Source: Candidatus Brockarchaeota archaeon | GTDB taxonomy: Archaea > Thermoproteota > EX4484-205 > JAAOZO01 | DNA: 64,000 nt | Reading direction: 5' to 3' | Assembly (NCBI GenBank): GCA_017601145.1 | Contig: JAFNIV010000004.1 | Span: 16,743-80,742, forward strand | Shown: positions 1-64,000 of the stretch, in pieces | How the letters are laid out: the number at the start of each line of letters is the position of its first letter | Numbering within the stretch: the stretch's first letter is position 1 | Program-made: the position numbers and the translations under genes | Notes under the pieces: generated by a model | Told to the model about the DNA's origin: nothing | Database searches by the model: none | Seen by the model: only the letters and a program-made list of their open reading frames with translations

Positions 1-1387
1 CTATAGACCTCAATTCTTTATGAGAATTCACCATACCCATTGCATATGCTTGCATGAGAAGATTACCAACTGAAGTTGCTTCTACAGGCCCAGCAACAAC
101 CTTTACTCCAGTAAAGTCAGCAGTAAGTTGATTCAGCAACCAATTTCTTGAGCCACCTCCAACTATATTAATTTGTTTGATTTTGTTTCCTGTTAATTCT
201 TCTATCTTTTTTATTATGAACTTATACTTAAAAGCTAGGCTCTCAAGGATTATTCTAATTAGTTCACCTTCATTTTTTGGTTTTTCTTGTTTTGATTCTT
301 CTAGGTAACTTAAGATTTCTTCCAACATGTTTTTTGGAGCAAGAAATCTTTGATCGTCTGGATCTATAAACGAAATAAACTTTCTTGACTTACTTGCAAG
401 TTGAGTAAGTTCCTCATATGAAAAGTTTTTTCCATAACTAGCCCAAACTCTTTTACACTCTTGAACCAACCACATTCCTTGAACATTACGAAGAAGTCTA
501 AACTTTCCAAAAACTCCACCTTCGTTAGTGAAGTTGTACTCTAACGAGCTTTTATTTATTATTGGTTTGCTTACTTCTACTCCTACCAAAGACCAAGTTC
601 CGGAGCTTATGTAAACTGAGCTTTCGTCCTCTAATGGGGCGGCAGCAACTGCAGACCCAGTATCGTGGCAAGCTGGAGCTACGACTGAGATTTCACTATT
701 CAAGTTTAATTCATTTACTAAACTTTTAGACATTGTACCAAGAACTGTTCCGGGCTTTACAATTTCTGGCAAGAAATGAGTTGGTATGTTTAACTTTTCC
801 AAAAGCTCATAATCCCAATTGTTTTTAGAAGGATTATAGAATTGAGTAGTAGTGGCATCCGTAAATTCTGAGACCTTAGTATTAGAGAGCCAGTAGTTAA
901 ATAAGTCTGGGATCATTAAGAACTTACTTGCAGCTTTAAGCATAGAAGACTTACTTAAAACCAAGGAATAAAGTTGGTAAAGTGTATTTATCCTAAGAAA
1001 CTGGATACCTGTTCTATAGTATATTTCTTCTCTTTGAACTTTCTTAAAAACCTCTTCAAAAATTCCTTCTGTTCTAGGATCTCTGTAATGGTGGGGGTTA
1101 CTAAGGAGTTCTCCATTGTTATCAAGAAGTACAAAGTCAACACCCCATGCATCAACACCTACTGATCTTAAGTTTTCTCTAAACTTAGAGTTAGCGAGTG
1201 AAATAGCAGACTTAATTTCGTTCCATATTCTTAAAACATCCCAAAAGATATGGCTTTCAATTTTTACAGGAACATTTGGAAACCTATAAATTTCTTCTAT
1301 TTGTATTTTGTTTTCAGTTAAAGTTCCAACAATGGCTCTACCGCTTTCTGCTCCTAAATCAAATGCAAGGAGCTTAGGATTAGTCAT
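1..1387 (-). CDS. FGGY-family carbohydrate kinase, rhamnulokinase-like (C-terminal end runs off the window)
   Basis: Absent from the ORF track because it is open at the window edge. My reverse-strand translation from the ATG (cat at 1385-1387) reads MTNPKLLAFDLGAESGRAIVG...SVGVDAWGVDFVLLDNNGELL...HYRDPRTEG...ACHDTGSAVAA...ISSGTWSLVG...NIVGGGSRN. These are FGGY kinase motifs plus the GxDxWGVDFVLLD block I associate with RhaB. Confidence 0.8.
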   Translation of the reverse strand, partial: MTNPKLLAFDLGAESGRAIVGTLTENKIQIEEIYRFPNVPVKIESHIFWDVLRIWNEIKSAISLANSKFRENLRSVGVDAWGVDFVLLDNNGELLSNPHHYRDPRTEGIFEEVFKKVQREEIYYRTGIQFLRINTLYQLYSLVLSKSSMLKAASKFLMIPDLFNYWLSNTKVSEFTDATTTQFYNPSKNNWDYELLEKLNIPTHFLPEIVKPGTVLGTMSKSLVNELNLNSEISVVAPACHDTGSAVAAAPLEDESSVYISSGTWSLVGVEVSKPIINKSSLEYNFTNEGGVFGKFRLLRNVQGMWLVQECKRVWASYGKNFSYEELTQLASKSRKFISFIDPDDQRFLAPKNMLEEILSYLEESKQEKPKNEGELIRIILESLAFKYKFIIKKIEELTGNKIKQINIVGGGSRNWLLNQLTADFTGVKVVAGPVEATSVGNLLMQAYAMGMVNSHKELRSI

Positions 1388-1493
1388 AAGTTCAATGATA
1401 AAGAAGACAAATTTTAAGTTTTTCTCACAACCAAAAAAGCTTTAGAATCCTTTTAATACCTTGCAAGAAAAATTTGTTAAGGAATACAAAGAC

Positions 1494-2258
1494 CTAGCTA
1501 CGCACGTTCTTGTTTTTAACTTCTTCTAATGGAGAAATAGCGTTACCATTTAAAATAAGTTTATTGATGATAGTGTTTCTTTTTAATAAGTTAATTTCCT
1601 TGTTTAGTTTACATATCGTTTTAACTTCTTCTTTGATGAAACTTATTTCTTCTATACGTTTAGTGTCATACCATTTGATTTCATTTCTCTCTAAAACTTT
1701 AGCAAGCAATGCAACGTTTCTACCTACGTTAAATGCATCAAGCAAAGTGTTATCGTTAGGTTCTTCATTACTTGTGTGGTAGCAAAAACTAAATGGAGGA
1801 ACTGAAAAGCCCATTGAAATAAGAGCTGAAATGATTGATGAAATTGCTTGTACAGCTCCACCATCATTACCTACAGCTATAACACCAGCTATTTTACCTT
1901 CAACTAAGCTTCTTCCGTTTATAAAAATCATGTTTTCAAATACTGTAAGTCTGTCTATGAAATTCTTTACAACACCACTTGGAGCAAACCAATATATTGG
2001 AGTAGCAATTACGATGCCATTCGATGAAAGTACTTCATGATATATCTTTTTCATATCGTCATCAATAACACACGGATACATACAGCTACTTTGGTTATCA
2101 CTCAGACAACCTAAGCATGGATGTATTTCTAACTCATAAAGATTGAAAAGTTTTGTTTCAGCTCCTACACTAGAAGCACCTCTAAGAGCGAAGCTGAGCA
2201 ATGTGTATGTTAGTCCATAGTTTCTAGGAGATCCATTTAAAAACAATACTTTAGTCAT
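1494..2258 (-). CDS. NAD(P)H-dependent FMN reductase / iron-sulfur flavoprotein (Isf-like)
   Basis: Flavodoxin-like N-terminus MTKVLFLNGSPR, compact Cys cluster CLGC-x7-C-x3-C, and an IATPIYWF block. There is a C-terminal extension of about 60 aa. Confidence 0.7.
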   Translation of the reverse strand: MTKVLFLNGSPRNYGLTYTLLSFALRGASSVGAETKLFNLYELEIHPCLGCLSDNQSSCMYPCVIDDDMKKIYHEVLSSNGIVIATPIYWFAPSGVVKNFIDRLTVFENMIFINGRSLVEGKIAGVIAVGNDGGAVQAISSIISALISMGFSVPPFSFCYHTSNEEPNDNTLLDAFNVGRNVALLAKVLERNEIKWYDTKRIEEISFIKEEVKTICKLNKEINLLKRNTIINKLILNGNAISPLEEVKNKNVRS

Positions 2259-2576
2259 TAAATATCACCTCCTAATTTCGAGAAACCATTAAGATATAGG
2301 AGCTTTTAGCTCTTTTGGAATTTTAATTTGAAAACTAACACAAAAAATTACTTAAAAAATACAGAAGCTTTCAAAAAATTGAGAATATAACTTTAATCTA
2401 TAGCAAAAAGTTTTGCTTTTCTAATTTAATTAAGAATAATACTTTGTCTAATAAAATGAACTCTTCAGTAGGATAAGAAGACTATAGCTACTTTAGCTTA
2501 TGCCCATTAAGCTGTAGGTTACTAACATACTTTCATGCTGTTTTACTTATTTTTCTAATAAAAAGTATTTTAGGTT

Positions 2577-3374
2577 CTATATTTTAGTATCTTTATAGGC
2601 TCTTTCATAAAAGTTGCTAATAGTTCTTGGAACATTCTCGTCTTCTTTTACTTTTCTAATAACTTCAGCAAGAAAATTAACTAGCTCGTCTATTACTACT
2701 TTTCCTTTCTCTTTACTAGCGAATCTAGGATCACCTAGGTAAAGCTGAAGAGCATATGCTTGCCAGTCAACTGGTGTTTCAATACCCTTTGGCAAGTTTA
2801 AACTTCCTGTTCTTGCTTCTTGAGTTATATTTTTTGTTTTTACTAAGTCTTCAAATAAGTACAATCCTACGCTAGTCTCTATTTCGCAAGCATGTCCAAT
2901 TGTACGCCCTTCACTTAGTTCTGCAACAGTACGAGCTACATTTGGAGGCCATGGACTAACAAGTGCATATATAAAATAATTCTTTCTTTTTGTTAGACTA
3001 TCTCTTAAGAAAACTCTTATGAGTTCATTGTTTCCTCCATGACCATTAACTATTAAAATCTTTTTAAATCCATTCCTTGAAATTTCGTCACAAACTTCTT
3101 CTAACAATGAGAGCAAAGTTTTTGCCGTTAAAGAAACTGTACCTGGAAAGTGCCTATTTTCGGGTACGTATGCATAGTAAAAAGGAGGCAACACTATTGC
3201 AGGTTCCTTTTCAGCTGCAAGTTCAGCTACTTTGTACACTGTTATTGAATCAGTTCCAACTGGCATATGAGGACCATGGATTTCAATAGAACCAATTGGA
3301 AGTATAGCAACTAATCCTTTGTTAGCAGCATCTTCTATTTCTGGGCTTGTCATCTTCTCCCACAACATTTTCAT
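2577..3374 (-). CDS. creatininase-family amidohydrolase
   Basis: The blocks GSIEIHGPHMPVGTD and IVNGHGGN are typical of the creatininase/ArfB/MftE fold. Confidence 0.75.
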   Translation of the reverse strand: MKMLWEKMTSPEIEDAANKGLVAILPIGSIEIHGPHMPVGTDSITVYKVAELAAEKEPAIVLPPFYYAYVPENRHFPGTVSLTAKTLLSLLEEVCDEISRNGFKKILIVNGHGGNNELIRVFLRDSLTKRKNYFIYALVSPWPPNVARTVAELSEGRTIGHACEIETSVGLYLFEDLVKTKNITQEARTGSLNLPKGIETPVDWQAYALQLYLGDPRFASKEKGKVVIDELVNFLAEVIRKVKEDENVPRTISNFYERAYKDTKI

Positions 3375-3465
3375 TCATTCTTATAATGAAAAGACTGCTT
3401 AAATATCTTTTTTAATTCATTTGTTTAAAAATAACTAACAATGAGAACTGCCCACTAGCTAAAAA

Positions 3466-4725
3466 TTATTTTTTGAGAGATTTCATTAAAAATAAATTTA
3501 TGAGCATAGCAGCTACAACAAGTATAAAAGGATACTTTGGATTAAGGGAATAGAGAAAACCAAGTAACATAGGAGTAAATACATTAGCCACATTTGTTGA
3601 TATTGCAACAATTGAAAGTATGCTTATTCTTGTATAAGAGCCTACTTCGTCTATCTCATTATTCAAGAAAGTTCTTACTACAGAAAAAGATACACTTGAA
3701 TAAAATCCATTAAGAACACTAAATAACAGTGCAGTAACTAAAGAACTTCGAGCAAAGACTACTAGTACAAGGTATGAAACAACAGAAGAAATGTAGCCTA
3801 AAGTTAAAGCTAGTAAGTGTTGTTCCTTGTTTCTAAGATTTGGAACATAAAAAAGCAATAAAAGTAAGGTAACTAGGGAGCTAAACAATGGAATTATTGA
3901 AGCTAAGCTTGCTGTTAAGTTTAATCCTTTTTCATCAATTAAAAATAATGGGAGATAATCTGAAGTTGCTATATAGTAAAAACTTCCAAGCACAGAAGTA
4001 ACTAAAATTATGAGTAGAGGCTTACTATAAAGTATTGTTTGGATAGCTTTTTCATACTCCTTAAAGTTAGAGTGAACTTTATTTTCTCTTTCATTGTTTA
4101 AATGTTCTTTGTCTTCATGCAAAAGAGTCCATCTTAAAATAAACATTGTAACAAGAGAAAATAGCGCAACGGACAGAAGTATTCTATTTCCAAAATCTAT
4201 TCCAAACATACCTATCACCATACCAGCTATAGGAGTAGTTAAGCTTCCTATAGTATACATTAATGAGACAAAACTGTAAACACTTGTTCTAAATTCTGGT
4301 TTTGTATCTTCAACTAAAAGTGTTTCCCACACTGAAGCTGTTGTCCAAACAAATCCTTCGAAAGAAATTGCAATCATTACATGAATAAAACTTTTTGAAA
4401 TAATCCAGTTTATTAAAGCAAGAGTCCATCCAAATGAATCACACAGCATAAACGCTTTCTTTTTTCCAAGCTTATTTGCTAAAATGCTTCCAAAAAATGG
4501 CAAGATTACGTTGTAAAAAGAAAGAGTTGAAAAAACAAGACTAATCTCTATATTGGTAAAGCCTAAGTTTCTTAAAAAAATAGGTCTATAAAAATAAATC
4601 CAGCTCATAGGTAAACTCCAAAATATTTCTGTGAGAGCAAGGACTTTTGAGTTATACCCCCAGTTATCTAAGATTTCCTTAATTTTACCTGTCGTTTTAT
4701 TAAGAACCAATTTGAGACTTAACAA
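3466..4725 (-). CDS. MFS-type transporter
   Basis: 419 aa and hydrophobic throughout, with about 12 helix-length segments and a central hydrophilic loop (HEDKEHLNNERENK). Confidence 0.7.
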   Translation of the reverse strand: MLSLKLVLNKTTGKIKEILDNWGYNSKVLALTEIFWSLPMSWIYFYRPIFLRNLGFTNIEISLVFSTLSFYNVILPFFGSILANKLGKKKAFMLCDSFGWTLALINWIISKSFIHVMIAISFEGFVWTTASVWETLLVEDTKPEFRTSVYSFVSLMYTIGSLTTPIAGMVIGMFGIDFGNRILLSVALFSLVTMFILRWTLLHEDKEHLNNERENKVHSNFKEYEKAIQTILYSKPLLIILVTSVLGSFYYIATSDYLPLFLIDEKGLNLTASLASIIPLFSSLVTLLLLLFYVPNLRNKEQHLLALTLGYISSVVSYLVLVVFARSSLVTALLFSVLNGFYSSVSFSVVRTFLNNEIDEVGSYTRISILSIVAISTNVANVFTPMLLGFLYSLNPKYPFILVVAAMLINLFLMKSLKK

Positions 4726-4911
4726 TCAACTTTTATATTGTTTTAAATCTTTTGTTTTAAGAAATATACATACCTTAAACTTAAAATTATATTCTTGAAT
4801 TCTTATTTCTTTAACAAAATCTTGAATTTTGGAACTTTTCTTTTGTTTAAGCTAGCAGATAACTTAGAATTCACGAAAGGTTTATAACTGTGTCATAAAA
4901 AGGAAGCATGA

Positions 4912-5757
4912 ATGAGCCTATCTCAGGAAACTCAGAAAAAACTTCAGAATCTTATAAATTGGTTTAAGGAAGCAGAAAGTGTCTTAGTAGCATTTTCAGG
5001 AGGTGTTGATAGCTCTGTTGTAGCTGTAGTTGCAAAGAAAGCTATTGGTGATAAAGCAGTAGCAGTTACTGCAGATTCTCCTTTGCTCTCACCTGGTGAA
5101 CTTGAAGAAGCAATAAGTATTGCAAAAAACCAAGGGTTAAGACATATAGTAATAGAAGTTGATGAACTTAAGAATCCAAAATTAGTTAAGAATCCACCAA
5201 ACAGGTGCTACTTTTGTAAAAAAGAACTAATGACTACCCTTAAGAAAGTTGCGAATGACCTTAATCTAAAGATTGTTGCTGATGGAACAAATGCCGATGA
5301 CCTAAAAATGCATAGACCTGGTTTTTTTGCCTTAGTTGAAGAGGGTATAAGGAGTCCTTTGGCTGAGGTTGGTATTGTAAAGAGCGAGGTTAGAGAAATT
5401 GCAAGATACCTAAAACTACCAAATTCAGAAAAGCCTTCAATGGCATGTTTGGCATCAAGGTTCCCATATGGACAAGAAATAACTCATGAAAAAGTCAAAA
5501 GAGTAGCTCAAGCGGAAAAATTCATAAGAGAAAAAGTTAATGTTACTCAGCTTAGAGTTAGGGATCATGGAAATATTGCGAGAATAGAAGTTCTTCCAAA
5601 CGAAATAAAACTTTTTTTCAATGAAGAATTAATTGATAAGATCGTAGAGAAGTTCAAAAGCTTAGGGTACACATATGTAACTTTGGATTTAGAAGGCTAT
5701 AGAACTGGAAGCATGGACGAAGTTGTAGAACATAAAATGATACCAAACAAAAAATAA
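4912..5757 (+). CDS. larE: PP-loop ATP pyrophosphatase, LarE-like sulfur transferase family
   Basis: PP-loop SGGVDSSV plus the Cys blocks CYFCKK and MACLASRF, as in TIGR00268/LarE-type proteins. Confidence 0.7.
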   Translation: MSLSQETQKKLQNLINWFKEAESVLVAFSGGVDSSVVAVVAKKAIGDKAVAVTADSPLLSPGELEEAISIAKNQGLRHIVIEVDELKNPKLVKNPPNRCYFCKKELMTTLKKVANDLNLKIVADGTNADDLKMHRPGFFALVEEGIRSPLAEVGIVKSEVREIARYLKLPNSEKPSMACLASRFPYGQEITHEKVKRVAQAEKFIREKVNVTQLRVRDHGNIARIEVLPNEIKLFFNEELIDKIVEKFKSLGYTYVTLDLEGYRTGSMDEVVEHKMIPNKK

Positions 5758-5827
5758 TTGAATTGATCTTTTAATCTTTAAATACAAAAATTTACCTATG
5801 AGCTGGATTTATTTTTATAGACCTATT

Positions 5828-7024
5828 TTACAAACCTAATGATTCGTTTATTTCTTTTTGATAAACTTCAATATTACCATTTATGACATCTTCTACCTTT
5901 ACTGGCTCTCCAGTAACTGAAGACTCAAAGATAGCAAGAGGAATAGCTTCAGCTTTTAGTCCAAGCTCTCCATCAACTTCAGGTTTCTTATGCTCAATTA
6001 TAGACCGAGCAAAGTCATAAAGTTCTATTGCAATAGTACCGTCAAAATCAAACAAGTTTCTTGTACCAATCCCATTTGGAAATAGTTCATTCACTTTTTC
6101 TGCACCTAATTCTTTTTTCATCATCTGAGCTAGTTCATATAATGATAGTGTGTACTTTCCTAAGTTTTCTTCACCTAATTTTGTTAAACCATTTTCCCAG
6201 CTGATTGAGCCAGAAGTTCCATTGATTATTCTGTGATTAAAGTTTTCTCCTGGAGAAACATTAGACCAAATCCATGCACCAGTAACACCGTTCTTAAACT
6301 TCAATAAAGCAAAGCTTAAATCCTCAACTGTAGACTTAACTTTTTTATTCATTTCAGGCCAATCGTCATATCTAATTGGTTCAAGAGTCTTAGTGATAGC
6401 ATAAACTTCTTCAATTTCACCAAGTATATACAAGAATAGGTCAGCGAAGTGCACCCCGCCGTCAAATATCCAGCCACCACCAGCTTTCATCTTGTCGTTT
6501 CTCCACCCCCATGCAGATAAACTAAAGTTTGTTTGTAACCAGTACAGCATTCTTGGAGTTCCTATCATACCTTTTTCAACAGCCCACTTTATTACTCTAT
6601 CCTCTATACTTCTTCTGTAGTTTTCTGCAGTAGCAAGAATCTTACCATTCTTTCTTGAAGCTTCTATCATTTGCTTTGCGGCTTTAATTGTAATTCCTAG
6701 AGGTTTTTCAACTATTGTATGTTTTCCGGCATTCAGAGCGTCTACCGCAACAATATGGTGTGACCTATGATCGACGCATATGTCTACTGCTTCTAGTTCT
6801 TTTTCCTCTGAAAGCATCCTCTTGTAGTCTGTATAGACTTTTGGTTTAAAAGCCTGAAAAGAAGCTATTTCATTTGCTCTCCTTTTAGCATTCTCTTCTA
6901 CTATGTCAGCGATAGCAACAACATCAATAACATCAAGATTAGCTTCTTTAAGTATTCTTAAACCAGAAACGTGAGAACCTGCTATACCTCCAGCTCCAAT
7001 TATTGCCATCCTTACTTTGGACAT
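5828..7024 (-). CDS. Gfo/Idh/MocA-family NAD(P)-dependent oxidoreductase
   Basis: Rossmann start MAIIGAGGIAGSH and the VEKPL motif. It lies 44 nt downstream of the MetE-like gene on the same strand. Confidence 0.8.
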   Translation of the reverse strand: MSKVRMAIIGAGGIAGSHVSGLRILKEANLDVIDVVAIADIVEENAKRRANEIASFQAFKPKVYTDYKRMLSEEKELEAVDICVDHRSHHIVAVDALNAGKHTIVEKPLGITIKAAKQMIEASRKNGKILATAENYRRSIEDRVIKWAVEKGMIGTPRMLYWLQTNFSLSAWGWRNDKMKAGGGWIFDGGVHFADLFLYILGEIEEVYAITKTLEPIRYDDWPEMNKKVKSTVEDLSFALLKFKNGVTGAWIWSNVSPGENFNHRIINGTSGSISWENGLTKLGEENLGKYTLSLYELAQMMKKELGAEKVNELFPNGIGTRNLFDFDGTIAIELYDFARSIIEHKKPEVDGELGLKAEAIPLAIFESSVTGEPVKVEDVINGNIEVYQKEINESLGL

Positions 7025-7068
7025 TTGTAGTCAGTTGTAGCTTAGTGAATATAAAAACTTTACCTAAC

Positions 7069-7992
7069 TTATAACTTAGTTCTACTTGAAACTTCCTTTA
7101 AGTTCTTAAGAATAGTTGTAGCCAGCTCAATGCTTGTTTTTCTTAAACCACAATCTGGATGTACATAGGCGATCTTATTCGGCCCAACAGTAGAAAAAAC
7201 ATCCTTAATTATATTAATGGAGCTTTCAATAGAAGTTAGATCCTCTTGAGATAGAACATTAACTTTCATACACCCAACTCCGATTGTCTTTGAACTTATA
7301 CTTGACAGGTTCTTTGAGAGCACATCTATATTGCTAGAAGAACCAGCAAACTCTAAGCTAAGAACACTTGTATTTCTTATTTTACCTAAAGCTTTTAGCA
7401 CATTTGAATTTATTCTTCCACAAGCATGAATGCTTGTCATCTTTGGATCTAGACCTTCTGTTGCAATGTTCAAAGGTTCTTCTACTAAGTCTGGACTTAA
7501 GAATCCTGCACTAACTCCTGGCTCATCAATTTGAACTAATCCATCGTAGAATTGAATTTGTCTTGCAATTTTGTTTACAACGACTGCGACGTCATTATAT
7601 AACTCTTTATCTCTTAAACTTTTGTATGGGCCTAAGTTGTTTATTGCAGCAGAAAAACCAAGAGTTACTGGTCCAGTTATACCAACTTTTAACTTATTTT
7701 CGTATCCTTTTTCTTTAACATAACTTTTTGCTTCAAGGAAATCGACTACTTTAAAAGAAGTAGTAATTTCTTTTATAGGCTTAATTTTACCTGTTATGAA
7801 AATTTTTTCATTTGCCTTACTTAAACCATACATAGAATTTGACATATACGAGAGCATGTCGGCTCTTTGTTCTCCATCAGATATTATATCTATGCCTATA
7901 TTAACTTGTAAGTCAACTACTAATCTAATCGATTTTTTCAAGTTTTCATGAAGTCTTGGAAAGCTTCCAATTACGGTTGTAGTTAGAGACAT
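7069..7992 (-). CDS. metE: MetE-core (C-terminal-domain-only) cobalamin-independent methionine synthase family, Zn-dependent thiol methyltransferase
   Basis: Blocks VIGSFPR, SDGEQRADM, VQIDEPG, IHACG (H-x-C), LSLEFAG (E) and VHPDCGLRK (C). All four MetE-type zinc ligand positions appear to be present. Only 307 aa. Confidence 0.8.
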   Translation of the reverse strand: MSLTTTVIGSFPRLHENLKKSIRLVVDLQVNIGIDIISDGEQRADMLSYMSNSMYGLSKANEKIFITGKIKPIKEITTSFKVVDFLEAKSYVKEKGYENKLKVGITGPVTLGFSAAINNLGPYKSLRDKELYNDVAVVVNKIARQIQFYDGLVQIDEPGVSAGFLSPDLVEEPLNIATEGLDPKMTSIHACGRINSNVLKALGKIRNTSVLSLEFAGSSSNIDVLSKNLSSISSKTIGVGCMKVNVLSQEDLTSIESSINIIKDVFSTVGPNKIAYVHPDCGLRKTSIELATTILKNLKEVSSRTKL

Positions 7993-8296
7993 TGGTTTGT
8001 TCCTTTTTCGAATACTTTTAAATTTTTATTTTTAGAGTACCAGTCTAGGAATAAATGTTACATCAATCCTTAAGATAATAGTTCAGAAGCACTACAAAAA
8101 TTAAATACCTAAAAATCTTTATTTTTCTATATTACTCTAAATGCAGTTGGTTGTGTGACGATTACTAAGAGAAATATTAATCGCTTCTATTCTGAAAGTA
8201 CTTCTTGCAATGAAAAATAACGTAAAAATTAGTTTTATCATTAAAAGTGCTAAAGGCTTAAATATTCATCTCGTAAACACAAAGAGATAAATAAAG
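7993..8296. promoter_or_regulatory. divergent promoter region between the metE-like gene and mtaC
   Basis: 304-bp AT-rich spacer between divergent genes. A TATA-like TTAAATAT at 8258-8265 sits about 35 nt upstream of the mtaC ATG, which implies a very short leader. Confidence 0.3.
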
Positions 8297-8959
8297 ATGA
8301 GCAAGGAAAAGTATCTTGAAGCGATTAGAGATAGTATCGTAAACCTAGACTTTGATAAATCAAGAGAATACACTTTAAAGGCTTTAGAAGCAAATGTAAA
8401 ACCTCAAGAAATAATTTCAAAAAGCATAGCTGAAGGTATGGATATTGTGGGAAAGAAGTTTGAGTCAGGGGAATATTTTCTTTCTGAGCTAATTGTAGCT
8501 GGAGAAATAGGAAAAGAAATAACTAGTATTCTTGAACCTCATTTAAAGGGGAGCGAGATTAGTAGGGTTGGAAAGGTTGTTATTGGAACTGTAAGAGGGG
8601 ACTTACATGACATAGGAAAGAACATCGTTGCAATAATGCTTGAAGCTGCAGGATTTGAAGTTATCGACTTAGGAGCAGATGTTCCCCCTGAAAAATTTGT
8701 AGAAGCTGTGAAAAAAGAGAACCCAGATATAGTAGCAATGTCAGCCTTGTTAACGGTAACGATGGTTGAAATGAAGAACGTTATAGATGCGCTAAAGGAA
8801 GCTGGACTAAGAGAAAAAGTAAAAGTTATAATAGGAGGAGCACCAGTAACTGAAGAATTTGCAAGAAGCATAGGAGCAGACGGTTATGGAGCAGACGCAG
8901 TTCAAGGAGTAAGAATCTGCAAAGCATGGATGGAAGAAAAAAGTAAAACAAAAACCTGA
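8297..8959 (+). CDS. mtaC: methanol-type corrinoid protein (cobalamin-binding, MtaC-like)
   Basis: B12-binding signature DxHxxG (GDLHDIGKN), SxL (MSALLT) and GG (IIGGAP). It has an N-terminal helical cap domain and lies 11 nt upstream of the mtaB homolog. Confidence 0.9.
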   Translation: MSKEKYLEAIRDSIVNLDFDKSREYTLKALEANVKPQEIISKSIAEGMDIVGKKFESGEYFLSELIVAGEIGKEITSILEPHLKGSEISRVGKVVIGTVRGDLHDIGKNIVAIMLEAAGFEVIDLGADVPPEKFVEAVKKENPDIVAMSALLTVTMVEMKNVIDALKEAGLREKVKVIIGGAPVTEEFARSIGADGYGADAVQGVRICKAWMEEKSKTKT

Positions 8960-8970
8960 TGGAATGAGTT

Positions 8971-10314
8971 ATGGAGTTTAATAAAACAAGTTTAAGTTTG
9001 GAAGAAATAAAATTTGGATTTTCCAAGTTTCCACTTAAGTATGGCATTAACTTAGAAGTTGGGAATGGTAAAGTAATTCCTGAAATAAAGTACTTTCCAA
9101 GGGTAAAGGAAGACCTTAAGGAAGAGTATATAAACATAACAAAGGAAGTGCTAAATAGAGCAGTTGACCTTGGAATAAAAGATTTACAATTAGAAACAGA
9201 ACTAACTTACGTTGAAACAGGAAATCCAAAACTTGCAGGAGAGATAGTTAGGAGCCAAAGAGATATTATTGAAAAATATGCAAAAGAGTATAACATAAAC
9301 TTAGGACTTAGAGTAACAATAGCAGACATGAGAGATTTCAGAAAAGAAAAACATGATGAAGAAAGTTTTACAAAAATGCTAGAAACCTTTGAAGAAGTTT
9401 CTAAAAATGGAGCAGACGTTTTATCGATTGAATCTGAAGGAGGAAAAGAACTTTTCAACTACTCTATAATAAGACAAGACATTATAGGAATTGTAGTTTC
9501 TCTTGGGTTGTTATCAATACTTGACATGAAAAAATTGTGGAAAGAAATTGTAAAGATAGCAAGAAACAACAAAGTAATAGCAGGGGGAGATAGTGCTTGT
9601 GCTTTTGCAAACACTGCAATGAGACTAGCAGGCGGTATGAAGAACAACACTATACCTCATACTCTTGCAGCCGTAGTTAGAAGTATGTCCGCAAGTAGAA
9701 GCCTGATTGCTTACGAAGAAGGAGCCGTAGGTCCTGGAAAGGATTGCGCATATGAGAATGTAATAATCAAAGCCATAACAGGCTATCCAATGTCAATGGA
9801 AGGAAAAAGCTCAGCAGTAGCGCACTCGAGTCTTGTTGGCAATGTAGCTGCATCAGCCTGTGATCTTTGGTCAAATGAACAAGTTGAAAACATAAGACTT
9901 TTTGGGGGATATGGACCGGAAGTTTTTCTAGAGATCCTCTATTATGATACCAAGCTAATGAACGAAGCAATAAAAAATAAAAATCAAGATTGCTTAAAAA
10001 AAATTCTAGTAGAATCTGATAAGTACTTAGATCCACAAGCTTATGTTCTTTCTCCAGAAGTTGCTTTAGAAATTGGAAAAACAATAGTTAGTGAAAAAGA
10101 CACATTGTTGAGAACAATCTTTGCAGGAATTAAACTAGTGGAACTAATGACGAAAGAAGAAAGACTTAATCTTAACAAGAATGAGACAAGGTTCTTAAAG
10201 GTTATGAAAACTACGTTAGAAGAGATAAGCAAAGAACCTTATAAAAAAGTAGAACAAGCATTACCAACTTATGAGCAAAAAATAAGTGAGTATAGGCTGA
10301 AGGATTACTTCTGA
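8971..10314 (+). CDS. mtaB: methanol:corrinoid methyltransferase MtaB
   Basis: Collinear with methanogen MtaB as I remember it: FGFSKFPLKYG, LSIESEGGKELF, GGDSACAFANTAM, AYEEGAVGPGKDCAYENVIIKAITGYPMSMEGKSSAVAHS, DPQAYVLSPE. The Glu/Cys/Cys blocks that carry the Zn ligands in characterised MtaB are retained. Confidence 0.9.
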   Translation: MEFNKTSLSLEEIKFGFSKFPLKYGINLEVGNGKVIPEIKYFPRVKEDLKEEYINITKEVLNRAVDLGIKDLQLETELTYVETGNPKLAGEIVRSQRDIIEKYAKEYNINLGLRVTIADMRDFRKEKHDEESFTKMLETFEEVSKNGADVLSIESEGGKELFNYSIIRQDIIGIVVSLGLLSILDMKKLWKEIVKIARNNKVIAGGDSACAFANTAMRLAGGMKNNTIPHTLAAVVRSMSASRSLIAYEEGAVGPGKDCAYENVIIKAITGYPMSMEGKSSAVAHSSLVGNVAASACDLWSNEQVENIRLFGGYGPEVFLEILYYDTKLMNEAIKNKNQDCLKKILVESDKYLDPQAYVLSPEVALEIGKTIVSEKDTLLRTIFAGIKLVELMTKEERLNLNKNETRFLKVMKTTLEEISKEPYKKVEQALPTYEQKISEYRLKDYF

Positions 10315-11144
10315 TTTTGTTTTTCTTTTTCTAGTTCGGCATCAGCTTCCGCAAAGTCTCTTTTAACAAAAGGATTATCGCTTGCTATGGTCCTAGTTTT
10401 TCTTATATCGTTAGAATAGAAATCTCTCTGTTCTAGCGCCTTTAAAAACCTATTACTGAAATCCTCAATGTAGGAACCATAAATATGGTAAGAATCTGAA
10501 ATGTCTACATATTGTCCAACTACGACTTCTTTATGGATTTTCTTAGAAATCATTAAAGCAATTTCTTTCTGTAGCTCTGTAAGAGCAAACATGTTCATGA
10601 AAGCAGCCTTATAAGCATCTCTAGACCTCCAATGAGCATTCATATTCAACATTAATGTACCATTTTCTTCTGTACAACGAAGCCATATCCTTTGTAAACA
10701 TGGAGGGTCATCTGTTTTTGGATCTAACTTAGGATCCCATGTTATTGCTTGTGCTCTTCTAGTATAAGGAACTTTAGAAAGCTTATCTACAACATAATCT
10801 ACTTGATTTATGAATCCATCGCATGAAGGGTATTTAAACAGTCTTTGATGATAAGTATAGGTCCACTTACCACTTTTTGGATCTATCCAATGATCATGAA
10901 CTCCCTCTACAACTTCTCTTCTGTATTTCCATAAATCCTTAAAACTTGCTGGAATTGATAGGTGTATCCTTGGTTCTGAAAGGGGTTTAAAAACAACCAT
11001 TACCATTGTTGCATCTACACTTGGAGGGTCGTTAGGCTTATCGTATTCTGTTCTTATTCTAATGCCACTTTTCCAAAGCTCAACTAAAGATTTTTCCCAA
11101 GCTTCTGCTATGTTATTACCGCTAACTTTTATGACGGGAATCAT
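10305..11144 (-). CDS. thyA: thymidylate synthase (ThyA) family protein
   Basis: YTRRAQAITWDP...DPPCLQ (catalytic Cys block), HWRSRDAYKAAFMNMF and DSYHIYG parallel the ThyA RR / PPCH / RS.D / D.H.Y blocks. Its 3' end overlaps the mtaB 3' end by 10 nt (convergent). Confidence 0.7.
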   Translation of the reverse strand: MIPVIKVSGNNIAEAWEKSLVELWKSGIRIRTEYDKPNDPPSVDATMVMVVFKPLSEPRIHLSIPASFKDLWKYRREVVEGVHDHWIDPKSGKWTYTYHQRLFKYPSCDGFINQVDYVVDKLSKVPYTRRAQAITWDPKLDPKTDDPPCLQRIWLRCTEENGTLMLNMNAHWRSRDAYKAAFMNMFALTELQKEIALMISKKIHKEVVVGQYVDISDSYHIYGSYIEDFSNRFLKALEQRDFYSNDIRKTRTIASDNPFVKRDFAEADAELEKEKQNQK

Positions 11145-11209
11145 TGCTCCACGAAGAAAAACAAAAAGTAAGATAAAATTCGTTTGGTCTAAATAAGTTG
11201 AGTTTTTTA

Positions 11210-13108
11210 TTAAGAGTCATAATTTTTTTCTCCTTCTCTTAAAGATGAAATTGACTTAAGAGTTCTTTGAAATAGGGCTTCATCCTTATGAGGAATAAAC
11301 GTTGCGTTTATAAACTCTTGTCTAAACGAAGGTACTAAGTTTAGTTCGACTACCTTAATTTTCTTAGCAACTTCTATTGATTCTCTCCAAAGTTCTTTAG
11401 AAAGAAGTAAAGAACTAGCACCCATCCCAGAACCATTACCAATTTGTACAATTTTTTCTCTTTGAACTTCAGGTAAAAGCCCAATTATCATGGCATAAAA
11501 GGGGTCTATGTAGTTTCCAAATGCACCTGCAATAAACAGCTTCTTAACATCTTCTACTTTTGTTTTGCTTATTTTAGACAAAGTTATGAAAGCTGAAAGT
11601 ACAGCAGCCTTTGCAAGTTGTACTTTTCTAATATCTTCTTGAGTTATAACTATTTCTTTACCTGTTCCAGAGTTTTTTTCATCAACTAAGACAAATTGAA
11701 GTTCATTGTTTTCTTTTTTTACTCTGCTAGAGTTTTCTAGTAGCTTTCCAGATTTGTTTACTATGCCTCTAATTCGTAACCAAGCTAAAGCTTCAACAAT
11801 ACCAGAACCGCATATTCCAACTGGTTTTCTATTTCCTATGGTTTTAAAAAATACTTCGTTACCATCCTCACTTATAGTAACTGATTCTATAGCACCTTCC
11901 ATAGCACGCATACCGTGTCTTATGCTGTATCCTTCAAGAGCGGGACCAGCGGCACATGATGCTGCAAAGATTTCATTTAAGTTCTTGATTACAACTTCGC
12001 CATTTGTTCCAAGGTCAATTAAAGCAACTGGATCTTCATACTTAAAAAGCTCAGAAACTAAAATATCTGCAACAACATCACCGCCAATATAAGCACTCAC
12101 GCAAGGTAATGTTCTAACGTATCCTGAAGGATTTATTTCTACCTTTAAGTCTCTTGCCTTAACTTTAACTTGTGAAGTAAAAGGAGGAATATAAGGAGAT
12201 CTAGAAGAATAGAAGCTATTGTTTCCTAAGAGAAATGCTGTCATAACAGTATTCCCAGAACAAACGACATCATAGATTTTAGACGTATCAACATTTGTTT
12301 CTTTTGCTAGCTCTTTTATAATTTTGTTAATTGTAGAAATTATTGCCCCTTGAATATTCTTCAAGTTTTCGTAGCTTCGACTTGCGTATTCAATTCTACT
12401 TATTACGTCTTCACCAAATTTTATTTGTTCGTTGAAGGAAGATTTAATAGATAGCAATTCTCCAGTCAATAGGTCATATAAGTATCCAACAACGGTTGTT
12501 GTTCCAATATCAAAAGAAACACCATACAAACTAAAATTGTCCGAGTTAGGGACAACATCTAGTAATTCATCATCAAACAATATAGCACTAACATTAAAAT
12601 TGGAGTTCCAAATTACTTTTGAAATTTTTTCCAAGATAAGTGAGTCAAAGGTATTAGTATTTAGCTCAGCTAAAACCCTTTCAAGATCAGCTTTCTGATC
12701 TTCTAAACTTGGCTTAGACAATAATATAGATTTTCTTGTTGTTGATGGGCTTAAGTTGATTTGAACCTTCTTTCCAAGTGTTAGTATTTTTATGTTTTTC
12801 GTTTCAATGGTTTCACTTAGTTCGATAACAGCATCAGAAAGTAAGTTAGCCTGACATGCTAATCTAATGTCTAACCCAAGAGCTTTTTGCCATCTTTTTT
12901 CTTGTAAAGTTGGTTCAGAAAGAGACCCGCTGACTATTCTTATAGCACACTTTCCACATATACCTTTACCACCACAAACGCTCGCAACAGAGATGCCACT
13001 TCTTAGAAGAGCTTCAAGAATTGTTTCTTCAGGCTTTACAATGACTGAAGTGCCATTTGGTAAAATTCTAAGAGCATAGAGTTTGTATGAATTTTTGTCT
13101 ATGTCCAT
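11210..13108 (-). CDS. corrinoid reductive activase, RACo/COG3894 type (N-terminal 2Fe-2S ferredoxin + ASKHA ATPase)
   Basis: N-terminal plant-type ferredoxin Cys pattern CGGKGICGKC...ACQ. ASKHA phosphate motifs FDIGTTTVVG and IDLGTNGEV. 632 aa. Adjacent to mtaCB. Confidence 0.85.
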   Translation of the reverse strand: MDIDKNSYKLYALRILPNGTSVIVKPEETILEALLRSGISVASVCGGKGICGKCAIRIVSGSLSEPTLQEKRWQKALGLDIRLACQANLLSDAVIELSETIETKNIKILTLGKKVQINLSPSTTRKSILLSKPSLEDQKADLERVLAELNTNTFDSLILEKISKVIWNSNFNVSAILFDDELLDVVPNSDNFSLYGVSFDIGTTTVVGYLYDLLTGELLSIKSSFNEQIKFGEDVISRIEYASRSYENLKNIQGAIISTINKIIKELAKETNVDTSKIYDVVCSGNTVMTAFLLGNNSFYSSRSPYIPPFTSQVKVKARDLKVEINPSGYVRTLPCVSAYIGGDVVADILVSELFKYEDPVALIDLGTNGEVVIKNLNEIFAASCAAGPALEGYSIRHGMRAMEGAIESVTISEDGNEVFFKTIGNRKPVGICGSGIVEALAWLRIRGIVNKSGKLLENSSRVKKENNELQFVLVDEKNSGTGKEIVITQEDIRKVQLAKAAVLSAFITLSKISKTKVEDVKKLFIAGAFGNYIDPFYAMIIGLLPEVQREKIVQIGNGSGMGASSLLLSKELWRESIEVAKKIKVVELNLVPSFRQEFINATFIPHKDEALFQRTLKSISSLREGEKNYDS

Positions 13109-13438
13109 GTGGCACGCAAGGGAAAACTGCGTAGGACGAATATTTAAACAATACTTACCTTAAATCTTAATATTATTTTTAGTTTTTGAAAAATGGTTTA
13201 AGGAGCCAAATTTAGAAGTTCTTTAAATATTTTTGAATTTCTGCAATTACAACCTTATGAGTTGCTTTTTTATATTTTATGAACAATAGAATTGATTTTT
13301 GTCGTTATTTAAAATTGAGTTTAGTTAAAAGATGCAACTAAAATATAAGACATTAGAAATTACGTTTTATGAACTTAAGTAAAAATTCGTTAATCTAAAA
13401 AGCTTTTATTTTCTCCACAAAGTATATGTTAACAAAGG
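13109..13438. promoter_or_regulatory. divergent promoter region between the activase and the UroD-family gene
   Basis: 330-bp AT-rich spacer. The direct 10-mer TTTTATGAAC occurs at 13275-13284 and 13365-13374. A short GC hairpin (ACGCA-N9-TGCGT, 13114-13132) sits 5 nt upstream of the activase start. Confidence 0.25.
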
Positions 13439-14518
13439 ATGCTGAACTCAAGAGAAAGGTTTCTAACAGCCTTAGCTAGAAAACAACCAGATAGAGTTCC
13501 AATTTGGGAGTTAATAATAAATGAACCAGTAATAAGCAGTTTACTTCCTGGAAAAAGTTATGCTGATTTTGTAGAATGGATAGATTTAGATGGAATTACC
13601 ACTGGAGAAGACCAAATTTTTAGAAAGGAAGGAGAATACATAGTAGATGAATGGGGAATAAAGTGGAAGGTCAGTACTCCTGGAATTAACTACCCAGCAG
13701 GAGGCCCAATAAGAGAGCCTAAAGACTTAGAAAGCTATAAGCCTCCAGATCCAGATGCAGAACATAGACTAAGAACTCTAGAAGCCTATGTTGATAGGTT
13801 TAAAGGAAGAAAAGCAATAGTTTTTCTAGGGCATGAAACATTTGAATTTTCTCATTACCTGTTAGGTGGCATGTCAAACCTTTTCTATTATTACTATAAG
13901 GATCCTAAATTTGTTCATAGGTTGAGTGAGATTATTTCAGAGTACAAATGCAGAGTGATGCAAAGAGCTGTAAAGTTAGGAGCAGACGTTCTTCTAACTG
14001 GAGATGACTATGCAAACAGAAAGGCTCCTTTGATGTCTCCAAAGCAATTTAAGGAATTTATACTTCCCTATTTAAGAAAAGCTGTAGAAACATCAAAGAA
14101 ACTTGGAGTTCCTTTCATAAAGCATACAGATGGTAACCTTTGGCCAATAATAGATATGATTGTAGAAGCCGGAATTGATGCTCTAGACCCAATAGAACCA
14201 ATTGCAAGAATGGACATAGGAGAAGTAAAGAAAAAGTATGGAGATAAGATAGCTGTAGTTGGAAATGTGGATTGTTCCTATGTTTTAACATTAGGAAATG
14301 AAAAAGAAGTTGAAGATGCAGTAAAAGAAACGATTGCAAAAGCTTCTCCAGGCGGTGGGCATATAATAGCTTCTAGTAACAGCATACATCCTGCTGTTAA
14401 ACCTTCAAACTATTTACTTATGACAAAGTTAGTAAAAGAATATGGAGTTTATCCAATCGATGAAAAATTAGTTGAAGAATATAGGGAAAGAAAATACATA
14501 GCGAAGTACCTAGATTAG
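13439..14518 (+). CDS. uroporphyrinogen-decarboxylase (UroD/MtaA/MtbA) family protein lacking the MT2 zinc Cys ligands
   Basis: UroD-fold length and blocks (PDRVPIWE, LTGDDYA, IKHTDGN, DALDPIEP, IASSNSIHP). The positions that are H-x-C and a late C in CoM methyltransferases read H-T-D and S-S-N-S here. Confidence 0.7.
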   Translation: MLNSRERFLTALARKQPDRVPIWELIINEPVISSLLPGKSYADFVEWIDLDGITTGEDQIFRKEGEYIVDEWGIKWKVSTPGINYPAGGPIREPKDLESYKPPDPDAEHRLRTLEAYVDRFKGRKAIVFLGHETFEFSHYLLGGMSNLFYYYYKDPKFVHRLSEIISEYKCRVMQRAVKLGADVLLTGDDYANRKAPLMSPKQFKEFILPYLRKAVETSKKLGVPFIKHTDGNLWPIIDMIVEAGIDALDPIEPIARMDIGEVKKKYGDKIAVVGNVDCSYVLTLGNEKEVEDAVKETIAKASPGGGHIIASSNSIHPAVKPSNYLLMTKLVKEYGVYPIDEKLVEEYRERKYIAKYLD

Positions 14519-14731
14519 CTATTTTTTAGAAAAGTTCAGCATTACTTCCTAATATAGTAATAACTTCCTTTTACTTTTGTTTTAAAATAGAGATGAGGAA
14601 AGAAACTTTAGTAAATCCAAAACGAATTAATATAAAGTTATGTCTTTTGTTCTAAAAGCTTATTAATAACTATAATAAGTAAATAAAGAAAAAGAATAAA
14701 GTTTATATACTAAGCTCATCTTAAAAGGTTT

Positions 14732-15979
14732 ATGACTGCTATACTAATAGTGGCTCCAAAACTTATCGACGTAGAAAATAAGAGAATTTTAGATAACATG
14801 GAAGTTTTAGTAGAAAATGGAAAAATAAAAGAAGTTGGAAAGGTAAACTCAACAGACAGTAAAGGAGCGCAAAGAATAGAGTTCGAAGAAGGTTACCTCA
14901 TGCCAGGACTAATAGATGCTCACCTTCATCTTATGGGTGGAAGAAGTGAAAGTTACATAGAAGAAAGTCTGATAGTACCTGATGGCCTGAAAATAATAAG
15001 AGCAACGAATGATGCTAAAGCGCTATTAGATGCAGGTTTTACTACAGTAAGGGACTGTGGAAGCTCTGCTGCAGTTCATGTCAGAGAAGCAATAAGAGAA
15101 GGCGAAGCCGTTGGACCAAGAATTCTTACTTCAGTCTTCATACTCACTCAAACTTTTGGACATGGAGATTTCCATAGCATACCAGAGAATTGGGTTGATG
15201 CAAGAACTTCTGGAAGAGGATCTGCTTTAATTTGTGATGGAGTTGAAGAGTGCAGAAAGGCCGCAAGGCATGCTTTTAGAGAAGGTGCAGACTTCATAAA
15301 GATCTGTACAACAGGAGGTGTTATGAGCCAAAAAGATAAGCCAGAAAACACACAATTTACGGTGGAAGAAATAAGGGCAATAGTTGAAGAAGCAAATCAT
15401 GTGAATAGTTACACAGCATCGCATGCTCAAGGAACAGAAGGGATAAACAATGCTCTAAAAGCTGGAGTTAAAACAATTGAACATGCAATTTATCCAAACG
15501 AAGAAACTGTAAAGCTTGGAAAAGAAAATGATGCAGTATTCATACTAACTTTAACTATTGCAAAAACCATTGCAGAAGAGGGAGAAAAAGCAGGATATCC
15601 AAAGTGGGCAGTTGAGAAAGCAGCCCAAGCAATGAATGACTACATAAAGAACATAAGATTCTTAGTTTCAAGTGGAGTAAAGATTGGGTTAGGTACTGAT
15701 TTCTTTGGATCAAAACTTACAAAGATGGGGACTAATGCAAGAGAGCTAGTAGCTTTAGTTAAAGATGCTAAACTAGACCCTTGGTTAGTTCTTGAAGCTG
15801 CAACCATTAACAACGCAAAAGCATGCGGACTCGAAGGTAAGACAGGAGTAGTAAAGAAGGGATACTTTGCGGACCTTATATTAGTCAAAGATAATCCTGT
15901 TGAAAAGATTGAGACGTTGTTGAATACTAGTAACATTGCACTCGTAATGAAAGAAGGAAAAGTATACAAAAAACTCTAA
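14732..15979 (+). CDS. metal-dependent amidohydrolase (imidazolonepropionase/prolidase-like subgroup)
   Basis: Composite beta-sandwich N-terminus, intact HxH (GLIDAHLHL), and later H/D blocks (SHAQG, IEHA, LGTDF). Confidence 0.75.
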   Translation: MTAILIVAPKLIDVENKRILDNMEVLVENGKIKEVGKVNSTDSKGAQRIEFEEGYLMPGLIDAHLHLMGGRSESYIEESLIVPDGLKIIRATNDAKALLDAGFTTVRDCGSSAAVHVREAIREGEAVGPRILTSVFILTQTFGHGDFHSIPENWVDARTSGRGSALICDGVEECRKAARHAFREGADFIKICTTGGVMSQKDKPENTQFTVEEIRAIVEEANHVNSYTASHAQGTEGINNALKAGVKTIEHAIYPNEETVKLGKENDAVFILTLTIAKTIAEEGEKAGYPKWAVEKAAQAMNDYIKNIRFLVSSGVKIGLGTDFFGSKLTKMGTNARELVALVKDAKLDPWLVLEAATINNAKACGLEGKTGVVKKGYFADLILVKDNPVEKIETLLNTSNIALVMKEGKVYKKL

Positions 15980-16095
15980 AACTTTTTGTAGTTTCATAAG
16001 ATTTTTTAGTCTAACTAAATCATTAGTTTTTATTATAAATAAAATAAAAAATTACTAAAGTAGGCGAGAAAACACGGTTTTAGCTATATGACGAA

Positions 16096-17463
16096 TTACT
16101 TAAAGTGGTTTGCCATCTCTTCGTTTCCTGGGAGAGAAAGAATTGCATCTATTACTTGATTTACTTGCTCAGTAGACTTTGTTCTAGGATCTATAATCAA
16201 CCATTCAAACAGCTTATCTCTTCCTCCTTCAAGGAACGCTTCTAAAGCCCATTCTGCACGCATCATCCTAGGGTAGAGTACATAGTTAATTATACTCTTT
16301 GGTAATTTCTCAACACTTATCCTATGAACACCTTTTCCATCTACTTTAGCAGGAATTTCAACTACTATATCATCGGGCAAACTACTTATAACGCCTTTAT
16401 TCATTACGTTAACTTGATAAGTTCCCTCTTTATCGAAGGCTATTGATTCTATTATAGGAACTACAGATTCTTGACTTATCTCTGGAGGAACTACGTTCGT
16501 TAGAGGAACTTTCGGATTGTTTATTGCCGAAACTATGTTACCAAGATTAAACTTTTGAAAGGTTAAGTATAAAGCCCAACCAATTTCAGAGTCTGGACCA
16601 GCAAGTGGCCCAAACCAATTCTTTTTAGTTTCCAAATTCCAGTGATATTTCCATGTTCCACCTCTTACAGAATCTCCAACAGGAAATAGGCCATAAGTTT
16701 TATACATATCTACAGCTGCAGGAGACATTTGTATATCAAAGGGATTTGCTTGCTCCTCCCTCCACCTCTTCCAGTATTCCTTAGAATTTTTCTTTATCCA
16801 CTCATCTATTAGAGGATAAACATCTTTGTTTTCATACTTAAACTTAGTTAGCCAAATAACGTGATTAAAGCCTATTGCTTCAAATTCAACTTCTTTTGGT
16901 TTTAGGCCTAAGGTCATTGCTATTTCCTGATAACCTAAGTGGCCATGACATAAACCAATAACATTAGTTTTCGTTTCTCTACTTATTAATGTAGTAAGTT
17001 CAAAAACAGGATTGCCAAGTTGAAGGAGCCAGGCTTCTGGACTCAACTCTTCTATATCTTTTGCTATAGATAAAGCAAGCTTAAACTGATAATAGCCCCA
17101 TATTGTATGATAGTCAGAAACCATGTTCCACTCAACACTATTAATTCCTCTGTAGTAGCCATATTTTTCTGAAACTTCACGCATCGTTTCATAGTAGCTA
17201 TGCCCTCCAGCCATTGCAGTATTTATAACGAAGTCAGCGCCTTCTATGGCTTCCCTTCTGTTCGTAGTCTTTTCGAAGTTTAATTCAGCTTTAACTTCTG
17301 AGGCATAGCGTTTAGCGAACGTATAAATTAGGTTAAGTCTTTCTTCGTTTATGTCAACAAAACTAATTGTTGAATTTTTTAGACTTGGAGTCAAGCAAAG
17401 GTCTCTAACCAAAGTTGTAGACCATGCTAGACTTCCAGCACCAATTACAGCTATCTTTGTCAT
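16096..17463 (-). CDS. glycoside hydrolase family 4 (NAD+/Mn2+-dependent glycosidase)
   Basis: KIAVIGAGS Rossmann start, LGNPV and IGLCHG blocks characteristic of GH4. 455 aa. Confidence 0.8.
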   Translation of the reverse strand: MTKIAVIGAGSLAWSTTLVRDLCLTPSLKNSTISFVDINEERLNLIYTFAKRYASEVKAELNFEKTTNRREAIEGADFVINTAMAGGHSYYETMREVSEKYGYYRGINSVEWNMVSDYHTIWGYYQFKLALSIAKDIEELSPEAWLLQLGNPVFELTTLISRETKTNVIGLCHGHLGYQEIAMTLGLKPKEVEFEAIGFNHVIWLTKFKYENKDVYPLIDEWIKKNSKEYWKRWREEQANPFDIQMSPAAVDMYKTYGLFPVGDSVRGGTWKYHWNLETKKNWFGPLAGPDSEIGWALYLTFQKFNLGNIVSAINNPKVPLTNVVPPEISQESVVPIIESIAFDKEGTYQVNVMNKGVISSLPDDIVVEIPAKVDGKGVHRISVEKLPKSIINYVLYPRMMRAEWALEAFLEGGRDKLFEWLIIDPRTKSTEQVNQVIDAILSLPGNEEMANHFK

Positions 17464-17502
17464 CTTTGCTTCACATACTTACTTAACTTAAAATATTTAA
17501 AC

Positions 17503-18507
17503 TTATACTTGAAAGAGTTCTGTAGTACCTAAAACCTTTTCTCCCTGGAGATCTATAATTGAATTAACATTTTCACGAGTAACGCTAGTTGTTGTTCCAA
17601 TACCAGTTACACATGCAGCTCCTGTAGCTTGCCCAAACATTAAGAGCTTCTTTAATTCTTCTATAGAGATCTCAGATAAATTACTTAACTTTTTGTTTGT
17701 CAATAAGTTATAAATAATTCCAGCGCTGAAGGCATCCCCCGCACCTGTTGGATCAACTACATCAACGTTAAATCCACTTTGCCTTATACCCCTTCCATCC
17801 CTTAAAACTGCTAATGCACCCTTTCCACCTAATGTGACAAATGTTATTCCATTAATCTTTTCTTTTGCAACCCGCATCGCGGATTCGATACTATCTTTAT
17901 TAAATATATTTTTTAGCTCAATGTCATTACAATGAAAAATGTCGGCATACTCTAAGTGTTCAATGATATAATTCCATTGCTTTCCATAAGGTTCTATCAT
18001 ATCAACAAAAGTTAAGCTTCCAACTTCCTTTGCAGTCTTTAGAACATCACTTAACCTTTCGTCAAATTTTCCACAAATTCCAGAAGCAGTATAAACAATT
18101 TTTGGTTTTTGTTCAAATATTATCTTCGAAACAGCTTTAGGATCGAGATACCAACTTGCTCCTAGGTCAGCATGAAATCGTCTATCTTCCCCTTTTACAA
18201 CTAAGGCAAGAACCTTTGTAGTTCCTACTTCACTTAATTCTGTTAAGTAAGTAACAACACCTTTTTCTTCTAAAGTATTCCTTACAAAGCTTCCAAACAC
18301 ATCTTTTCCTATTGCACCAACTATTCCAACAGAGCCTTTTTCAAGACCAAGCTGAATCAAATCAATTGAAACGTTGCAAGGATGCCCACCTATGGTTAGC
18401 TTAATTCCTCTTGGAGCAAAAATAAGACGTCCAGGATCTGCAATCTTAGGGAGGTCTGCTGCAATTATGTCGGCAACTATAAAGCCAGAAGTAAGGACTT
18501 CTACCAT
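17503..18507 (-). CDS. PfkB-family sugar / 2-keto-3-deoxy-sugar-acid kinase
   Basis: C-terminal DPTGAGDAFSAG ATP/anion-hole motif and ribokinase-fold length. Confidence 0.8.
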   Translation of the reverse strand: MVEVLTSGFIVADIIAADLPKIADPGRLIFAPRGIKLTIGGHPCNVSIDLIQLGLEKGSVGIVGAIGKDVFGSFVRNTLEEKGVVTYLTELSEVGTTKVLALVVKGEDRRFHADLGASWYLDPKAVSKIIFEQKPKIVYTASGICGKFDERLSDVLKTAKEVGSLTFVDMIEPYGKQWNYIIEHLEYADIFHCNDIELKNIFNKDSIESAMRVAKEKINGITFVTLGGKGALAVLRDGRGIRQSGFNVDVVDPTGAGDAFSAGIIYNLLTNKKLSNLSEISIEELKKLLMFGQATGAACVTGIGTTTSVTRENVNSIIDLQGEKVLGTTELFQV

Positions 18508-18707
18508 GGCTAATGAATGAACATAGAGTATTTTTATACCTTTTTTTATTACTTTCCAATAATTGCAAAAAGTTTCCTTATGGCGTATTTTGACTCTTAT
18601 GGAAGAGTAAACTGCTGTCGAGTGTTACCATTCATAATAGCAAAGTAGCAGGACTAATAGTCTGGAAGTAAAAATTTAGTTCTTTAAAGTTAAATTGCGA
18701 AGTGTTT

Positions 18708-19874
18708 TTAGCTATTACTAGATAAAAGCAGCTCTTCTATTTTTGACTCTACTATAGGAGCTATACCTTGGCTAACACTCATAGATTCTTCATATTTTTC
18801 AGGATTCCATTCATCCTCTGGAATTATATAGCCTAGTTCATCGTTTGTTAACGATGCAACAAGTTTATACTTAAAGGGCATAAGTGATTTAAGTTCAAGG
18901 CTTATTCTTGGTAAAGGTTCGCCAGGAATTGTGATTAGTCCCACAGCATTCCCAAGCCTTACAAGCTCTACCTCACTTGCTACAAAGTTATCATTCATTT
19001 TTCTAGAGATTACTCCAACTTCTGATGCTTTTAGAAATCGCTCATTCTCTAACCTTACATTAATCTCTGAACTTCTTACCTCAAGTTTATCTAAAGAAAT
19101 AGTTCTAGCAGTTTCTAATGCTCTTAGAGCATATGCTGAAATCTCGAGGCCAATTCTCTTAGCTTCTTCAAAAGTATGCTCCTTTACCATCGGTGTGACC
19201 ATTCCTCCTAGACCTCCATTAAGAAAGATAGAAATTCCACCAGTGTTGGACTCTATCCCTTTATGAAGGTAATTGACAAGATCAGCAGATATAAAAGTGT
19301 TTGATCCTCCTAGTGCTTCAGGATGAATAGCAAAATTGGTAATAGTAGATATGACATTTTGTTGGTAATCTTCGAATTTAAGAACTGTAAGCTGTCTATC
19401 TATTAAGTTAGCATCTCTTGCATTATACAATATTGATTTTGGATTTATAAATACACGTCCTGCTCTTACAGTAGCAGGTTTCATAAATGATTGCGCTTCC
19501 AATATGCTACTTACTACTTGTTCTATGAGGTAATTCATATAGCTAGGATCAACACCTGTTTCATAGTTTGATGGCCCCCAAAGTCCTAAGGTATCGGGTC
19601 CCTGATGATTATGAGTACATGCAACTATAATTCGTTCTTTCTTGACATTTAGTTTATTTTTGACTTTTTCTCTTATCTCCATAACTACGTCTCGAAAAAG
19701 ACCAATTAAGTCTAATGAAGATATGAAAAGTAAATTACCATTAAGTTCTAGTGCTAATGTTCTCACGTATAAATTGTCATGAATGCCAGTGCTTCTCCTA
19801 TTCTGTCCAAAACCTGCAATAAATTGTTGCTTCGCTGGAGTAATATCAACTTTACTACTACCAACTCTCAACAT
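18708..19874 (-). CDS. neutral-ceramidase-N-terminal-domain-like hydrolase (function unknown)
   Basis: KVDITP...AGFG start and the CTHNHQGPD block resemble the neutral/alkaline ceramidase N-terminal domain family. Confidence 0.5.
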   Translation of the reverse strand: MLRVGSSKVDITPAKQQFIAGFGQNRRSTGIHDNLYVRTLALELNGNLLFISSLDLIGLFRDVVMEIREKVKNKLNVKKERIIVACTHNHQGPDTLGLWGPSNYETGVDPSYMNYLIEQVVSSILEAQSFMKPATVRAGRVFINPKSILYNARDANLIDRQLTVLKFEDYQQNVISTITNFAIHPEALGGSNTFISADLVNYLHKGIESNTGGISIFLNGGLGGMVTPMVKEHTFEEAKRIGLEISAYALRALETARTISLDKLEVRSSEINVRLENERFLKASEVGVISRKMNDNFVASEVELVRLGNAVGLITIPGEPLPRISLELKSLMPFKYKLVASLTNDELGYIIPEDEWNPEKYEESMSVSQGIAPIVESKIEELLLSSNS

Positions 19875-20241
19875 TTTTTGCTCATATTGATTTTTTTACT
19901 AAGCTATTTAAGCCTTCAGTAATAGAAGTAGCTAAAAACAAATTTAAACCCATTCCTGTTACTTGATAGTAATATGAAAAAAATTTATTATCTAATGCTA
20001 GGATGAAATTAGAAATAAACAGTAAAGTTGATGAAGCAATGAAGACACTCAGTACTTAATTATGAACTGATATATGCTCTTAACAAATAACACTATGAGT
20101 AGATAGAAGTAGGTTAACTGATACTGAAAGACAATTGAATGACCCCTGCATGTAGAAATTTAACAACCTAAAACAAGAGGTAGAGCTTATTTTAATGCCG
20201 ATAATAAAAAAGTTCAAAAAGTCTTATGAAAAATTCAATTG

Positions 20242-21039
20242 TCAACCTTCAAGTAAGAATGGAATAGTAACTTCGACTAATGGCTCTTCTGAAGAATATG
20301 GAAATCTTACACGTATGTGATAAAGTCCAGGAGCAAGTTTACTGGTGATTAAAATTTGTGCTTCATTGACTTTTTCATCATTAGGCGCTATGCTTCTTGT
20401 ATCTATTACTTGTATACATACAGTTTCATCAGAAAAATATGGTTTTTTAAACTTCACTTGATAACCTTTTTCAACCTCAAGTAATGAAACACGAAAATCA
20501 GGGTGACATGGTGTTGGGGAAGCATATTCTATAGAGGTATTACCAGTGTTTCGAACTCTTATGTATAGTTCAATTTCGTTCCTTTTGTAAAAGAACTTGT
20601 CTAACAACACTTCAACCTGTACACCATTCGAGCTATTAATTCTAAAGTTCACGAACGACGAGTTAATTAATGTTGAAATAACTGCATTCATAACAGACTC
20701 TATGTCAACAACATACAGGGGGAGTTCCTCAGAAGCTGCAAACTCATCCACCCATCGCATCATAACGCCCTTGCCCGAAGGACCAAAAGATAGCTCATAT
20801 TCGAAAAAGTCAACTGCGTTTGATTTAGGTTGAACTGAAAAATCTTTAAGCTTCTCTGCAATGCTCCATACGATTTTAAACACTTTAGGATCTAGCTTTC
20901 CCTCTACTGTAACACCATAACTTCTAGTAAGTTTGAATGTTCCATCATCTGCTATTTCGAGAACTTCAGATATCCCAGCTATTCCTCCGTGCCTTTCGTA
21001 TCGAAGTATCGTATGAGGCCTATTCATGTACAGTATCAC
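20242..21039 (-). CDS. hypothetical two-domain protein, probably originally secreted or membrane-anchored; 5' end apparently disrupted
   Basis: The ORF starts at GTG. In frame just upstream, right after a stop, lies a 19-residue hydrophobic stretch (TLLVTVIIIVSIVSVVILY) that has no usable start codon. N-terminal half: RYERHGGIAGISEV. C-terminal half is beta-rich and Ig-like. Confidence 0.55.
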   Translation of the reverse strand: MILYMNRPHTILRYERHGGIAGISEVLEIADDGTFKLTRSYGVTVEGKLDPKVFKIVWSIAEKLKDFSVQPKSNAVDFFEYELSFGPSGKGVMMRWVDEFAASEELPLYVVDIESVMNAVISTLINSSFVNFRINSSNGVQVEVLLDKFFYKRNEIELYIRVRNTGNTSIEYASPTPCHPDFRVSLLEVEKGYQVKFKKPYFSDETVCIQVIDTRSIAPNDEKVNEAQILITSKLAPGLYHIRVRFPYSSEEPLVEVTIPFLLEG

Positions 21040-21090
21040 AACACTTACTATACTTACTATTATGATTACTGTTACTAACAGGGTTCTGAG

Positions 21091-21583
21091 TTAAGTAGGA
21101 ATACATAGTGAATTGTTATTTTCATTCCTACTTAACCCTTCCCTCTCGATTATTTCATCGAGGGCTCTTTGGGTGAACCCTTCTCCCCGCATCTGAAGGT
21201 TCAATACTGCTACAACGTCTCTATCTAAGATTATGTTACACATTTCTGAAGCTGAAAAGAGTACTCTTGATGTAGACTGTTCTCTTAGTTATCTTAGGCT
21301 TACTTTCAGCTTTCCCCATATTATGTAATGTTATCCAGCTCTTAACAAGCCCTATGACAGAGTTTATTGCTGAATCAACGTAGTGTTTGGAGTATTTCCA
21401 CTCTCGTAGCAACTCATCTCTAAGCTTCTTCCTATCCTCTCTACTGAGGCTTAGATGGACTTTATTGGAAAACCTTACATGGGCGAAAATGTGCTCCAAA
21501 GCTCTTTGCTTAACTTGAAAGTATTCTTCGATTAAATCCTTTGGAGCTTCTACTGGGATTCTGTAGCTCTTAACTGCTTCCAT
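21091..21583 (-). pseudogene. tnpB: tnpB (IS200/IS605-IS607 OrfB) remnant with a large internal deletion
   Basis: The N-terminal 115 aa (MEAVKSYRIPVEAPKDLIEEYFQVKQRAL...KYSKHYVDSAINS) is fused out of frame to a C-terminal tail (NIILDRDVVAVLNLQMRGEG...) that carries the RuvC-III DRD..A..N block. About 490 nt remain, versus about 1.2 kb for an intact gene. Confidence 0.7.
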
Positions 21584-21730
21584 AATCTTTCAACCTCGCT
21601 CTTAGTGTTGGAAGCCTAATAGCCTTAATAATCCCCTTCTTTGCCACTTCCAAAGAGTCTTAAATGAGATGTTAAATATCTTTGCAACATCCTTTGGTCT
21701 AAGCAGTTCTTCGTAATCTTCAGACATCAT
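21091..21730 (-). mobile_element. decayed IS607-like element (tnpA HTH stub + truncated tnpB)
   Basis: 21602-21730 encodes MMSEDYEELLRPKDVAKIFNISFKTLWKW..., a MerR-like HTH as at the N-terminus of IS607 serine-recombinase TnpA. A +1 frame continues ...AKKGIIKAIRLP. The catalytic domain is missing and the stub abuts the tnpB remnant. Confidence 0.6.
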
Positions 21731-21738
21731 TAAAGTAA

Positions 21739-21810
21739 TCAACCTCTATTTAAACCTACCTGTCTCGAAACTGCTGCTAACAGGCAATATAAGCTCTTTT
21801 TCTTTTCCAT
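21739..21810 (-). pseudogene. possible orphaned 5' fragment (start codon + signal-peptide n-region) of the gene at 20242-21039
   Basis: MEKKKSLYCLLAAVSRQVGLNRG*, read by hand. It ends 9 nt before the IS stub. Its KKK + hydrophobic start would complement the start-less TM segment on the other side of the IS remnant. Confidence 0.25.
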
Positions 21811-22136
21811 CTTTCGAACCACACAACATACTTCAGAAAAAGTTAATTATTCTAACTTTTAGAACATTAGGAACAGGGATGTTCTAAAGAGTAGAACGAT
21901 AAACCCTACTAGCTATTCTTGATGAACTACTCCGCTTTCATAAGAAACTTTCGTTTTTCAATAAAGAACTTATTGGCACTTCTAACAGTAGGGTTCCTTC
22001 TCACAAGTAATTTAGGGTTTTCCTTGAACTTCCTAGAGGTTTTGTGCTGATCATTCTTACTGCCTAATCTTATACCTTTAGTCATCGCTAGCTCAGTACT
22101 CTAAATTATTATTTTTCATCTAAACTATTGATAAAA

Positions 22137-23993
22137 TTAAAATATAGGTCTCTTAGACAACAAAACAGGAAGTGGTAGTGGTTTATAGGGCTTATCTTTT
22201 GTTTCTTCTAGTATATCACTAGCTAGTTCCTCTATGCTTAATTCAGCTATTTTTCCAGTTAACCGGTTTCTCACAGACAGTTTGCCAGATTTTAACTCCC
22301 TTTCTCCAACCACAACTATGTACCTTATCCATTCTCTTTCAGCTTCTCTTATTTTTTTCTGGACAGTTTCGTCTCTGTCATCTACGTCTGCTCTTATCCT
22401 TTTTTCGCTTAAAGTTTCAGCAAACTTTAAGGTTGTGTCTATAAACTCTTTTGAGATCGGTATGAATCTGACTTGAGTAGGAGAAAGCCAAAGAGGAAGC
22501 TCAGGAACTTTACCCTTATCTTGATCTGCATAAGCTTTTTCTAGTAGTGCATAGATAACACGTTCTATTGCGCCACTTGGTGACATATGAAGGATTATTG
22601 GATTTTTCTTTGTTCCATCTTCATCTACAAAAGTAATTCCAAACCTTACTCCATTTTCAACATCGATTTGATCTGTAGAGAGAGCTGAGGCTTTTCCTAA
22701 GTTGTCAATAAAGTTTAGCTCATACTTTAAGACAAAGTAGAAGAACCTTTCTTCCCACATTTCGACAAGGACAGGCTTCCCAAATTCCCTTACCAAAGAA
22801 ACAATAAACTCCTTGTTGTTTTCAAAGAAATCCTTAGTAAAACGTATAGCCATTTCGACGTTTTCTTTCCCAACTCCAAGTTCTTCTATAACATTAAGTA
22901 TGATTCTAAATCTAGCTTTCATTTCTTCTTTTGCTTGATTCATATCCTTTACGAAAGCATGACAATCTGGCATAGTAAAGGCTCTTAGTCTCCTTAGCCC
23001 TACAACTTCTCCACTCTTCTCTCTTCTAAAGGAGTACTTTGTTAGTTCGTAAAGTTTTAGTGGCAAGTTTCTGTAAGAGATTGTTGCCTGAGAAGCCATC
23101 AAAAATTGACCAAAACACGCAGCAAACCTTAAGAAAAATTCTTTATCACCAGACTTAACGATATATTGCCTAGCTGGGAATCTACTCAAATAAGATTCTA
23201 AAGCAGGATGATTTATATTATACATTATTGGAGTTTCAACTTCTAACGCACCATATTCAGAAACTTTCAAGGAAACATATTCTTCTATTAATGATTTGAT
23301 GAGTTTTCCCTTTGGATACCACCTCATGTTTCCTGCATCAGAAGCTTCTTCATAACTTGCAATTGAATGTCTTTGCATAAGTTGAACATGAGGTGGAATT
23401 TGAGTAACAACCCTTGATTTAGAAACTTCATATTGCATGAACTTCTTTAAGTTATCATGAGAAGAAAAATTGAATTGTTCTATTGGTATTAAAGCTCCAT
23501 TTTCATCCATTATGTACCAATATGATTTTAGTTTTCTTTCTGCAACAACTGCAGTAGTAACAGGACCTTCCTCATCGTACATACCTTTAATAGTTTTAAA
23601 CTGTTCTGCAAGAGGATGTCCTTTTATTGCTATTGTGAATTTCTTTGTCCATCCAAACGGTGCAAGTGTGACGTCAACGCCAGAGTTTTTTAGTTCTTCA
23701 GATAAAGTTTCAAGAATTATCTTAGCTTGAGAAGGACTTGCTAGCTCGTTGCTTAAATGCGAATAAGGATAAATTAGAACCCTACTAACTTTTAGATCAT
23801 CAAGAGACTTTTTGATGCTTTCTACTACACTTCTGATAGAACTTTGAGAATCGTCTTTTTCTACCGAAACAAGTAGAACAACTATGTCTTTGAAGCTTTT
23901 TGGAGATTTGTCCACAAGCTCCTCTGCGTTTTCAGTCTCCTTTTTTATTGGTTCATACTCAAAACTGTCGGCATGAAGCTGGAGAAGTCGCAA
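22137..23993 (-). CDS. thrS: threonyl-tRNA synthetase, archaeal type with N-terminal editing domain
   Basis: 618 aa. Archaeal DTD-like editing N-domain (MRLLQLHADSFEYEP), class II core (FRRE...GLRRLRAFTMPD, motif 3 region) and C-terminal anticodon-binding domain. Confidence 0.9.
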   Translation of the reverse strand: MRLLQLHADSFEYEPIKKETENAEELVDKSPKSFKDIVVLLVSVEKDDSQSSIRSVVESIKKSLDDLKVSRVLIYPYSHLSNELASPSQAKIILETLSEELKNSGVDVTLAPFGWTKKFTIAIKGHPLAEQFKTIKGMYDEEGPVTTAVVAERKLKSYWYIMDENGALIPIEQFNFSSHDNLKKFMQYEVSKSRVVTQIPPHVQLMQRHSIASYEEASDAGNMRWYPKGKLIKSLIEEYVSLKVSEYGALEVETPIMYNINHPALESYLSRFPARQYIVKSGDKEFFLRFAACFGQFLMASQATISYRNLPLKLYELTKYSFRREKSGEVVGLRRLRAFTMPDCHAFVKDMNQAKEEMKARFRIILNVIEELGVGKENVEMAIRFTKDFFENNKEFIVSLVREFGKPVLVEMWEERFFYFVLKYELNFIDNLGKASALSTDQIDVENGVRFGITFVDEDGTKKNPIILHMSPSGAIERVIYALLEKAYADQDKGKVPELPLWLSPTQVRFIPISKEFIDTTLKFAETLSEKRIRADVDDRDETVQKKIREAEREWIRYIVVVGERELKSGKLSVRNRLTGKIAELSIEELASDILEETKDKPYKPLPLPVLLSKRPIF

Positions 23994-24141
23994 TTTAGCT
24001 CTCCATAACTTGTAAAAAATTACTTAAAAGTCTTTTTATTAAACTTAAATAAAGCGAAAATTTAAGATAAACTGGACAATATAAATAAAGAAATGTTATA
24101 AGAATAAAAAACCAAAAAACCTTATAGTTTTCTCCTTTTTC

Positions 24142-24387
24142 TTAAATTTCTTCTTCTAAAGGCTCGTTATCAAGACCAATTATTTTTGCATTGGGATATT
24201 CTTTCATGAGCTCTTTTCTTACTTCTTCTTTGTTTACATTACCCCTAAGAATAACTTTAACTATTCTCCTTCCATGGGCGTCTGTTGTTACAAATACAGA
24301 GTACCCTTTAGCGTTTTTGGAGGTAGATTCAAGGTCTAAAAAGTCATCCACGTCTTCGTAAATTTCTCTGAGCTTCTTTCTTTTCAT
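24142..24387 (-). CDS. hypothetical small protein (81 aa)
   Basis: Clean ORF with charged ends, directly upstream of thrS on the same strand. I recognise no family. Confidence 0.4.
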   Translation of the reverse strand: MKRKKLREIYEDVDDFLDLESTSKNAKGYSVFVTTDAHGRRIVKVILRGNVNKEEVRKELMKEYPNAKIIGLDNEPLEEEI

Positions 24388-24437
24388 TAGAAGCTCATTT
24401 TTAGAATGACGATAGAAGTTTATAAACTTTTGTTTTA

Positions 24438-24536
24438 TTAAAGAACTGCTATCTCGTAATGACTTATTTTAAATAATAAAACTACTGGTACAAGGGCTAT
24501 TAGAAGCCTTATCCAGCTAATAGCAATTCTAACCAT
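24438..24536 (-). CDS. candidate 32-aa single-TM micro-protein
   Basis: Hand-translated as MVRIAISWIRLLIALVPVVLLFKISHYEIAVL*. It is preceded by GGAGGT, but the spacing to the ATG is only 2-3 nt. Confidence 0.25.
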   Translation of the reverse strand: MVRIAISWIRLLIALVPVVLLFKISHYEIAVL

Positions 24537-24656
24537 ATACCTCCAAAGATAGAATCTGATTTCTTATGGAGTTTTATAGTTGGTTAAGGAACTTGCCTTT
24601 AGAGAGCCTTCACCATTTGAACATTTCTGATTTTCTTTATCAATATTCTCTAGAAG

Positions 24657-24682
24657 TTTCACAAATAAAAGTATTTGTGAAA
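24657..24682. repeat. perfect 11-bp inverted repeat (TTTCACAAATA-aaag-TATTTGTGAAA)
   Basis: Read directly from the sequence. It sits in a 729-bp non-coding gap and is followed by T-rich sequence. Confidence 0.7.
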
Positions 24683-25116
24683 GTCTTATTATACCAAGTT
24701 CAACTTTCAATTTTTTTTATGTTTCTAACTTAATTGAAGCCTGATCTTTTATCAAATTCATGTCTCTTTCGAAATCCTTTTTCATCTTTTAGAAAGTACT
24801 TCCTTGGAGTAATATCCTTGGCCAAGTAAACATTATGTCGTTCGTCTGGATTTAATGAAATATTTTTACTTCAAGGCTGTAACGAACTCTGAAAAACACG
24901 CAAAGAAGTCTTAAATGATTTTAAATAAAGTTTTTAACGTTAGTTATCAAACCTCTCCATTAAAGTAAGTTCCAACATAATCTAAGTTGAAGAATAATCA
25001 AGACTATAATCTAATGGCAGAAAAGATATCAAAACCATCTAAACATGCAAGGTTACACAAAAATGGAACCGTTAAAAATTGATATAATGTTCAAAATTTA
25101 AGAAAAAGTTTATAAA

Positions 25117-25713
25117 ATGAATGAAAATGAAACTACTAAAATGAAAACTAAATGGAATGAGGTTATAAGAAAAACATACGAAAAATCTAGAAAACTTGGA
25201 GTTCCTAGCATTGACCTTGAGGATGGATATGTATTATTTTCTCTGGCTTATTTAACAGCTCTAAACTTAAGAAAACTTAATGCAATAGATGCTGGTGCTG
25301 GAGTTGGATTCTCAACAATTTGGATAGCAAAAGCTCTAGAGGATTCTGAAGTTGATGGAAAGATCTACGCAATTGAAGAAGATTCAAGAAGGTTTGATGG
25401 CCTTAGAGAGTTAGTTCTAAACTACAAGTTTCAAGATAAAGTTATTCCAATTGAAGGAAATGCATTAGAGCTTATAGAAGGAATAAAAGAAGAAATTAAC
25501 TTTATATTTATTGACATTGATAAACATCTTTACCTTGATCTTTTTAAACTAGTTAAAGATAAAATTCAAGTTGGTGGATTAGTTCTTGCTCACAATGTAA
25601 ACCATAGGTGGGGAACGATTGAAGAGTTTATAGAAGAGGCTTCAAAAGATGGATGGAAAACAACAATTGCGCCTACTCCTGAAGGGATCTCAATAAGTTT
25701 TAAAGTATCATGA
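25117..25713 (+). CDS. class I SAM-dependent O-methyltransferase (family 3 / COMT-like)
   Basis: SAM motif I IDAGAGVGFSTIWIA and an acidic end of beta-2 (YAIEED). 198 aa. Confidence 0.75.
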   Translation: MNENETTKMKTKWNEVIRKTYEKSRKLGVPSIDLEDGYVLFSLAYLTALNLRKLNAIDAGAGVGFSTIWIAKALEDSEVDGKIYAIEEDSRRFDGLRELVLNYKFQDKVIPIEGNALELIEGIKEEINFIFIDIDKHLYLDLFKLVKDKIQVGGLVLAHNVNHRWGTIEEFIEEASKDGWKTTIAPTPEGISISFKVS

Positions 25714-25748
25714 TAGTAGAACTTAAATTTTGAAATGAAGTTAAGTTG

Positions 25749-28607
25749 CTAACTCCAATAGGGCTTAGTTTGAATATACTTGATTTTTGCTTCTAAGAGC
25801 TCTTTTATTAAATCATAATCGCTGTAATGCATTTTTGATAAGATTCTAAAAGCTGTTTGTGGCCCTATACCGTAAACAGAAAGAGCTATCACTCCATTTT
25901 TACCATATGAGTTAATTATATCTGCAGTCTTTCTTATATCTGAAAGCATTTTTAACTCATCCTCTTCTAGATTTTCTCCATTCAGTCTTTTTCTTATTAT
26001 TTCTTCAATGTAGCCTTTATTTTTTGGTATTATTCCAAGTAAAGTTGAACCACATTTAAAACATCTAGGTTTTTGAGGAATATTAGCTACCATAACTTGT
26101 CCTTGCCTTGAACCACACTCCATGCATATTAATTCAACTTTGGAGCTTAGTATTGAATTTTTTAACCTCTCAATCGAATCTTCTTTAATTCCTTCAGGGG
26201 CCATTACTTCTGGCAATTCTACATACTTGTTGAGGATGTGATAAGAGAGTGGAGTTGGACTTTCTTTAGAAATGTACTTTATTAATTTAATTTTCCCTTT
26301 TGATATTTCAGAAATAATTTGCTTGGTAGTTCTTAAGTCAAGTTTTTCTTGAAGGACTTCTCTCATAGTTTCATCGTATATTGGAGTATTCTTACATACA
26401 CTATAAAGACTTAGTAACTTTGACTCACTTAAGGTGAGACCTCTCTCAATCATACCAAACCTTTCAGCAATAAACTTCATATAATAGCCAAATGGAAATC
26501 TTTCTTTTATCCTAAGCTTAAAGTCCTTCTCCGCATCTCTTGAATTGATTGGCAGAAGTTTATTAACAACGGAATCAAAATTAGAAGGAGTTAACTCAAA
26601 CGGAAGTTCTACCAATATTCTATAGCCATCAACCCACCAGTTTTTAACTAAGCCATCTCTAGACAGTCTTTGTTCAATTATATAACCTAGCGTTCTATTA
26701 ACTGATTCACCAAAGCAACAGTTAACCACTAGATACTTATCAAACCCTTCTATGAGTATTTGCTCATCAGACGGTATTGGGGCTCCAAGATTAATTTGTT
26801 CCTGTAACTCTTTTACAATGTTATATGCAGTGTAAAGATCTACCTGAAACTCATTACAAAGCCAAGCAATAGCTTGTTCTTGCCCTTTTTCCTCTAATAT
26901 TTTCGAGATTTCTCTTCTAAGCTTACCAACTTCCTTTGCTAGCTCGTAAGGTACTGGAAGTATCTCGCCATCCCAACCAGGCAGAGCTGCTGTTGGATCA
27001 TCAACTGGAGTCACGTATACGTATCCATCTTCCGAAATTTCTTCAATGTTCCAAACTAAACCTCTACAAATAAAGTGAAGACCTTCTTTGGCTCTGAGTG
27101 TAACAAACTCTTCGCCTACTACACCTATTGTCCTATTGGTTGTTAAATCAACTATAGGATACCTTTTTTCATCCGGTATCATTGAAAGATTGGAAAAATA
27201 ATAAGATCTTGACTTTTCAGTTAACAACAACTCATCACTACGTATTTTAACTAACCCTAACCTAGAAAGAAAATCTAAAACCTCAAAAAATTTCCTCTTA
27301 TCAAGCTTAGAGAAACAATACGATCTCGAAATAACCTGAAAAGCATGAGAAATCTTTATTCTTCTATGATCCATTGTAAGACCTACAATTTGGTGGGCGA
27401 GCACGTCAAGGGCATTTTCGTGAATTTTTGTAGGTTCGATAAGTCCGAACTTAGCTCTCCTTAAAACGGCAATAGCTTCCAAGGCATCATCTGTGAAAGC
27501 AGTTACTATTACCCCTCTTGAAGTTAATCCAAGTTTATGACCAGACCTACCAACCCTTTGAATGAATGGTTTAACTTGACGTGGTGAAAGATATTGTACT
27601 ACAAGGTCAACACTTCCTATATCTATTCCAAGTTCAAGAGTTGATGTACAAACTATGGCCTTCAGATTACCTTTCTTAAAATCTTCCTCTATTTTTTCTC
27701 TTTCCTCCCTTGATAGAGAACTATGATGAATACCAATACTTGAGCTAAGATAACTAAGCTTTAAAGCTAAGAGTTCTGCAACCTGTCTACTGTTAACAAA
27801 AATTAAAGTAGAGGTATGAGTTTCCGAAAGTTTTTTTATTGTCTCTATTCTAGCAGCAGCCTCAACTGAAGTGAAAAGAGTTGAAGAAAGCTCAAGAGTC
27901 TTCTTACTCGGCCGAGGCCATATAACTTCATAAGAGAAGCCTTTTGGTATTGGAACGTAAATAATTTCAATTGACCTTTTTGCACCAACCAACATCTTAG
28001 CAACTTTCTCAGGGTTTCCAATTGTTGCAGACAAGCCAATTCTTTGGAACTCATGAGAGGTTACTTCTCTGAGTCTTTCTAAAGCTATACTAAGCTGAGT
28101 CCCCCTTTTACTTTCAGCTATCTCATGAAACTCATCAACCACTACATACTTGACACTTCTTAGATTCTCTTGCATCCTTTTTCCAGGAAGTATAGATTGG
28201 AGAGTTTCGGGTGTTGTTATTAAAATATCTGGTGGCTTTAGGGCTTGTTTTCTCCTTAAAGAAGGAGGAGTATCGCCATGCCTAACGTCTACTGTTAAGT
28301 TAAGCATAGTACATACTTTTAAGAATCTTCTTAGCATATCTCTATTTAGGGCTCTAAGTGGAGTTATGTAAATCAAGGAAATACCTTTTCTGTTCTTAAT
28401 ATTAACTAGTTTACTTAGTAGCGGTAAAAGAACTGCCTCGGTTTTTCCACTTCCAGTAGGAGCTACCAATAGAATATTTTTCCCGGACATAACAGAGGGA
28501 ATAGCTTTTTCTTGCGGTTCAGTTAACTTTTCTATCCCTATTTGTCTCAGTATATTTTTAATTTGTACTGGAAGTAAATCTAAAGAATCTTGAGTATGAC
28601 CAACCAT
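25749..28607 (-). CDS. lhr: Lhr-type large SF2 DEAD/DEAH helicase
   Basis: Motif I APTGSGKTEA, motif II VDEFHE, motif VI QRVGRSGH. Long C-terminal Lhr-associated region with a zinc ribbon (CMECGS...CFKCGS). 952 aa. Confidence 0.85.
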   Translation of the reverse strand: MVGHTQDSLDLLPVQIKNILRQIGIEKLTEPQEKAIPSVMSGKNILLVAPTGSGKTEAVLLPLLSKLVNIKNRKGISLIYITPLRALNRDMLRRFLKVCTMLNLTVDVRHGDTPPSLRRKQALKPPDILITTPETLQSILPGKRMQENLRSVKYVVVDEFHEIAESKRGTQLSIALERLREVTSHEFQRIGLSATIGNPEKVAKMLVGAKRSIEIIYVPIPKGFSYEVIWPRPSKKTLELSSTLFTSVEAAARIETIKKLSETHTSTLIFVNSRQVAELLALKLSYLSSSIGIHHSSLSREEREKIEEDFKKGNLKAIVCTSTLELGIDIGSVDLVVQYLSPRQVKPFIQRVGRSGHKLGLTSRGVIVTAFTDDALEAIAVLRRAKFGLIEPTKIHENALDVLAHQIVGLTMDHRRIKISHAFQVISRSYCFSKLDKRKFFEVLDFLSRLGLVKIRSDELLLTEKSRSYYFSNLSMIPDEKRYPIVDLTTNRTIGVVGEEFVTLRAKEGLHFICRGLVWNIEEISEDGYVYVTPVDDPTAALPGWDGEILPVPYELAKEVGKLRREISKILEEKGQEQAIAWLCNEFQVDLYTAYNIVKELQEQINLGAPIPSDEQILIEGFDKYLVVNCCFGESVNRTLGYIIEQRLSRDGLVKNWWVDGYRILVELPFELTPSNFDSVVNKLLPINSRDAEKDFKLRIKERFPFGYYMKFIAERFGMIERGLTLSESKLLSLYSVCKNTPIYDETMREVLQEKLDLRTTKQIISEISKGKIKLIKYISKESPTPLSYHILNKYVELPEVMAPEGIKEDSIERLKNSILSSKVELICMECGSRQGQVMVANIPQKPRCFKCGSTLLGIIPKNKGYIEEIIRKRLNGENLEEDELKMLSDIRKTADIINSYGKNGVIALSVYGIGPQTAFRILSKMHYSDYDLIKELLEAKIKYIQTKPYWS

Positions 28608-28847
28608 TTTGCTTCACTTTTTTATTAATTTAGATAACGAACACAGAGATTAAATATCTTTTTGCTTTTTCTCCTTTTTCGCATCCTAAGTGTGTTTTAA
28701 AACTCAGAAAACATGAACCAACTCTCTTTATGGAAGAAGCTTTCTACTTCACTGTGAAGGCTTGCTCTTCAACTACAGCAATAGCTTAAACGAAAAGTAG
28801 AGGCTTCTCATCACGTGTAACTCAGGTTTCTCCATAGCACCTGAAAG

Positions 28848-29090
28848 ATTAGGAGTAAAAGATATGGGCATTTATCAATTCATTGGCCAAATTTATTAGT
28901 TCTAACAAACAAGACCATGGAAACTTTAGAAAAGCTGTTAAATTCTGGAAAGATAAGAGCAATTGGAGTTAGCAACTTTAACTTAAGAAGACTCTCTAGC
29001 GCTAGAAAGGACTTAGAAAAAAGATATAACTAACAACCAAGTTTTCATACTAACATTGCATTTTGAGAACTTGTTACAGAAATTTAGTTA
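28848..29090 (+). pseudogene. aldo-keto reductase gene remnant
   Basis: Hand translation gives stop-interrupted fragments: APERLGVKDMGIYQFIGQIY*, then METLEKLLNSGKIRAIGVSNFNLRRL..., then ...NNQVFILT.... These match the AKR blocks SL.RLG.DYIDLYQIH / L..GKIRAIGVSNF / NQVE. Confidence 0.6.
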
Positions 29091-29741
29091 TAAAGAACGA
29101 AGGTAATCTAACGCTAATCCTTCTTTTACGTTGCACTTCCCATCTTCATAAACTTCAGAAATAATAAAGAGAGAATAGTATTTACAACCATCAATACTAG
29201 TTAGAAGTTCATCGGACGAAAACTTAAAATCTAAAATAGAAAAACAAGCCTCAACTTTGCTTCCACAAGAGTTAATTAAGCTAATAGCTGAAGAAAAAGT
29301 TCTAGAAGTTCTTCGAATATCATCTATCAAAATTATTCTTTTAAATTTTTTAACAATTTCTTCGTCAGTAACTAGATTAACTTCTTTATTTTGGGTTACA
29401 GAGGCTGAACTTACGCTTCTAGACTTTTTAAAAGTTATTTTTTCACTCTTATAAATAGGGAAAAATGGCAAATTTAGAAAAATAGAAGTTGTAAGAGCAT
29501 ACTTTGTTCCAGAAGTTTCAATTGAGGAAATTGCATCTGAAACCAAATTAAGCTTAAGGATCCAGTAGTATAATAGTTTACTTATTGTGAGTACAATAGT
29601 AGGAAAATAAACTAAGTTAAACCACTCAATACGAAGAATCTTCTTACTGTTAACTTTCTTAACCTCTATACCTGTTCCATCTCTTAGCATTTCAACTAGT
29701 TTCGCTACTTCTTCTTTGTTTAAGTTTTTATCCAACGACAT
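29088..29741 (-). CDS. phosphoribosyltransferase-fold protein with a degenerate PRPP loop
   Basis: RIILIDDIRRTSRTF stands where PRTs have (V/I)LIVDD-x-x-TTG-x-T. Upstream is an ETSGTKYALTTS block, and there is a hydrophobic stretch near residue 45-65. Confidence 0.45.
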   Translation of the reverse strand: MSLDKNLNKEEVAKLVEMLRDGTGIEVKKVNSKKILRIEWFNLVYFPTIVLTISKLLYYWILKLNLVSDAISSIETSGTKYALTTSIFLNLPFFPIYKSEKITFKKSRSVSSASVTQNKEVNLVTDEEIVKKFKRIILIDDIRRTSRTFSSAISLINSCGSKVEACFSILDFKFSSDELLTSIDGCKYYSLFIISEVYEDGKCNVKEGLALDYLRSL

Positions 29742-29782
29742 ACAAAAAAATTCTTTCTAAGAAATATAAACTTATTTAATTC

Positions 29783-30898
29783 TTAGTAGCGATGGAAAAG
29801 CTTTTTAGATCCAACAAATAACAAAACCAAAGCTACAATAAGAAGAATCACAAATAAAGATGCAAAGATTTTTAAATTATTCCTTAACTTATAATAATTG
29901 TATCCTCCTAAAACAAGATCGTTGCTTCTTAGATCTTTTCCCTTTACGTGTATATAGATTAGGTCATAATATGGTTTATACTTTTTATATAGAAGTTGAG
30001 AGAATTGGTTTCCATTAAAGTAACTTATTACTGGAAGCTTTTGCCAGTTATAAATCGAAGAATAGTACATGTAAAGAACAAACGATTCTTGCCAATTAAC
30101 TTTTGGATTATAAACAAAAGTTGGAAGTTCCATTTCTACTGAAACGCTGAGATTGTTCATTATTTTTTCAACTATACTAAATCTTTCTACGTCTACATTA
30201 GAAAAAGCAAAGTTAGGTTGCAACATGACATAATCAAAGCCAAGCTCCTTCCACCTGTTAATTCCTTCCGCACCAAAATATGGAATCCAATAAAGTTTGA
30301 GTCCGAATGAATGAATCAAAGCAGACACTTTCTTGATTAGTTCGTAATCTTCTTCTGGAGCAGTTTCACACGTCCAGTAAAATCCAACTAATTTAAGCTT
30401 ATTATAGTTTCTTTCTTTAAATGTTTGAACTACTTCACAAACATAGTTTCTTACGTTTATGTACCTTTCCTCAAGAGTTAGATTAGTTAATGGTCTAGGA
30501 ATCATTATAATTACATTAACTTCGCTTAACTTTACATACCTCGAAACATCTTCAGCAGCAGCATTCAATTGTTTAATCTGCCCACCATTACCAAAAATTT
30601 TGCTTAACCACCACAACCATGAGTTATATGATGAGCCTTTTTCGTAACCCTCGTAACTTTCACCTGAGTTAGAAAACTGTCCTAAGAAAAGAAAAGTATT
30701 AAAGAATGTATCATTTATGTTGCTTTCGTTATAAGCGAGCAAAACTTTATAGTCAGATAATGTCATATTGTTATACTTGTCAATATAAACTAGTACTATT
30801 CTCTGAATACTTTGATCAGCCGGAGAACTGAAACTTGGAAAGTAAATTAAAAAAACAAGTAGAAAAACAACAAATTGTAAAGAAACTTTAAGCTTCAT
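29783..30898 (-). CDS. secreted, C-terminally membrane-anchored protein, possibly glycoside-hydrolase-like
   Basis: N-terminal signal peptide (VVFLLVFLIYFPSFSSP), C-terminal TM anchor (IFASLFVILLIVALVLLFV) and many N-x-S/T sequons. The family assignment is uncertain. Confidence 0.4.
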   Translation of the reverse strand: MKLKVSLQFVVFLLVFLIYFPSFSSPADQSIQRIVLVYIDKYNNMTLSDYKVLLAYNESNINDTFFNTFLFLGQFSNSGESYEGYEKGSSYNSWLWWLSKIFGNGGQIKQLNAAAEDVSRYVKLSEVNVIIMIPRPLTNLTLEERYINVRNYVCEVVQTFKERNYNKLKLVGFYWTCETAPEEDYELIKKVSALIHSFGLKLYWIPYFGAEGINRWKELGFDYVMLQPNFAFSNVDVERFSIVEKIMNNLSVSVEMELPTFVYNPKVNWQESFVLYMYYSSIYNWQKLPVISYFNGNQFSQLLYKKYKPYYDLIYIHVKGKDLRSNDLVLGGYNYYKLRNNLKIFASLFVILLIVALVLLFVGSKKLFHRY

Positions 30899-30984
30899 TT
30901 CTCACATCACAGAAAGTTTAGTATTGCAGGAGCTGCTACTCTTATAGCTTCTTTCACCATCTAGTTGTTGCTTCCTCCAATACT

Positions 30985-31785
30985 CTATAAATCCATGATA
31001 CTTTTAATGTATTGAATGTCGCTCTTAGTCTGCTTTATGATTTCATCTAATGGTAAGTCGTATTCACTATGTATTGATATCGGTCCTTTGAAGTTTATTT
31101 TCTTGAGAATTTCGAAAACTGATTTCCAAGGAACTAGCCCATCTCCTAAAGGAACTGTTTGTACATTCCACTTTTCTTCTATTTTAAACCATGCATAATC
31201 CTTTATAGAGACTACTTTAACTTTCTTGCTTAATATGTCCATTCCCATCATCCATCCTGCTAATCCTCCTTCTACAACCATATGACCGGGGTCTAAATAA
31301 GCACCAACGAAATTCGGATTAAATCCTTTCAAGATTAACCATACTACAGTAGGTTCTGCAGTCATAAACATCCCTGAATGAGTGTGAATAACTGAAGTTA
31401 TATTGCATTTTTTACTTAATTCCTCAATATTCTTAAGCTCTTTTCGCACTTCGTTTATTTGCTTCTTTAAGAAACCAAAACCATTATACTTCCAGTAGCC
31501 TAACTTTAAATATTTTACTCCGAGTTCAGATGATACTTCAAATACTTCTTTAGCATAAGGCTCACGAACACTAGTTATTTCAGTTGTTATCATTGGAACA
31601 GATAGCCCTTTAGACGTAATTATACTAATAGCTTCTGGAAGCTTTTCCTTTACTGCACTAGGTTTTATATAACCGTTCGATCTAACAGTTAGATCTATTC
31701 CATCAAAACCTATTTCTTTTGCCAACTCAGCGAACCTTGTCAAAGGTAAACTTTGAAACATTTTGGAAAACAGTAATAACTGCAT
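30985..31785 (-). CDS. sugar phosphate isomerase/epimerase (xylose-isomerase-like TIM barrel)
   Basis: AP-endonuclease-2/xylose-isomerase-like barrel blocks (GFDGIDL, HTHSG, DPGH, IHSEY). Confidence 0.75.
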   Translation of the reverse strand: MQLLLFSKMFQSLPLTRFAELAKEIGFDGIDLTVRSNGYIKPSAVKEKLPEAISIITSKGLSVPMITTEITSVREPYAKEVFEVSSELGVKYLKLGYWKYNGFGFLKKQINEVRKELKNIEELSKKCNITSVIHTHSGMFMTAEPTVVWLILKGFNPNFVGAYLDPGHMVVEGGLAGWMMGMDILSKKVKVVSIKDYAWFKIEEKWNVQTVPLGDGLVPWKSVFEILKKINFKGPISIHSEYDLPLDEIIKQTKSDIQYIKSIMDL

Positions 31786-31801
31786 ACTTGTTTCACCTAA
31801 T

Positions 31802-32806
31802 CTAAGAAGACGCTATTTTTTCTACAAGCTCCATTGTTTTAATAGCATCAAGTAGGCTAGTCTCTGGTTCTTTGTCTTCTTTTACACAATCTATAAAGTG
31901 ACGGTTTTCTTGAAGGTATCCATAAAGCACATGAAATTCCTTATTTCCTTTTACTAAATCGATGTTTTTTATTGTTTCTGCTTCATTGTATGATTGGTTA
32001 TCTCTTAAGATATAAGCTAACTGACTTTCTGGTGGTTCTAGTGGTGCATCAACTATGGCATAAATTCCTTTAGAATGCATTTCGAAGTAATGAACTCTAC
32101 TTCCAGAAGAGTAATTTGAACATAGATGACCTACACACCCATTTTTGAACACTAGCAAAGCATTAAAACTGTTAAGATATTTTTCATAAAAACTTGTAGT
32201 GTAGCTAAACACTTTCTCAACCTCGCCTCCCATGAATCTAAGTGCATCTATGGCATGAATTACATCTGCTATAAGATAGCTTACTTTTCCCCAAGGTTGT
32301 TGTTGTCCAATTGCATTCTTATGAAATACTGCAGTACAGTGGGTAATTTCTCCTCTGCTTTCAACTATTTCCTTTGCCTTTCTAAATACTGGAATAAATC
32401 TCCTATTAAACCCGACCATAGTTTTACATTCATGCTTTTTGGCTTCTTCTGCCATCTTCTTAGTTTCTTCTACAGTGGTACCAGGAGGTTTTTCTATAAA
32501 TACACTTAAACCACGTCTAAGACACTCAATGACAATCTTACTCATTGGCTCAGCATTTGCGTAAGTACCTGAGGGGACTGGTGCCATTATTATGTAAATG
32601 GCGTCTAACTTCGTTTTTTCAAGCATGGTTTTGTAATCTTTGTAACAATTTTCCACTTCATACTTGTTGGCTGTCTCATTTAGCTTAGTTTCATCTAAGT
32701 CACAAATTGCAACTATTTTAACATCACTAAAGCTTGCTAGCGAAGGATAATGAACTTTATTCGCCATAGTTCCAGCTCCAACGAATCCGACCTTTATTTG
32801 ATCCAT
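31802..32806 (-). CDS. Gfo/Idh/MocA-family oxidoreductase
   Basis: Rossmann start KVGFVGAGTMA and the IEKPP motif. Confidence 0.8.
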   Translation of the reverse strand: MDQIKVGFVGAGTMANKVHYPSLASFSDVKIVAICDLDETKLNETANKYEVENCYKDYKTMLEKTKLDAIYIIMAPVPSGTYANAEPMSKIVIECLRRGLSVFIEKPPGTTVEETKKMAEEAKKHECKTMVGFNRRFIPVFRKAKEIVESRGEITHCTAVFHKNAIGQQQPWGKVSYLIADVIHAIDALRFMGGEVEKVFSYTTSFYEKYLNSFNALLVFKNGCVGHLCSNYSSGSRVHYFEMHSKGIYAIVDAPLEPPESQLAYILRDNQSYNEAETIKNIDLVKGNKEFHVLYGYLQENRHFIDCVKEDKEPETSLLDAIKTMELVEKIASS

Positions 32807-32910
32807 TTTCGCTCTTTAATAAAGTGCTTTACTTTACTTATAAGCTTAAGCCAGACTAGTGACTAATTTAGAAAATAGTTTTTAGAATTTTCTATGCACA
32901 ACACTGTACT

Positions 32911-34272
32911 CTAGAATCCTAGACCGACTGTATTGTTAAGACGCTCTGTTTTTATTTTGCCTCCTTCAACTTTGAATACCTCAGGATATCTCTTTTGAAC
33001 TTCTGTAAAGGCGAAAGGTAAGTACTGTCTTGCGTTATACTCGAATCCCATTATCGGGTTTGTTCTGGCAGCGAAGCCAGCTGAGTGCACAAGAGCTAAT
33101 CCAGGGCATGTAAGATCTTGCACACTATATGGTACTCCAAGTTCCTCAGCTTTAGCCAATAAAAGAAGTATTGAACTATGACACTTACATGTCTTTAAGG
33201 CCACTCCAGACCATCCTAAACTAATGGCTAAATCAAAGCTCTTCAAATCAGTAACTCCTTCATCTGCTAAAACAGGCTTAACTTTTGCTACTTCATACAT
33301 ATTGAACATATATTTAGTTAAATCTCTACTAACGGGTTGCTCAACGTAAAGCATTCTTTTAAAGGCTTCAGGAACTTCTTCCTTAATTCGTCTTAGGTAT
33401 TCTAAAACAGCTTCTGGAGAAGAATGCATCTCGTTAGAATCAATAGAAATATAAAAATCTTCTCTACCTTGTTTTTTTAAAGATTCGACAACGATCTCAG
33501 TTACTTCTTTAGTTCTCTTTACATCCCAATCTATGTCATTACCCCTGAGTTTAATCTTAAAACAAAATAGACCTTCTTTCTCAATCCATTCTTCTAAACT
33601 TACAGGCAGACCATTAGATTCTTCTTGATCAGCTTCGTCCTTTCTTAATTTGTCAAGCCCACCTATTAAGTGAAATACTGGAACTTCAGATGAATACTTA
33701 GGTTTAATATAGTCAGAGATATACTTATCTTTAAATTTTTCCCCAAGATAGAAACTTAAGTCATGACTAACATACTTTGGACCATAACCGTTGTAGCTGC
33801 ATATTCCATTAGCCTTTCCAAAACCATCATGTAACGATGAGTCTATTGGGGAGATAGCTACCAAAGAAGCGAGTATGGGAAGCTCTTCTTCGAGTTTTAA
33901 ATCTAGTGACACTTTTTTTGTAATCTTTGGTATTTCTTCCTCAAATTTTATAAACCAGTCTATGGGGTGTAGAAATGTACCTCTCTTACTTTCTTCTTCT
34001 AACATTTTTCCATAACGTTCAACTACTAACTTCATAGCTTCAAGCTTTTTTTCATATCTTACTCTTGAACTAGGAAAAGCCCACTCGCATACCAATGGCA
34101 TCGAGCCTAAGCCCTCGGCTTCTTTTCCGTCTTTGTTTTCAACTAAAGCAGTAACCAAGAGCGAAGTGGACTCATTTACAATAACGCTTCCAAATTTGAG
34201 AGGAGTTCTAAGTTTGTAGGTTTTATATTCAAAGTTAAATTCAAGAACACGTACGTCAGAATCTTTGCTCAT
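32911..34272 (-). CDS. enolase-superfamily enzyme (MR/MLE-like racemase, dehydratase or cycloisomerase)
   Basis: FKIKL (KxK), metal ligands in IDSNE / VEQP / LADEG, and a second Lys pair KTCKCH. At 453 aa it is longer than typical members. Confidence 0.7.
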   Translation of the reverse strand: MSKDSDVRVLEFNFEYKTYKLRTPLKFGSVIVNESTSLLVTALVENKDGKEAEGLGSMPLVCEWAFPSSRVRYEKKLEAMKLVVERYGKMLEEESKRGTFLHPIDWFIKFEEEIPKITKKVSLDLKLEEELPILASLVAISPIDSSLHDGFGKANGICSYNGYGPKYVSHDLSFYLGEKFKDKYISDYIKPKYSSEVPVFHLIGGLDKLRKDEADQEESNGLPVSLEEWIEKEGLFCFKIKLRGNDIDWDVKRTKEVTEIVVESLKKQGREDFYISIDSNEMHSSPEAVLEYLRRIKEEVPEAFKRMLYVEQPVSRDLTKYMFNMYEVAKVKPVLADEGVTDLKSFDLAISLGWSGVALKTCKCHSSILLLLAKAEELGVPYSVQDLTCPGLALVHSAGFAARTNPIMGFEYNARQYLPFAFTEVQKRYPEVFKVEGGKIKTERLNNTVGLGF

Positions 34273-34417
34273 TACTAAGGGAAACGTAATCTCTTGAACC
34301 TTTAAGCTTTTCGTACCTGTGAGCTATCTCATTTCATAGCTTTCGAAGGACCTTTCCATCGTAAAGCAAAATTTTTAGCTAGAAACTACGATGTAATGAA
34401 AATGATAAAGGACTAAG

Positions 34418-35368
34418 TCAACTTTTTAATGCCTTTTCTCTTAAAACAGAAGCTTTTTTAAAGTATTCTTCTCTAGTTTCCAATTTAAATTCTTCAATTA
34501 CATCTTTTACTGTAATTTTACTCATTTCAGAAGACATGAGAAATACAGCTTCTGGTTGAGCAACTTCAAAAGTAATATTTGAACCATACTTTTCTTTTAT
34601 TAAGTCCATTTTCTCACTGTTATAATCTAAATGTAAAATTTCATAATCAAGATTTATTTCTTTGCATATAACTGGTTGGTATCTATTGGAAACAACTAAA
34701 ACTTTACCAAGAGGATTAACTATCATGCTTCCTTCTTCAGTAGTGGATGAAACTACGTAAGTGCTGTAGTTAAAGGCCCATATCTTTAGTTGCAAACCTC
34801 CAAGGTACATAGAGGGAAAGAACATAAGCTTAATTTTATCTTTAGCTAAGTTTTTAATAACATCTTCAAAGTTTAAGTCAAAGCATATTGCAAATCCTAT
34901 TTTTCCAAAATCTAAATCAAATGTCTTAACTTCAACTCCAGGAGTTATGCCTGCTTCTATTTCCCATATAGTTGGATGAATTTTATCATAACTTCCAATG
35001 TATTCTCCATGCTTACCTATCAAAATTGCAGAGTTGTAAAATCTATTGTTTCTCTTTTCTACCATAGGAAAAATTATAAAAGTGCTATTTTCTTTAGCAA
35101 AAGACGAAACTTTATCAAGTATAGCTCTTGAAACCTCTTCTGTACTTTCTATCATTTCCTTTATACTTAATCCTAGAAATGGTGAACATTCAGGAAGACA
35201 GATGATATCTGGTTTCTCTAAAACAGCTTTTCTTAGAAGATGCATAATTTCTTTCATGTTGCCTTCTATAGTTTCATACAATGTTTTTCTTCTACCAGCT
35301 CCCTTAAAAGATATTGAGGCTACACGCACATATTTTGCCAATTGATGTCTTCTAGTGATTTTCCTCAT
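34418..35368 (-). CDS. carbon-nitrogen hydrolase (nitrilase superfamily)
   Basis: E-K-C triad blocks: CLPECS, YDKIHP, GFAICFD. Confidence 0.8.
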   Translation of the reverse strand: MRKITRRHQLAKYVRVASISFKGAGRRKTLYETIEGNMKEIMHLLRKAVLEKPDIICLPECSPFLGLSIKEMIESTEEVSRAILDKVSSFAKENSTFIIFPMVEKRNNRFYNSAILIGKHGEYIGSYDKIHPTIWEIEAGITPGVEVKTFDLDFGKIGFAICFDLNFEDVIKNLAKDKIKLMFFPSMYLGGLQLKIWAFNYSTYVVSSTTEEGSMIVNPLGKVLVVSNRYQPVICKEINLDYEILHLDYNSEKMDLIKEKYGSNITFEVAQPEAVFLMSSEMSKITVKDVIEEFKLETREEYFKKASVLREKALKS

Positions 35369-35412
35369 TAAATTTAAATATTTCCTTTTCTTAGAGAAAT
35401 TGAATTCTTTAA

Positions 35413-36429
35413 TTGAGCAGTAATCAGGTTAAAGTTTTGATAACCATACCAAGTAACCTATATAAGTTAGTTTCAAGGGATGAGGACGAAGAAGAACTTA
35501 GGTCCTTTGCAGAGTGCATCTTTAATCCTTTTAACAGAAACCTTAGCGAGGAAGAACTTTCTAAGCTTATAGCTGATGTAGATGGCTGTATTACAAGTTG
35601 GGGATCTCCCAAGTTTACTGAAGTTGTTCTTAAAAATGCAAATAAGCTTAAAATAATAGGCCATGCCGCTGGAAGTGTTAAGCCATATATCACAGACGAG
35701 GTTTTTAAGAAGGGGATAGTAGTTGTTAATGCTGCTTCAACAATAGCGAAGTCTGTTGCCGAGTTTACTTTAGCTATGATTCTAAACTGCCTAAGAGGAA
35801 TACCAAAGTATATAGAAGCAATGGATAAAAAGAATTGGGATTATAAAGAGCAAAAAGGTTTTACAACCTATGACCTAAGAGGAAAGATAATAGGCATAAT
35901 AGGGTTTGGAGTGGTTGCTAAAGAACTAGTGAATTTACTTAAACCATTTGATGTTAACATAATAGTTTATGACCCTTACAGTGAACCAAAGGAAATAGCT
36001 TTACATGGTGCTAAAAAAGTAGAATTAAGTGAACTTCTTCTGACTTCAGATATAATAAGTTTGCATGCAGCTTCTACTCCAGAAACTTACCACATGCTTG
36101 GGGAGAAAGAATTTAGACTTATGAAGTCTACGGCTTATGTAATAAATACTTCTAGAGGTGCAAATATAGATGAAAAGGCTTTAGCTAAAGCTCTAAGAGA
36201 AAAGTGGATAGCTGGAGCAGCGTTAGACGTTTTTGAACAAGAACCTTTACAAAGCGACAGCCCATTATACAAGTTAGACAATGTTTTTCTAACACCTCAT
36301 ATAGCAGGACCATCTGATGAAAGGAGAAGTCAACTGTTTGGTACAATAGTTAAGGACTTTAAGAGATTCTTCTCTGGGGAAAGACCTATTAACGAGGTTT
36401 CTTATGAAAAACTTAAGTTTTTAGCTTAA
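35413..36429 (+). CDS. D-isomer-specific 2-hydroxyacid dehydrogenase
   Basis: NAD motif IGIIGFGVVAKE, plus the catalytic R / E / H blocks (NTSRG, LDVFEQEP, TPHIAG). TTG start in the ORF track. Confidence 0.8.
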   Translation: MSSNQVKVLITIPSNLYKLVSRDEDEEELRSFAECIFNPFNRNLSEEELSKLIADVDGCITSWGSPKFTEVVLKNANKLKIIGHAAGSVKPYITDEVFKKGIVVVNAASTIAKSVAEFTLAMILNCLRGIPKYIEAMDKKNWDYKEQKGFTTYDLRGKIIGIIGFGVVAKELVNLLKPFDVNIIVYDPYSEPKEIALHGAKKVELSELLLTSDIISLHAASTPETYHMLGEKEFRLMKSTAYVINTSRGANIDEKALAKALREKWIAGAALDVFEQEPLQSDSPLYKLDNVFLTPHIAGPSDERRSQLFGTIVKDFKRFFSGERPINEVSYEKLKFLA

Positions 36430-36835
36430 AGTAGAAACTTAAAGAGGTGCTACTTTACGAGAAGATACATAAATAGAAGATAGTTTTGTGATTCTTTTAA
36501 GGAAAGTAAAGAAGAAAACTGCAACGATATGGCTTCTATTGAAGTCAAGTCTTAAAAGAAAGTTCTATGAATATGTGAGAAGCTTAGAATAAGACCTAAA
36601 TATTTTTTAATAAGTTTAAGAGGAGATAAAAAACATCAACGAAATTCTTGTTTGTTCACATAACTAGTTCACTACCATGCTAAATGGAACTATTCTGATT
36701 TATATGGCTTGTAAACTGATTCTCCTTTTATTGCAGAAGCTAGAAGTCTTGGAAGCACAAGGGAAAGAAGCTAAGCGTTAAGTATGAATGTTGTGCTAAC
36801 TGGATTATCAGTAAGTTAACTAATGAAGCTTTAAC

Positions 36836-37843
36836 TTATAATTTTTTTAGTTCCCTTAGGTCAATTTTTCTTACTTTTATAATTTCGTTGTACCTTTTTA
36901 AAAAGTCTTCAATTTCCCCTCTTTTAGGGGAAGATCTTGCACCATACTTAGTTGCCTTTAGACCTGCTGCAACAGAAGAATAAACTAAAGCTCTTTCTAC
37001 GTTGTCTCTTTCAACCAAAGATGCAGAGAATACTCCTGTAAATACATCACCACAACCAGTTAAGTCTACAATTTTTAAACCAAGCTTAGCTAAGTCTACA
37101 GCATTAACATAAAGTAACTTGTTTGATTCTTTTTCTATATAAGCAACACCTTTAGAGCCAAGCTTAATTATAAGCTTTAAGTCAGGTCTAATGTTTAAAA
37201 TTTCCTCTATGCTCTTAACTAAAAACTTAGAATTAGAGTTCATAACTTCAAGAAACTCGTAAAGGTTTGGTAAGTAGTAGGAGCCAAGTGGGAAAAATTT
37301 AACTATATCTTCTTTAAACAAAAGAAAAGACTTTCCAGGATCTATAAAAACCTTAGTTTTAAAACTTTTTATCATCGCAAGTAAGTCTAGTGCAAGAGTT
37401 CTCGATATGTTTGTAACTACTATTGCGCTAGCAGAATTTAAAAAATTTTGTAGGCCGTTACTTAAAAGGTCTTTTTTAGTTAATTTTTCATTTGCTCCAA
37501 CAAAAGAAAATATCGTAGATTCGTTTTCACCATCTAAGACAACGTAAGCTCTTCCAGTCAGTTCATTTTCAACAACTTTCACAAAGCTTAGATCAATGTT
37601 CTCTTTTCTTAATTCTTCAATCTGATTTTTTCCTTCTTGGTCGCCACCAACACACCCTACTAGGTATACTTTTTCAGTACCTTCAAGAAATCTTGAAACT
37701 GCAACTGCAGTATTTGCTCCAGAGCCTCCCCCTCTTATAGTAACATCCTCTATCACATGTCGTGCTCCTCTTATAACCTTGTTTTCTCTTATTCTAAAGA
37801 CAATGTCGACATTCACTCTTCCAAAGGAAAATACTCCAGGCAT
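36836..37843 (-). CDS. ribokinase/PfkB-family sugar kinase
   Basis: GGSGANTAVA and the C-terminal TGCGDVFTGV motifs. Confidence 0.8.
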   Translation of the reverse strand: MPGVFSFGRVNVDIVFRIRENKVIRGARHVIEDVTIRGGGSGANTAVAVSRFLEGTEKVYLVGCVGGDQEGKNQIEELRKENIDLSFVKVVENELTGRAYVVLDGENESTIFSFVGANEKLTKKDLLSNGLQNFLNSASAIVVTNISRTLALDLLAMIKSFKTKVFIDPGKSFLLFKEDIVKFFPLGSYYLPNLYEFLEVMNSNSKFLVKSIEEILNIRPDLKLIIKLGSKGVAYIEKESNKLLYVNAVDLAKLGLKIVDLTGCGDVFTGVFSASLVERDNVERALVYSSVAAGLKATKYGARSSPKRGEIEDFLKRYNEIIKVRKIDLRELKKL

Positions 37844-37911
37844 AGAGAGCTAGAAGAAAGACGCTAATAAAAAGTTTTTATTCCTTTTAATAATTGTTTG
37901 ATAGAAGAAAA

Positions 37912-38628
37912 ATGACAGAAAAGCTATTTATGAAGGATAGCTACTTGAAAGCATGCGAAGCAACAATTCAGAGAGTAGAAAACAATAATATTATTCTTAA
38001 TAGAACGATTTTTCATCCTCTTTCAGGTGGAGTTTCAAACGATCTTGGCAAGATAATTTACCAAAAATATGAATACAACATAGTAGAAGTAAGAGAAGAC
38101 AAAGAAAGTGAGACAATTATTCATACTATTGGTACAGCTCCAAAGCTTAAAGTAGGAGATATAGTAAGATGCGAATTAGACTGGGACAGAAGATATAGGC
38201 TAATGAAGTTACATACTGCAGCACATATTCTTTCCGCTATAATGTACAATAAGTACAACGCTCTTATCACTGGTGGGCACATTGAGCCAGAAGAAGCAAA
38301 AGATGACTATAGTATAGAGAAGGCAGATAGATCTTTGTTTGAGGAAGCTATAAGAGAAGTTAATGAAATCGTTTCAAGAGCAATAGAAGTGAAAGTATAC
38401 TTTTTGCCAAGGGAAGAAGCTCTTAGGATAAAAGGAGTAGTAAAATTAGCTGAAAGAGCACCACCAAACTTAAAAGAACTCAGAATAGTAGAGATACCAG
38501 GAGTCGATATACAAGCAGACGGAGGACCACATGTAAAGAATACTTCAGAAATAGGGAGGATTGTCCTATCAAAGGTTGAGAATAAAGGAAAAAACAGAAA
38601 AAGAGTATACTACAAACTTCAGGAATAA
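37912..38628 (+). CDS. alaX: alanyl-tRNA editing protein AlaX (AlaX-M type)
   Basis: HTAAHIL (HxxxH) and the tRNA_SAD block IQADGGPHVKNTSEIG. I prefer the ATG at 37912 over the TTG at 37894 in the ORF track. Confidence 0.75.
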   Translation: MTEKLFMKDSYLKACEATIQRVENNNIILNRTIFHPLSGGVSNDLGKIIYQKYEYNIVEVREDKESETIIHTIGTAPKLKVGDIVRCELDWDRRYRLMKLHTAAHILSAIMYNKYNALITGGHIEPEEAKDDYSIEKADRSLFEEAIREVNEIVSRAIEVKVYFLPREEALRIKGVVKLAERAPPNLKELRIVEIPGVDIQADGGPHVKNTSEIGRIVLSKVENKGKNRKRVYYKLQE

Positions 38629-38677
38629 GACATGAGAAATATTTTTATTTATTAAATAAAAATATTGCGATAAGAAG

Positions 38678-39262
38678 TTGATTGATGAAATACTAAGGGC
38701 TACTGTTGCTCTTCTTGTGATTGTTGACCCACTAGGGAACATACCAATATTCGTTAGTTTAACGGAGAAAATGGACAAAGAAGTTAGAGCAAAAACGTTC
38801 AAAGTAGCAATTTCAATTGGTTTTTCCTTACTCTTTCTCTTCGCAGTCTTTGGACTAGAAATACTTGCACTCTTCAATATCTCCATACCAAGTTTTAGGA
38901 TTGCAGGAGGTCTTCTGTTGCTCATAATAGCAGTCGAAATCCTAGTTAGAGGAGGATGGCACTACAAAGGTAGTAAACCAGAAACAACAGGAGCAGTGCC
39001 AATGGGCTTCCCACTGCTTGTAGGACCGGGAGCTATAACAGCAACCATAGTTAATATTCATACGTATGGATTACCTATAACAATAATTTCAATCATCTTA
39101 GTTTCCATAGTTACTTGGATTGTACTAAGATATATTGACTTAGTTTACTTCTTTTTGGGAGAAGTTGGTTGTGAGGTTGTGGCTAGAGTTATGGCAATAT
39201 TAATAGCTGCAATAGCAATTCAATTCATTGTAGAAGGATTCTTGTATTATGCAAGAACTTAA
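38678..39262 (+). CDS. MarC-family (UPF0056) integral membrane protein
   Basis: 194 aa, six hydrophobic segments, MarC-like N-terminus (ALLVIVDPLGNIPIF). Confidence 0.7.
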   Translation: MIDEILRATVALLVIVDPLGNIPIFVSLTEKMDKEVRAKTFKVAISIGFSLLFLFAVFGLEILALFNISIPSFRIAGGLLLLIIAVEILVRGGWHYKGSKPETTGAVPMGFPLLVGPGAITATIVNIHTYGLPITIISIILVSIVTWIVLRYIDLVYFFLGEVGCEVVARVMAILIAAIAIQFIVEGFLYYART

Positions 39263-39465
39263 TGCTAACTATTTTATACTAAATTGTATCTTATAGAAGT
39301 TTTACTTTGTAGCACCCAACTTGTTTTAGATCCTTTTAGCACAACTGTATTCTTGCTCTTTATATTTTAAACAAAATAAAAACTAGGTTTAAGCTTTAAA
39401 GACCAAACTTTTCATACACAGTAATCAGAAAGCTTGCAAAAATCTTAAACTACTTCTAACTTAGT

Positions 39466-39741
39466 TTAGGGGAATGCCAACACTGTGATTTCTGTTTCTT
39501 TTTCAATTTCTTTAATTGTAGACACGACCTCGTTAATCAATGAACTGTTATTTGGAATCCATCTAAATATCTTTATTACCGCTTTATTTTCCATAGGAAA
39601 AAGAAGGATAAGACAAAGAAACTTATTATTGTATGCCACGAGATATTCATATGCATGCATTCTAACCTCAAAACCTGAATTACGAAGCAGATAAAGTAAC
39701 TTTAACCTATTTTGAGCTAACATAAGTGAATTAAATTTCAT
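39466..39741 (-). CDS. hypothetical protein (91 aa)
   Basis: ORF 2 nt downstream of the TauE-like gene on the same strand. I recognise no family. Confidence 0.35.
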   Translation of the reverse strand: MKFNSLMLAQNRLKLLYLLRNSGFEVRMHAYEYLVAYNNKFLCLILLFPMENKAVIKIFRWIPNNSSLINEVVSTIKEIEKETEITVLAFP

Positions 39742-39743
39742 TG

Positions 39744-40547
39744 CTATGTTATCACCATGTAAGTACCAAGTATAAATACGAATATACTAAAAATTATGGA
39801 AAGGCTTCTTGAGCTAATTTTTTTTGAAAATTTAGCACCAATTTGTGTCCCTGGAAGCATTCCAAGAAGCAACGATAAAGCAGTTGGAAGATCAATTTGG
39901 TTAAAATGGAGCCTCATTATTGAACCAGTTAAAGAAGTAAAGAAGATCACAGAAGCTGAAGAGGCTGTAGCTATATGAATAGGGACATATGATAAAGAAG
40001 AAAGAATTGGAACTATGATAGTCCCCCCACCTACTCCAAACAACGCAGAAGCTAAGCCAGCAAATATGGAACCTATTGCGATCAAGACTGTTTTTAAAGT
40101 ATAGGAGAAAGTACCAACTTCAGAATTTATGTTTCTCCTAATTTCTATTGGATCTTTATATCTAAATTTAACTAACTTATTGCTTAGGTTCATAAAGATT
40201 GAAATAAAGATTAAGTATGCTCCAAATGCTTTTCTTACGATTACAGAAGAAAGAATAAAAACAAGGTAAGAACCATAAATTGAGGCCGGTATCGAAAAAA
40301 TAGAGCAAATTGCGACTATTAAAAAGTCTATCCTGTTTTGTTTTATATAAGCAAAATTTGTGAAAATTGAAGATAAAAATATTACAAACAAACTTGTTCC
40401 TGTTGCTACTTTTGGGGATAAATTAAGGAAGTATATCATCATTGGAACCATTAGAAAACCACCGCCAACACCAAGTAATGAAGACAAAGTTCCTATGAAT
40501 AACGAAGCTAAAGCTACTAATAAGAAATTTAGGAGTACATCTAGCAT
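39744..40547 (-). CDS. TauE/SafE-family anion exporter (DUF81)
   Basis: 267 aa, about 8 TM segments, with the duplicated GxGGG blocks (LLGVGGGFLMVP, LFGVGGGTIIVP). Confidence 0.8.
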   Translation of the reverse strand: MLDVLLNFLLVALASLFIGTLSSLLGVGGGFLMVPMMIYFLNLSPKVATGTSLFVIFLSSIFTNFAYIKQNRIDFLIVAICSIFSIPASIYGSYLVFILSSVIVRKAFGAYLIFISIFMNLSNKLVKFRYKDPIEIRRNINSEVGTFSYTLKTVLIAIGSIFAGLASALFGVGGGTIIVPILSSLSYVPIHIATASSASVIFFTSLTGSIMRLHFNQIDLPTALSLLLGMLPGTQIGAKFSKKISSRSLSIIFSIFVFILGTYMVIT

Positions 40548-40688
40548 TTTGCCACTTTCATTTTTACTTACTTATTTAAGCTTTCTATATTTACAAAGAA
40601 ATTTTTGGCCAAGATTTTCTTACTTAAGTAAGAAAAAGACATAAGCTCTAAAATTAAAAATAAGATAATAAAACCAAAAAGTTTTCTT

Positions 40689-41819
40689 TTAACTGCTTAA
40701 TATTATCTTCTTTACAAAGTTTATTACTTCAGCCTGATCTCCAGATTCTCTGACTCTCTCAAGCTCTTCTTTTTTAGAATAAATTAATAGGGCCTTCTTT
40801 GCTAGATTTGCAAATATTTCTTTTGATAAGTACATAGCTTTAACTGGATCAACTCTATAAGTGAACTGGTCTTCTCCAAACCATCCATTGTAATTGGTAT
40901 CTATTGCCGCATAAATGAAGTCAACCATTCTCCAGATGTCGCCAGTTCCAAACACTCTATCTTCATCGTTACTATGAAGCTTAGCGGTGTTTATGTGGAA
41001 ATTAACTAATGGAACATCAAATTGCTTTAAAGCATAAACTGTAGCTGCAGGCTCTACGGCATACATTTGTTCATGTCCATAATCTATACAAACACCCATG
41101 TTCTTGCTGTTTGTTCTTTCGTTAACTGTTTTTGCAACTAGCGCACTAAGATGAGTAGTTGGTATGACCATGTTCCCTTCTCTTGGCTCGTGTAGCTTAG
41201 CTTCAACACCAAATATCAAGCCTGTTTTCTTCGCTTCCTTACTTATTGTCTCACAACCTTCAACAAACAACTCGAGCTGCTTACCGTAGTTAACTTCGAA
41301 GTTGTAGTCCCAACCATCTGCGCCTGGCCACAAAGCAACACTTCTACAGCCAACTTTTTTAGCTATTTCAATGGCTTGAAGAGCAATTTGCAAGGCTTCT
41401 TCCCTTACTTTTTTGGAAGGATTCGTTAGACCTCCAAGCTTCCACTTTGGATCTGTCCATAAGTTTATGTTCATGTTTGTAGGAACTAAGCTTAATTCTT
41501 TAATGGTCGCCTTTACTTCTTCTACTATGTTTTCATTTATCCTATAGCTCGAATCTATGAATATAACGTCATGAAACTCTACACCCTTAATACCAGCTTT
41601 CTTAACTCTCTTAAGTTGTGAAACTATGTCGCTACTGAATGTTGGGTCGTTGCTATTATAGCCTTTAGTTGCAAATCTATCTAAGAAATCTCCAGCAGCC
41701 CAATGCCCCGCAGCAAAGTTTATTCCAAAATCTTCAAAGAATTTATCTATCTTTTCCCCCTCAATGTAACCAGAATATTCTGTATTTAATTTCTCTAATT
41801 TGTTCTTTGTAACATTCAT
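40689..41819 (-). CDS. divergent xylose-isomerase-family TIM-barrel enzyme
   Basis: Blocks parallel class-I XylA: FAAGHWAAG (FTFGLWTVG), VEFHD (FHD), LWPGADG (WGGREG), EAKLHEP (EPKPxEP), DYGHE, HINT...NDEDRVFG. Confidence 0.6.
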   Translation of the reverse strand: MNVTKNKLEKLNTEYSGYIEGEKIDKFFEDFGINFAAGHWAAGDFLDRFATKGYNSNDPTFSSDIVSQLKRVKKAGIKGVEFHDVIFIDSSYRINENIVEEVKATIKELSLVPTNMNINLWTDPKWKLGGLTNPSKKVREEALQIALQAIEIAKKVGCRSVALWPGADGWDYNFEVNYGKQLELFVEGCETISKEAKKTGLIFGVEAKLHEPREGNMVIPTTHLSALVAKTVNERTNSKNMGVCIDYGHEQMYAVEPAATVYALKQFDVPLVNFHINTAKLHSNDEDRVFGTGDIWRMVDFIYAAIDTNYNGWFGEDQFTYRVDPVKAMYLSKEIFANLAKKALLIYSKKEELERVRESGDQAEVINFVKKIILSS

Positions 41820-42103
41820 TTTTTCATGTCACCTTAAATTAGATTAATACACGAAGAAATTAATAAACTTTTTCGTTTTGATACTAATGTTCAGCTTAAA
41901 ACCAAGAGTCACGTCTACAATTAAATTTTTTATATGTTGAAGTCTTTAGATATCTTAGAGTTAAGAAACACACTTACTATATTGCTCACTTTCTAATCTG
42001 TAAACCATTAGAAAAAAGTAAAAATGAAGAAATATTTATAAATATAAAATATAAGAAAAATTTATATATGGACCTTTTTGACTTCTTTATAGAGGTGAGA
42101 AGA

Positions 42104-42292
42104 ATGCCAAAAGCAGCAAAGAGATCTAAAACATTAATATACTTAACAACAGAGCTATATGCAAGACTTGATGCTTACAGCAAAAAAGCAAAGATAACAA
42201 AATCTAAGATTATAAGAGCAGCACTTGCTGAATACCTCCTTAAGAAGAAAGCGATTAAAGCTGCAGAAGCTTCCAAGTTTCTTATAAAGTAG
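42104..42292 (+). CDS. ribbon-helix-helix (CopG-like) DNA-binding protein
   Basis: MPKAAKRSKTLIYLTTELYARLDAYSKKAKITKSKIIRAALAEYL fits the RHH beta-alpha-alpha pattern. I prefer the ATG at 42104, which is preceded by GAGGTGA. Confidence 0.65.
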   Translation: MPKAAKRSKTLIYLTTELYARLDAYSKKAKITKSKIIRAALAEYLLKKKAIKAAEASKFLIK

Positions 42293-42361
42293 TTTTATCT
42301 TTTTCTTTTTATAATTTCTTAGATAAAGCTTATATAGGCGATCTCCATTTCACGATATAGA

Positions 42362-42658
42362 ATGGTAGAGCTTAGCCAACTTTTGAGTGTAAATGGTGAA
42401 TTTCTTTTAACAGTTTTAATAATGCTTGTTGCAGGTATAATAGTCGGTTATATTTTTGCAAAGGTAATTAAGAAGCTTATAATTATTTCAATAATCATAT
42501 TTATCTTAAGCTACATTGGAGTAATTTCATTCAACTTGGGAAAAGTTCAGGAACTTTCACAGGAAATAAAAAATATGCTAATTAGTGCATTGGCGCCTTT
42601 TATCCCATCTGTAACCTTTATAGTTGGAGTAATAATTGGATTTATTCTTGGATTATAA
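42362..42658 (+). CDS. small membrane protein (about 3 TM)
   Basis: 98 aa and very hydrophobic. It follows the RHH gene on the same strand. Confidence 0.45.
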   Translation: MVELSQLLSVNGEFLLTVLIMLVAGIIVGYIFAKVIKKLIIISIIIFILSYIGVISFNLGKVQELSQEIKNMLISALAPFIPSVTFIVGVIIGFILGL

Positions 42659-42745
42659 GTACAATGCTAACTCTTATTTTCTTAATAAAGAAAAAGTCTA
42701 AGTTTTCTAGTATCTATTTCTTACAAAAATATGAAATGTTCTTCG

Positions 42746-43876
42746 CTAATAAAGGACTTCTACTTTTGGCGGATAGATAAAGTCTATATACTTTGATTTT
42801 ATGTAGTTTGGGTCTTTCCCTTCATGAACAAGAACTCTATACTTGAACTTTAGCACTTCTCCCTTTGGTAGTATGTAATCACCTTTCATCTTAGATGAGC
42901 CATTAAAGTATGAAACACCAAACATGTTTGCTGTCATTAAACCATAATCTCTCACATGCCAATACGTTGGAAATCTGAAGTTTTCGATATGATCAAAAAT
43001 TGCTATTCCAACATTTCTTCCATCTACTTTTCCACTATAGTTACACCATGCTGCTCTTTTACCCCAAGTTTCTTCCTCATTTATGCCTCCAAAAGAATTT
43101 TCAATCTTACCTCCATTTTGTACTTTAATTTTTTCATTAACTCTTACAGATAAGATTCCACCTTCTTTCGTATCACCGAATTTGGTATCTTTTTTGTTGT
43201 TAAAAATACTTATACTAAAGTCTAAAAGTAGGTCCTTGGTAGGTTTCCAAATTCTTAAAAATCTATCTTCATACAACTCAACATTTCTTGTGTTTTCAAT
43301 CCAAAGGTTTTTACTACTTAGTTCAAAGACTATTTTCCCAGAACTTATTACTTTAACTTCATTTGCTTCAATCTTACCGCTATTCTCAAACTCACTCCAA
43401 AAATCAAATCCATTTATGTCGCCATGTGCAACCCATAACGACCTATGGTGTACATGATCTTTGGGCCCATCTTCGGTAACTCTAACACCATTTGGACTAA
43501 CTACTGGATAAAAGTAAGGTTTCTTTAACCAGTTTCCGTAATTGTAGCCCATTATTAGTTGTTCATTGTAGCTTATTTTTATCGTACCATCACTAGAACT
43601 GTAAGAAAATTCTTCTTTATCCTCCTCAGCATCAACTAATACAATCTTTCCTTCCAAAGTTTCTTGTACATTCATATGAGGAACAATAAGAAAAGCTTCA
43701 AAAAATTCTTTATTTTCTTTTAGCTGTATTGGAAATCTCTCTCTTTCAGTTTCTAAGTAAGCTTTCGACAAATTTTTGGTTAATAAATTTGATTTTGGAA
43801 GTAAGAAATAAACTGGAGTTTCAAACCTTTCGTGCAATCCTGCATATATTCTAACTTTAACCACCTCTTTACTCAT
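42746..43876 (-). CDS. PmoA-like / DUF6807-family protein
   Basis: KPYFYPVVSPNGVRVTEDGPKDHVHHRSLWVAHGDINGFDFW matches the hallmark block of the family that usually accompanies Gfo/Idh/MocA and TIM-barrel sugar genes. Confidence 0.65.
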   Translation of the reverse strand: MSKEVVKVRIYAGLHERFETPVYFLLPKSNLLTKNLSKAYLETERERFPIQLKENKEFFEAFLIVPHMNVQETLEGKIVLVDAEEDKEEFSYSSSDGTIKISYNEQLIMGYNYGNWLKKPYFYPVVSPNGVRVTEDGPKDHVHHRSLWVAHGDINGFDFWSEFENSGKIEANEVKVISSGKIVFELSSKNLWIENTRNVELYEDRFLRIWKPTKDLLLDFSISIFNNKKDTKFGDTKEGGILSVRVNEKIKVQNGGKIENSFGGINEEETWGKRAAWCNYSGKVDGRNVGIAIFDHIENFRFPTYWHVRDYGLMTANMFGVSYFNGSSKMKGDYILPKGEVLKFKYRVLVHEGKDPNYIKSKYIDFIYPPKVEVLY

Positions 43877-43946
43877 CTTTATCCTTATCGACTATAAGGA
43901 TAAGCTTTATTAAATTTTATCCTTAAACTGCTTAACGAAACGACAA

Positions 43947-45011
43947 CTACGGAATTATTTCTACAGTGTTGTTAAAGCTTGGATATTTAACTTCATCGAC
44001 TTTAATCCCTGCATTTTTTATATAACCTAGTATTTCGTATAGATTGTTTTTCACTAGGTCAATTGTAAACTTTGTAACATCACAAGTAATTTTGAAGCCA
44101 TTTTCACCCCAAAATCTTTCTTTGTATGTATATAAGCAACGCCCTCCACAAACTTTAAAGTATTCGCAAGAAGTACATGGTTCAGTAATCATACTTTTTA
44201 AGTTAAGTGTATTGTTGTTTCTAATGTTGCCAACCTTAGCCCAATTCTCTCTAACTGCAATCGGGCATGCAATTATTTCTCCATTTGTATTAACTGATAC
44301 AGAATTAACTCCAGATTCACATGGAGGAGCAACTCCACCATCTAATATTCGTTTAAGTATCCCCTGAAATGGTGCGATTCCAAGTACTTTTTTGTTTCTT
44401 AGCTCATTAAGCCAGATATCAAAAAGTTTCTTTAACCCTATTTTATAATTTTGCTCAATCCATTCGTTAAGATTGCGCCACTTCTTGCTCCAGATAAAAT
44501 TTAATTGCCAATGGACATGGTCAAACAGATTGATTCCTAACAAATGCATGACATCTCTAAAGATATTAGAATCTTCTGTTATTGTCATCCTTGCAATTAA
44601 GTCTCCATTGAAGCCTATTTCCCTTAAGTAATTTGCAGCAGAGATTGCAAGCTTATATGCCCCTTTTCCTCTGTACTTATCGTTAACTTCTTCCACACCA
44701 TCAACTGAAATCAAAATAGCACTAAACATTTTCCAGTATTTTTCTGGCAAAGAACGCACCAGAGTTCCGTTTGTTTGTATAACAAATCTTTTAACTTTAA
44801 TATTTTCCATTACATCAATTATAAAATTTGGATTCATAAGGGGTTCTCCGCCATAGAATGCTATTGTAGCTTCGTTATCATGCTCTATCAGTCTCTTTAA
44901 GTCGTCAAGCTTATACTGAACTTTCCATGGCACTTCGTTTTCTCCGAAGCTTCCTCCACAGTACTCACATCTTAGGTTGCATTTTCCAGTTGTAAAAAGT
45001 ATGTAAAGCAT
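43947..45011 (-). CDS. radical SAM enzyme with C-terminal SPASM domain
   Basis: CNLRCEYC (Cx3Cx2C) at residues 11-18. SPASM Cys blocks CPIAV... and CTSCEYFKVCGGRC. Confidence 0.8.
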   Translation of the reverse strand: MLYILFTTGKCNLRCEYCGGSFGENEVPWKVQYKLDDLKRLIEHDNEATIAFYGGEPLMNPNFIIDVMENIKVKRFVIQTNGTLVRSLPEKYWKMFSAILISVDGVEEVNDKYRGKGAYKLAISAANYLREIGFNGDLIARMTITEDSNIFRDVMHLLGINLFDHVHWQLNFIWSKKWRNLNEWIEQNYKIGLKKLFDIWLNELRNKKVLGIAPFQGILKRILDGGVAPPCESGVNSVSVNTNGEIIACPIAVRENWAKVGNIRNNNTLNLKSMITEPCTSCEYFKVCGGRCLYTYKERFWGENGFKITCDVTKFTIDLVKNNLYEILGYIKNAGIKVDEVKYPSFNNTVEIIP

Positions 45012-45071
45012 TTTCTTTTAGTAATCTAAAAAAATATCTTTATAAAGCTAACAAAAAATGAAGAAAACTGT

Positions 45072-46616
45072 ATGAAAGAAAACTCAAAAAGAAATTGGGT
45101 AGCGGTAATGGATTTTGGCTCTCAGTATGCACATCTTATAGTAAGAAGGATAAGGGAATTAGGAGTTTACAGCGAAATTGTGCCATACGATGCTAGCTAC
45201 GACAAACTAGAAGGTGCTAAAGCAATCATACTTTCAGGAGGTCCAGCAAGCGTATACTTGCCAAATTCTCCAAAACCAAAAATTAACCTTGTAGATTTGA
45301 AGATACCAATCTTAGGGATATGCTATGGGCATCAACTAATAAGTTTTATTTTTGGTGCAGAAGTTGGAAAAGCAAAATCAGCAGAATTTGGAAAGACAAT
45401 ACTCACGCACAATGGAAATGGAAAAATATTGAAGGGGTTACCAAGTAATTTTATAGTTTGGATGAGTCACTCTGATGAAGTAAAAACTTTGCCGTCTTTG
45501 TTCAAGGTCGTGGCAAGCACAGAAAGTTGTAAGTTTGCTGCACTTGAACATGAAAAACTACCAATCTTCACAGTGCAATTTCATCCTGAAGTTTTTCACA
45601 CCCAATATGGAAATGAAATTTTTAGTAAGTTTTTGTTTGAAGTATGTAAGTGCGAAAAAAGTTGGTCTATAAAAGATTATGCAGAAGAAATGATAAATTT
45701 TATAAAAAAAGAAGTTAATGCTTCTAAAGCAATATGTGCCGTAAGCGGTGGAGTTGACTCAACCACCGCAGCTTTCTTGACGCAAGAGGCAATCGGAGAT
45801 AACTTAGCAGTTTTGTTCATAGACACTGGACTTTTAAGAGAAAATGAAGCTAAAAATACACTGTTAATGTTGAAGAAGATTTTTGGCTCTAAGGTACACT
45901 TTGTTGATGCAAGCAAACAATTTTTAGAAAAATTAAGAACCATAAAAGACCCTGAACAAAAAAGAAAAATAATAGGAGAGGAATTCATTAGAATTTTTGA
46001 AGAAGAAGCTAAAAAGCTTGGCAACTTTGAGTATTTAGTTCAAGGAACACTTTACCCTGACATAATTGAAAGTGCTGCTGTTTCTGGACCAGCTTCAAAG
46101 ATAAAGTCTCATCATAATGTGGGAGGATTGCCAGAAAAAATGAAATTTAAGTTAATAGAACCATTAAAGTACCTCTACAAAGATGAAGTTAGGAAGTTAG
46201 CTGAATCTTTAGGCTTACCTGCTGAGCTAATAAAGAAACATCCATTCCCAGGACCTGGTTTAGCAGTTAGAATAATTGGAGAAGTGACGGAAGAAAAATT
46301 AGAAATCTGCAGAAAGGCAAACAAGATTGTTGAAGAAGAGTTGATAAAGGCAAATTTATATGATAAGGTATGGCAAGCGTTTGCAATAGTTGGAGATGAT
46401 AAGGCTACGGGCGTAAAAGGAGATGAGAGAAGCTATGGTTACATAGTTACGGTAAGGATAGTAGAATCAGTCGATGCGATGACTGCATCGTGGTCGAGAG
46501 TGCCTTATGATCTTTTAGATTCTATTTCGAAAAGAATAACAAACGAAATATCTAACGTTACTTGGATTACTTATGCTATAGTTGATAAACCACCATCGAC
46601 GATTGAACCTCAATGA
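45072..46616 (+). CDS. guaA: GMP synthase (glutamine-hydrolysing), fused GATase + ATP-PPase
   Basis: GATase triad blocks (GICYGHQ, HPE), PP-loop SGGVDS, and the C-terminal dimerisation domain ending KPPSTIEPQ. Confidence 0.9.
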   Translation: MKENSKRNWVAVMDFGSQYAHLIVRRIRELGVYSEIVPYDASYDKLEGAKAIILSGGPASVYLPNSPKPKINLVDLKIPILGICYGHQLISFIFGAEVGKAKSAEFGKTILTHNGNGKILKGLPSNFIVWMSHSDEVKTLPSLFKVVASTESCKFAALEHEKLPIFTVQFHPEVFHTQYGNEIFSKFLFEVCKCEKSWSIKDYAEEMINFIKKEVNASKAICAVSGGVDSTTAAFLTQEAIGDNLAVLFIDTGLLRENEAKNTLLMLKKIFGSKVHFVDASKQFLEKLRTIKDPEQKRKIIGEEFIRIFEEEAKKLGNFEYLVQGTLYPDIIESAAVSGPASKIKSHHNVGGLPEKMKFKLIEPLKYLYKDEVRKLAESLGLPAELIKKHPFPGPGLAVRIIGEVTEEKLEICRKANKIVEEELIKANLYDKVWQAFAIVGDDKATGVKGDERSYGYIVTVRIVESVDAMTASWSRVPYDLLDSISKRITNEISNVTWITYAIVDKPPSTIEPQ

Positions 46617-46647
46617 TTAACTTTAGTAAAAATATTTCAATCTTTAT

Positions 46648-47538
46648 TTACTTGTGAATTAAATTTTTAATGAACTCTACATCTTTCTTAAGTATTTCTT
46701 TTCTTTCATTTCGTTTATAGTTACCTAACGATTCATCTTCTATAGTCAAATCACCGTTGTAGTTTGCTTCTTTTAGAAGTTGAACAACTTTCTTAAAGTC
46801 AATGTCTCCTTCGTATAAAGGCACTCCAACTTTTGGAAAGCCTTCTCCTGGCTTTCGTTGAACCTCTTTTTTGTTTTCTGGATACTTTAGATTCTTGAGA
46901 TGAGTATGCCTTACGAAACGAGCGTACTTTCCTATAATTTGGTGAACTTTACTTAGAGGATAGCCGTACCAATAAAAATTCCCAGTATCTAAAGTTAATC
47001 CAAATCGAGTGCTATTTATTTCCTTAAAAGCGTAATCTAAGAATTGCTCATTATTTCCAATGTAACCGTGATTTTCTACAGCATAAACTACACTACTGTT
47101 ATTTGTTTCTTCTATTATGGATGTTAATATCTCAACAAACTGCTTACTATAAAACTCAACAGACCGATCTTTTTTTATATTCATGTGAGGATTAATACGA
47201 ATTACTTTGACTCCAATATCATCTGCAAGTTGTGTTGCTTCCTTTATATAGCTTATTTCTTCTTTCAAGTTATCGTTTGAAAAATCATTTTCTAACAAAA
47301 TAGCACAAGGTTCTATTCCAACACTTTCAGAAAATTTTACAAAATTCTTTCTTTCTTCTGGAGTTCTAAGGTTAAACCCCAGTTTGACTTCTTGACCCAT
47401 ATCTACATAAGTGTCTTGACTCAACTTTTTGTTAACATGCATTTCGTATTTATCTATTCCTAATTCCTTTAGTCCTTCTGCTAAATTTTTGTAGCCTACC
47501 CAAATAACTGTAAAATCTCTTACAGATACAAACATCAC
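46648..47538 (-). CDS. sugar phosphate isomerase/epimerase (xylose-isomerase-like TIM barrel)
   Basis: Barrel blocks VENHG, LDTGN, HTHLKN. Confidence 0.7.
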   Translation of the reverse strand: MMFVSVRDFTVIWVGYKNLAEGLKELGIDKYEMHVNKKLSQDTYVDMGQEVKLGFNLRTPEERKNFVKFSESVGIEPCAILLENDFSNDNLKEEISYIKEATQLADDIGVKVIRINPHMNIKKDRSVEFYSKQFVEILTSIIEETNNSSVVYAVENHGYIGNNEQFLDYAFKEINSTRFGLTLDTGNFYWYGYPLSKVHQIIGKYARFVRHTHLKNLKYPENKKEVQRKPGEGFPKVGVPLYEGDIDFKKVVQLLKEANYNGDLTIEDESLGNYKRNERKEILKKDVEFIKNLIHK

Positions 47539-47613
47539 GCACTATCAGACATCTTATGAAAACGAGAATTAATAAAGCTTTAGCAAACACTTACCTAAAA
47601 AAATTAATGCTTA

Positions 47614-48258
47614 CTAATCACTTTGTATAAAACTTAAAATTTCCAGCACTTCTTCATCAGTTACTTGGCGAAAATCTTCATAAAACTCGCCAACTGCATA
47701 AAACGTAGAAGGCATTATCAAACTAATTACTTCATCCGCTTCATTCTTAAGTAAGACAAAAGCTTCAGGAGAAATTACGGGAGCTGCAACTATTACTTTT
47801 TTGGCACCTTTGGCTCTAACAGACCTAATCGCTACAATCATAGTAGCACCAGTAGCTATACCATCATCAACAATTATAACTTCTTTTTTAATAATTGAAA
47901 AAGGTTTTCCTTTTCTATACAAGAACATCCTCCTCTTTGCTTCTTGTATTTGTCGTTTTATCTCTTCTTCAATATAACTTTTGTTCACACCAACCAAACT
48001 AACAATTTCATTGTTTATATAAACTTGACCTTCTGGACTTACAGCGCCTAAAGCCAATTCAGGATTAAATGGAGCACCTATTTTTCTTGGAGCTATAATA
48101 TCAAGTGTTAGTCCTAGCGCTACTGCAACTTCCTTTGCAACAACTACACCTCCACGAGGTATTGCAAGCAATATTGTATTTTCTCTATCATTTATTACAA
48201 ACTTAAGTTTTTCTGAAAGCAGTTGACCCGCTTCTTCCCTGTTCTTAAACATACTCAA
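47614..48258 (-). CDS. phosphoribosyltransferase (COG1926-type)
   Basis: Intact PRPP loop VIIVDDGIATGATM and the N-terminal F.dR.eAG..L pattern. Confidence 0.8.
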   Translation of the reverse strand: MSMFKNREEAGQLLSEKLKFVINDRENTILLAIPRGGVVVAKEVAVALGLTLDIIAPRKIGAPFNPELALGAVSPEGQVYINNEIVSLVGVNKSYIEEEIKRQIQEAKRRMFLYRKGKPFSIIKKEVIIVDDGIATGATMIVAIRSVRAKGAKKVIVAAPVISPEAFVLLKNEADEVISLIMPSTFYAVGEFYEDFRQVTDEEVLEILSFIQSD

Positions 48259-48311
48259 AAAACAAAGAAGCTAAAATTTAAGTGTTGTTTGCAATTCTAG
48301 AAAAATATTTA

Positions 48312-48345
48312 GAGCTATAACTATACAAATAGTTGCATATAGCTC
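48312..48345. repeat. nested inverted repeat (GAGCTATA-ACTAT-acaa-ATAGT-tgca-TATAGCTC)
   Basis: Read directly from the sequence. It lies in the divergent spacer between the PRT gene and pdaD. Confidence 0.6.
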
Positions 48346-48499
48346 ATCTAAGTTACTGGCGTGTTTTTTGTACATTTATGCTCCTGTAGACTCAAGACAA
48401 TTGAGTAAAGTCGAACTGAGACTAGTAAGATTGATGAATACGTATAAACTAGTTGAAAACCATTGGGAGAAAGCTTTATTTTACACTTTTTATTCATAG

Positions 48500-49069
48500 A
48501 TGCGCAAGATGGATAGGGACGACCTTATCGCTAAAGAGATGTTCTTTACTAAAGGCGTTGGAGTACATAAGGAAAGACTTGCTGCATTTGAGCTTGCATT
48601 AAGAGATGCGGGAATAGCGGCTTTCAACTTGGTTCCAGTTTCAAGTATAATCCCACCAGGATGCAAGATAATTTCAAGAGAAGATGGATTAAAAAAATTA
48701 AAACCAGGTCAAATGATTTTTGTTGTTATGGCAAGGAATGAAACAAATGAACCAAATAGGTTAATAGCTGCGAGCATAGGCGCAGCCATACCCCTAGACA
48801 ATGAAACTTACGGATACTTAAGTGAGCACCACTCCTTTGGACAGACAGAAAAGAAGGCCGGAGACTACGCTGAAGACCTTGCCGCGTTCATGCTAGCTTC
48901 AACTTTAGGTGTACCGTTTGATCCAGACAAGAGTTGGGATGAACAAAAAGAGATTTGGAAAATAAGTGGTAAAAAAGTTAGGACTACTAACATTACACAA
49001 TCAGCAGTTGGGAACAAAGATGGACTTTGGACAGCTGTAATTGCTGCAGCAGTCTTCCTACTTTCTTAG
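48500..49069 (+). CDS. pdaD: pyruvoyl-dependent arginine decarboxylase
   Basis: FFTKGVGVH, the self-cleavage site [11 protein letters not shown] (Ser-Ser), and the C-terminal block typical of PdaD. Confidence 0.85.
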
Positions 49070-49071
49070 AT

Positions 49072-49959
49072 ATGAGAACGTATCCAGATTGCATCTATTG
49101 CGTTATAGATGACATTTACCAGGCTACATTAAGCTTACCAGAAGAAAGAAGAAAAGAGGTTTTATTAAAAGTACTAAAGATGGTTTCGGACAAATATAAT
49201 GAAAAACAGGAACCTTCTGTTTTAATTACAGAGGCACATAGAATTTTAAAGAAAACAACGAACATAAAAGATCCGTTCTATAACTTAAAGAAAATTTCGC
49301 TAAAGGTTGGGAAAAATATAGCTAGAAAAATTTCAAAAGAATTAGATAGGTTAGAAAAAAGAGAAAAGTTAAAAGTTTTACTTAAGGCTTCAGCAATCTC
49401 AAACATTCTTGACATAAGATCTATAGGCGTTGGATATAGAAACAAGGCTGAAGAACTAGAAGCACAGTTTTGGAGATTATTCAAGGAGAAGCTAAAAGTT
49501 GACGATAGTAAAAAAATAGCCTCGCTCCTTATGGAAGAAGGAAAGAACATAACTTACCTCCTAGACAATGTAGGAGAACTTCCGATCGATTCAATGTTAA
49601 TAAAAGAAATTTCTAATAACAACACAACTGTAGTAAGCAGAAGTAATCCTATTACTAGTGATGCAACTTTAGAAGACGTAATGAAATTTTCAAACATTGG
49701 AAAATTTTCAAAAGTTATCGAATCAGGTTCTGACACGCTTGGAATAATTTTTGAACAAAGTAATAAAGAAGTTGTAGAGCTAATAAAAAATTCAGATATA
49801 GTTATAAGCAAGGGGCAAGCAAACTTTTATAGCATTTACGATAACGCCGACAAAATAAAAGGAACAGCAATAAGTTTGATGTTTACTAAATGTAGTATAG
49901 TCTCTAGGATCTTTGGTTACAAGAAAAAAATAGGAGTAGTATGCATAGTTAAAGAGTGA
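49072..49959 (+). CDS. DUF89 / ARMT1-like damage-control phosphatase family
   Basis: MRTYPDCIYC start, LLDNVGELPID and SKGQANFY blocks. The ATG at 49072 is 2 nt after the pdaD stop. The longer 49027 start would overlap pdaD. Confidence 0.7.
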   Translation: MRTYPDCIYCVIDDIYQATLSLPEERRKEVLLKVLKMVSDKYNEKQEPSVLITEAHRILKKTTNIKDPFYNLKKISLKVGKNIARKISKELDRLEKREKLKVLLKASAISNILDIRSIGVGYRNKAEELEAQFWRLFKEKLKVDDSKKIASLLMEEGKNITYLLDNVGELPIDSMLIKEISNNNTTVVSRSNPITSDATLEDVMKFSNIGKFSKVIESGSDTLGIIFEQSNKEVVELIKNSDIVISKGQANFYSIYDNADKIKGTAISLMFTKCSIVSRIFGYKKKIGVVCIVKE

Positions 49960-50035
49960 TCTTAAACGACAGCAAAGAATGAACAATAGTTGAGACCTAG
50001 AAAGAGATTTATACGCAGTTATGAACTAAAAAAGT

Positions 50036-50731
50036 ATGGGGATCATAGGAATCTCATACGAAGCCATAGTAGCAGACCTTCCAATAGTTGCAGCCTTAAT
50101 AGTTTGGAACTTCTTCGTGATTTTAGTGCTATCGAAAGAAGTTTATAAATTTGCCTTAAGAAAAGGAAGGTCAGAACATTCTTCAATCTACTTTTCAAGG
50201 AAGACTATTCATTTCCTAGCAGGTGGACTTACAGCAGTTTTGCTGCCATATTTTGCCCATGAGCCAATTTTACCTGCTTTACTGGCTTTTGGATTTGCAC
50301 TAATGACCTACATACCACATAAGATCAATAAGTTAATGTACTGGTTTCAGGATCCAGAAAATGTTTACGAAGTTAACTTTACGATAGTTTGGGGAATAGT
50401 TATTCTCTTAACTTGGTATATAGATAAAACTTTTTGGCTTGGAGTAATACCAATTCTCTTTATGTCTTGGGGAGATGGGATTACAGGAGTAATAAGAAAC
50501 TTAATTTATAACAAAAGAACTAAGGCATGGGAAGGTACAGTAGGAATGCTTATACTAGATACTATGATTGGAACAAAAATGGGGTTTGCAGGAATTATTG
50601 CTGCAGTTGTGAGTGCATTCGTTGAAAGAATAGAATCATTTGACGATAACATTTCAGTCCCAGTGGTTAGTCTTATAATTTTACTAATTGCAAAAGTTTA
50701 CTTTGCGCCTTTTACTGCTCCATTATTCTAG
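50036..50731 (+). CDS. polyprenol (dolichol/phytol) kinase / CTP-transferase-1 family membrane protein
   Basis: Multi-TM protein with SRKTIHFLAGG, SWGDGITGVIRN, KAWEGTVGM and FDDNISVP blocks as in SEC59/VTE5-type kinases. Confidence 0.55.
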   Translation: MGIIGISYEAIVADLPIVAALIVWNFFVILVLSKEVYKFALRKGRSEHSSIYFSRKTIHFLAGGLTAVLLPYFAHEPILPALLAFGFALMTYIPHKINKLMYWFQDPENVYEVNFTIVWGIVILLTWYIDKTFWLGVIPILFMSWGDGITGVIRNLIYNKRTKAWEGTVGMLILDTMIGTKMGFAGIIAAVVSAFVERIESFDDNISVPVVSLIILLIAKVYFAPFTAPLF

Positions 50732-50798
50732 TACTCCAAAGAAGTAAAGTTACTATATCGCAAAATTAAAAAGGTTCTTTTTCTAATAAACAAGAAGG

Positions 50799-52550
50799 AT
50801 GTTGGAAAGTTATAAAGAACCAAGCAGGCTTTATGATATTATAGAAGGAAAAAGTAAGGCGAATTTAATTATAAAAGGAGGAAAAATTTTAAACGTTTAC
50901 ACAGAAGAAATCATAGAAGATGCAGATGTTGCAATTTATGGTAATAGGATAGTAAAGATAGGAGACTGTTCAAGCCTTATAGGAAAAGAAACAAGGGTAT
51001 TAAACGCGAAAGAGAGATTCGTCGTACCAGGTTTTATAGACTCATTTTTAATACTTGAATCTTCTATGCAGATGCTGACTACGTATGCAGAATATGCTTT
51101 AAGTGGAGGAATCACAACAACAGTACTTTTTCCAGCCCCACTATTAAGGCTCTTTGGAAAAGAAGGAATAAAGTTTCTTGAAGAAGAATTGCTAAGTATG
51201 CCCATTAGAGTATATTATATGATTCCTTTATCAATTGATGATGATTTATCAACGATAATCCCAAATCATGAAACCTTTGTTGAACTTTTGTTAAATAAAA
51301 AAGTTCTCGGAGTTTTTGGGTTTTCGAAGAGTTTAATCGAATTAGATTTCAAGAATGTTATTAGTCAGTACATTTCGGATTCCGAACTATCTGGAAAACC
51401 TATTGGAGGATTTGCGCCACTTGATGAAAAATTTATTGATGTATCTTCAAATTTAGGACTGAAATTCTTTAGTTACATACGAAACAAAGAAAATGCAACA
51501 AAAATTCTCAGAAATGGAAACTACTTAGTTTTAAGTTCACTTGATCTTTGGAAATTAAAAGAAATCATAGAAACAATCTTTAATAATAAAGTACCTACAG
51601 ATAAAATTGTACTTAGTACTGGTCTATTGGATGTAAGAGAACTGTCTAGGGGGAACCATCTGAGTAACTTATTTAGCTACATTGTTAAATTAGGAATTGA
51701 CCCAATTAAAGCTGTTAAGTTTTTAACAATAAATTCTGCTAGACTATTTGGAATAGAAAACGTGATTGGATCGATTGCTCCTGGGAAAATTGCAGATATT
51801 GTTGTACTGAAAGATTTAACTAAGTTTGAAGTTTACGCAACAGTAGCAGATGGAAATATTTGCTTTTTAGATAATAAATTTCACATTAAATTTAAGGTCT
51901 CTAGGCAACCAGAATACTTAATGGAAACTATAAGTTACCTTCATGGTCTAAATCCTGAACTTCTTCAAGTCGACGTTAGCTCAGGAAACAACGTTAAGAT
52001 TAGGGTAATAAAGGTAAGTGATGAAAGCATTGATACAGAAGAAGAGGTTGTACTGCTTCCAGTAGTTAATGGTAAAGTTGTGTGCGATCCAACAAACGAC
52101 ATTGTGCATATATCACTCATCGGCAGAAAGGGAGATTATATACAAAATGCGTTTGTGAAAGGCATTGGAATAAAAAGAGGGGCAATAGCTTCAACCTTAA
52201 ACTTTGGATCCAATGGAATAATAGTGATAGGTACTAATGCAAGAGATATGCTTGAAGCAGTTCATAATATAACTAAAACGAAGGGAGGTATTTCTGTAGT
52301 AGAAAATGGGCATAACTTGTTTTCGCTTTCTTTACCTCTAGCAGGATTCATGAGTTTTGAAGTTGCAAAGCAACTATCATTTGAGATTGAAGCATTGTAT
52401 AAAAACTTATACAAGATAGGATGCAAAAATGAAAAATTTTTACTGATAGTTTCTACATTATCTGATGTAAACATTCCAAAGGTTAGGATAACGAAGAATG
52501 GATTGTTTGATGTAGAGAGAGGAAAAATTGTAAAGACGATTGTATCTTAG
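50799..52550 (+). CDS. adenine-deaminase-fold protein with substituted metal/catalytic ligands (probable pseudoenzyme)
   Basis: Ade-like length and architecture (GGKILNVYT..., VVPGFID...ESSM, C-terminal Ade domain). The HxH reads SFLIL, and the other ligand blocks are also replaced. Confidence 0.65.
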   Translation: MLESYKEPSRLYDIIEGKSKANLIIKGGKILNVYTEEIIEDADVAIYGNRIVKIGDCSSLIGKETRVLNAKERFVVPGFIDSFLILESSMQMLTTYAEYALSGGITTTVLFPAPLLRLFGKEGIKFLEEELLSMPIRVYYMIPLSIDDDLSTIIPNHETFVELLLNKKVLGVFGFSKSLIELDFKNVISQYISDSELSGKPIGGFAPLDEKFIDVSSNLGLKFFSYIRNKENATKILRNGNYLVLSSLDLWKLKEIIETIFNNKVPTDKIVLSTGLLDVRELSRGNHLSNLFSYIVKLGIDPIKAVKFLTINSARLFGIENVIGSIAPGKIADIVVLKDLTKFEVYATVADGNICFLDNKFHIKFKVSRQPEYLMETISYLHGLNPELLQVDVSSGNNVKIRVIKVSDESIDTEEEVVLLPVVNGKVVCDPTNDIVHISLIGRKGDYIQNAFVKGIGIKRGAIASTLNFGSNGIIVIGTNARDMLEAVHNITKTKGGISVVENGHNLFSLSLPLAGFMSFEVAKQLSFEIEALYKNLYKIGCKNEKFLLIVSTLSDVNIPKVRITKNGLFDVERGKIVKTIVS

Positions 52551-52745
52551 GAATTTTTAGGTCTGCTTAAGTCTAGATTTGATATTCTTGTAACAAAATT
52601 TGGAGCCTTAGATTCTTCAAATTATGTTTACTACAAAGCTGTTATGTTAAAACTAGAACTTTATGTTCTATTAGCTCGCAACAGCATTAATGAAAACAAA
52701 AAATAAAGATATCTCCAGAGCGAGAGTTCTAACCTTTATTGTTTA

Positions 52746-53657
52746 TTAGAGGTAACCTTCATCCTTCAGCTTTTTTTCCAACGTTCTAATTTTATCACTT
52801 ATGTCCTTACCTAAGTCTTTTCTAGAAACAATTTTACGTTGAGACGGATAACCGCCAATTTCTGAAAATGCTTTCTTTGCCAAATCGTCAGCTTCTCCTT
52901 TCTCAAAAGTTTTCCAGCCATTAAAATGAATGTAGCCATCTACACTAACCCAAGATAAATTAAAGGAATCAAGCGAATTTCTTTCTATTACTACTGCTAC
53001 TCTATCTAAGTTTCTATGCAAAGATAAAGGAGCTGTAAAGACTCTTTGAGGATCTATTTCATTGTCAACTCTAACGCCTCCTGGCAAATCTCTCTTGATT
53101 TTCCTTATCACGAACTCAGTAAAAGAATAGGCTAAGTCTAGGGGATGAATTTTCTCATAAATTTCTGAAGAGAATGCATTATCGTTTATATGCACGTGCA
53201 TTCCCTCCCCGCTCCACTTTAATATTATAGACTTAGAAATATTTTCCGATTCAAGTGTTTTTAATATTAATTTAGCAGCAACTATAGCTAGCTTCCAATC
53301 GCCTTTTTCAAGGTCTATATCCCAAGTTGGCATGGCAGCAATTGCATTGCTTAAGTTTTTCACATCATCCTCAAGTAAAATTCTATTAAAACGAAGCACA
53401 CTTGAATAAAAAGTTCTTGGAGAAAAAATTTTTAGACTTTTCACTATAGCTTCAACATCGTTTGCGTCCTCTACTACTAATGGATGTCCATCTTTCTCGT
53501 ACCTGAACATTAAGTTTCTGTTTTTCTTATCCTTTTTTTGGCAATGGATAGCAACCCATCTGCTTTTTGAAAATGATAATATTTCTTCTTTAACCTCTTT
53601 CTTAGAATAATGCTCTAGCACTTTTTCAAAGTCCATTTGATTTGACGTTGGCCTCAT
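52746..53657 (-). CDS. priS: archaeo-eukaryotic primase (AEP) small-subunit-like protein
   Basis: AEP motif I PTWDIDL (DxD), motif II WSGEGMHVH, motif III VDNEIDPQRVFTAPLSLH. No zinc-knuckle Cys pairs. Confidence 0.55.
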   Translation of the reverse strand: MRPTSNQMDFEKVLEHYSKKEVKEEILSFSKSRWVAIHCQKKDKKNRNLMFRYEKDGHPLVVEDANDVEAIVKSLKIFSPRTFYSSVLRFNRILLEDDVKNLSNAIAAMPTWDIDLEKGDWKLAIVAAKLILKTLESENISKSIILKWSGEGMHVHINDNAFSSEIYEKIHPLDLAYSFTEFVIRKIKRDLPGGVRVDNEIDPQRVFTAPLSLHRNLDRVAVVIERNSLDSFNLSWVSVDGYIHFNGWKTFEKGEADDLAKKAFSEIGGYPSQRKIVSRKDLGKDISDKIRTLEKKLKDEGYL

Positions 53658-53669
53658 TCAGTTAACTTT

Positions 53670-54476
53670 TTATACATCAATAATTTCAACTTCTGGTTTT
53701 TGACCTAATACTTTAGCTGAAATAATTTTCTTGTCTCCTATGACCTTCCAATTACCTTCATAAATCTTTTCAGAAGATATCACTGTGAAATCTTTTTCTA
53801 AACTATAAACCATAGTAAAGTAAGGTGTTTCCTTAAAGCAAAAAGAAGAATTAATTTTTGGTTCATATAAGAACCTGTTAAGTGCATAAAGGTTTCTTCC
53901 ATCACTTAGTATCAAGTTTAATGCAGAAAACGGGAGCTTTACATCAACTTTGGACCTTTCGTAAATTCTCCATAACTCTACTTCAAGTTCTTTTAGTGCA
54001 TCAACGATGTTTCCTTTCTCTTTAATTAACTTCATAACTAACCAGAACAAAATTTCACTATCGTTTTGTCCTTGGACAAGTTCCTTATAGCTACCTAAGC
54101 TTTCTTGAACTTGATCTGGTATTTCTACTGAGCCATTATGAACAAACAAATACGATCCATAAAAGAATGGTTGTGAATTATTTTCTGATATTAAAACTTC
54201 TCTTGGTAGCTTTCTTGGATTGCTTGCTTTTCTAACATGCGCAATAAATAAATTAGAATTTATACCTCTAGCTATACTTACAAAACGTTCAGTTTCATCA
54301 TATACAGCCTTTTCACTTTTTGTAACATTGAGTCCATCCTCTGTGTAGTAACCAATACCCCATCCATCTCCCTGCTTACCAAGTTTTGCTTGCTCTAGAA
54401 GAGAGCAACGTGAATCTACTAAGAATTTTAATGCTGACATTTTCCGACTTGATATAACACCAAACATTCTGCACAT
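53670..54476 (-). CDS. class II (Ntn) glutamine amidotransferase, YafJ/COG0121 type
   Basis: MCRMFG N-terminal nucleophile Cys, DGWGIGYY, HVRKAS, NSQPF. Confidence 0.8.
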   Translation of the reverse strand: MCRMFGVISSRKMSALKFLVDSRCSLLEQAKLGKQGDGWGIGYYTEDGLNVTKSEKAVYDETERFVSIARGINSNLFIAHVRKASNPRKLPREVLISENNSQPFFYGSYLFVHNGSVEIPDQVQESLGSYKELVQGQNDSEILFWLVMKLIKEKGNIVDALKELEVELWRIYERSKVDVKLPFSALNLILSDGRNLYALNRFLYEPKINSSFCFKETPYFTMVYSLEKDFTVISSEKIYEGNWKVIGDKKIISAKVLGQKPEVEIIDV

Positions 54477-54519
54477 GAAGTTTTAATAAAAGAAATGTCT
54501 TTTTAAATTTTACCTGTAA

Positions 54520-54760
54520 GGTGTATGATGGCCTTACTTGATCAGATAAGGTGGATAGGCGTAACGCAATAATTTAGGATAACTCAACTAATGGTGTTTA
54601 TGGACCTTAAGAACATAAACTCATGAACTAGCCGAGAAGTGAGGGCGCCCCCTACTAAACCCCCGAATACCAAGAAACAATTTAGATATAGCTCCATAAG
54701 AGAAACCCTCATACAGGCGAAGCGGACAAAACTATACGGTGGATAAGCTTCAACTTTTTT
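54520..54760. other. GC-enriched non-coding island, candidate structured RNA or element scar (unclassified)
   Basis: Lies inside a 428-bp gap. It contains AGTGAGGGCGCCCCCTACT (an imperfect palindrome around GGGCGCCC), GAGGG/CCCTC pairing partners, and is flanked by ATAAGGTGGATAGGC (from 54546) and ATACGGTGGATAAGC (from 54734). Confidence 0.3.
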
Positions 54761-54904
54761 GCTTCTAAAACTGATCAATTATATCTATTAGGTTAAAAAT
54801 CTAAGAAACAGTTTGCTAAACTACTTTGACGATTATGTTTAGATTGCCCCAGAGATAAAGTTCTAGGTTGAGTCATTTTACAAAAGTAATAAAGCTTGCA
54901 GTAA

Positions 54905-55366
54905 TTATGGTAGCTTAAGTTTCATCAGATAAGCATCTCTTTTTATTCCATAGTAATTAGGCAATATAGCTTCAACATTGAATCCAAATTTCTTATAAAA
55001 ACTAATTGCTGAATTGTTTGTCACTTCAACTTGTAGGAGAACTTCTTTTGCACCGAGTTCCTTTAGTTTTCCTAAAGCTTTGGTAAGAAGTAAACCTCCA
55101 ATTCCCTTCCTTCTGAACCTTTGAGAAACAGCTATTGATACTATTATTCCAGAGTTATAAAGTTTGTCAAACATTATATAGCCAACAACATCTTTGTTAA
55201 ATAATGCAACCAGAAAGTTTTCTGGATGCTTAGAGGAAAATGCTTTAAAAATTGCCTCGTCGTAAGGGTTGTTAAAGCTTTCGTTTTCTATTTCTAGAAT
55301 TTTTTTAAGGTGAATTAATCGGAAAAAATCAATCTTTAACTCCGGTGCTTCTTCGTACGAACACAT
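54905..55366 (-). CDS. rimI: GNAT N-acetyltransferase, RimI/Ard1-like
   Basis: Acetyl-CoA motif A (VSQRFRRKGIGGLLL) and an N-terminal IENESF block. Confidence 0.75.
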   Translation of the reverse strand: MCSYEEAPELKIDFFRLIHLKKILEIENESFNNPYDEAIFKAFSSKHPENFLVALFNKDVVGYIMFDKLYNSGIIVSIAVSQRFRRKGIGGLLLTKALGKLKELGAKEVLLQVEVTNNSAISFYKKFGFNVEAILPNYYGIKRDAYLMKLKLP

Positions 55367-55393
55367 CCATCTATAGGTTAGTATCTATAAGTA

Positions 55394-55816
55394 CTATTTT
55401 ACCTTTTCCAATATTATTGAAGGATAAATCTTTCTTATACCGTTGATTGCGGTAAGCTTTTTTGAAATAAGTTCGGAAAAATCATTTTGATCTTTGCATT
55501 CTACATATGCTACTAATGAATGGTCCCCCGTTGTTAGGTAAAGTCCCTTTATTTCAAGAAACTCTTTTAATTTAGCTTGAACATCAACGAGAGCTTCTGG
55601 ATCAATATCTACTCCTAGGAAAGATGAAACACCATAGCCGATTTTCTTTTCATCTACTTCTATTGTGTACCTTTTAATGATACCTTCTTTCATAAGTTTG
55701 TTTATTCTTTTTTGAATAGCTGGTTCACTTATACCTAATACTTCTTTTAGTTCTCTTAGAGTTTTTCTTCCGTCTTGTCTTAATAACTCAACTATTTTAA
55801 CGTCTACATCATCCAT
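55394..55816 (-). CDS. Lrp/AsnC-family transcriptional regulator
   Basis: N-terminal HTH (DVKIVELLRQDGRKTLRELKEVLGISEPAIQKRINKL) plus a C-terminal RAM domain. Confidence 0.85.
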   Translation of the reverse strand: MDDVDVKIVELLRQDGRKTLRELKEVLGISEPAIQKRINKLMKEGIIKRYTIEVDEKKIGYGVSSFLGVDIDPEALVDVQAKLKEFLEIKGLYLTTGDHSLVAYVECKDQNDFSELISKKLTAINGIRKIYPSIILEKVK

Positions 55817-56002
55817 ATTTCTTTTTCGGTATTAACTAATATTAGGCTATTTAAACTTTATTCATTTTCAGTAAATAAATTAATCAATTCCACGAAAAAA
55901 CATAATAAACTTTATGAAAAAGTAAAAATATTGTTATAAGTTTTTAATTAATTCTAGATTACCTATCAATGAATTAAAAGAATTATTAACTTATTAAAGT
56001 TT

Positions 56003-56740
56003 TCACATCATTTTAGTAACTAACTTTTCTAATATATTTTTCATAAGTCTCCCATTTAATAACATTGCGTGATTATTGTTAAACAAGACATAAACTTTTT
56101 TTGGCTTTACTCTTAAAATCCTTCTTGCAACTTCTGCAAGTTCTTTTCGAGTATACTCATGGGAGTACCATTCAGACCTACCATGCATTCTTTCGTAAAC
56201 TATACCATTAGTGCAATAAATCTCTCTTGGAAATTTTGTGTACTCTGGAGCATCAACACTAACCCATGTAATTCCTAAGCTTCTGGCCCAACTAGTCCAC
56301 TCACTGTTAAACCATTCTAAGTTTCTAACTTCTAAAGCAAAACTTTCCTTTAAGTTTGCTGCTTTTATGAACTTTTCCAGCTTTGGAAAATAACTTGGAC
56401 TCAAATTAGGTGGGAGTTGAAAGAGATAAAAATCTATGTTTTCACTTAATGGTTCAAACAAATTTTCTAGTTTTTTCCACGTAGAAAATGCCCTTTCGCT
56501 GAACTTAAAGATATGAGTAATGAACCTGTTAACTTTTATGATCCATCTTAATTCTGGATTAATCTCTTGAGTTTTTGATACCCAAGATTTTACTTGATTA
56601 GGGTAAGGAAAATGATAGAATGAGCTATTGAGCTCAATAACATTTAACCCTGAATTTTTAGCATACCACTCGAAAGAAAGCTCAGGATTCCATGAATAGT
56701 ACCAACCACTTGTACCTACAAATACTTGAGTTCTACTCAT
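56003..56740 (-). CDS. DUF72-family protein
   Basis: VGTSGWYYSW...IELNSSFYHFP is the DUF72 hallmark. Confidence 0.8.
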   Translation of the reverse strand: MSRTQVFVGTSGWYYSWNPELSFEWYAKNSGLNVIELNSSFYHFPYPNQVKSWVSKTQEINPELRWIIKVNRFITHIFKFSERAFSTWKKLENLFEPLSENIDFYLFQLPPNLSPSYFPKLEKFIKAANLKESFALEVRNLEWFNSEWTSWARSLGITWVSVDAPEYTKFPREIYCTNGIVYERMHGRSEWYSHEYTRKELAEVARRILRVKPKKVYVLFNNNHAMLLNGRLMKNILEKLVTKMM

Positions 56741-56954
56741 TCTCTAAATCAGTTTTTTCCAGTTCAAGATGCTGTAAAAATGTTCTGATGAGTTGTTAAT
56801 ACTTGAGAACATACTTTTAGAATCAAACAATTTCTGTATCCTCTCTTCATTTTATATTATAAAGGCTCTTCTTCTTATTTTTATTCTTTTCTTTAGAGTT
56901 AAACAAAGATGCTTTATCAGAAAAACTTATATTTGTTTTTTTGATTGTTAGAAT

Positions 56955-58391
56955 ATGGTAAGGTTCCAAAGAAAATTTGAGGAAGCAGAGATTGCATACA
57001 ACTTTGAGGACGTAATTTTACTTCCTAGATTATCAAAAGTTGAACCTAGAGAAATTGACTTAAAGACTAAGTTCTCAAGTAACATTCCAATAAACATACC
57101 ACTTGTTTCTTCACCTATGGATACTGTAACTGAAGCTGAAATGGCAATAGCTCTTGCTAGACGTGGTGGAATTGGAGTTATTCATAGAAATTGTTCTACT
57201 GATGAAGAACTTGAAATAGTAAAGGCTGTAAAAAGGTCAGAATCATTTATAATCAAGGAAGTTATAACAACAAACAAAGAAGCTAAAGTTGGAGAAGCGG
57301 CAGAAATTATGAAGAAATATAAAATTTCAGGTTTACCAGTAGTTGAAAATAATAAACTTGTAGGTATAATAACAGGCAGAGATGTTAGGTTTGCAGATCC
57401 TTCAATAAAGGTTGGCGAAGCTATGACAAAAGATGTTGTAGTAGCTGAGCCTAACATCACTCCAGAAGAAGCTATTGAACTTATGAAAAAACATAAAGTA
57501 GAGAAACTACCAGTTATAGACAGAGAAAGAAGGTTGGTAGGGCTAATAACTTACAAGGATGTAGCACTAAGAGGAGAGTACAAGGAAGCAACAAGAGATA
57601 AAGAAGGAAGGCTAAGAGTTGCTGCTGCTATTTCTCCATTTGATATTGATAGAGCTAAGCTTTTATCTAAATATGCAGATGCCTTAGTTATAGATGTTGC
57701 ACACTTTCATAACGAAGACGTAATTGAAGCAACTAAGAAAATAGTAAAGGAAGTAGAAGTTGATGTTGTAATTGGAAACCTTGGAACGAGAGAAGGAGTC
57801 TTAGATTCAATTTCTAAGATCGATAGAGTTGCAGGGCTAAGGGTTGGAATGGGAAGTGGATCGGCTTGCATAACAACAGAAGTTACTAGAGCAGGAGCTC
57901 CTACACTTTTTGCAGTTTCTCAAGCAGCAGACGCCTTAGAAGAAATTGGCGTTAGAATACCAATAATTGCAGATGGAGGAATTAGAAATCCTGGGGATGT
58001 AGCTTTAGCTATTGCCTTTGGAGCATCTTGTGCAATGTTAGGGTATGTCTTTGCAAGTTGCAAAGAAAGTCCAAGCCCAATGACAATAATAAACGGGAGG
58101 TACTTTAAGCTGCATAGAGGAATGGGAAGCCAATCCGCTAGACAGAAAAGAATGGCATTAGACAGATATGCAACTTTTTCAAAGGAAATTCCAGAGGGTA
58201 CAGAAATTTGGGTACCTTATAGGGGAGAAGTTGCTTCTGTAATAGGCGAGTTTGTCTCAGGAATAAAAGCAGCCATGGGTTATGCAGGGGCTTCAAACAT
58301 AGTAGAGTTACAAGAAAACGGGAAGGTTGCTAAAGTTATATCAAGGAAAGATAAGTTAATAGCAACTCAAAACGTCGAACAGATTAAGTAG
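56955..58391 (+). CDS. guaB: IMP dehydrogenase with CBS pair
   Basis: SSPMDTVTE, a CBS pair (about 95-205), catalytic loop GMGSGSACITTEV, and IADGGIRNPGD. Confidence 0.9.
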   Translation: MVRFQRKFEEAEIAYNFEDVILLPRLSKVEPREIDLKTKFSSNIPINIPLVSSPMDTVTEAEMAIALARRGGIGVIHRNCSTDEELEIVKAVKRSESFIIKEVITTNKEAKVGEAAEIMKKYKISGLPVVENNKLVGIITGRDVRFADPSIKVGEAMTKDVVVAEPNITPEEAIELMKKHKVEKLPVIDRERRLVGLITYKDVALRGEYKEATRDKEGRLRVAAAISPFDIDRAKLLSKYADALVIDVAHFHNEDVIEATKKIVKEVEVDVVIGNLGTREGVLDSISKIDRVAGLRVGMGSGSACITTEVTRAGAPTLFAVSQAADALEEIGVRIPIIADGGIRNPGDVALAIAFGASCAMLGYVFASCKESPSPMTIINGRYFKLHRGMGSQSARQKRMALDRYATFSKEIPEGTEIWVPYRGEVASVIGEFVSGIKAAMGYAGASNIVELQENGKVAKVISRKDKLIATQNVEQIK

Positions 58392-58413
58392 AGTAAGAAT
58401 TTCTTAATTCAAA

Positions 58414-60522
58414 TTATCCATTGTTTTCTTGTATTATATACCTTACCTTAACACAAAGTGAGTTATTGCTTTTGTAAAGTTCTCCAAGAGCTTTAAAAGA
58501 CGAACCTTTTTTGATTAAATATCTTGGACCTTCATAGTCTTCTGAATAGAGCTTTGCATACCATCTATCGTTTACAATGACAATAGCGTGCCCCTCTAAA
58601 ACTTTTTCAACTTCTATGTTCAGGAGTCTTGCATTAGGTATTCTTTTGTATGGAACTTTCAGTATGTCATCGTATTTCTTCAGTATTCCACCTTTTTTAA
58701 GAGAATTAACAGCTTTTTCTACCACTTCTTTGCCTATGTCTTCTTCTTCAAGTTTATCTTTGATTTCATCAATTTTAAGTCCACGAGATCCAGACTTTAA
58801 AACTTCCCTATAGATTAACTTCTTTGCAGTAGAAAGTTGTCTTTTGTTTGCTTTGATATCTCCAACTATTCTAGCTTCTTTAACATCCTTTTTTACATCC
58901 TCTTGTTCTAAGTTAGAACTTTGAAGCGCAATGATGTCTTCTTGAGTCATTTTGTCAACAAAGTAACTAAGCTTACTTCTCTTTGAACTTTGTAGAGTTA
59001 AGTTGAGCTGTTCTATTATTCTTTTCATTTTCTTTACTTTTTTATATGAAGAAAAGAAGTATGCAACGTCTGTGGTTCCAGTTGTGGAAAGAACTATAAC
59101 TTTTCCAGGACTCTTTCTTCCTGTTCTTCCTCTTCTTTGGATATACCTAATTTCGGATGGAATTGGCTCGTAAAATACCACAAGATCAACTTCTGGAATG
59201 TCAAGACCTTCTTCTCCAACAGAAGTTGATATTAGAACGTTCAGATTTCCTTTTCTAAAGTCTTCAATTATCTCTACCTGCTTTTCTTGAGATAGACCTT
59301 CGTCCCCTGTCTTTGAAGCTTGCCCTACAAAACGCTCTACTCTTACATCATTAACCTTCTTTAGAACCTCAACTAAATGCGTTACAGTATCACGGTACTG
59401 AGTAAACACTAAAATTCTTGAATTTTTGTTTCTTGTAAGCTGTTCTTCTACTATTCTTTTTAGAAGTTCAACTTTAGGATGCTCTATTGGGGGATCAGAA
59501 AAAACAAGCTTTACTATTTCTGCATAACGAATATCTTTCATTATTAAGTTATGACTTTTTTTATCATCGTTTTCAATCCTTATAAGGAAGGATCTTAGAG
59601 TATACATTCCTTGAGTTTCAAGTATCTCAAGCATGTGAAATAAAGTTAAAGCTGCAGATTGATAAGCTAGTGCTTGGTAGGCGATGCCTAAGTTTGAACT
59701 AGAAGCTAAAAGCTTTCTGAGGTCTTCACCAAGTTCAATTAGGTCTTTTCTAGTAGTTTTACTTACAACAACTTTTAGAAAGTTGTTTTCTCTTAGCCAT
59801 CTTAGCTTTTCATTTAGCATACCCTTTATGATAGCACTTACTAGTTGGTATTCTGCAGGTAAACTAACTTGTTTTACTTCAATGTTTATTGGATTAATAT
59901 AAGGCTTTACGTCTGGATCTTCTTCTGTCTTGTATTCTATCCTTTCTATAAGTAACGAGTCACAAACCATTTTTATCCTTTCTTGATCCGAACCTGGAGA
60001 AGCTGTTAGGGCAAGTATTAAAGGGTAGTCACATTGTTTTGCGTATTGTTTTGCAACTTCAGTATATGCATAATCTTTAACTGCTCTATGACTCTCATCA
60101 AAAATAAGAAGAGCAAAATCTTTTAAGTTTAGTATTCCATTAGAAACATCGTTTTTTACAATTTGTGGTGTAGCAAAATAAAACTTAGAATCTGAGTTCC
60201 ATATTTTTACTCTTTTTTCCTGAGTAGTTTTTCCAGTTATAGCAATGAAATGATTTTCAGGTAAGTTTATGATTCTTTTAAAAGTCTCTCTGTGCTGGAG
60301 TACTAATGGTCTTGTTGGTGCCATCATCAGTATTTTCTTTGATTTATTGTTTAGCAAAACTTCAACAGCAACAAGCGCAGCCACCACTGTTTTTCCTAGA
60401 GCTGTTGGAAGAATAACTAAAGTATTCTCCTTTGTTGCTACGTTAACTATGTTTCTTTGGTAAAGTCTGTCTTCTACAACATTCTCCTTAATTAACGGGT
60501 GGCTAACGTAGTTTAAGCTCAT
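58414..60522 (-). CDS. hef: Hef/FANCM/MPH1-like SF2 helicase without an ERCC4 nuclease domain
   Basis: Motif I LPTALGKT, motif II FDESHR, motif VI QRRGRTGR, with an insertion domain between the RecA lobes. The C-terminal 190 aa look like a winged helix plus a small beta domain, not a nuclease/HhH2. Confidence 0.7.
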   Translation of the reverse strand: MSLNYVSHPLIKENVVEDRLYQRNIVNVATKENTLVILPTALGKTVVAALVAVEVLLNNKSKKILMMAPTRPLVLQHRETFKRIINLPENHFIAITGKTTQEKRVKIWNSDSKFYFATPQIVKNDVSNGILNLKDFALLIFDESHRAVKDYAYTEVAKQYAKQCDYPLILALTASPGSDQERIKMVCDSLLIERIEYKTEEDPDVKPYINPINIEVKQVSLPAEYQLVSAIIKGMLNEKLRWLRENNFLKVVVSKTTRKDLIELGEDLRKLLASSSNLGIAYQALAYQSAALTLFHMLEILETQGMYTLRSFLIRIENDDKKSHNLIMKDIRYAEIVKLVFSDPPIEHPKVELLKRIVEEQLTRNKNSRILVFTQYRDTVTHLVEVLKKVNDVRVERFVGQASKTGDEGLSQEKQVEIIEDFRKGNLNVLISTSVGEEGLDIPEVDLVVFYEPIPSEIRYIQRRGRTGRKSPGKVIVLSTTGTTDVAYFFSSYKKVKKMKRIIEQLNLTLQSSKRSKLSYFVDKMTQEDIIALQSSNLEQEDVKKDVKEARIVGDIKANKRQLSTAKKLIYREVLKSGSRGLKIDEIKDKLEEEDIGKEVVEKAVNSLKKGGILKKYDDILKVPYKRIPNARLLNIEVEKVLEGHAIVIVNDRWYAKLYSEDYEGPRYLIKKGSSFKALGELYKSNNSLCVKVRYIIQENNG

Positions 60523-60558
60523 TTTAACTTTCTTTCTCTTCCTTACTTCAGCGAACTA

Positions 60559-61285
60559 CCCATGACTTCAGCCATGGGATTTCCTGCTTCAATGATGAAA
60601 CTTAATGGCATTTTTACCAGTAGAAGCTTCATCTCAGCAGGCATTTTAGAGTACCCAACCCCGAATTTTTATTTTAAAATAGTAAGTTTATAAAGCTTTT
60701 TGACTTCATTTCACAACAGAATTTCGATAAAGTAAAACTAAGATACTCTCCTTTTTCCCCTAACTTAAGTAGCAAATATAAGATTTTTGAAGAAAATGGA
60801 GCCGATGTTTTTACGAAGCTTAGTTATGGACTATTGTGAGACTCATAGGTTTTCATCCCCTTCCCTTTCACCTCTATGAGATTCATAAATGGCTTTTAGA
60901 GCAACAGACTTCATCACCCTAAGCATGTTAACTACGATTGCATCTCTATCGTTCTTGTACCTGCATTTTTCACATTTCTTAAGCTTATGTCCATTCGATG
61001 CTAGCTCACCACTACATATCAAACAAAGGCTCGAGGTTCTCTCGGATTACATGCTCGACTAGTAATGTTGAATAGTAGAAATACATTGAATAACTCTACT
61101 TCTTCCATTTCTAAAAGCGTTCTATGCAGAAGTTTATCGTATTCCTAAAGTCTTCTAAGATCTTTCTAACGTCGTCGTTTACTTCGTAAGTGAACGGAAT
61201 TCCGAGAATAACTTCCACAACAGAATGCAATAAATATCTATAAAAATCCATTTATTCTAAAACTGCTTCTTAACCCATTAAGAAG
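60559..61285 (-). mobile_element. decayed tnpB-only (IS1341-like) element with candidate subterminal hairpins
   Basis: The tnpB remnant is bracketed by hairpins CTTCTTAA-ccca-TTAAGAAG (61266-61285) and CCCATG-acttcagc-CATGGG (60559-60578). The boundaries are inferred, not proven. Confidence 0.4.
60843..61251 (-). pseudogene. tnpB: second tnpB remnant (N- and C-terminal pieces, interior deleted)
   Basis: Hand translation gives MDFYRYLLHSVVEVILGIPFTYEVNDDVRKILEDFRNTINFCIERF* and then ...CLICSGELASNGHKLKKCEKCRYKNDRDAIVVNMLRV...GDENL*. The second piece is a CxxC..CxxC zinc finger plus the RuvC-III DRD block. Confidence 0.65.
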
Positions 61286-61307
61286 AAGCTTGTCTTTAAC
61301 TCTGCCG

Positions 61308-61895
61308 TTAGTATGAAGCCTTTGGAATATAAAGTAAACCTTCTCCTGGGTCTCCCAGAGCAACCACTTTAGACTCTAAAAACATTAGTCCAACTAAAGC
61401 TGCAGTAATAGCATCTAGCTCATGCTCATTTGCTTTCTCAATTTCTCCTTTTATTTTAAGCTTAATAAGACCATTTCTTAAAGAATTTAAATTGCTCTTT
61501 CTACTAATCGACAGTATATCCTGAGCTGCGCCAGGGTAAACTTCAATAACTTTAAATCCTTTCGTTCTTAGCTCATCAGCTAGAATAATTCCTCTTTCTG
61601 TAAGCTTTCTCATCGGTCCAAGTGTAACTGGAAAAAACTTTATCTTTAATTTTAACAACTCTTTATCGCATTGTCTCAAGTGAGGACCAGTTCTATCGTT
61701 TATAGACTTTCTTCCCTTTGGCAACGAAAGAGGAGCGTCTATTGCAACTATACTTGGTTTTATTTCTTCTATGAACTTTACTATTTCCGAGTTCTCGTAT
61801 ACAGTTGTGAACTTTGCAACTAGTTCATTATCCAACGAGCACAGTCCGGTTGGTCTTTTAGGAGATCCTGCTAAGTCTACACCTATAGAGATCAT
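61308..61895 (-). CDS. DUF429-family protein (RNase-H-like fold, function unknown)
   Basis: MISIGVDLAGSPKRPTG start and the later AIDAPL and HELDAITAAL blocks, as in DUF429. It overlaps the rpl13e stop by 4 nt. Confidence 0.65.
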   Translation of the reverse strand: MISIGVDLAGSPKRPTGLCSLDNELVAKFTTVYENSEIVKFIEEIKPSIVAIDAPLSLPKGRKSINDRTGPHLRQCDKELLKLKIKFFPVTLGPMRKLTERGIILADELRTKGFKVIEVYPGAAQDILSISRKSNLNSLRNGLIKLKIKGEIEKANEHELDAITAALVGLMFLESKVVALGDPGEGLLYIPKASY

Positions 61896-62113
61896 GTTGC
61901 TTTAGTTTTAGTGTACGCATCTTTAGCTTCCTTGAGAGTTTTTACGTTCTCTTCTCTTATAGACTTTCTTCTCCTGTCAATTCTAATTCCCAGCTTCTTC
62001 GCAAGTTCAAATGTAACACCGGCCTGCCTTAGTTCACCAATGCTAAAACCCTTTCCTTCTCTTAACTTCTTTGTTATAGGAGACTTTACAAGAGGGACTA
62101 ATTCATCCTTCAT
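61892..62113 (-). CDS. rpl13e: 50S ribosomal protein L13e
   Basis: REGKGFSIGELRQAGVTFELAKKLGIRIDRRRKSIREENVKTLKE matches the archaeal L13e core (RxGRGFS.xEL..aG......A..lGI.vD.RR) as I remember it. Confidence 0.7.
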   Translation of the reverse strand: MKDELVPLVKSPITKKLREGKGFSIGELRQAGVTFELAKKLGIRIDRRRKSIREENVKTLKEAKDAYTKTKAT

Positions 62114-62146
62114 GTTTTAAACCAAAGTTTTTAAGAAAGGGTTTTA

Positions 62147-62770
62147 TTAATTTTCGCTTTCTTCAACCACCTCAACGAATGGATTTACGTAGTGAGGTTT
62201 TCCTTTTCCGTATGTTTTTACAAAATCCTTTATTTCTTTTAAGTCACTTTCAGTTAACCAAGGATACTTAACTGTTCTAAAAATCGTATAAGGAAGTTCA
62301 GCTGCAACCTTAATAGACTCTAATAAAGCATCAACATTAAAGTTTGTTCTAATTGTGAATTCATATTTTTCTTTTTTAAAAGGCGGGGCTTTTATGTCGA
62401 TCGCAAAGCCATCAACGTAGCTTGAAACAAGTTTAACAACTTCTGGTTTTGAACCATTTGAATCTACTCTTAATATTAAATCCTTTCTTTTTTCCTTAAT
62501 TAGCTTCGTTAAGTTTAGAAGTTTTTCTCCATGGATTGTTGGTTCTCCACCAGTAATTATTACCATGTCGACAATAAAGTTGTTTTCCAGTTCCCAAAGT
62601 AGTTGTTCATAAGAAACCTCTTCAAACTCTCCTCTTGCTATCTTGTAGTTGTGGCACTGCCTACAGTTAAAGTTACAGTAAGGCAAGTATATGTTTAAAG
62701 AAACATGATTTGGATGGTCTATTCCTGAAGTTAAAAGTCCAGCTATCTTTGGAAAGTTAAGGGAGTTCAT
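62147..62770 (-). CDS. nrdG: anaerobic ribonucleoside-triphosphate reductase activating protein (radical SAM)
   Basis: CNFNCRQCHN (Cx3Cx2C), the ITGGEPT block, and a position immediately downstream of nrdD with a 1-nt overlap. Confidence 0.8.
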   Translation of the reverse strand: MNSLNFPKIAGLLTSGIDHPNHVSLNIYLPYCNFNCRQCHNYKIARGEFEEVSYEQLLWELENNFIVDMVIITGGEPTIHGEKLLNLTKLIKEKRKDLILRVDSNGSKPEVVKLVSSYVDGFAIDIKAPPFKKEKYEFTIRTNFNVDALLESIKVAAELPYTIFRTVKYPWLTESDLKEIKDFVKTYGKGKPHYVNPFVEVVEESEN

Positions 62771-64000
62771 TAAAAATCCCTTGTAAAGGAATCTACTTCA
62801 TCTTTAGTAAAAACTCCTCTTGTAACCCAATCAGCCCTTCTTGAATCCTGCCATATGTTTTCTTCTCCTTCGTAAAGACCAAGCTTAGAATCTTTCTTCT
62901 TAACTTTTCTTGCAATTGGCCTAAAGTATCCGATTACTCTCGAATAAATTGTAGTGTTTTCGCTTTTGCAATTTGGACAAACTAAATGCTCTCCTACAAA
63001 CTTGTGCTTGCAGTCGTTACATACTGTTAAAGTTGGAGTTAGTGTCATGTACTTTACTGGATAGTTTGAGAATATTGACCTAACTAATTTTTTCTTTGCT
63101 TCTGTATTGAGTTTTTCTCCCAAGAAAAGATGAAGAACTGACCCACCTGTAGCATAGTTTTGCGTATGAGCTGAAGCATAAACAAGCTTTGAAATACTTT
63201 TACAACTAAATGGGGGTTGAAAGCCCGAAGTCAGTATTGGGCGGTCTTCTGAGGCTGAAATAAACATTTTTGGAATATCTGTCCACTTCTTTATTTTTTC
63301 TTCAATTATGTCTCTAAACATCCTAAATTCATTATTTCCTGAAGACAAACTCCTAACAAATTCTAGGTCTTTCCTTGCCAAGTAACCTGCTGCAGTTTCC
63401 ATTGGAGCGTATTCAAAGTTCCAAGCAACTCCATCTTCATTTTGAAATTCCTTTAGTTTATCTAGTATATGCCCTGCAACTTTTCTAGAAACTTTTAGAC
63501 CTTCTTCACCTAAAATTCCGTCTTTTATTCCAAAGTTTACAAGGCCTTCGTGTCCTCCACCAAGCGAAATCGTATTGAAATAAGTTTGCAGCGACTTATC
63601 AACATAGTAAAAGAAAGTTGGATAAAGATCTTTATTTTCTAGGATAAACTCTCTTTTCTTGTTTAATGTACTTCTTGCATAGTTAAGCAACAAGTCAAGG
63701 TGATCAAGCAAAGAGTTTAGGTCACCTCTATGCAAGTAAGCAAGCCTGTTAAAGTTCAACGAAATAACTCCAACAGAACCAACTCCAGAAACATTGCCAA
63801 ATATTGAGCCAGTATGTGGAACCTTGGTTAGCTCTTTTAAGTCGACTTGAAACCTGCAACAAAAAGACCTTTGAAGTTTTGGGTCTCTTATCTCTAAGTT
63901 ATCAACTTTTGATTTCCACCTTTCGTCGTTAAATGGCTTGCTCATATAGTTTTCTAAGTATATTCCACCAAAGCTATCCATAAGTTCAAGTAATTTGTTG
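62770..64000 (-). CDS. nrdD: anaerobic ribonucleoside-triphosphate reductase, class III (N-terminus beyond the window)
   Basis: C-terminal Zn ribbon CNDCKHKF...CPNCKS followed by the glycyl-radical motif RVIGYFRP. The frame stays open upstream of the track's Met to the window edge (...NKLLELMDSFGG). Confidence 0.85.
   Translation of the reverse strand, partial: NKLLELMDSFGGIYLENYMSKPFNDERWKSKVDNLEIRDPKLQRSFCCRFQVDLKELTKVPHTGSIFGNVSGVGSVGVISLNFNRLAYLHRGDLNSLLDHLDLLLNYARSTLNKKREFILENKDLYPTFFYYVDKSLQTYFNTISLGGGHEGLVNFGIKDGILGEEGLKVSRKVAGHILDKLKEFQNEDGVAWNFEYAPMETAAGYLARKDLEFVRSLSSGNNEFRMFRDIIEEKIKKWTDIPKMFISASEDRPILTSGFQPPFSCKSISKLVYASAHTQNYATGGSVLHLFLGEKLNTEAKKKLVRSIFSNYPVKYMTLTPTLTVCNDCKHKFVGEHLVCPNCKSENTTIYSRVIGYFRPIARKVKKKDSKLGLYEGEENIWQDSRRADWVTRGVFTKDEVDSFTRDF

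Follow-up and report, generated by a model that had tools for sequence, protein, structure and literature searches.

The genes that surround mtaCB in a hot-spring archaeon of the Brockarchaeota suggest that methyl groups drawn from methanol may be passed to methionine, and perhaps to thymidylate. In the explanation that we consider best, which has five steps and to which we assign a probability of about one half, methanol methylates the corrinoid protein MtaC, from which a core MetE transfers the methyl group to homocysteine, giving methionine. Methanol would then serve at least as an anabolic source of methyl and C1 units in a fermentative, non-methanogenic archaeon.

The locus itself is not new. 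The 64-kb window (the whole stretch of DNA analysed) corresponds to scaffold NODE_4_length_86970 of the Brockarchaeota MAG DRTY-1.18, a window position being the scaffold position minus 16,742. The gene coordinates in sheet DRTY-1.18 of Supplementary Data 9 of De Anda et al. 2021 (Nat Commun 12:2404; PMC8065059), where all six genes are tabulated, agree with the window at this offset, and the identical NCBI proteins MBO3801084/86 are labelled 'Candidatus Brockarchaeota archaeon'. These authors already reported the locus as methanol use without methane formation in hot-spring Brockarchaeota, proposed non-methanogenic methylotrophy and likewise inferred methanol use without Mcr. The original prediction of MtaBC methylotrophy is partly supported; Brockarchaeota, which it had invoked as a mere analogy, are the source of the window itself. 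The 2021 study discussed only MtaB (gene 26 of the scaffold) and MtaC (gene 25), and called the second methyltransferase lacking or "undescribed"; core MetE, ThyA, RACo and the UroD-like protein appear uninterpreted in its supplementary operon table, RACo as an 'uncharacterized metal-binding protein'. To this the present analysis adds a comparison of about 90 related loci (a set of 89).

Table 1. Features of the mtaCB locus (window positions; GA, gathering score).
Feature	Position	Strand	Length	Basis
Core (C-terminal-half only) MetE-family zinc methyltransferase	7069-7992	−	307 aa	Pfam Meth_synt_2, 85 bits, above GA
Divergent intergenic region, core metE / mtaC, AT-rich	7993-8296		304 bp	Presumed promoters, from gene orientation only
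MtaC-type corrinoid (cobamide-binding) protein, methyl carrier	8297-8959	+	220 aa	Pfam B12-binding_2 and B12-binding
MtaB, zinc-dependent methanol:corrinoid methyltransferase (MT1)	8971-10314	+	447 aa	Pfam MtaB
Divergent ThyA-family thymidylate synthase	10305-11144	−	279 aa	Pfam Thymidylat_synt, 38 bits (GA 24)
RACo-type ATP-dependent reductive activase of corrinoid proteins	11210-13108	−	632 aa	Pfam Fer2, RACo_linker, Raco_middle and RACo_C_ter
Divergent intergenic region, RACo / UroD-like	13109-13438		330 bp	Presumed promoters, from gene orientation
UroD-superfamily (MtaA-fold) protein without both cysteine zinc ligands	13439-14518	+	359 aa	Pfam URO-D, 132 bits, above GA

An ORF check and Pfam searches recovered all six genes with the families and motifs first ascribed to them. 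MtaC scores 60 bits (B12-binding_2) and 121 bits (B12-binding), both above the gathering score, and carries D102-x-H104-x-x-G, SAL at 149 and GG at 180. Eleven nucleotides (8960-8970) separate its stop from the start of mtaB. MtaB reaches 526 bits with its Pfam model (above gathering; residues 9-446 on 460 positions), and 495 with NCBIfam MtaB_Meth, whose cut-off of 720 is not reached. Its predicted collinearity with methanogen MtaB is borne out by an end-to-end alignment with the Methanosarcina barkeri enzyme (PDB 2I2X_A; residues 9-446, 383 bits), in which E154, C210 and C259 fall on chain positions E164, C220 and C269, which we take to be the zinc ligands. The three residues are invariant across 26 TACK homologues. 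Loss of the zinc ligands or of the MtaC histidine had been set in advance as grounds for giving up the original prediction; all of them, H104 included, are retained.

The activase scores above GA for all four of its domains, and its 2Fe-2S cysteines are C45, C51, C54 and C85. As a first step, judging from its family, RACo would bring inactive Co(II)-MtaC to the Co(I) state by reduction, drawing on its 2Fe-2S cluster and on ATP. In the second, methanol would be polarised on the Glu/Cys/Cys zinc site of MtaB and its methyl group taken up by Co(I)-MtaC to give CH3-Co(III)-MtaC; the ligands and the collinearity are observed, and methanol is the presumed substrate.

The set resembles the Methanosarcina MtaABC system with its RamA-type activase in the tandem genes for the MtaB zinc enzyme and MtaC, in a UroD-fold partner and in an ATP-dependent reductive activase. 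It differs in that the activase is of the bacterial RACo type, with an N-terminal 2Fe-2S domain, and in that MtaC is closest to corrinoid proteins of the acetogen Moorella (1Y80, 195 bits) and of Desulfitobacterium (4JGI, 177 bits), M. barkeri MtaC (2I2X_B) reaching only 97 bits. Moreover, the UroD-fold partner lacks both cysteine zinc ligands, so that CoM-type thiol activation is unlikely, and Mcr is reported absent from the Brockarchaeota MAGs. An ordinary methyl-reducing methanogen that has its mcr, hdr and CoM genes beyond the window, or whose binning missed them, is a most improbable source of the locus. MAGs are incomplete, and a deep-branching mcr-positive MAG related to Thaumarchaeota comes from the same type of hot spring (PMC6783470). 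However, mcr, which the original prediction had asked to be sought elsewhere in the genome, is reported absent from 15 Brockarchaeota MAGs and from their unbinned metagenome contigs, as are the H4MPT methyl branch and CODH/ACS from the MAGs (PMC8065059). The locus has no zinc-competent MtaA, and the surroundings are devoted to sugar catabolism. The rest of the 64 kb had been described as free of methanogenesis genes; accordingly, no such family was found among the window ORFs left unannotated, nor in the published COG table for the whole 87-kb scaffold. The proposed methyl transfer to an acceptor other than CoM in a non-methanogen, which is also the published reading, is consistent with all tests made. 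The predicted L13e gene is present (61892-62113, − strand), and the window gave no tRNA, rRNA or Rfam matches.

Across the related loci, the recurrent TACK module consists of MtaC-MtaB, RACo and a UroD-family protein; ThyA and core MetE accompany it only in certain lineages, repeatedly and in two different gene orders. The RACo gene adjoins mtaB or mtaC in most loci with sufficient flank. Core MetE is adjacent to mtaC in only two sublineages, divergently in the window and L002, and co-directionally, as ThyA-MetE-MtaC-MtaB, in L007, L008 and L025 (MAG JZZ.4); in other lineages ThyA and core MetE stand alone. Subsets of the predicted six-gene island are syntenic in relatives, but it is not one conserved unit, the full set being seen only in the DRTY-1.18 species.

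Core MetE retains the zinc residues H189, C191, E214 and C281 and the homocysteine-binding residues S10, E41 and D156 (residue list from PMC7857596). Its best NCBIfam model is PRK00957 'methionine synthase' (184 bits, below the cut-off of 258), and it is the sole K00549 match for DRTY-1.18 among the matches listed in the published Kofam table. It belongs to a small clade of about 30 clusters confined to Thermoproteota. In vitro, two core synthases that have been characterised, MesA and MesB, take the methyl group from methylcobalamin and not from methyl-folate (PMC7857596). Like MesA, MesB and MesC, the window protein consists of one MetE C-terminal barrel that bears the zinc and homocysteine residues, and its expected methyl donor, like theirs and that of MetH, is a methylated corrinoid protein. 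Unlike MesA-C, whose predicted donors are MtrA or CoFeSP in hosts with methanogenesis or the Wood-Ljungdahl pathway, it scores below the NCBIfam cut-offs and adjoins an MtaC presumably loaded from methanol in a host reported to lack both pathways; at the position of E. coli Glu484 it has Glu where MesA and MesC have Gln. It is a candidate exit enzyme, which would transfer methyl groups from the methyl-corrinoid to homocysteine. In the third step, with no CoM-type MtaA at hand, the methyl group would most likely exit through this enzyme, converting homocysteine to methionine, and MtaB, MtaC, RACo and core MetE, which mirror the four modules of MetH, would form its split, methanol-fed functional analogue.

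A homologue with 34% identity in Methanomethylicia lies in a tight operon (L097-L099), directly 3' of an MtaC-type corrinoid protein and followed by MtrH, which shows that the core MetE family pairs with such proteins; methyl loading there would be by the MtrH-like protein from methyl-pterin, whereas in the window it would be by MtaB from methanol. A Bathyarchaeia homologue abuts an S-adenosylhomocysteine hydrolase gene. Nevertheless, orthologues without mtaCB stand alone in L094 and L095 (58-64% identity) and L096 (44%), and in L014, whose MtaB is 85% identical, the slot 5' of mtaC is held by a UroD-type gene, so the adjacency could reflect lineage-specific drift. Also counting against the methionine route, it would be physiologically odd for methionine synthesis to depend on environmental methanol, and comparison of the two divergent intergenic regions gave no common motif beyond chance 9-10-mers.

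In the UroD-like protein, alignment with MtaA (4AY7) places H229 on the MtaA histidine, D231 on the HICG cysteine (H229-T-D231-G in place of H-x-C-G) and N314 on the PGCGIAP cysteine. The description of a 'ligand-less UroD' proved apt as regards both cysteines, the histidine being kept, and a role as MtaA is ruled out; MtaA and CmuA models give 60-78 bits, far under their cut-offs. Of the 89 loci, 36 have UroD-family genes in the vicinity of mtaCB, including UroD-MtaC-MtaB operons, and orthologues of the window protein (59-63% identity) occur there in L046, L053/54 and L088. The window gene runs divergently from that of RACo, a layout repeated in L003-L006, L017, L019, L020 and L028. The position is conserved even where its occupant is only a remote UroD-like protein of 371 aa (L009/10, L032, L039, L041 and L065), entered as COG0407 in the published table (De Anda et al. 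2021). The protein is a candidate second methyltransferase, probably acting on a second substrate that is not a thiol. In a fourth and weaker step, it would act on the same corrinoid protein, either as an exit to a non-thiol carrier (e.g., a pterin) or as an entry for another methyl donor.

The former option coincides with the model favoured by De Anda et al. 2021, possible though doubtful in our estimation, in which MtaC passes its methyl group to tetrahydrofolate via an "undescribed" MT2; at this locus the Cys-less UroD-like protein is the most plausible such enzyme. Oxidation or assimilation by the H4F methyl branch and the reductive glycine pathway would follow. On this view, core MetE and ThyA would be housekeeping genes, their proximity incidental. 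The UroD-family partner adjoins mtaCB far more widely than core MetE does, a non-thiol acceptor, for instance a pterin, would be in keeping with the loss of thiol-activating cysteines, homologues of ThyA and core MetE occupy housekeeping contexts elsewhere, and inteins in ThyA homologues mark an essential enzyme of DNA metabolism. However, pterin methylation by a UroD-family enzyme is not known, the known corrinoid:pterin methyltransferases being of MtrH or MeTr type (PMC8630106), and the matches listed include no mtrH for DRTY-1.18 while other Brockarchaeota have one. GlyA is missing from all four published MAGs of the DRTY-1.18 species, for which the published text gives no FolD; nor do that text and the KO matches listed hold a split-MetE/MTHFR folate cluster. 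The DRTY-1.18 MAG is about 88% complete, so a further methionine synthase, or GlyA, may have escaped detection. The tetrahydrofolate route also leaves the recurrence of ThyA and MetE adjacency in two gene orders unexplained. In JZZ.4 and JZ-1.89, MTHFR, split MetE, GlyA and ThyX form a folate cluster of their own, so that in these genomes a methionine and a thymidylate synthase adjoin a C1-supplying system twice, a parallel in favour of the methionine route.

Alternatively, the UroD-like protein may be an entry enzyme (MT1), such as a methoxylated-aromatic O-demethylase like MtoB or MtvB, sharing MtaC and RACo with MtaB. This assignment, which we regard as unlikely, would provide the locus with two methyl donors and a single exit, through core MetE, and fits alongside the methionine route. 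UroD members related to MtaA and CmuA act as MT1 O-demethylases in Methermicoccus and acetogens (PMC8630106), several UroD paralogues surround mtaCB in L053/L054, resembling multi-substrate islands, and the host is rich in plant-polymer glycosidases. The likeness to characterised O-demethylases is nevertheless marginal, the PDB match to Acetobacterium CdmB having E = 0.0013, and the published table places a UroD-family gene three genes from mttB on a Brockarchaeota scaffold, an arrangement that a shared exit enzyme fits better. In the MtvABC, MtoABCD and type 1 Mlp clusters (Kountz & Balskus 2023), too, one or more UroD-superfamily methyltransferases accompany a corrinoid protein and an activase (RACo/RACE), and a recognisable pterin methyltransferase is often missing. 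They differ in having no MtaB, and their UroD members, O-demethylases or MtaA-like proteins proposed for methyl-sulfur/methyl-selenide metabolism, are only distantly related to the window protein.

The thyA gene is convergent with mtaB, their 3' ends overlapping by 10 nt. Its product carries the PPC149 nucleophile motif, R129R130, R173-S-R-D176 and N184, and scores 127 bits with TIGR03283 (methanogen-type ThyA), below the cut-off of 174.55. In the fifth step of the methionine route, ThyA would be a genuine thymidylate synthase, placed at mtaCB as the other major user of one-carbon units. To our knowledge, UniProt gives the cosubstrate of methanogen-type ThyA as unknown. It is quite unlikely, but conceivable, that ThyA takes its C1 unit from a corrinoid protein, in a cobamide-dependent, folate-independent reaction by which MtaCB would feed methionine and dTMP directly. 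The gene adjoins mtaB in 16 of the 89 loci, in two arrangements, there being better conserved (70-89%) than MtaB itself, and this adjacency is limited to clades that share at least 58% MtaB identity with the window. Against this, the family has thousands of members, bacterial ones included, in ordinary DNA and folate contexts (e.g., adjoining HPPK); in L011/L012 thyA lies away from mtaB on the same 1.4-Mb contig; and pathway-level linkage alone could explain the clustering. The best 150 representatives of the ThyA homologues include no fusion with MtrA. However, the DRTY-1.18 genome encodes a second ThyA (NODE_5_68419_19, also in DRTY7.37) with a putative N-terminal MtrA-like corrinoid-binding region (Kofam thyA 116.9 bits and mtrA 148 bits, and an arCOG03221 alignment over residues 11-185, in the published matches listed), a fusion that, speculatively, hints at corrinoid-linked thymidylate synthesis.

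The central claim of the original prediction, that the locus demethylates methanol in an archaeon without methanogenesis, is the interpretation published by De Anda et al. in 2021 for the metagenome-assembled genome (MAG) DRTY-1.18 (PMC8065059). The six ORFs lie at the positions first assigned to them, each above the Pfam gathering score for the family named, and the published DRTY-1.18 gene coordinates equal the window coordinates plus 16,742, a match that extends along the scaffold. Thus, the window is itself a Brockarchaeota genome and not just comparable to one; the lineage had been cited as an analogy, while its genes are those of Supplementary Data 9 of that study. A methanol methyltransferase in a non-methanogenic archaeon is already known, and since it was published for the same genome, the headline claim adds nothing alone. 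MtaB and MtaC apart, the six-gene neighborhood appears only in the supplementary operon table, without interpretation (PMC8065059). For the exact sequences, NCBI nr gives the names "methanol--corrinoid methyltransferase" (MtaB, MBO3801086.1) and "hypothetical protein" (core MetE, MBO3801084.1).

Genes of the methyltransferase locus in the window and in the published listing for DRTY-1.18 (scaffold NODE_4_length_86970; Supplementary Data 9, PMC8065059)
Protein	Published gene	Published label	Window position	Scaffold position	Strand
Core MetE	_00024	COG0620	7069-7992	23811-24734	−
MtaC	_00025	COG5012	8297-8959	25039-25701	+
MtaB	_00026	MtaB	8971-10314	25713-27056	+
ThyA	_00027	COG0207	10305-11144	27047-27886	−
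RACo	_00028	COG3894	11210-13108	27952-29850	−
UroD-like	_00029	COG0407	13439-14518	30181-31260	+

De Anda et al. proposed a "non-methanogenic anaerobic methylotrophy" for Brockarchaeota, reporting that mcr is absent from the MAGs and from the unbinned contigs of the source metagenomes, that neither the H4MPT methyl branch nor CODH/ACS is present, and that MtaA is lacking, with "another undescribed protein" having to carry the methyl group, presumably to tetrahydrofolate (PMC8065059). In agreement with what was first noted for the window, its unannotated ORFs match no methanogenesis family, and no mcrABG, hdr, or CoM/CoB biosynthesis genes were found in the 64 kb or on the whole 87-kb scaffold. 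On the strength of the literature, the absence of methanogenesis is very likely. The L13e protein that had been remarked on is present as well: L13e (73 aa), a radical-SAM activase, and the anaerobic ribonucleotide reductase NrdD (cut by the window end) lie at 61892-63981 (−), a set in keeping with a strict anaerobe of the TACK group. Scans of the 64 kb for tRNA, rRNA, and Rfam families returned no matches, and the two divergent intergenic regions (core metE/mtaC and RACo/UroD-like) share no regulatory motif, just chance AT-rich 9-10-mers.

De Anda et al. did not settle which enzyme removes the methyl group from MtaC. The locus and its relatives offer two candidates: one is core MetE, whose zinc and homocysteine sites are intact, and the other a protein of the MtaA fold without the Cys ligands. 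In the literature searched, we found no description of an MtaC–MetE or corrinoid–ThyA link, nor any interpretation of this partner set (core MetE, UroD-like protein, ThyA, RACo); the additions made here are proposals from sequence comparison.

The loading side resembles the MtaABC/RamA system of methanogens. MtaB matches Pfam PF12176 with 526 bits over residues 9-446 and aligns over the same residues with M. barkeri MtaB (2I2X_A, 383 bits). Its E154, C210, and C259 align with Glu164, Cys220, and Cys269 of the 2I2X structure, which we take to be the zinc ligands, and the equivalent positions are unchanged in all 26 TACK homologues; the comparison with Methanosarcina MtaB that had been called for thus finds the three ligand positions intact. 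With 495.5 bits against a cut-off of 720 for the NCBIfam model MtaB_Meth, the protein is placed by sequence in a separate TACK clade, outside the methanogen equivalog. MtaC (220 aa) consists of a B12-binding_2 cap and a B12-binding Rossmann domain and retains, as had been noted, the corrinoid-binding signature: DxHxxG with D102 and H104, SxL as S149-A-L, and GG from G180. Its stop codon lies 11 nt before the mtaB start, and a corrinoid-protein gene pairs with mtaB in every related locus where one was detected. In RACo, all four Pfam domains (N-terminal 2Fe-2S ferredoxin, linker, middle, and C-terminal ASKHA) exceed their gathering thresholds and the 2Fe-2S cysteines are C45, C51, C54, and C85; the AcsV exception model gives 468, below its cut-off of 800. 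RACo would reduce Co(II)-MtaC at the expense of ATP, and MtaB would then move the methyl group of methanol onto Co(I)-MtaC. This assignment of the three proteins is highly probable, with methanol as the predicted substrate.

Conservation was followed by tblastn of the window proteins (E ≤ 1e-6, query coverage at least 40%) in 89 related loci, of which 80 are metagenomic, 6 were retrieved through MtaB homologues, and 3 belong to species-representative genomes. All locus counts are lower bounds because many contigs are short: UroD-family genes occur in at least 36 of the 89 loci, and ThyA stands beside mtaB in at least 16 of the 89, all of them with MtaB of ≥58% identity. Of the loci with sufficient flank, most have RACo next to mtaB or mtaC. 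UroD-MtaC-MtaB operons occur among L030-L054, and window-type UroD orthologues (59-63% identity) in L046, L053/54, and L088. In the window, L002-L006, L014-L020, and L028, ThyA follows mtaB in convergent orientation, while the loci of the MAG JZZ.4 type (L007/L008/L025) have a co-directional ThyA-coreMetE-MtaC-MtaB arrangement in the order GH127 – ThyA – core MetE – MtaC – MtaB – RACo. Adjacency of core MetE is, among the loci compared, confined to L002, the JZZ.4 type, and the species of the window; L014 (MtaB 85% identity) has a UroD-type gene in that slot. Since ThyA and core MetE are not tied to mtaCB, the recurrent module is MtaC-MtaB with RACo and a UroD-fold protein. Of the six-gene neighborhood whose conservation was to be checked, this part recurs; the other two genes, for ThyA and core MetE, were added in particular lineages only, yet their adjacency has outlived a rearrangement.

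For the exit side of the window locus, the most plausible counterpart is a core methionine synthase. Core MetE (307 aa) is the catalytic half alone, with a single Meth_synt_2 match at 16-302 and without the N-terminal folate-binding half. Judged by the residue list for MetE and the Mes families (PMC7857596), the zinc ligands H189, C191, E214, and C281 (E. coli H641, C643, E665, and C726) and the homocysteine-binding S10, E41, and D156 (E. coli S433, E484, and D599) are all kept. The methyl donor of characterized core synthases is methylcobalamin, not methyl-folate (PMC7857596). The protein nonetheless does not fit the definitions of MesA, MesB, and MesC, either by score or by host pathway: the PRK00957 model gives 183.9 bits against a cut-off of 258, and the hosts of those families are methanogens with MtrA or carry a Wood–Ljungdahl CoFeSP, while Brockarchaeota are reported without Mcr and CODH/ACS. 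In the published tables, an MtrA-like domain is listed for DRTY-1.18 only as a ThyA fusion.

A methyl-corrinoid donor for core MetE is supported by the adjacency of mtaC and by an operon around a homologue (34% identity) in Methanomethylicia (L097:5363-7754, identical in L098 and L099), which tightly joins a corrinoid protein (210 aa), core MetE (293 aa), and MtrH (290 aa). This operon looks like a three-part methionine synthase with a homocysteine barrel of the MetE type, not the MetH type, and with MtrH, not MtaB, as the putative loader. In a Bathyarchaeia locus (L100:6001-8187, GCA_038852005.1), a homologue of 39% identity is convergent with and overlaps the gene for S-adenosylhomocysteine hydrolase, a neighbor that supports a methionine-cycle role of the core MetE family. 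Core MetE is also the only metE-type match for DRTY-1.18 among the Kofam matches listed (PMC8065059). Core MetE is the best-founded exit because of its retained residues, the use of methylcobalamin by its relatives, the corrinoid-protein operon, the S-adenosylhomocysteine hydrolase, and its standing as the sole listed metE-type match. We put the probability that it is the exit of the methyl group at about 0.5, with the use of methyl-corrinoid as a prediction. Core MetE would pass the methyl group of CH3-MtaC to homocysteine, giving methionine, and MtaB, MtaC, RACo, and core MetE would correspond to the four modules of MetH, methanol replacing methyl-folate. If so, the methanol that plant methyl esters and methoxy groups release would supply methyl groups for biosynthesis, in place of energy or in addition to it, and the reading of "methylotrophy" in Brockarchaeota MAGs in carbon-cycle models would change.

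Core MetE was also considered as an obligate neighbor of MtaC and rejected in that role, as the homologues in L094, L095, and L096 (44-64% identity) stand alone. In L094:4829-11470 and L095:4232-10476, the order is GH127 – epimerase – core MetE – FGGY kinase and resembles the JZZ.4-type locus minus the corrinoid genes and ThyA, which suggests that the mtaCB block was gained or lost there.

The second candidate, the UroD-like protein, has the TIM-barrel UroD fold (Pfam URO-D, 132 bits). Aligned with M. mazei MtaA (4AY7), it keeps H229, and the Cys of HICG is replaced by D231 and that of PGCGIAP by N314, so that the term "ligand-less" first applied to it holds in the MtaA sense. MtaA-type models score far below their cut-offs (TIGR01463, 76 bits against 235; MtaA_Meth, 60 bits against 400), and without the defining His-x-Cys...Cys zinc site the sequence falls outside the MtaA family. 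Because both Cys ligands are lost, a CoM-type MtaA is discarded as the exit enzyme. H-[TS]-D-G in place of H-x-C-G is found in most UroD-family neighbors in the TACK loci. The protein may instead move the methyl group to a non-thiol acceptor, and such an exit is supported by the published table (PMC8065059), where mttB and a UroD-family gene are three genes apart on one Brockarchaeota scaffold; we give the UroD-like protein as exit enzyme somewhat less than an even chance. Alternatively, it may act at the other end and, like MtoB, be the entry enzyme for methoxylated compounds.

In other Brockarchaeota, a 371-aa protein without a Pfam call (L009:8300-9415, L010:8096-9211, GCA_017601395.1), divergent from the RACo gene, aligns its H-L-D-G with the H-T-D-G of the window protein (pairwise E = 1e-4 over the H-x-D-G region; URO-D, 14 bits) and is by this measure a remote relative in the UroD superfamily; the published table labels it COG0407 (PMC8065059). 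On the 1.4-1.5 Mb metagenome contigs of L053 and L054 (1-9300 in each), four UroD-family paralogues, among them one H-x-C-G, one H-T-D-G, and one 63% orthologue of the window type, are found in the 10 kb upstream of mtaC-mtaB, making these loci multi-methyltransferase islands.

In other Brockarchaeota, strong mtrH KO matches of 326-350 bits are given for GD2_1, JZ-2.136, DRTY-6.80, and QZM_A2/A3, whose mtaCB clusters are without ThyA and core MetE; none is given for DRTY-1.18 among the matches listed (Supplementary Data 6, PMC8065059). In the lineages of these MAGs, the part of corrinoid:pterin methyltransferase could fall to the MtrH-like proteins.

The ThyA protein scores weakly, yet significantly, against its Pfam family (38.2 bits; gathering threshold 24.3) and carries C149 in PPC, R129-R130, R173, D176, and N184. 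The methanogen-type model TIGR03283 gives 126.8 bits, below the cut-off of 174.55, and ThyA and CMP hydroxymethylase structures in the PDB give about 22 bits each. More than 7,700 close homologues exist, including some in bacteria, where their neighbors are DNA and folate genes; homologues of about 61% identity occur in unrelated or housekeeping settings, even with mtaB on the same 1.4-Mb contig. Inteins (Hint or LAGLIDADG domains) interrupt the representative proteins P0372, P0386, P0402, and P0487 and begin near the region of the catalytic Cys, at about residue 150-180. Given the family size, bacterial members, and inteins, the window ThyA is best regarded as an ordinary essential thymidylate synthase; for the family size, the housekeeping contexts, and the inteins, a dedicated MtaB partner was rejected as a general rule.

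A second ThyA of the same genome bears on the corrinoid link, on our assumption that arCOG03221 is MtrA-like. In the published tables, this protein (NODE_5_length_68419 gene 19) has K00560 thyA at 116.9 and K00577 mtrA at 148, both above threshold, its residues 11-185 align with an M. barkeri arCOG03221 protein, and DRTY7.37 NODE_2172_length_3743 gene 4 has the same thyA and mtrA annotation (PMC8065059). Taken at face value, these three published annotation lines look like a corrinoid-binding domain fused to thymidylate synthase. Among the best 150 representatives of the window ThyA family, no MtrA fusion was found, the long matches being inteins and one N-terminal RNase H-like domain (P0380). 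If the fusion is real, it and the ThyA–mtaB adjacency are two independent ThyA–corrinoid associations in one genome. Direct use of methyl-corrinoid by ThyA is chemically conceivable, and we consider it improbable. A long shot, too, is the wider reading in which a methyl-corrinoid protein, not folate, is the direct C1 donor for both core MetE and ThyA in this lineage: core MetE would use CH3-MtaC for methionine synthesis, and the mtaB-adjacent ThyA and the MtrA-fused paralogue would both make dTMP from corrinoid-bound C1. If true, this would amount to a methanol-fed, folate-independent C1 anabolism with a cobamide-dependent thymidylate synthase. The double link of adjacency and putative fusion is a clue to where divergent archaeal thymidylate synthases obtain their C1 unit.

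The published genome data agree with core MetE as the exit: none of the four MAGs of the window's species has GlyA, and JZZ.4 and JZ-1.89 carry a separate cluster of MTHFR, split MetE, GlyA, and ThyX (PMC8065059). In these two MAGs, methionine synthase and thymidylate synthase adjoin a C1 supply twice, once folate-based and once corrinoid-based. The JZZ.4-type loci (L007:13310-15603, L008, and L025) further hold two PurP-type genes (DUF1246/DUF1297) directly beside the RACo gene, presumably encoding formate-dependent, folate-independent FAICAR synthetases.

Follow-up and report, generated by a model that had tools for sequence, protein, structure and literature searches.

The stretch of DNA considered here, a window of 64,000 nucleotides, carries at positions 7069..7992 of the minus strand a gene for a 307-aa protein that consists of the C-terminal barrel of MetE only. 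We refer to this core methionine synthase as core-MetE, and we propose, with a probability of roughly two in three, that it serves as second methyltransferase (MT2), i.e., a methyl-corrinoid-protein:homocysteine methyltransferase, of an anabolic methanol:homocysteine system composed of MtaB, MtaC, core-MetE, and a RACo activase. The proposal builds on the observed gene content, residues, fold, gene neighbourhoods, and gene-presence patterns, from which we infer both a protein-to-protein methyl transfer and methanol as the methyl source. The host genome is a Brockarchaeota-type MAG of an uncultured, methane-free hot-spring archaeon (1.62 Mb in 55 contigs, 86.5% complete), and the window's contig measures 87 kb. 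Relatives at 58−60% identity (loci L021 and L068) have been deposited under the name Candidatus Brockarchaeota.

The physiological methyl donor of the archaeal core methionine synthases has been an open question since the first of these enzymes was reported in 1999, namely MesA (Schroder and Thauer 1999, as cited in PMC7005905; the family is defined in PMC7857596). In vitro, MesA and MesB use methylcobalamin and not methyl-folate, and the Km of MesB for methylcobalamin, about 240 uM, has led to the proposal that a corrinoid protein is the true donor (PMC7005905; PMC7857596). The donors put forward in the literature for core synthases are MtrA or CoFeSP, in both cases on indirect grounds (PMC7005905; PMC7857596). 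Regarding the Brockarchaeota, the paper in which this phylum was described reports no MtaA, places “another undescribed protein” after the corrinoid protein, and leaves methionine unmentioned (PMC8065059). In a limited literature search, which is not proof of novelty, we found no paper that ties core-MetE to MtaC, MtaB, MtrH, or MttB clusters.

The gene for core-MetE is real and conserved, with relatives at 79−83% identity in MAGs of the same genus. Its product has Meth_synt_2 (PF01717) as its sole Pfam domain (6.4e-24, profile positions 34−322 of 324) and is devoid of the Meth_synt_1 part. The AlphaFold2 model, built with 23 relatives, has a pLDDT of 95.9, and in the fold comparison it comes closest to the C-terminal barrel of T. 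maritima MetE with zinc and homocysteine (3bq5, TMq 0.84), with MtaA (4ay7) structurally farther away (TMq 0.72). Both the domain search and the fold match bear out the original prediction, made on the letters of the DNA, that the protein is nothing but this barrel. The same prediction held that the zinc site is intact, and all the motifs that it quoted are present, namely VIGSFPR, SDGEQRADM, VQIDEP, SIHACG, LSLEFAG, and HPDCGL. When aligned to T. maritima MetE (1XDJ) and to 190 relatives, the homocysteine ligands (S10, E41, and D156) and the zinc ligands (H189, C191, E214, and C281) are all canonical. Core-MetE thus has the make-up of a core synthase: a single C-barrel without a Meth_synt_1 domain, and with the complete set of ligands for both zinc and homocysteine.

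The best curated family for core-MetE is PRK00957 (MesA type), with 184−185 bits versus a cut-off of 258 bits that was passed in only one of 14 control genomes. To be assigned to MesA, a protein should either reach 258 bits or share about 40% identity with the characterised enzyme, and core-MetE falls short of both, being 27−31% identical to the MesA of Methanobrevibacter and Methanopyrus. Its identity to the catalytic subunit of the Sulfolobales split MetE is 25%, and the corresponding family, PRK04326/NF003317, scores 98−103 bits versus a cut-off of 406. In a tree of 191 sequences, core-MetE lies inside a Brockarchaeota clade of 15 (support 100), which is nested in an all-archaeal clade of 117 (support 98) that holds Bathyarchaeia, Borrarchaeota, Thermoplasmata, Methanomethylicota, and the Asgard Jord-, Frey-, Odin-, and Baldrarchaeia. 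Outside this clade are the MesA representatives (Methanobrevibacter and Methanopyrus) and the Sulfolobales split-MetE catalytic subunit. Four families have been separated at less than 30% identity by Price et al. (PMC7857596), and by this measure, taken against MesA and the split-MetE subunit, the core-MetE clade is distinct and MesA-like.

The neighbours of core-MetE suggest where its methyl group may come from. A divergent intergenic spacer (7993..8296), exactly the 304 bp of the original prediction, separates the gene from mtaC, and the sequence reads as two AT-rich, TATA-like blocks, one near each gene, for which a promoter function may be assumed. Compared to the 84−86-bp spacers of two relatives of the same genus (L014 and L015), about 220 bp are extra; in the alignment the ends are conserved and the middle is specific to this genome. 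The gene mtaC (8297..8959, plus strand) encodes an MtaC-type corrinoid methyl-carrier, the proposed methyl donor, with the Pfam domains B12-binding_2 and B12-binding and the motifs DxHxxG, SxL, and GG. It is followed after 11 nt by mtaB (8971..10314, plus strand), for the methanol:corrinoid methyltransferase (MT1), with 526 bits to Pfam MtaB and 383 bits to the MtaB of M. barkeri (2I2X). The residues aligned to E164, C220, and C269 of 2I2X, which we take to be the zinc ligands of MtaB, are conserved. Next come a ThyA-like gene (10305..11144, minus strand; Pfam Thymidylat_synt; TIGR03283 at 127 bits, below its cut-off) and a gene for a RACo-type reductive activase with 2Fe-2S and ASKHA domains (11210..13108, minus strand; Pfam Fer2, RACo_linker, Raco_middle, and RACo_C_ter). 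The former adjoins the core-MetE gene at this locus and at L014, L025, L026, L068, L102, and L103, and co-travels with it in Brockarchaeota, and the latter travels with mtaC in relatives, including those without mtaB. As far as can be read from their sequences, MtaB, MtaC, and RACo look functional. The parts of a three-component corrinoid system are therefore at hand, with the MT1 and a DxHxxG carrier standing together and a reductive activase encoded.

A further gene of the island (13439..14518, plus strand) codes for a protein of the UroD/MtaA family that matches the NCBIfam model mtaA_cmuA with 76 bits, below the cut-off. As originally noted, this MtaA homologue lacks the zinc thiolate site, having H-T-D in place of H-x-C. 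It might serve MtaC as an alternative loader, and its membership of the system is uncertain. UroD-family genes adjoin the corrinoid gene at L027 and L031, and the MetE homologue at L018. The genome contains at least ten such UroD/MtaA-family paralogues, nine of them with H-x-D and one, on contig C37, with H-S-C.

Regarding the rest of the assembled genome, core-MetE is its only Meth_synt_2 match and the sole methionine-synthase homologue found; a second canonical metE or metH was looked for, with neither the homocysteine domain of MetH nor Meth_synt_1 (PF08267) turning up, the latter being also missing from the other genomes of the genus (G000, G001, and G002 in all). MtaC, which adjoins core-MetE, is the only corrinoid carrier found with tblastn and PF02310; the second PF02310 match is a B12-binding radical-SAM enzyme. 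Likewise, searches of the assembled genome gave no match for CoFeSP/CdhD (PF03599) or the Wood-Ljungdahl genes, for MTHFR, for pterin-binding methyltransferases (Pterin_bind), for MtrH, or for MCR (MCR_alpha) or another consumer of methyl-thiols. The genome has an SAH hydrolase, and homocysteine is therefore produced; for its de novo synthesis, HcyBio was looked for and not found. Since the genome is 86.5% complete, the remainder could still hold a second carrier, an MtrH, or another synthase. Concerning mtrH, both of the other genomes of the genus have an MtrH-family gene, on a 6-kb segment that is missing here between the genes for a DegT aminotransferase and a PadR regulator. Because this syntenic site lies inside an intact contig of 117 kb, the absence at the site is real, and an assembly gap is ruled out as its cause. 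The presence of the gene in the relatives means that methyl-pterin, and not methanol, could be the usual methyl source in the genus.

With MtaC as the sole carrier and core-MetE as the sole synthase found in the genome, MtaC appears as the methyl hub. The searches for MtrH and MTHFR having been negative, MtaB is left as its candidate loader, along with the paralogues of the UroD family, which may load MtaC as well. In the proposed cycle, MtaB would pass the methyl group of methanol to Co(I)-MtaC, and the resulting methyl-Co(III)-MtaC would dock at the barrel mouth of core-MetE. Core-MetE would activate homocysteine as a zinc thiolate, held by H189, C191, E214, and C281, so that the methyl group could move from methyl-Co(III)-MtaC to homocysteine and yield methionine, and RACo would re-reduce MtaC whenever its cobalt has dropped to the inactive Co(II) state. 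The output would be anabolic, supplying methionine and the methyl group of SAM, and closing the cycle from SAH to homocysteine. A complex prediction for core-MetE and the Rossmann domain of MtaC (residues 85−220), made from their own alignments and run without controls, gave a score of 0.00, which speaks in neither direction on their binding.

The gene neighbourhoods of core-MetE relatives were searched at 80 genomic loci with the MtaC, MtaB, RACo, and UroD proteins of the window, and later with one MtrH and one MTTB protein that two of these loci encode. At 24 of the 80 loci the MetE homologue has an MtaC-type gene no more than 3 kb away, and the same holds for 16 of the 54 loci whose flanks extend over 3 kb or more to either side; the chance expectation is about 0.4−3% of loci (one to seven MtaC-type genes per genome of 1.5−2 Mb). 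The linked loci fall in at least six separate groups of the tree with different layouts, related genomes not being independent observations and the number of separate origins of the linkage being small.

These layouts are as follows. In the genus of the host, all three genomes (this locus, L014, and L015) have mtaC and mtaB divergent from metE, together with thyA and RACo. In a second lineage of Brockarchaeota (L025 and L068, from genomes G020 and G015), thyA, metE, mtaC, and mtaB follow one another in the same direction and RACo converges on them. Among the Bathyarchaeia, L028 has MTTB and then RACo converging on a corrinoid gene from which metE diverges, and L031 has metE converging on a corrinoid gene that is preceded by a UroD-family gene, while in Borrarchaeota (L027) the corrinoid gene, the UroD-family gene, and metE are read in this order. 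In Methanomethylicota, at 12 loci, the corrinoid gene precedes metE by 3−33 bp or overlaps it stop to start, and an MtrH-family gene comes after metE in 11 of them, which are all those long enough to show it. At five loci of Frey- and Jordarchaeia, metE converges on MTTB, which in turn follows the corrinoid gene. The MT1 therefore varies by lineage, being MtaB, MtrH, or a member of the MttB or UroD families. A corrinoid protein and a core MetE that stay constant, next to a loading methyltransferase that depends on the lineage, are the signature of an MT2, and the neighbourhoods in six other archaeal lineages suggest that the core-MetE clade draws its methyl group from MtaC-type carriers.

These neighbourhoods also bear on the alternative that survives best, although we consider it unlikely: core-MetE would be a core methionine synthase of the ordinary housekeeping kind that receives its methyl groups from free methyl-cobamide or from an unrecognised donor, and its adjacency to mtaC and mtaB would be fortuitous. 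Several observations count in this direction and against the linkage. At nine of the 15 Brockarchaeota loci the core-MetE gene stands alone among sugar-metabolism genes; most of the Brockarchaeota orthologues (L016−L024) and all the Thermoplasmata homologues are of this stand-alone kind, in unrelated neighbourhoods. Moreover, the layout in the genus is divergent and not an operon, with the insertion of about 220 bp here parting the two promoter regions, and a divergent orientation is no proof of co-regulation. Against a fortuitous adjacency, the chance of direct contact with the single corrinoid gene of a 1.62-Mb genome is about 0.1−0.4%, and the corrinoid linkage recurs in at least six lineages or arrangements. 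As to a free donor, the Km of about 240 uM for free methylcobalamin in characterised core synthases has been judged unphysiological (PMC7005905). The original prediction itself regarded the adjacency as probably fortuitous should core-MetE be the only methionine synthase of the genome and its orthologues have no link to corrinoid genes in relatives; the former is what was found, and the latter is not, because the linkage is repeated. It had also asked whether this MetE clade co-occurs with mtaBC, which it does in all three genomes of the genus and in the second Brockarchaeota lineage, with corrinoid linkage in five lineages beyond.

The fate of the gene in 26 genomes of the order speaks against the housekeeping alternative as well, since core-MetE persists alongside mtaC and has decayed where mtaC is missing; these genomes are related and not independent, so that the losses are to be taken as case observations and not as statistics. 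Genomes G015 and G020 have the metE-mtaC-mtaB operon and, in addition, a split MetE beside an MTHFR-like gene, and their mtaCB-linked copy is thus an additional synthase tied to methanol. Seven genomes (G008, G011, G012, G014, G016, G021, and G024) combine a stand-alone copy with an intact mtaC and an MtrH-family gene, without a split MetE. The gene set of these seven is the same trio that forms the operon of the Methanomethylicota. In two of them mtaB is gone, either reduced to a frameshifted remnant (G016; residues 165−447 in four pieces) or deleted (G024), while mtaC and RACo are intact and core-MetE is the sole methionine synthase. Genome G019, without mtaC and mtaB, has a split MetE and retains of core-MetE only a two-frame remnant (residues 157−300), and G013 and G022, which have neither the carrier nor core-MetE, use a split MetE. 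Taken as cases, these patterns indicate that the retention of core-MetE tracks MtaC rather than MtaB.

A role of core-MetE as MT2 of a catabolic methanol pathway, in which a CoM-like thiol would be methylated in place of the reaction of MtaA, is less probable still. Such a role would agree with the lack of an MtaA with an H-x-C site in the island, with the fold common to the MetE C-barrel and MtaA, and with the report that Brockarchaeota are without a recognised MT2 (PMC8065059). However, neither MCR nor another consumer of methyl-thiols was found in the assembled genome, and core-MetE, as the only candidate methionine synthase, is needed for methionine. The intact homocysteine ligands and the amino acid nature of the product place core-MetE on an anabolic branch, and the methylation of another thiol, which had been offered as an option, is disfavoured by the same three homocysteine-binding side chains. 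The original idea that core-MetE replaces MtaA is not upheld either, a methionine synthase being an anabolic sink and one of the at least ten UroD/MtaA paralogues having the H-x-C motif. What stands of that prediction is its central part, with the comparative gene context pointing to methanol-driven methionine synthesis from methyl-MtaC as the probable function. Finally, a split MetE in which core-MetE would be the catalytic half, with methyl-pterin as donor and a separate Meth_synt_1 protein as partner, is largely refuted and was rejected, in spite of the wide occurrence of split MetE in archaea, including several of the relatives (PMC7857596), and of the Glu kept at the E484 position as in MetE, because neither Meth_synt_1 (in the genome or genus) nor MTHFR was found, the identity to the Sulfolobales subunit and the NF003317 score are as low as given above, and the partner of Meth_synt_1 in relatives with a split MetE is a different paralogue, 29% identical.

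Returning to core-MetE as the MT2 of a methanol:homocysteine system, a wider reading can be sketched, which we hold to be rather doubtful. The host archaeon, and with it perhaps a large part of the Brockarchaeota, might have no route of its own to a transferable methyl group and might obligately obtain that of methionine and SAM from environmental methanol or methylated compounds, through MtaB or UroD-type loaders to MtaC and then to core-MetE. The mtaBC genes of methane-free archaea would then serve anabolic methyl harvesting and not energy metabolism, and the clade would add a fifth family to the core methionine synthases, working as a common MT2 for which the MT1 (MtaB, MtrH, MttB-family, or UroD-family) is swapped. 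Already the proposal of a methanol:homocysteine system, if correct, would change the interpretation of mtaB matches in methane-free archaeal MAGs in carbon-cycle surveys. Independently of this wider reading, the clusters name concrete partners for a large archaeal clade, i.e., MtaC-type carriers along with MtaB, MtrH, or MttB-family loaders, and the question of the donor can be put to the test with four recombinant proteins. In Brockarchaeota, core-MetE would provide one defined acceptor of the methyl-corrinoid's methyl group, and the MtrH/MtgA-family protein of the relatives a second.

Among known systems, the closest comparison is with MesA, the methylcobalamin:homocysteine methyltransferase of Methanothermobacter and other methanogens. 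Core-MetE shares with it a MetE C-barrel of about 300 aa without a folate domain, the same zinc ligands, and the Ser and Asp that bind homocysteine, and the in vitro donor of MesA is a methyl-corrinoid. It differs in having Glu where MesA has Gln at the E484 position, and in its host, which is without the Mtr complex and MCR, so that MtrA, the predicted donor of MesA, is absent. MesB of Dehalococcoides mccartyi is likewise a core synthase for which a corrinoid protein has been proposed as the physiological donor on operon evidence. In that case, however, the linkage is to CoFeSP, which was not found in the assembled genome that encodes core-MetE; going by the published description of MesB, core-MetE differs from it also by a clean GE-x-R-x-DM block and by Glu, and not Asp, as the third zinc ligand. 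With the MtaABC system of Methanosarcina, the island has in common homologues of MtaB and MtaC in which the metal and B12 motifs are conserved, a (beta/alpha)8 barrel with a zinc thiolate as second methyltransferase, and an ATP-dependent activase. Here, however, the proposed acceptor is homocysteine instead of CoM, the proposed MT2 has the form of a MetE barrel instead of MtaA, the activase is of the RACo type, and there are no methanogenesis genes. Finally, the proposed chemistry resembles that of MetH, in which the methyl group goes to Co(I) and then, from methyl-Co(III), to a zinc-activated homocysteine, with reductive reactivation of the cofactor. Unlike in MetH, the modules are separate proteins, and the homocysteine module has the MetE fold instead of the BHMT/MetH fold; the loading module is MtaB, with methanol, here, and an MtrH-family pterin methyltransferase in the Methanomethylicota relatives.

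In two Brockarchaeota lineages, the core MetE gene is accompanied by a ThyA-like gene, which co-travels with it in the window (10305-11144) and at the fetched genomic loci L025, L026, L068, L102, and L103. Where the gene order is thyA>metE>mtaC>mtaB, the ThyA-like gene is the upstream member of the operon, and it still adjoins metE at L026, even though mtaCB is absent there. The identity of core MetE was compared between two genomes of the order (G003:C11:10358-11254 and G004:C3:57298-58194) and genus g6. The core MetE of the window's genus shares 56-64% identity with its counterpart in another family of the order, and only 37-38% with the versions encoded by members of its own family. These identities hint that the metE-mtaCB-thyA-RACo island moved horizontally.

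The divergent metE/mtaC spacer measures 84-86 bp in the same-genus genomes (L014:9917-10000, L015:1968-2053), and two AT-rich blocks are conserved between these and the window spacer (7993-8296), which has ∼220 extra bp between the blocks. On the other side, 44 bp downstream of core MetE and on the same strand, lies a gene for a Gfo/Idh/MocA oxidoreductase (window 5828-7024), which may be co-transcribed with it; about 20 paralogues of this oxidoreductase occur in the window's own genome. At eight Thermoplasmata loci (L037, L041, L048, L055, L056, L060, L064, and L066), the MetE homologue has no adjoining corrinoid gene. The same loci hold a conserved MTTB-family gene ∼9 kb downstream of the homologue, at the limit of the flanking sequence retrieved.

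Regarding the zinc site, an alignment of 191 homologues was inspected at position 214 of P0001, the core MetE of the window. The Glu ligand (S-L-E-F) is retained in the Brockarchaeota, MesA, and split-MetE groups, while the Bathyarchaeia, Thermoplasmata, Methanomethylicota, and Asgard members have Ala, Gly, or Ser, in some cases with His at the preceding position. Homologues lacking this Glu may bind zinc in a different mode.

The window's own genome has at least 10 UroD/MtaA-family paralogues (contigs C14, C18, C20, C24, C26, C28, C37, and C52; window 13439-14518) against a single corrinoid carrier. At the position of the MtaA H-x-C motif, nine of them have H-x-D and one, at L109:982-2232, has H-S-C.

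Both same-genus genomes (G001, C244:16827-17675; G002, L106:2930-3829) and eight genomes of the neighbouring genus encode an MtrH/MtgA-family methyl-corrinoid:pterin methyltransferase (NF002142 match, 312 bits). The window's own genome is without this gene at C22:51123-51455, an absence accounted for by a 6-kb indel inside the contig. This methyltransferase is a candidate catalyst of the “undescribed” methyl-corrinoid:pterin step in Brockarchaeota. In Methanomethylicota, an operon with the order corrinoid-protein>core-MetE>MtrH, whose stop and start codons overlap, is found at L104:6363-8754 and 10 further loci. No description of this operon was found in the literature searched, and it is in effect a cobalamin-dependent methionine synthase in three pieces.
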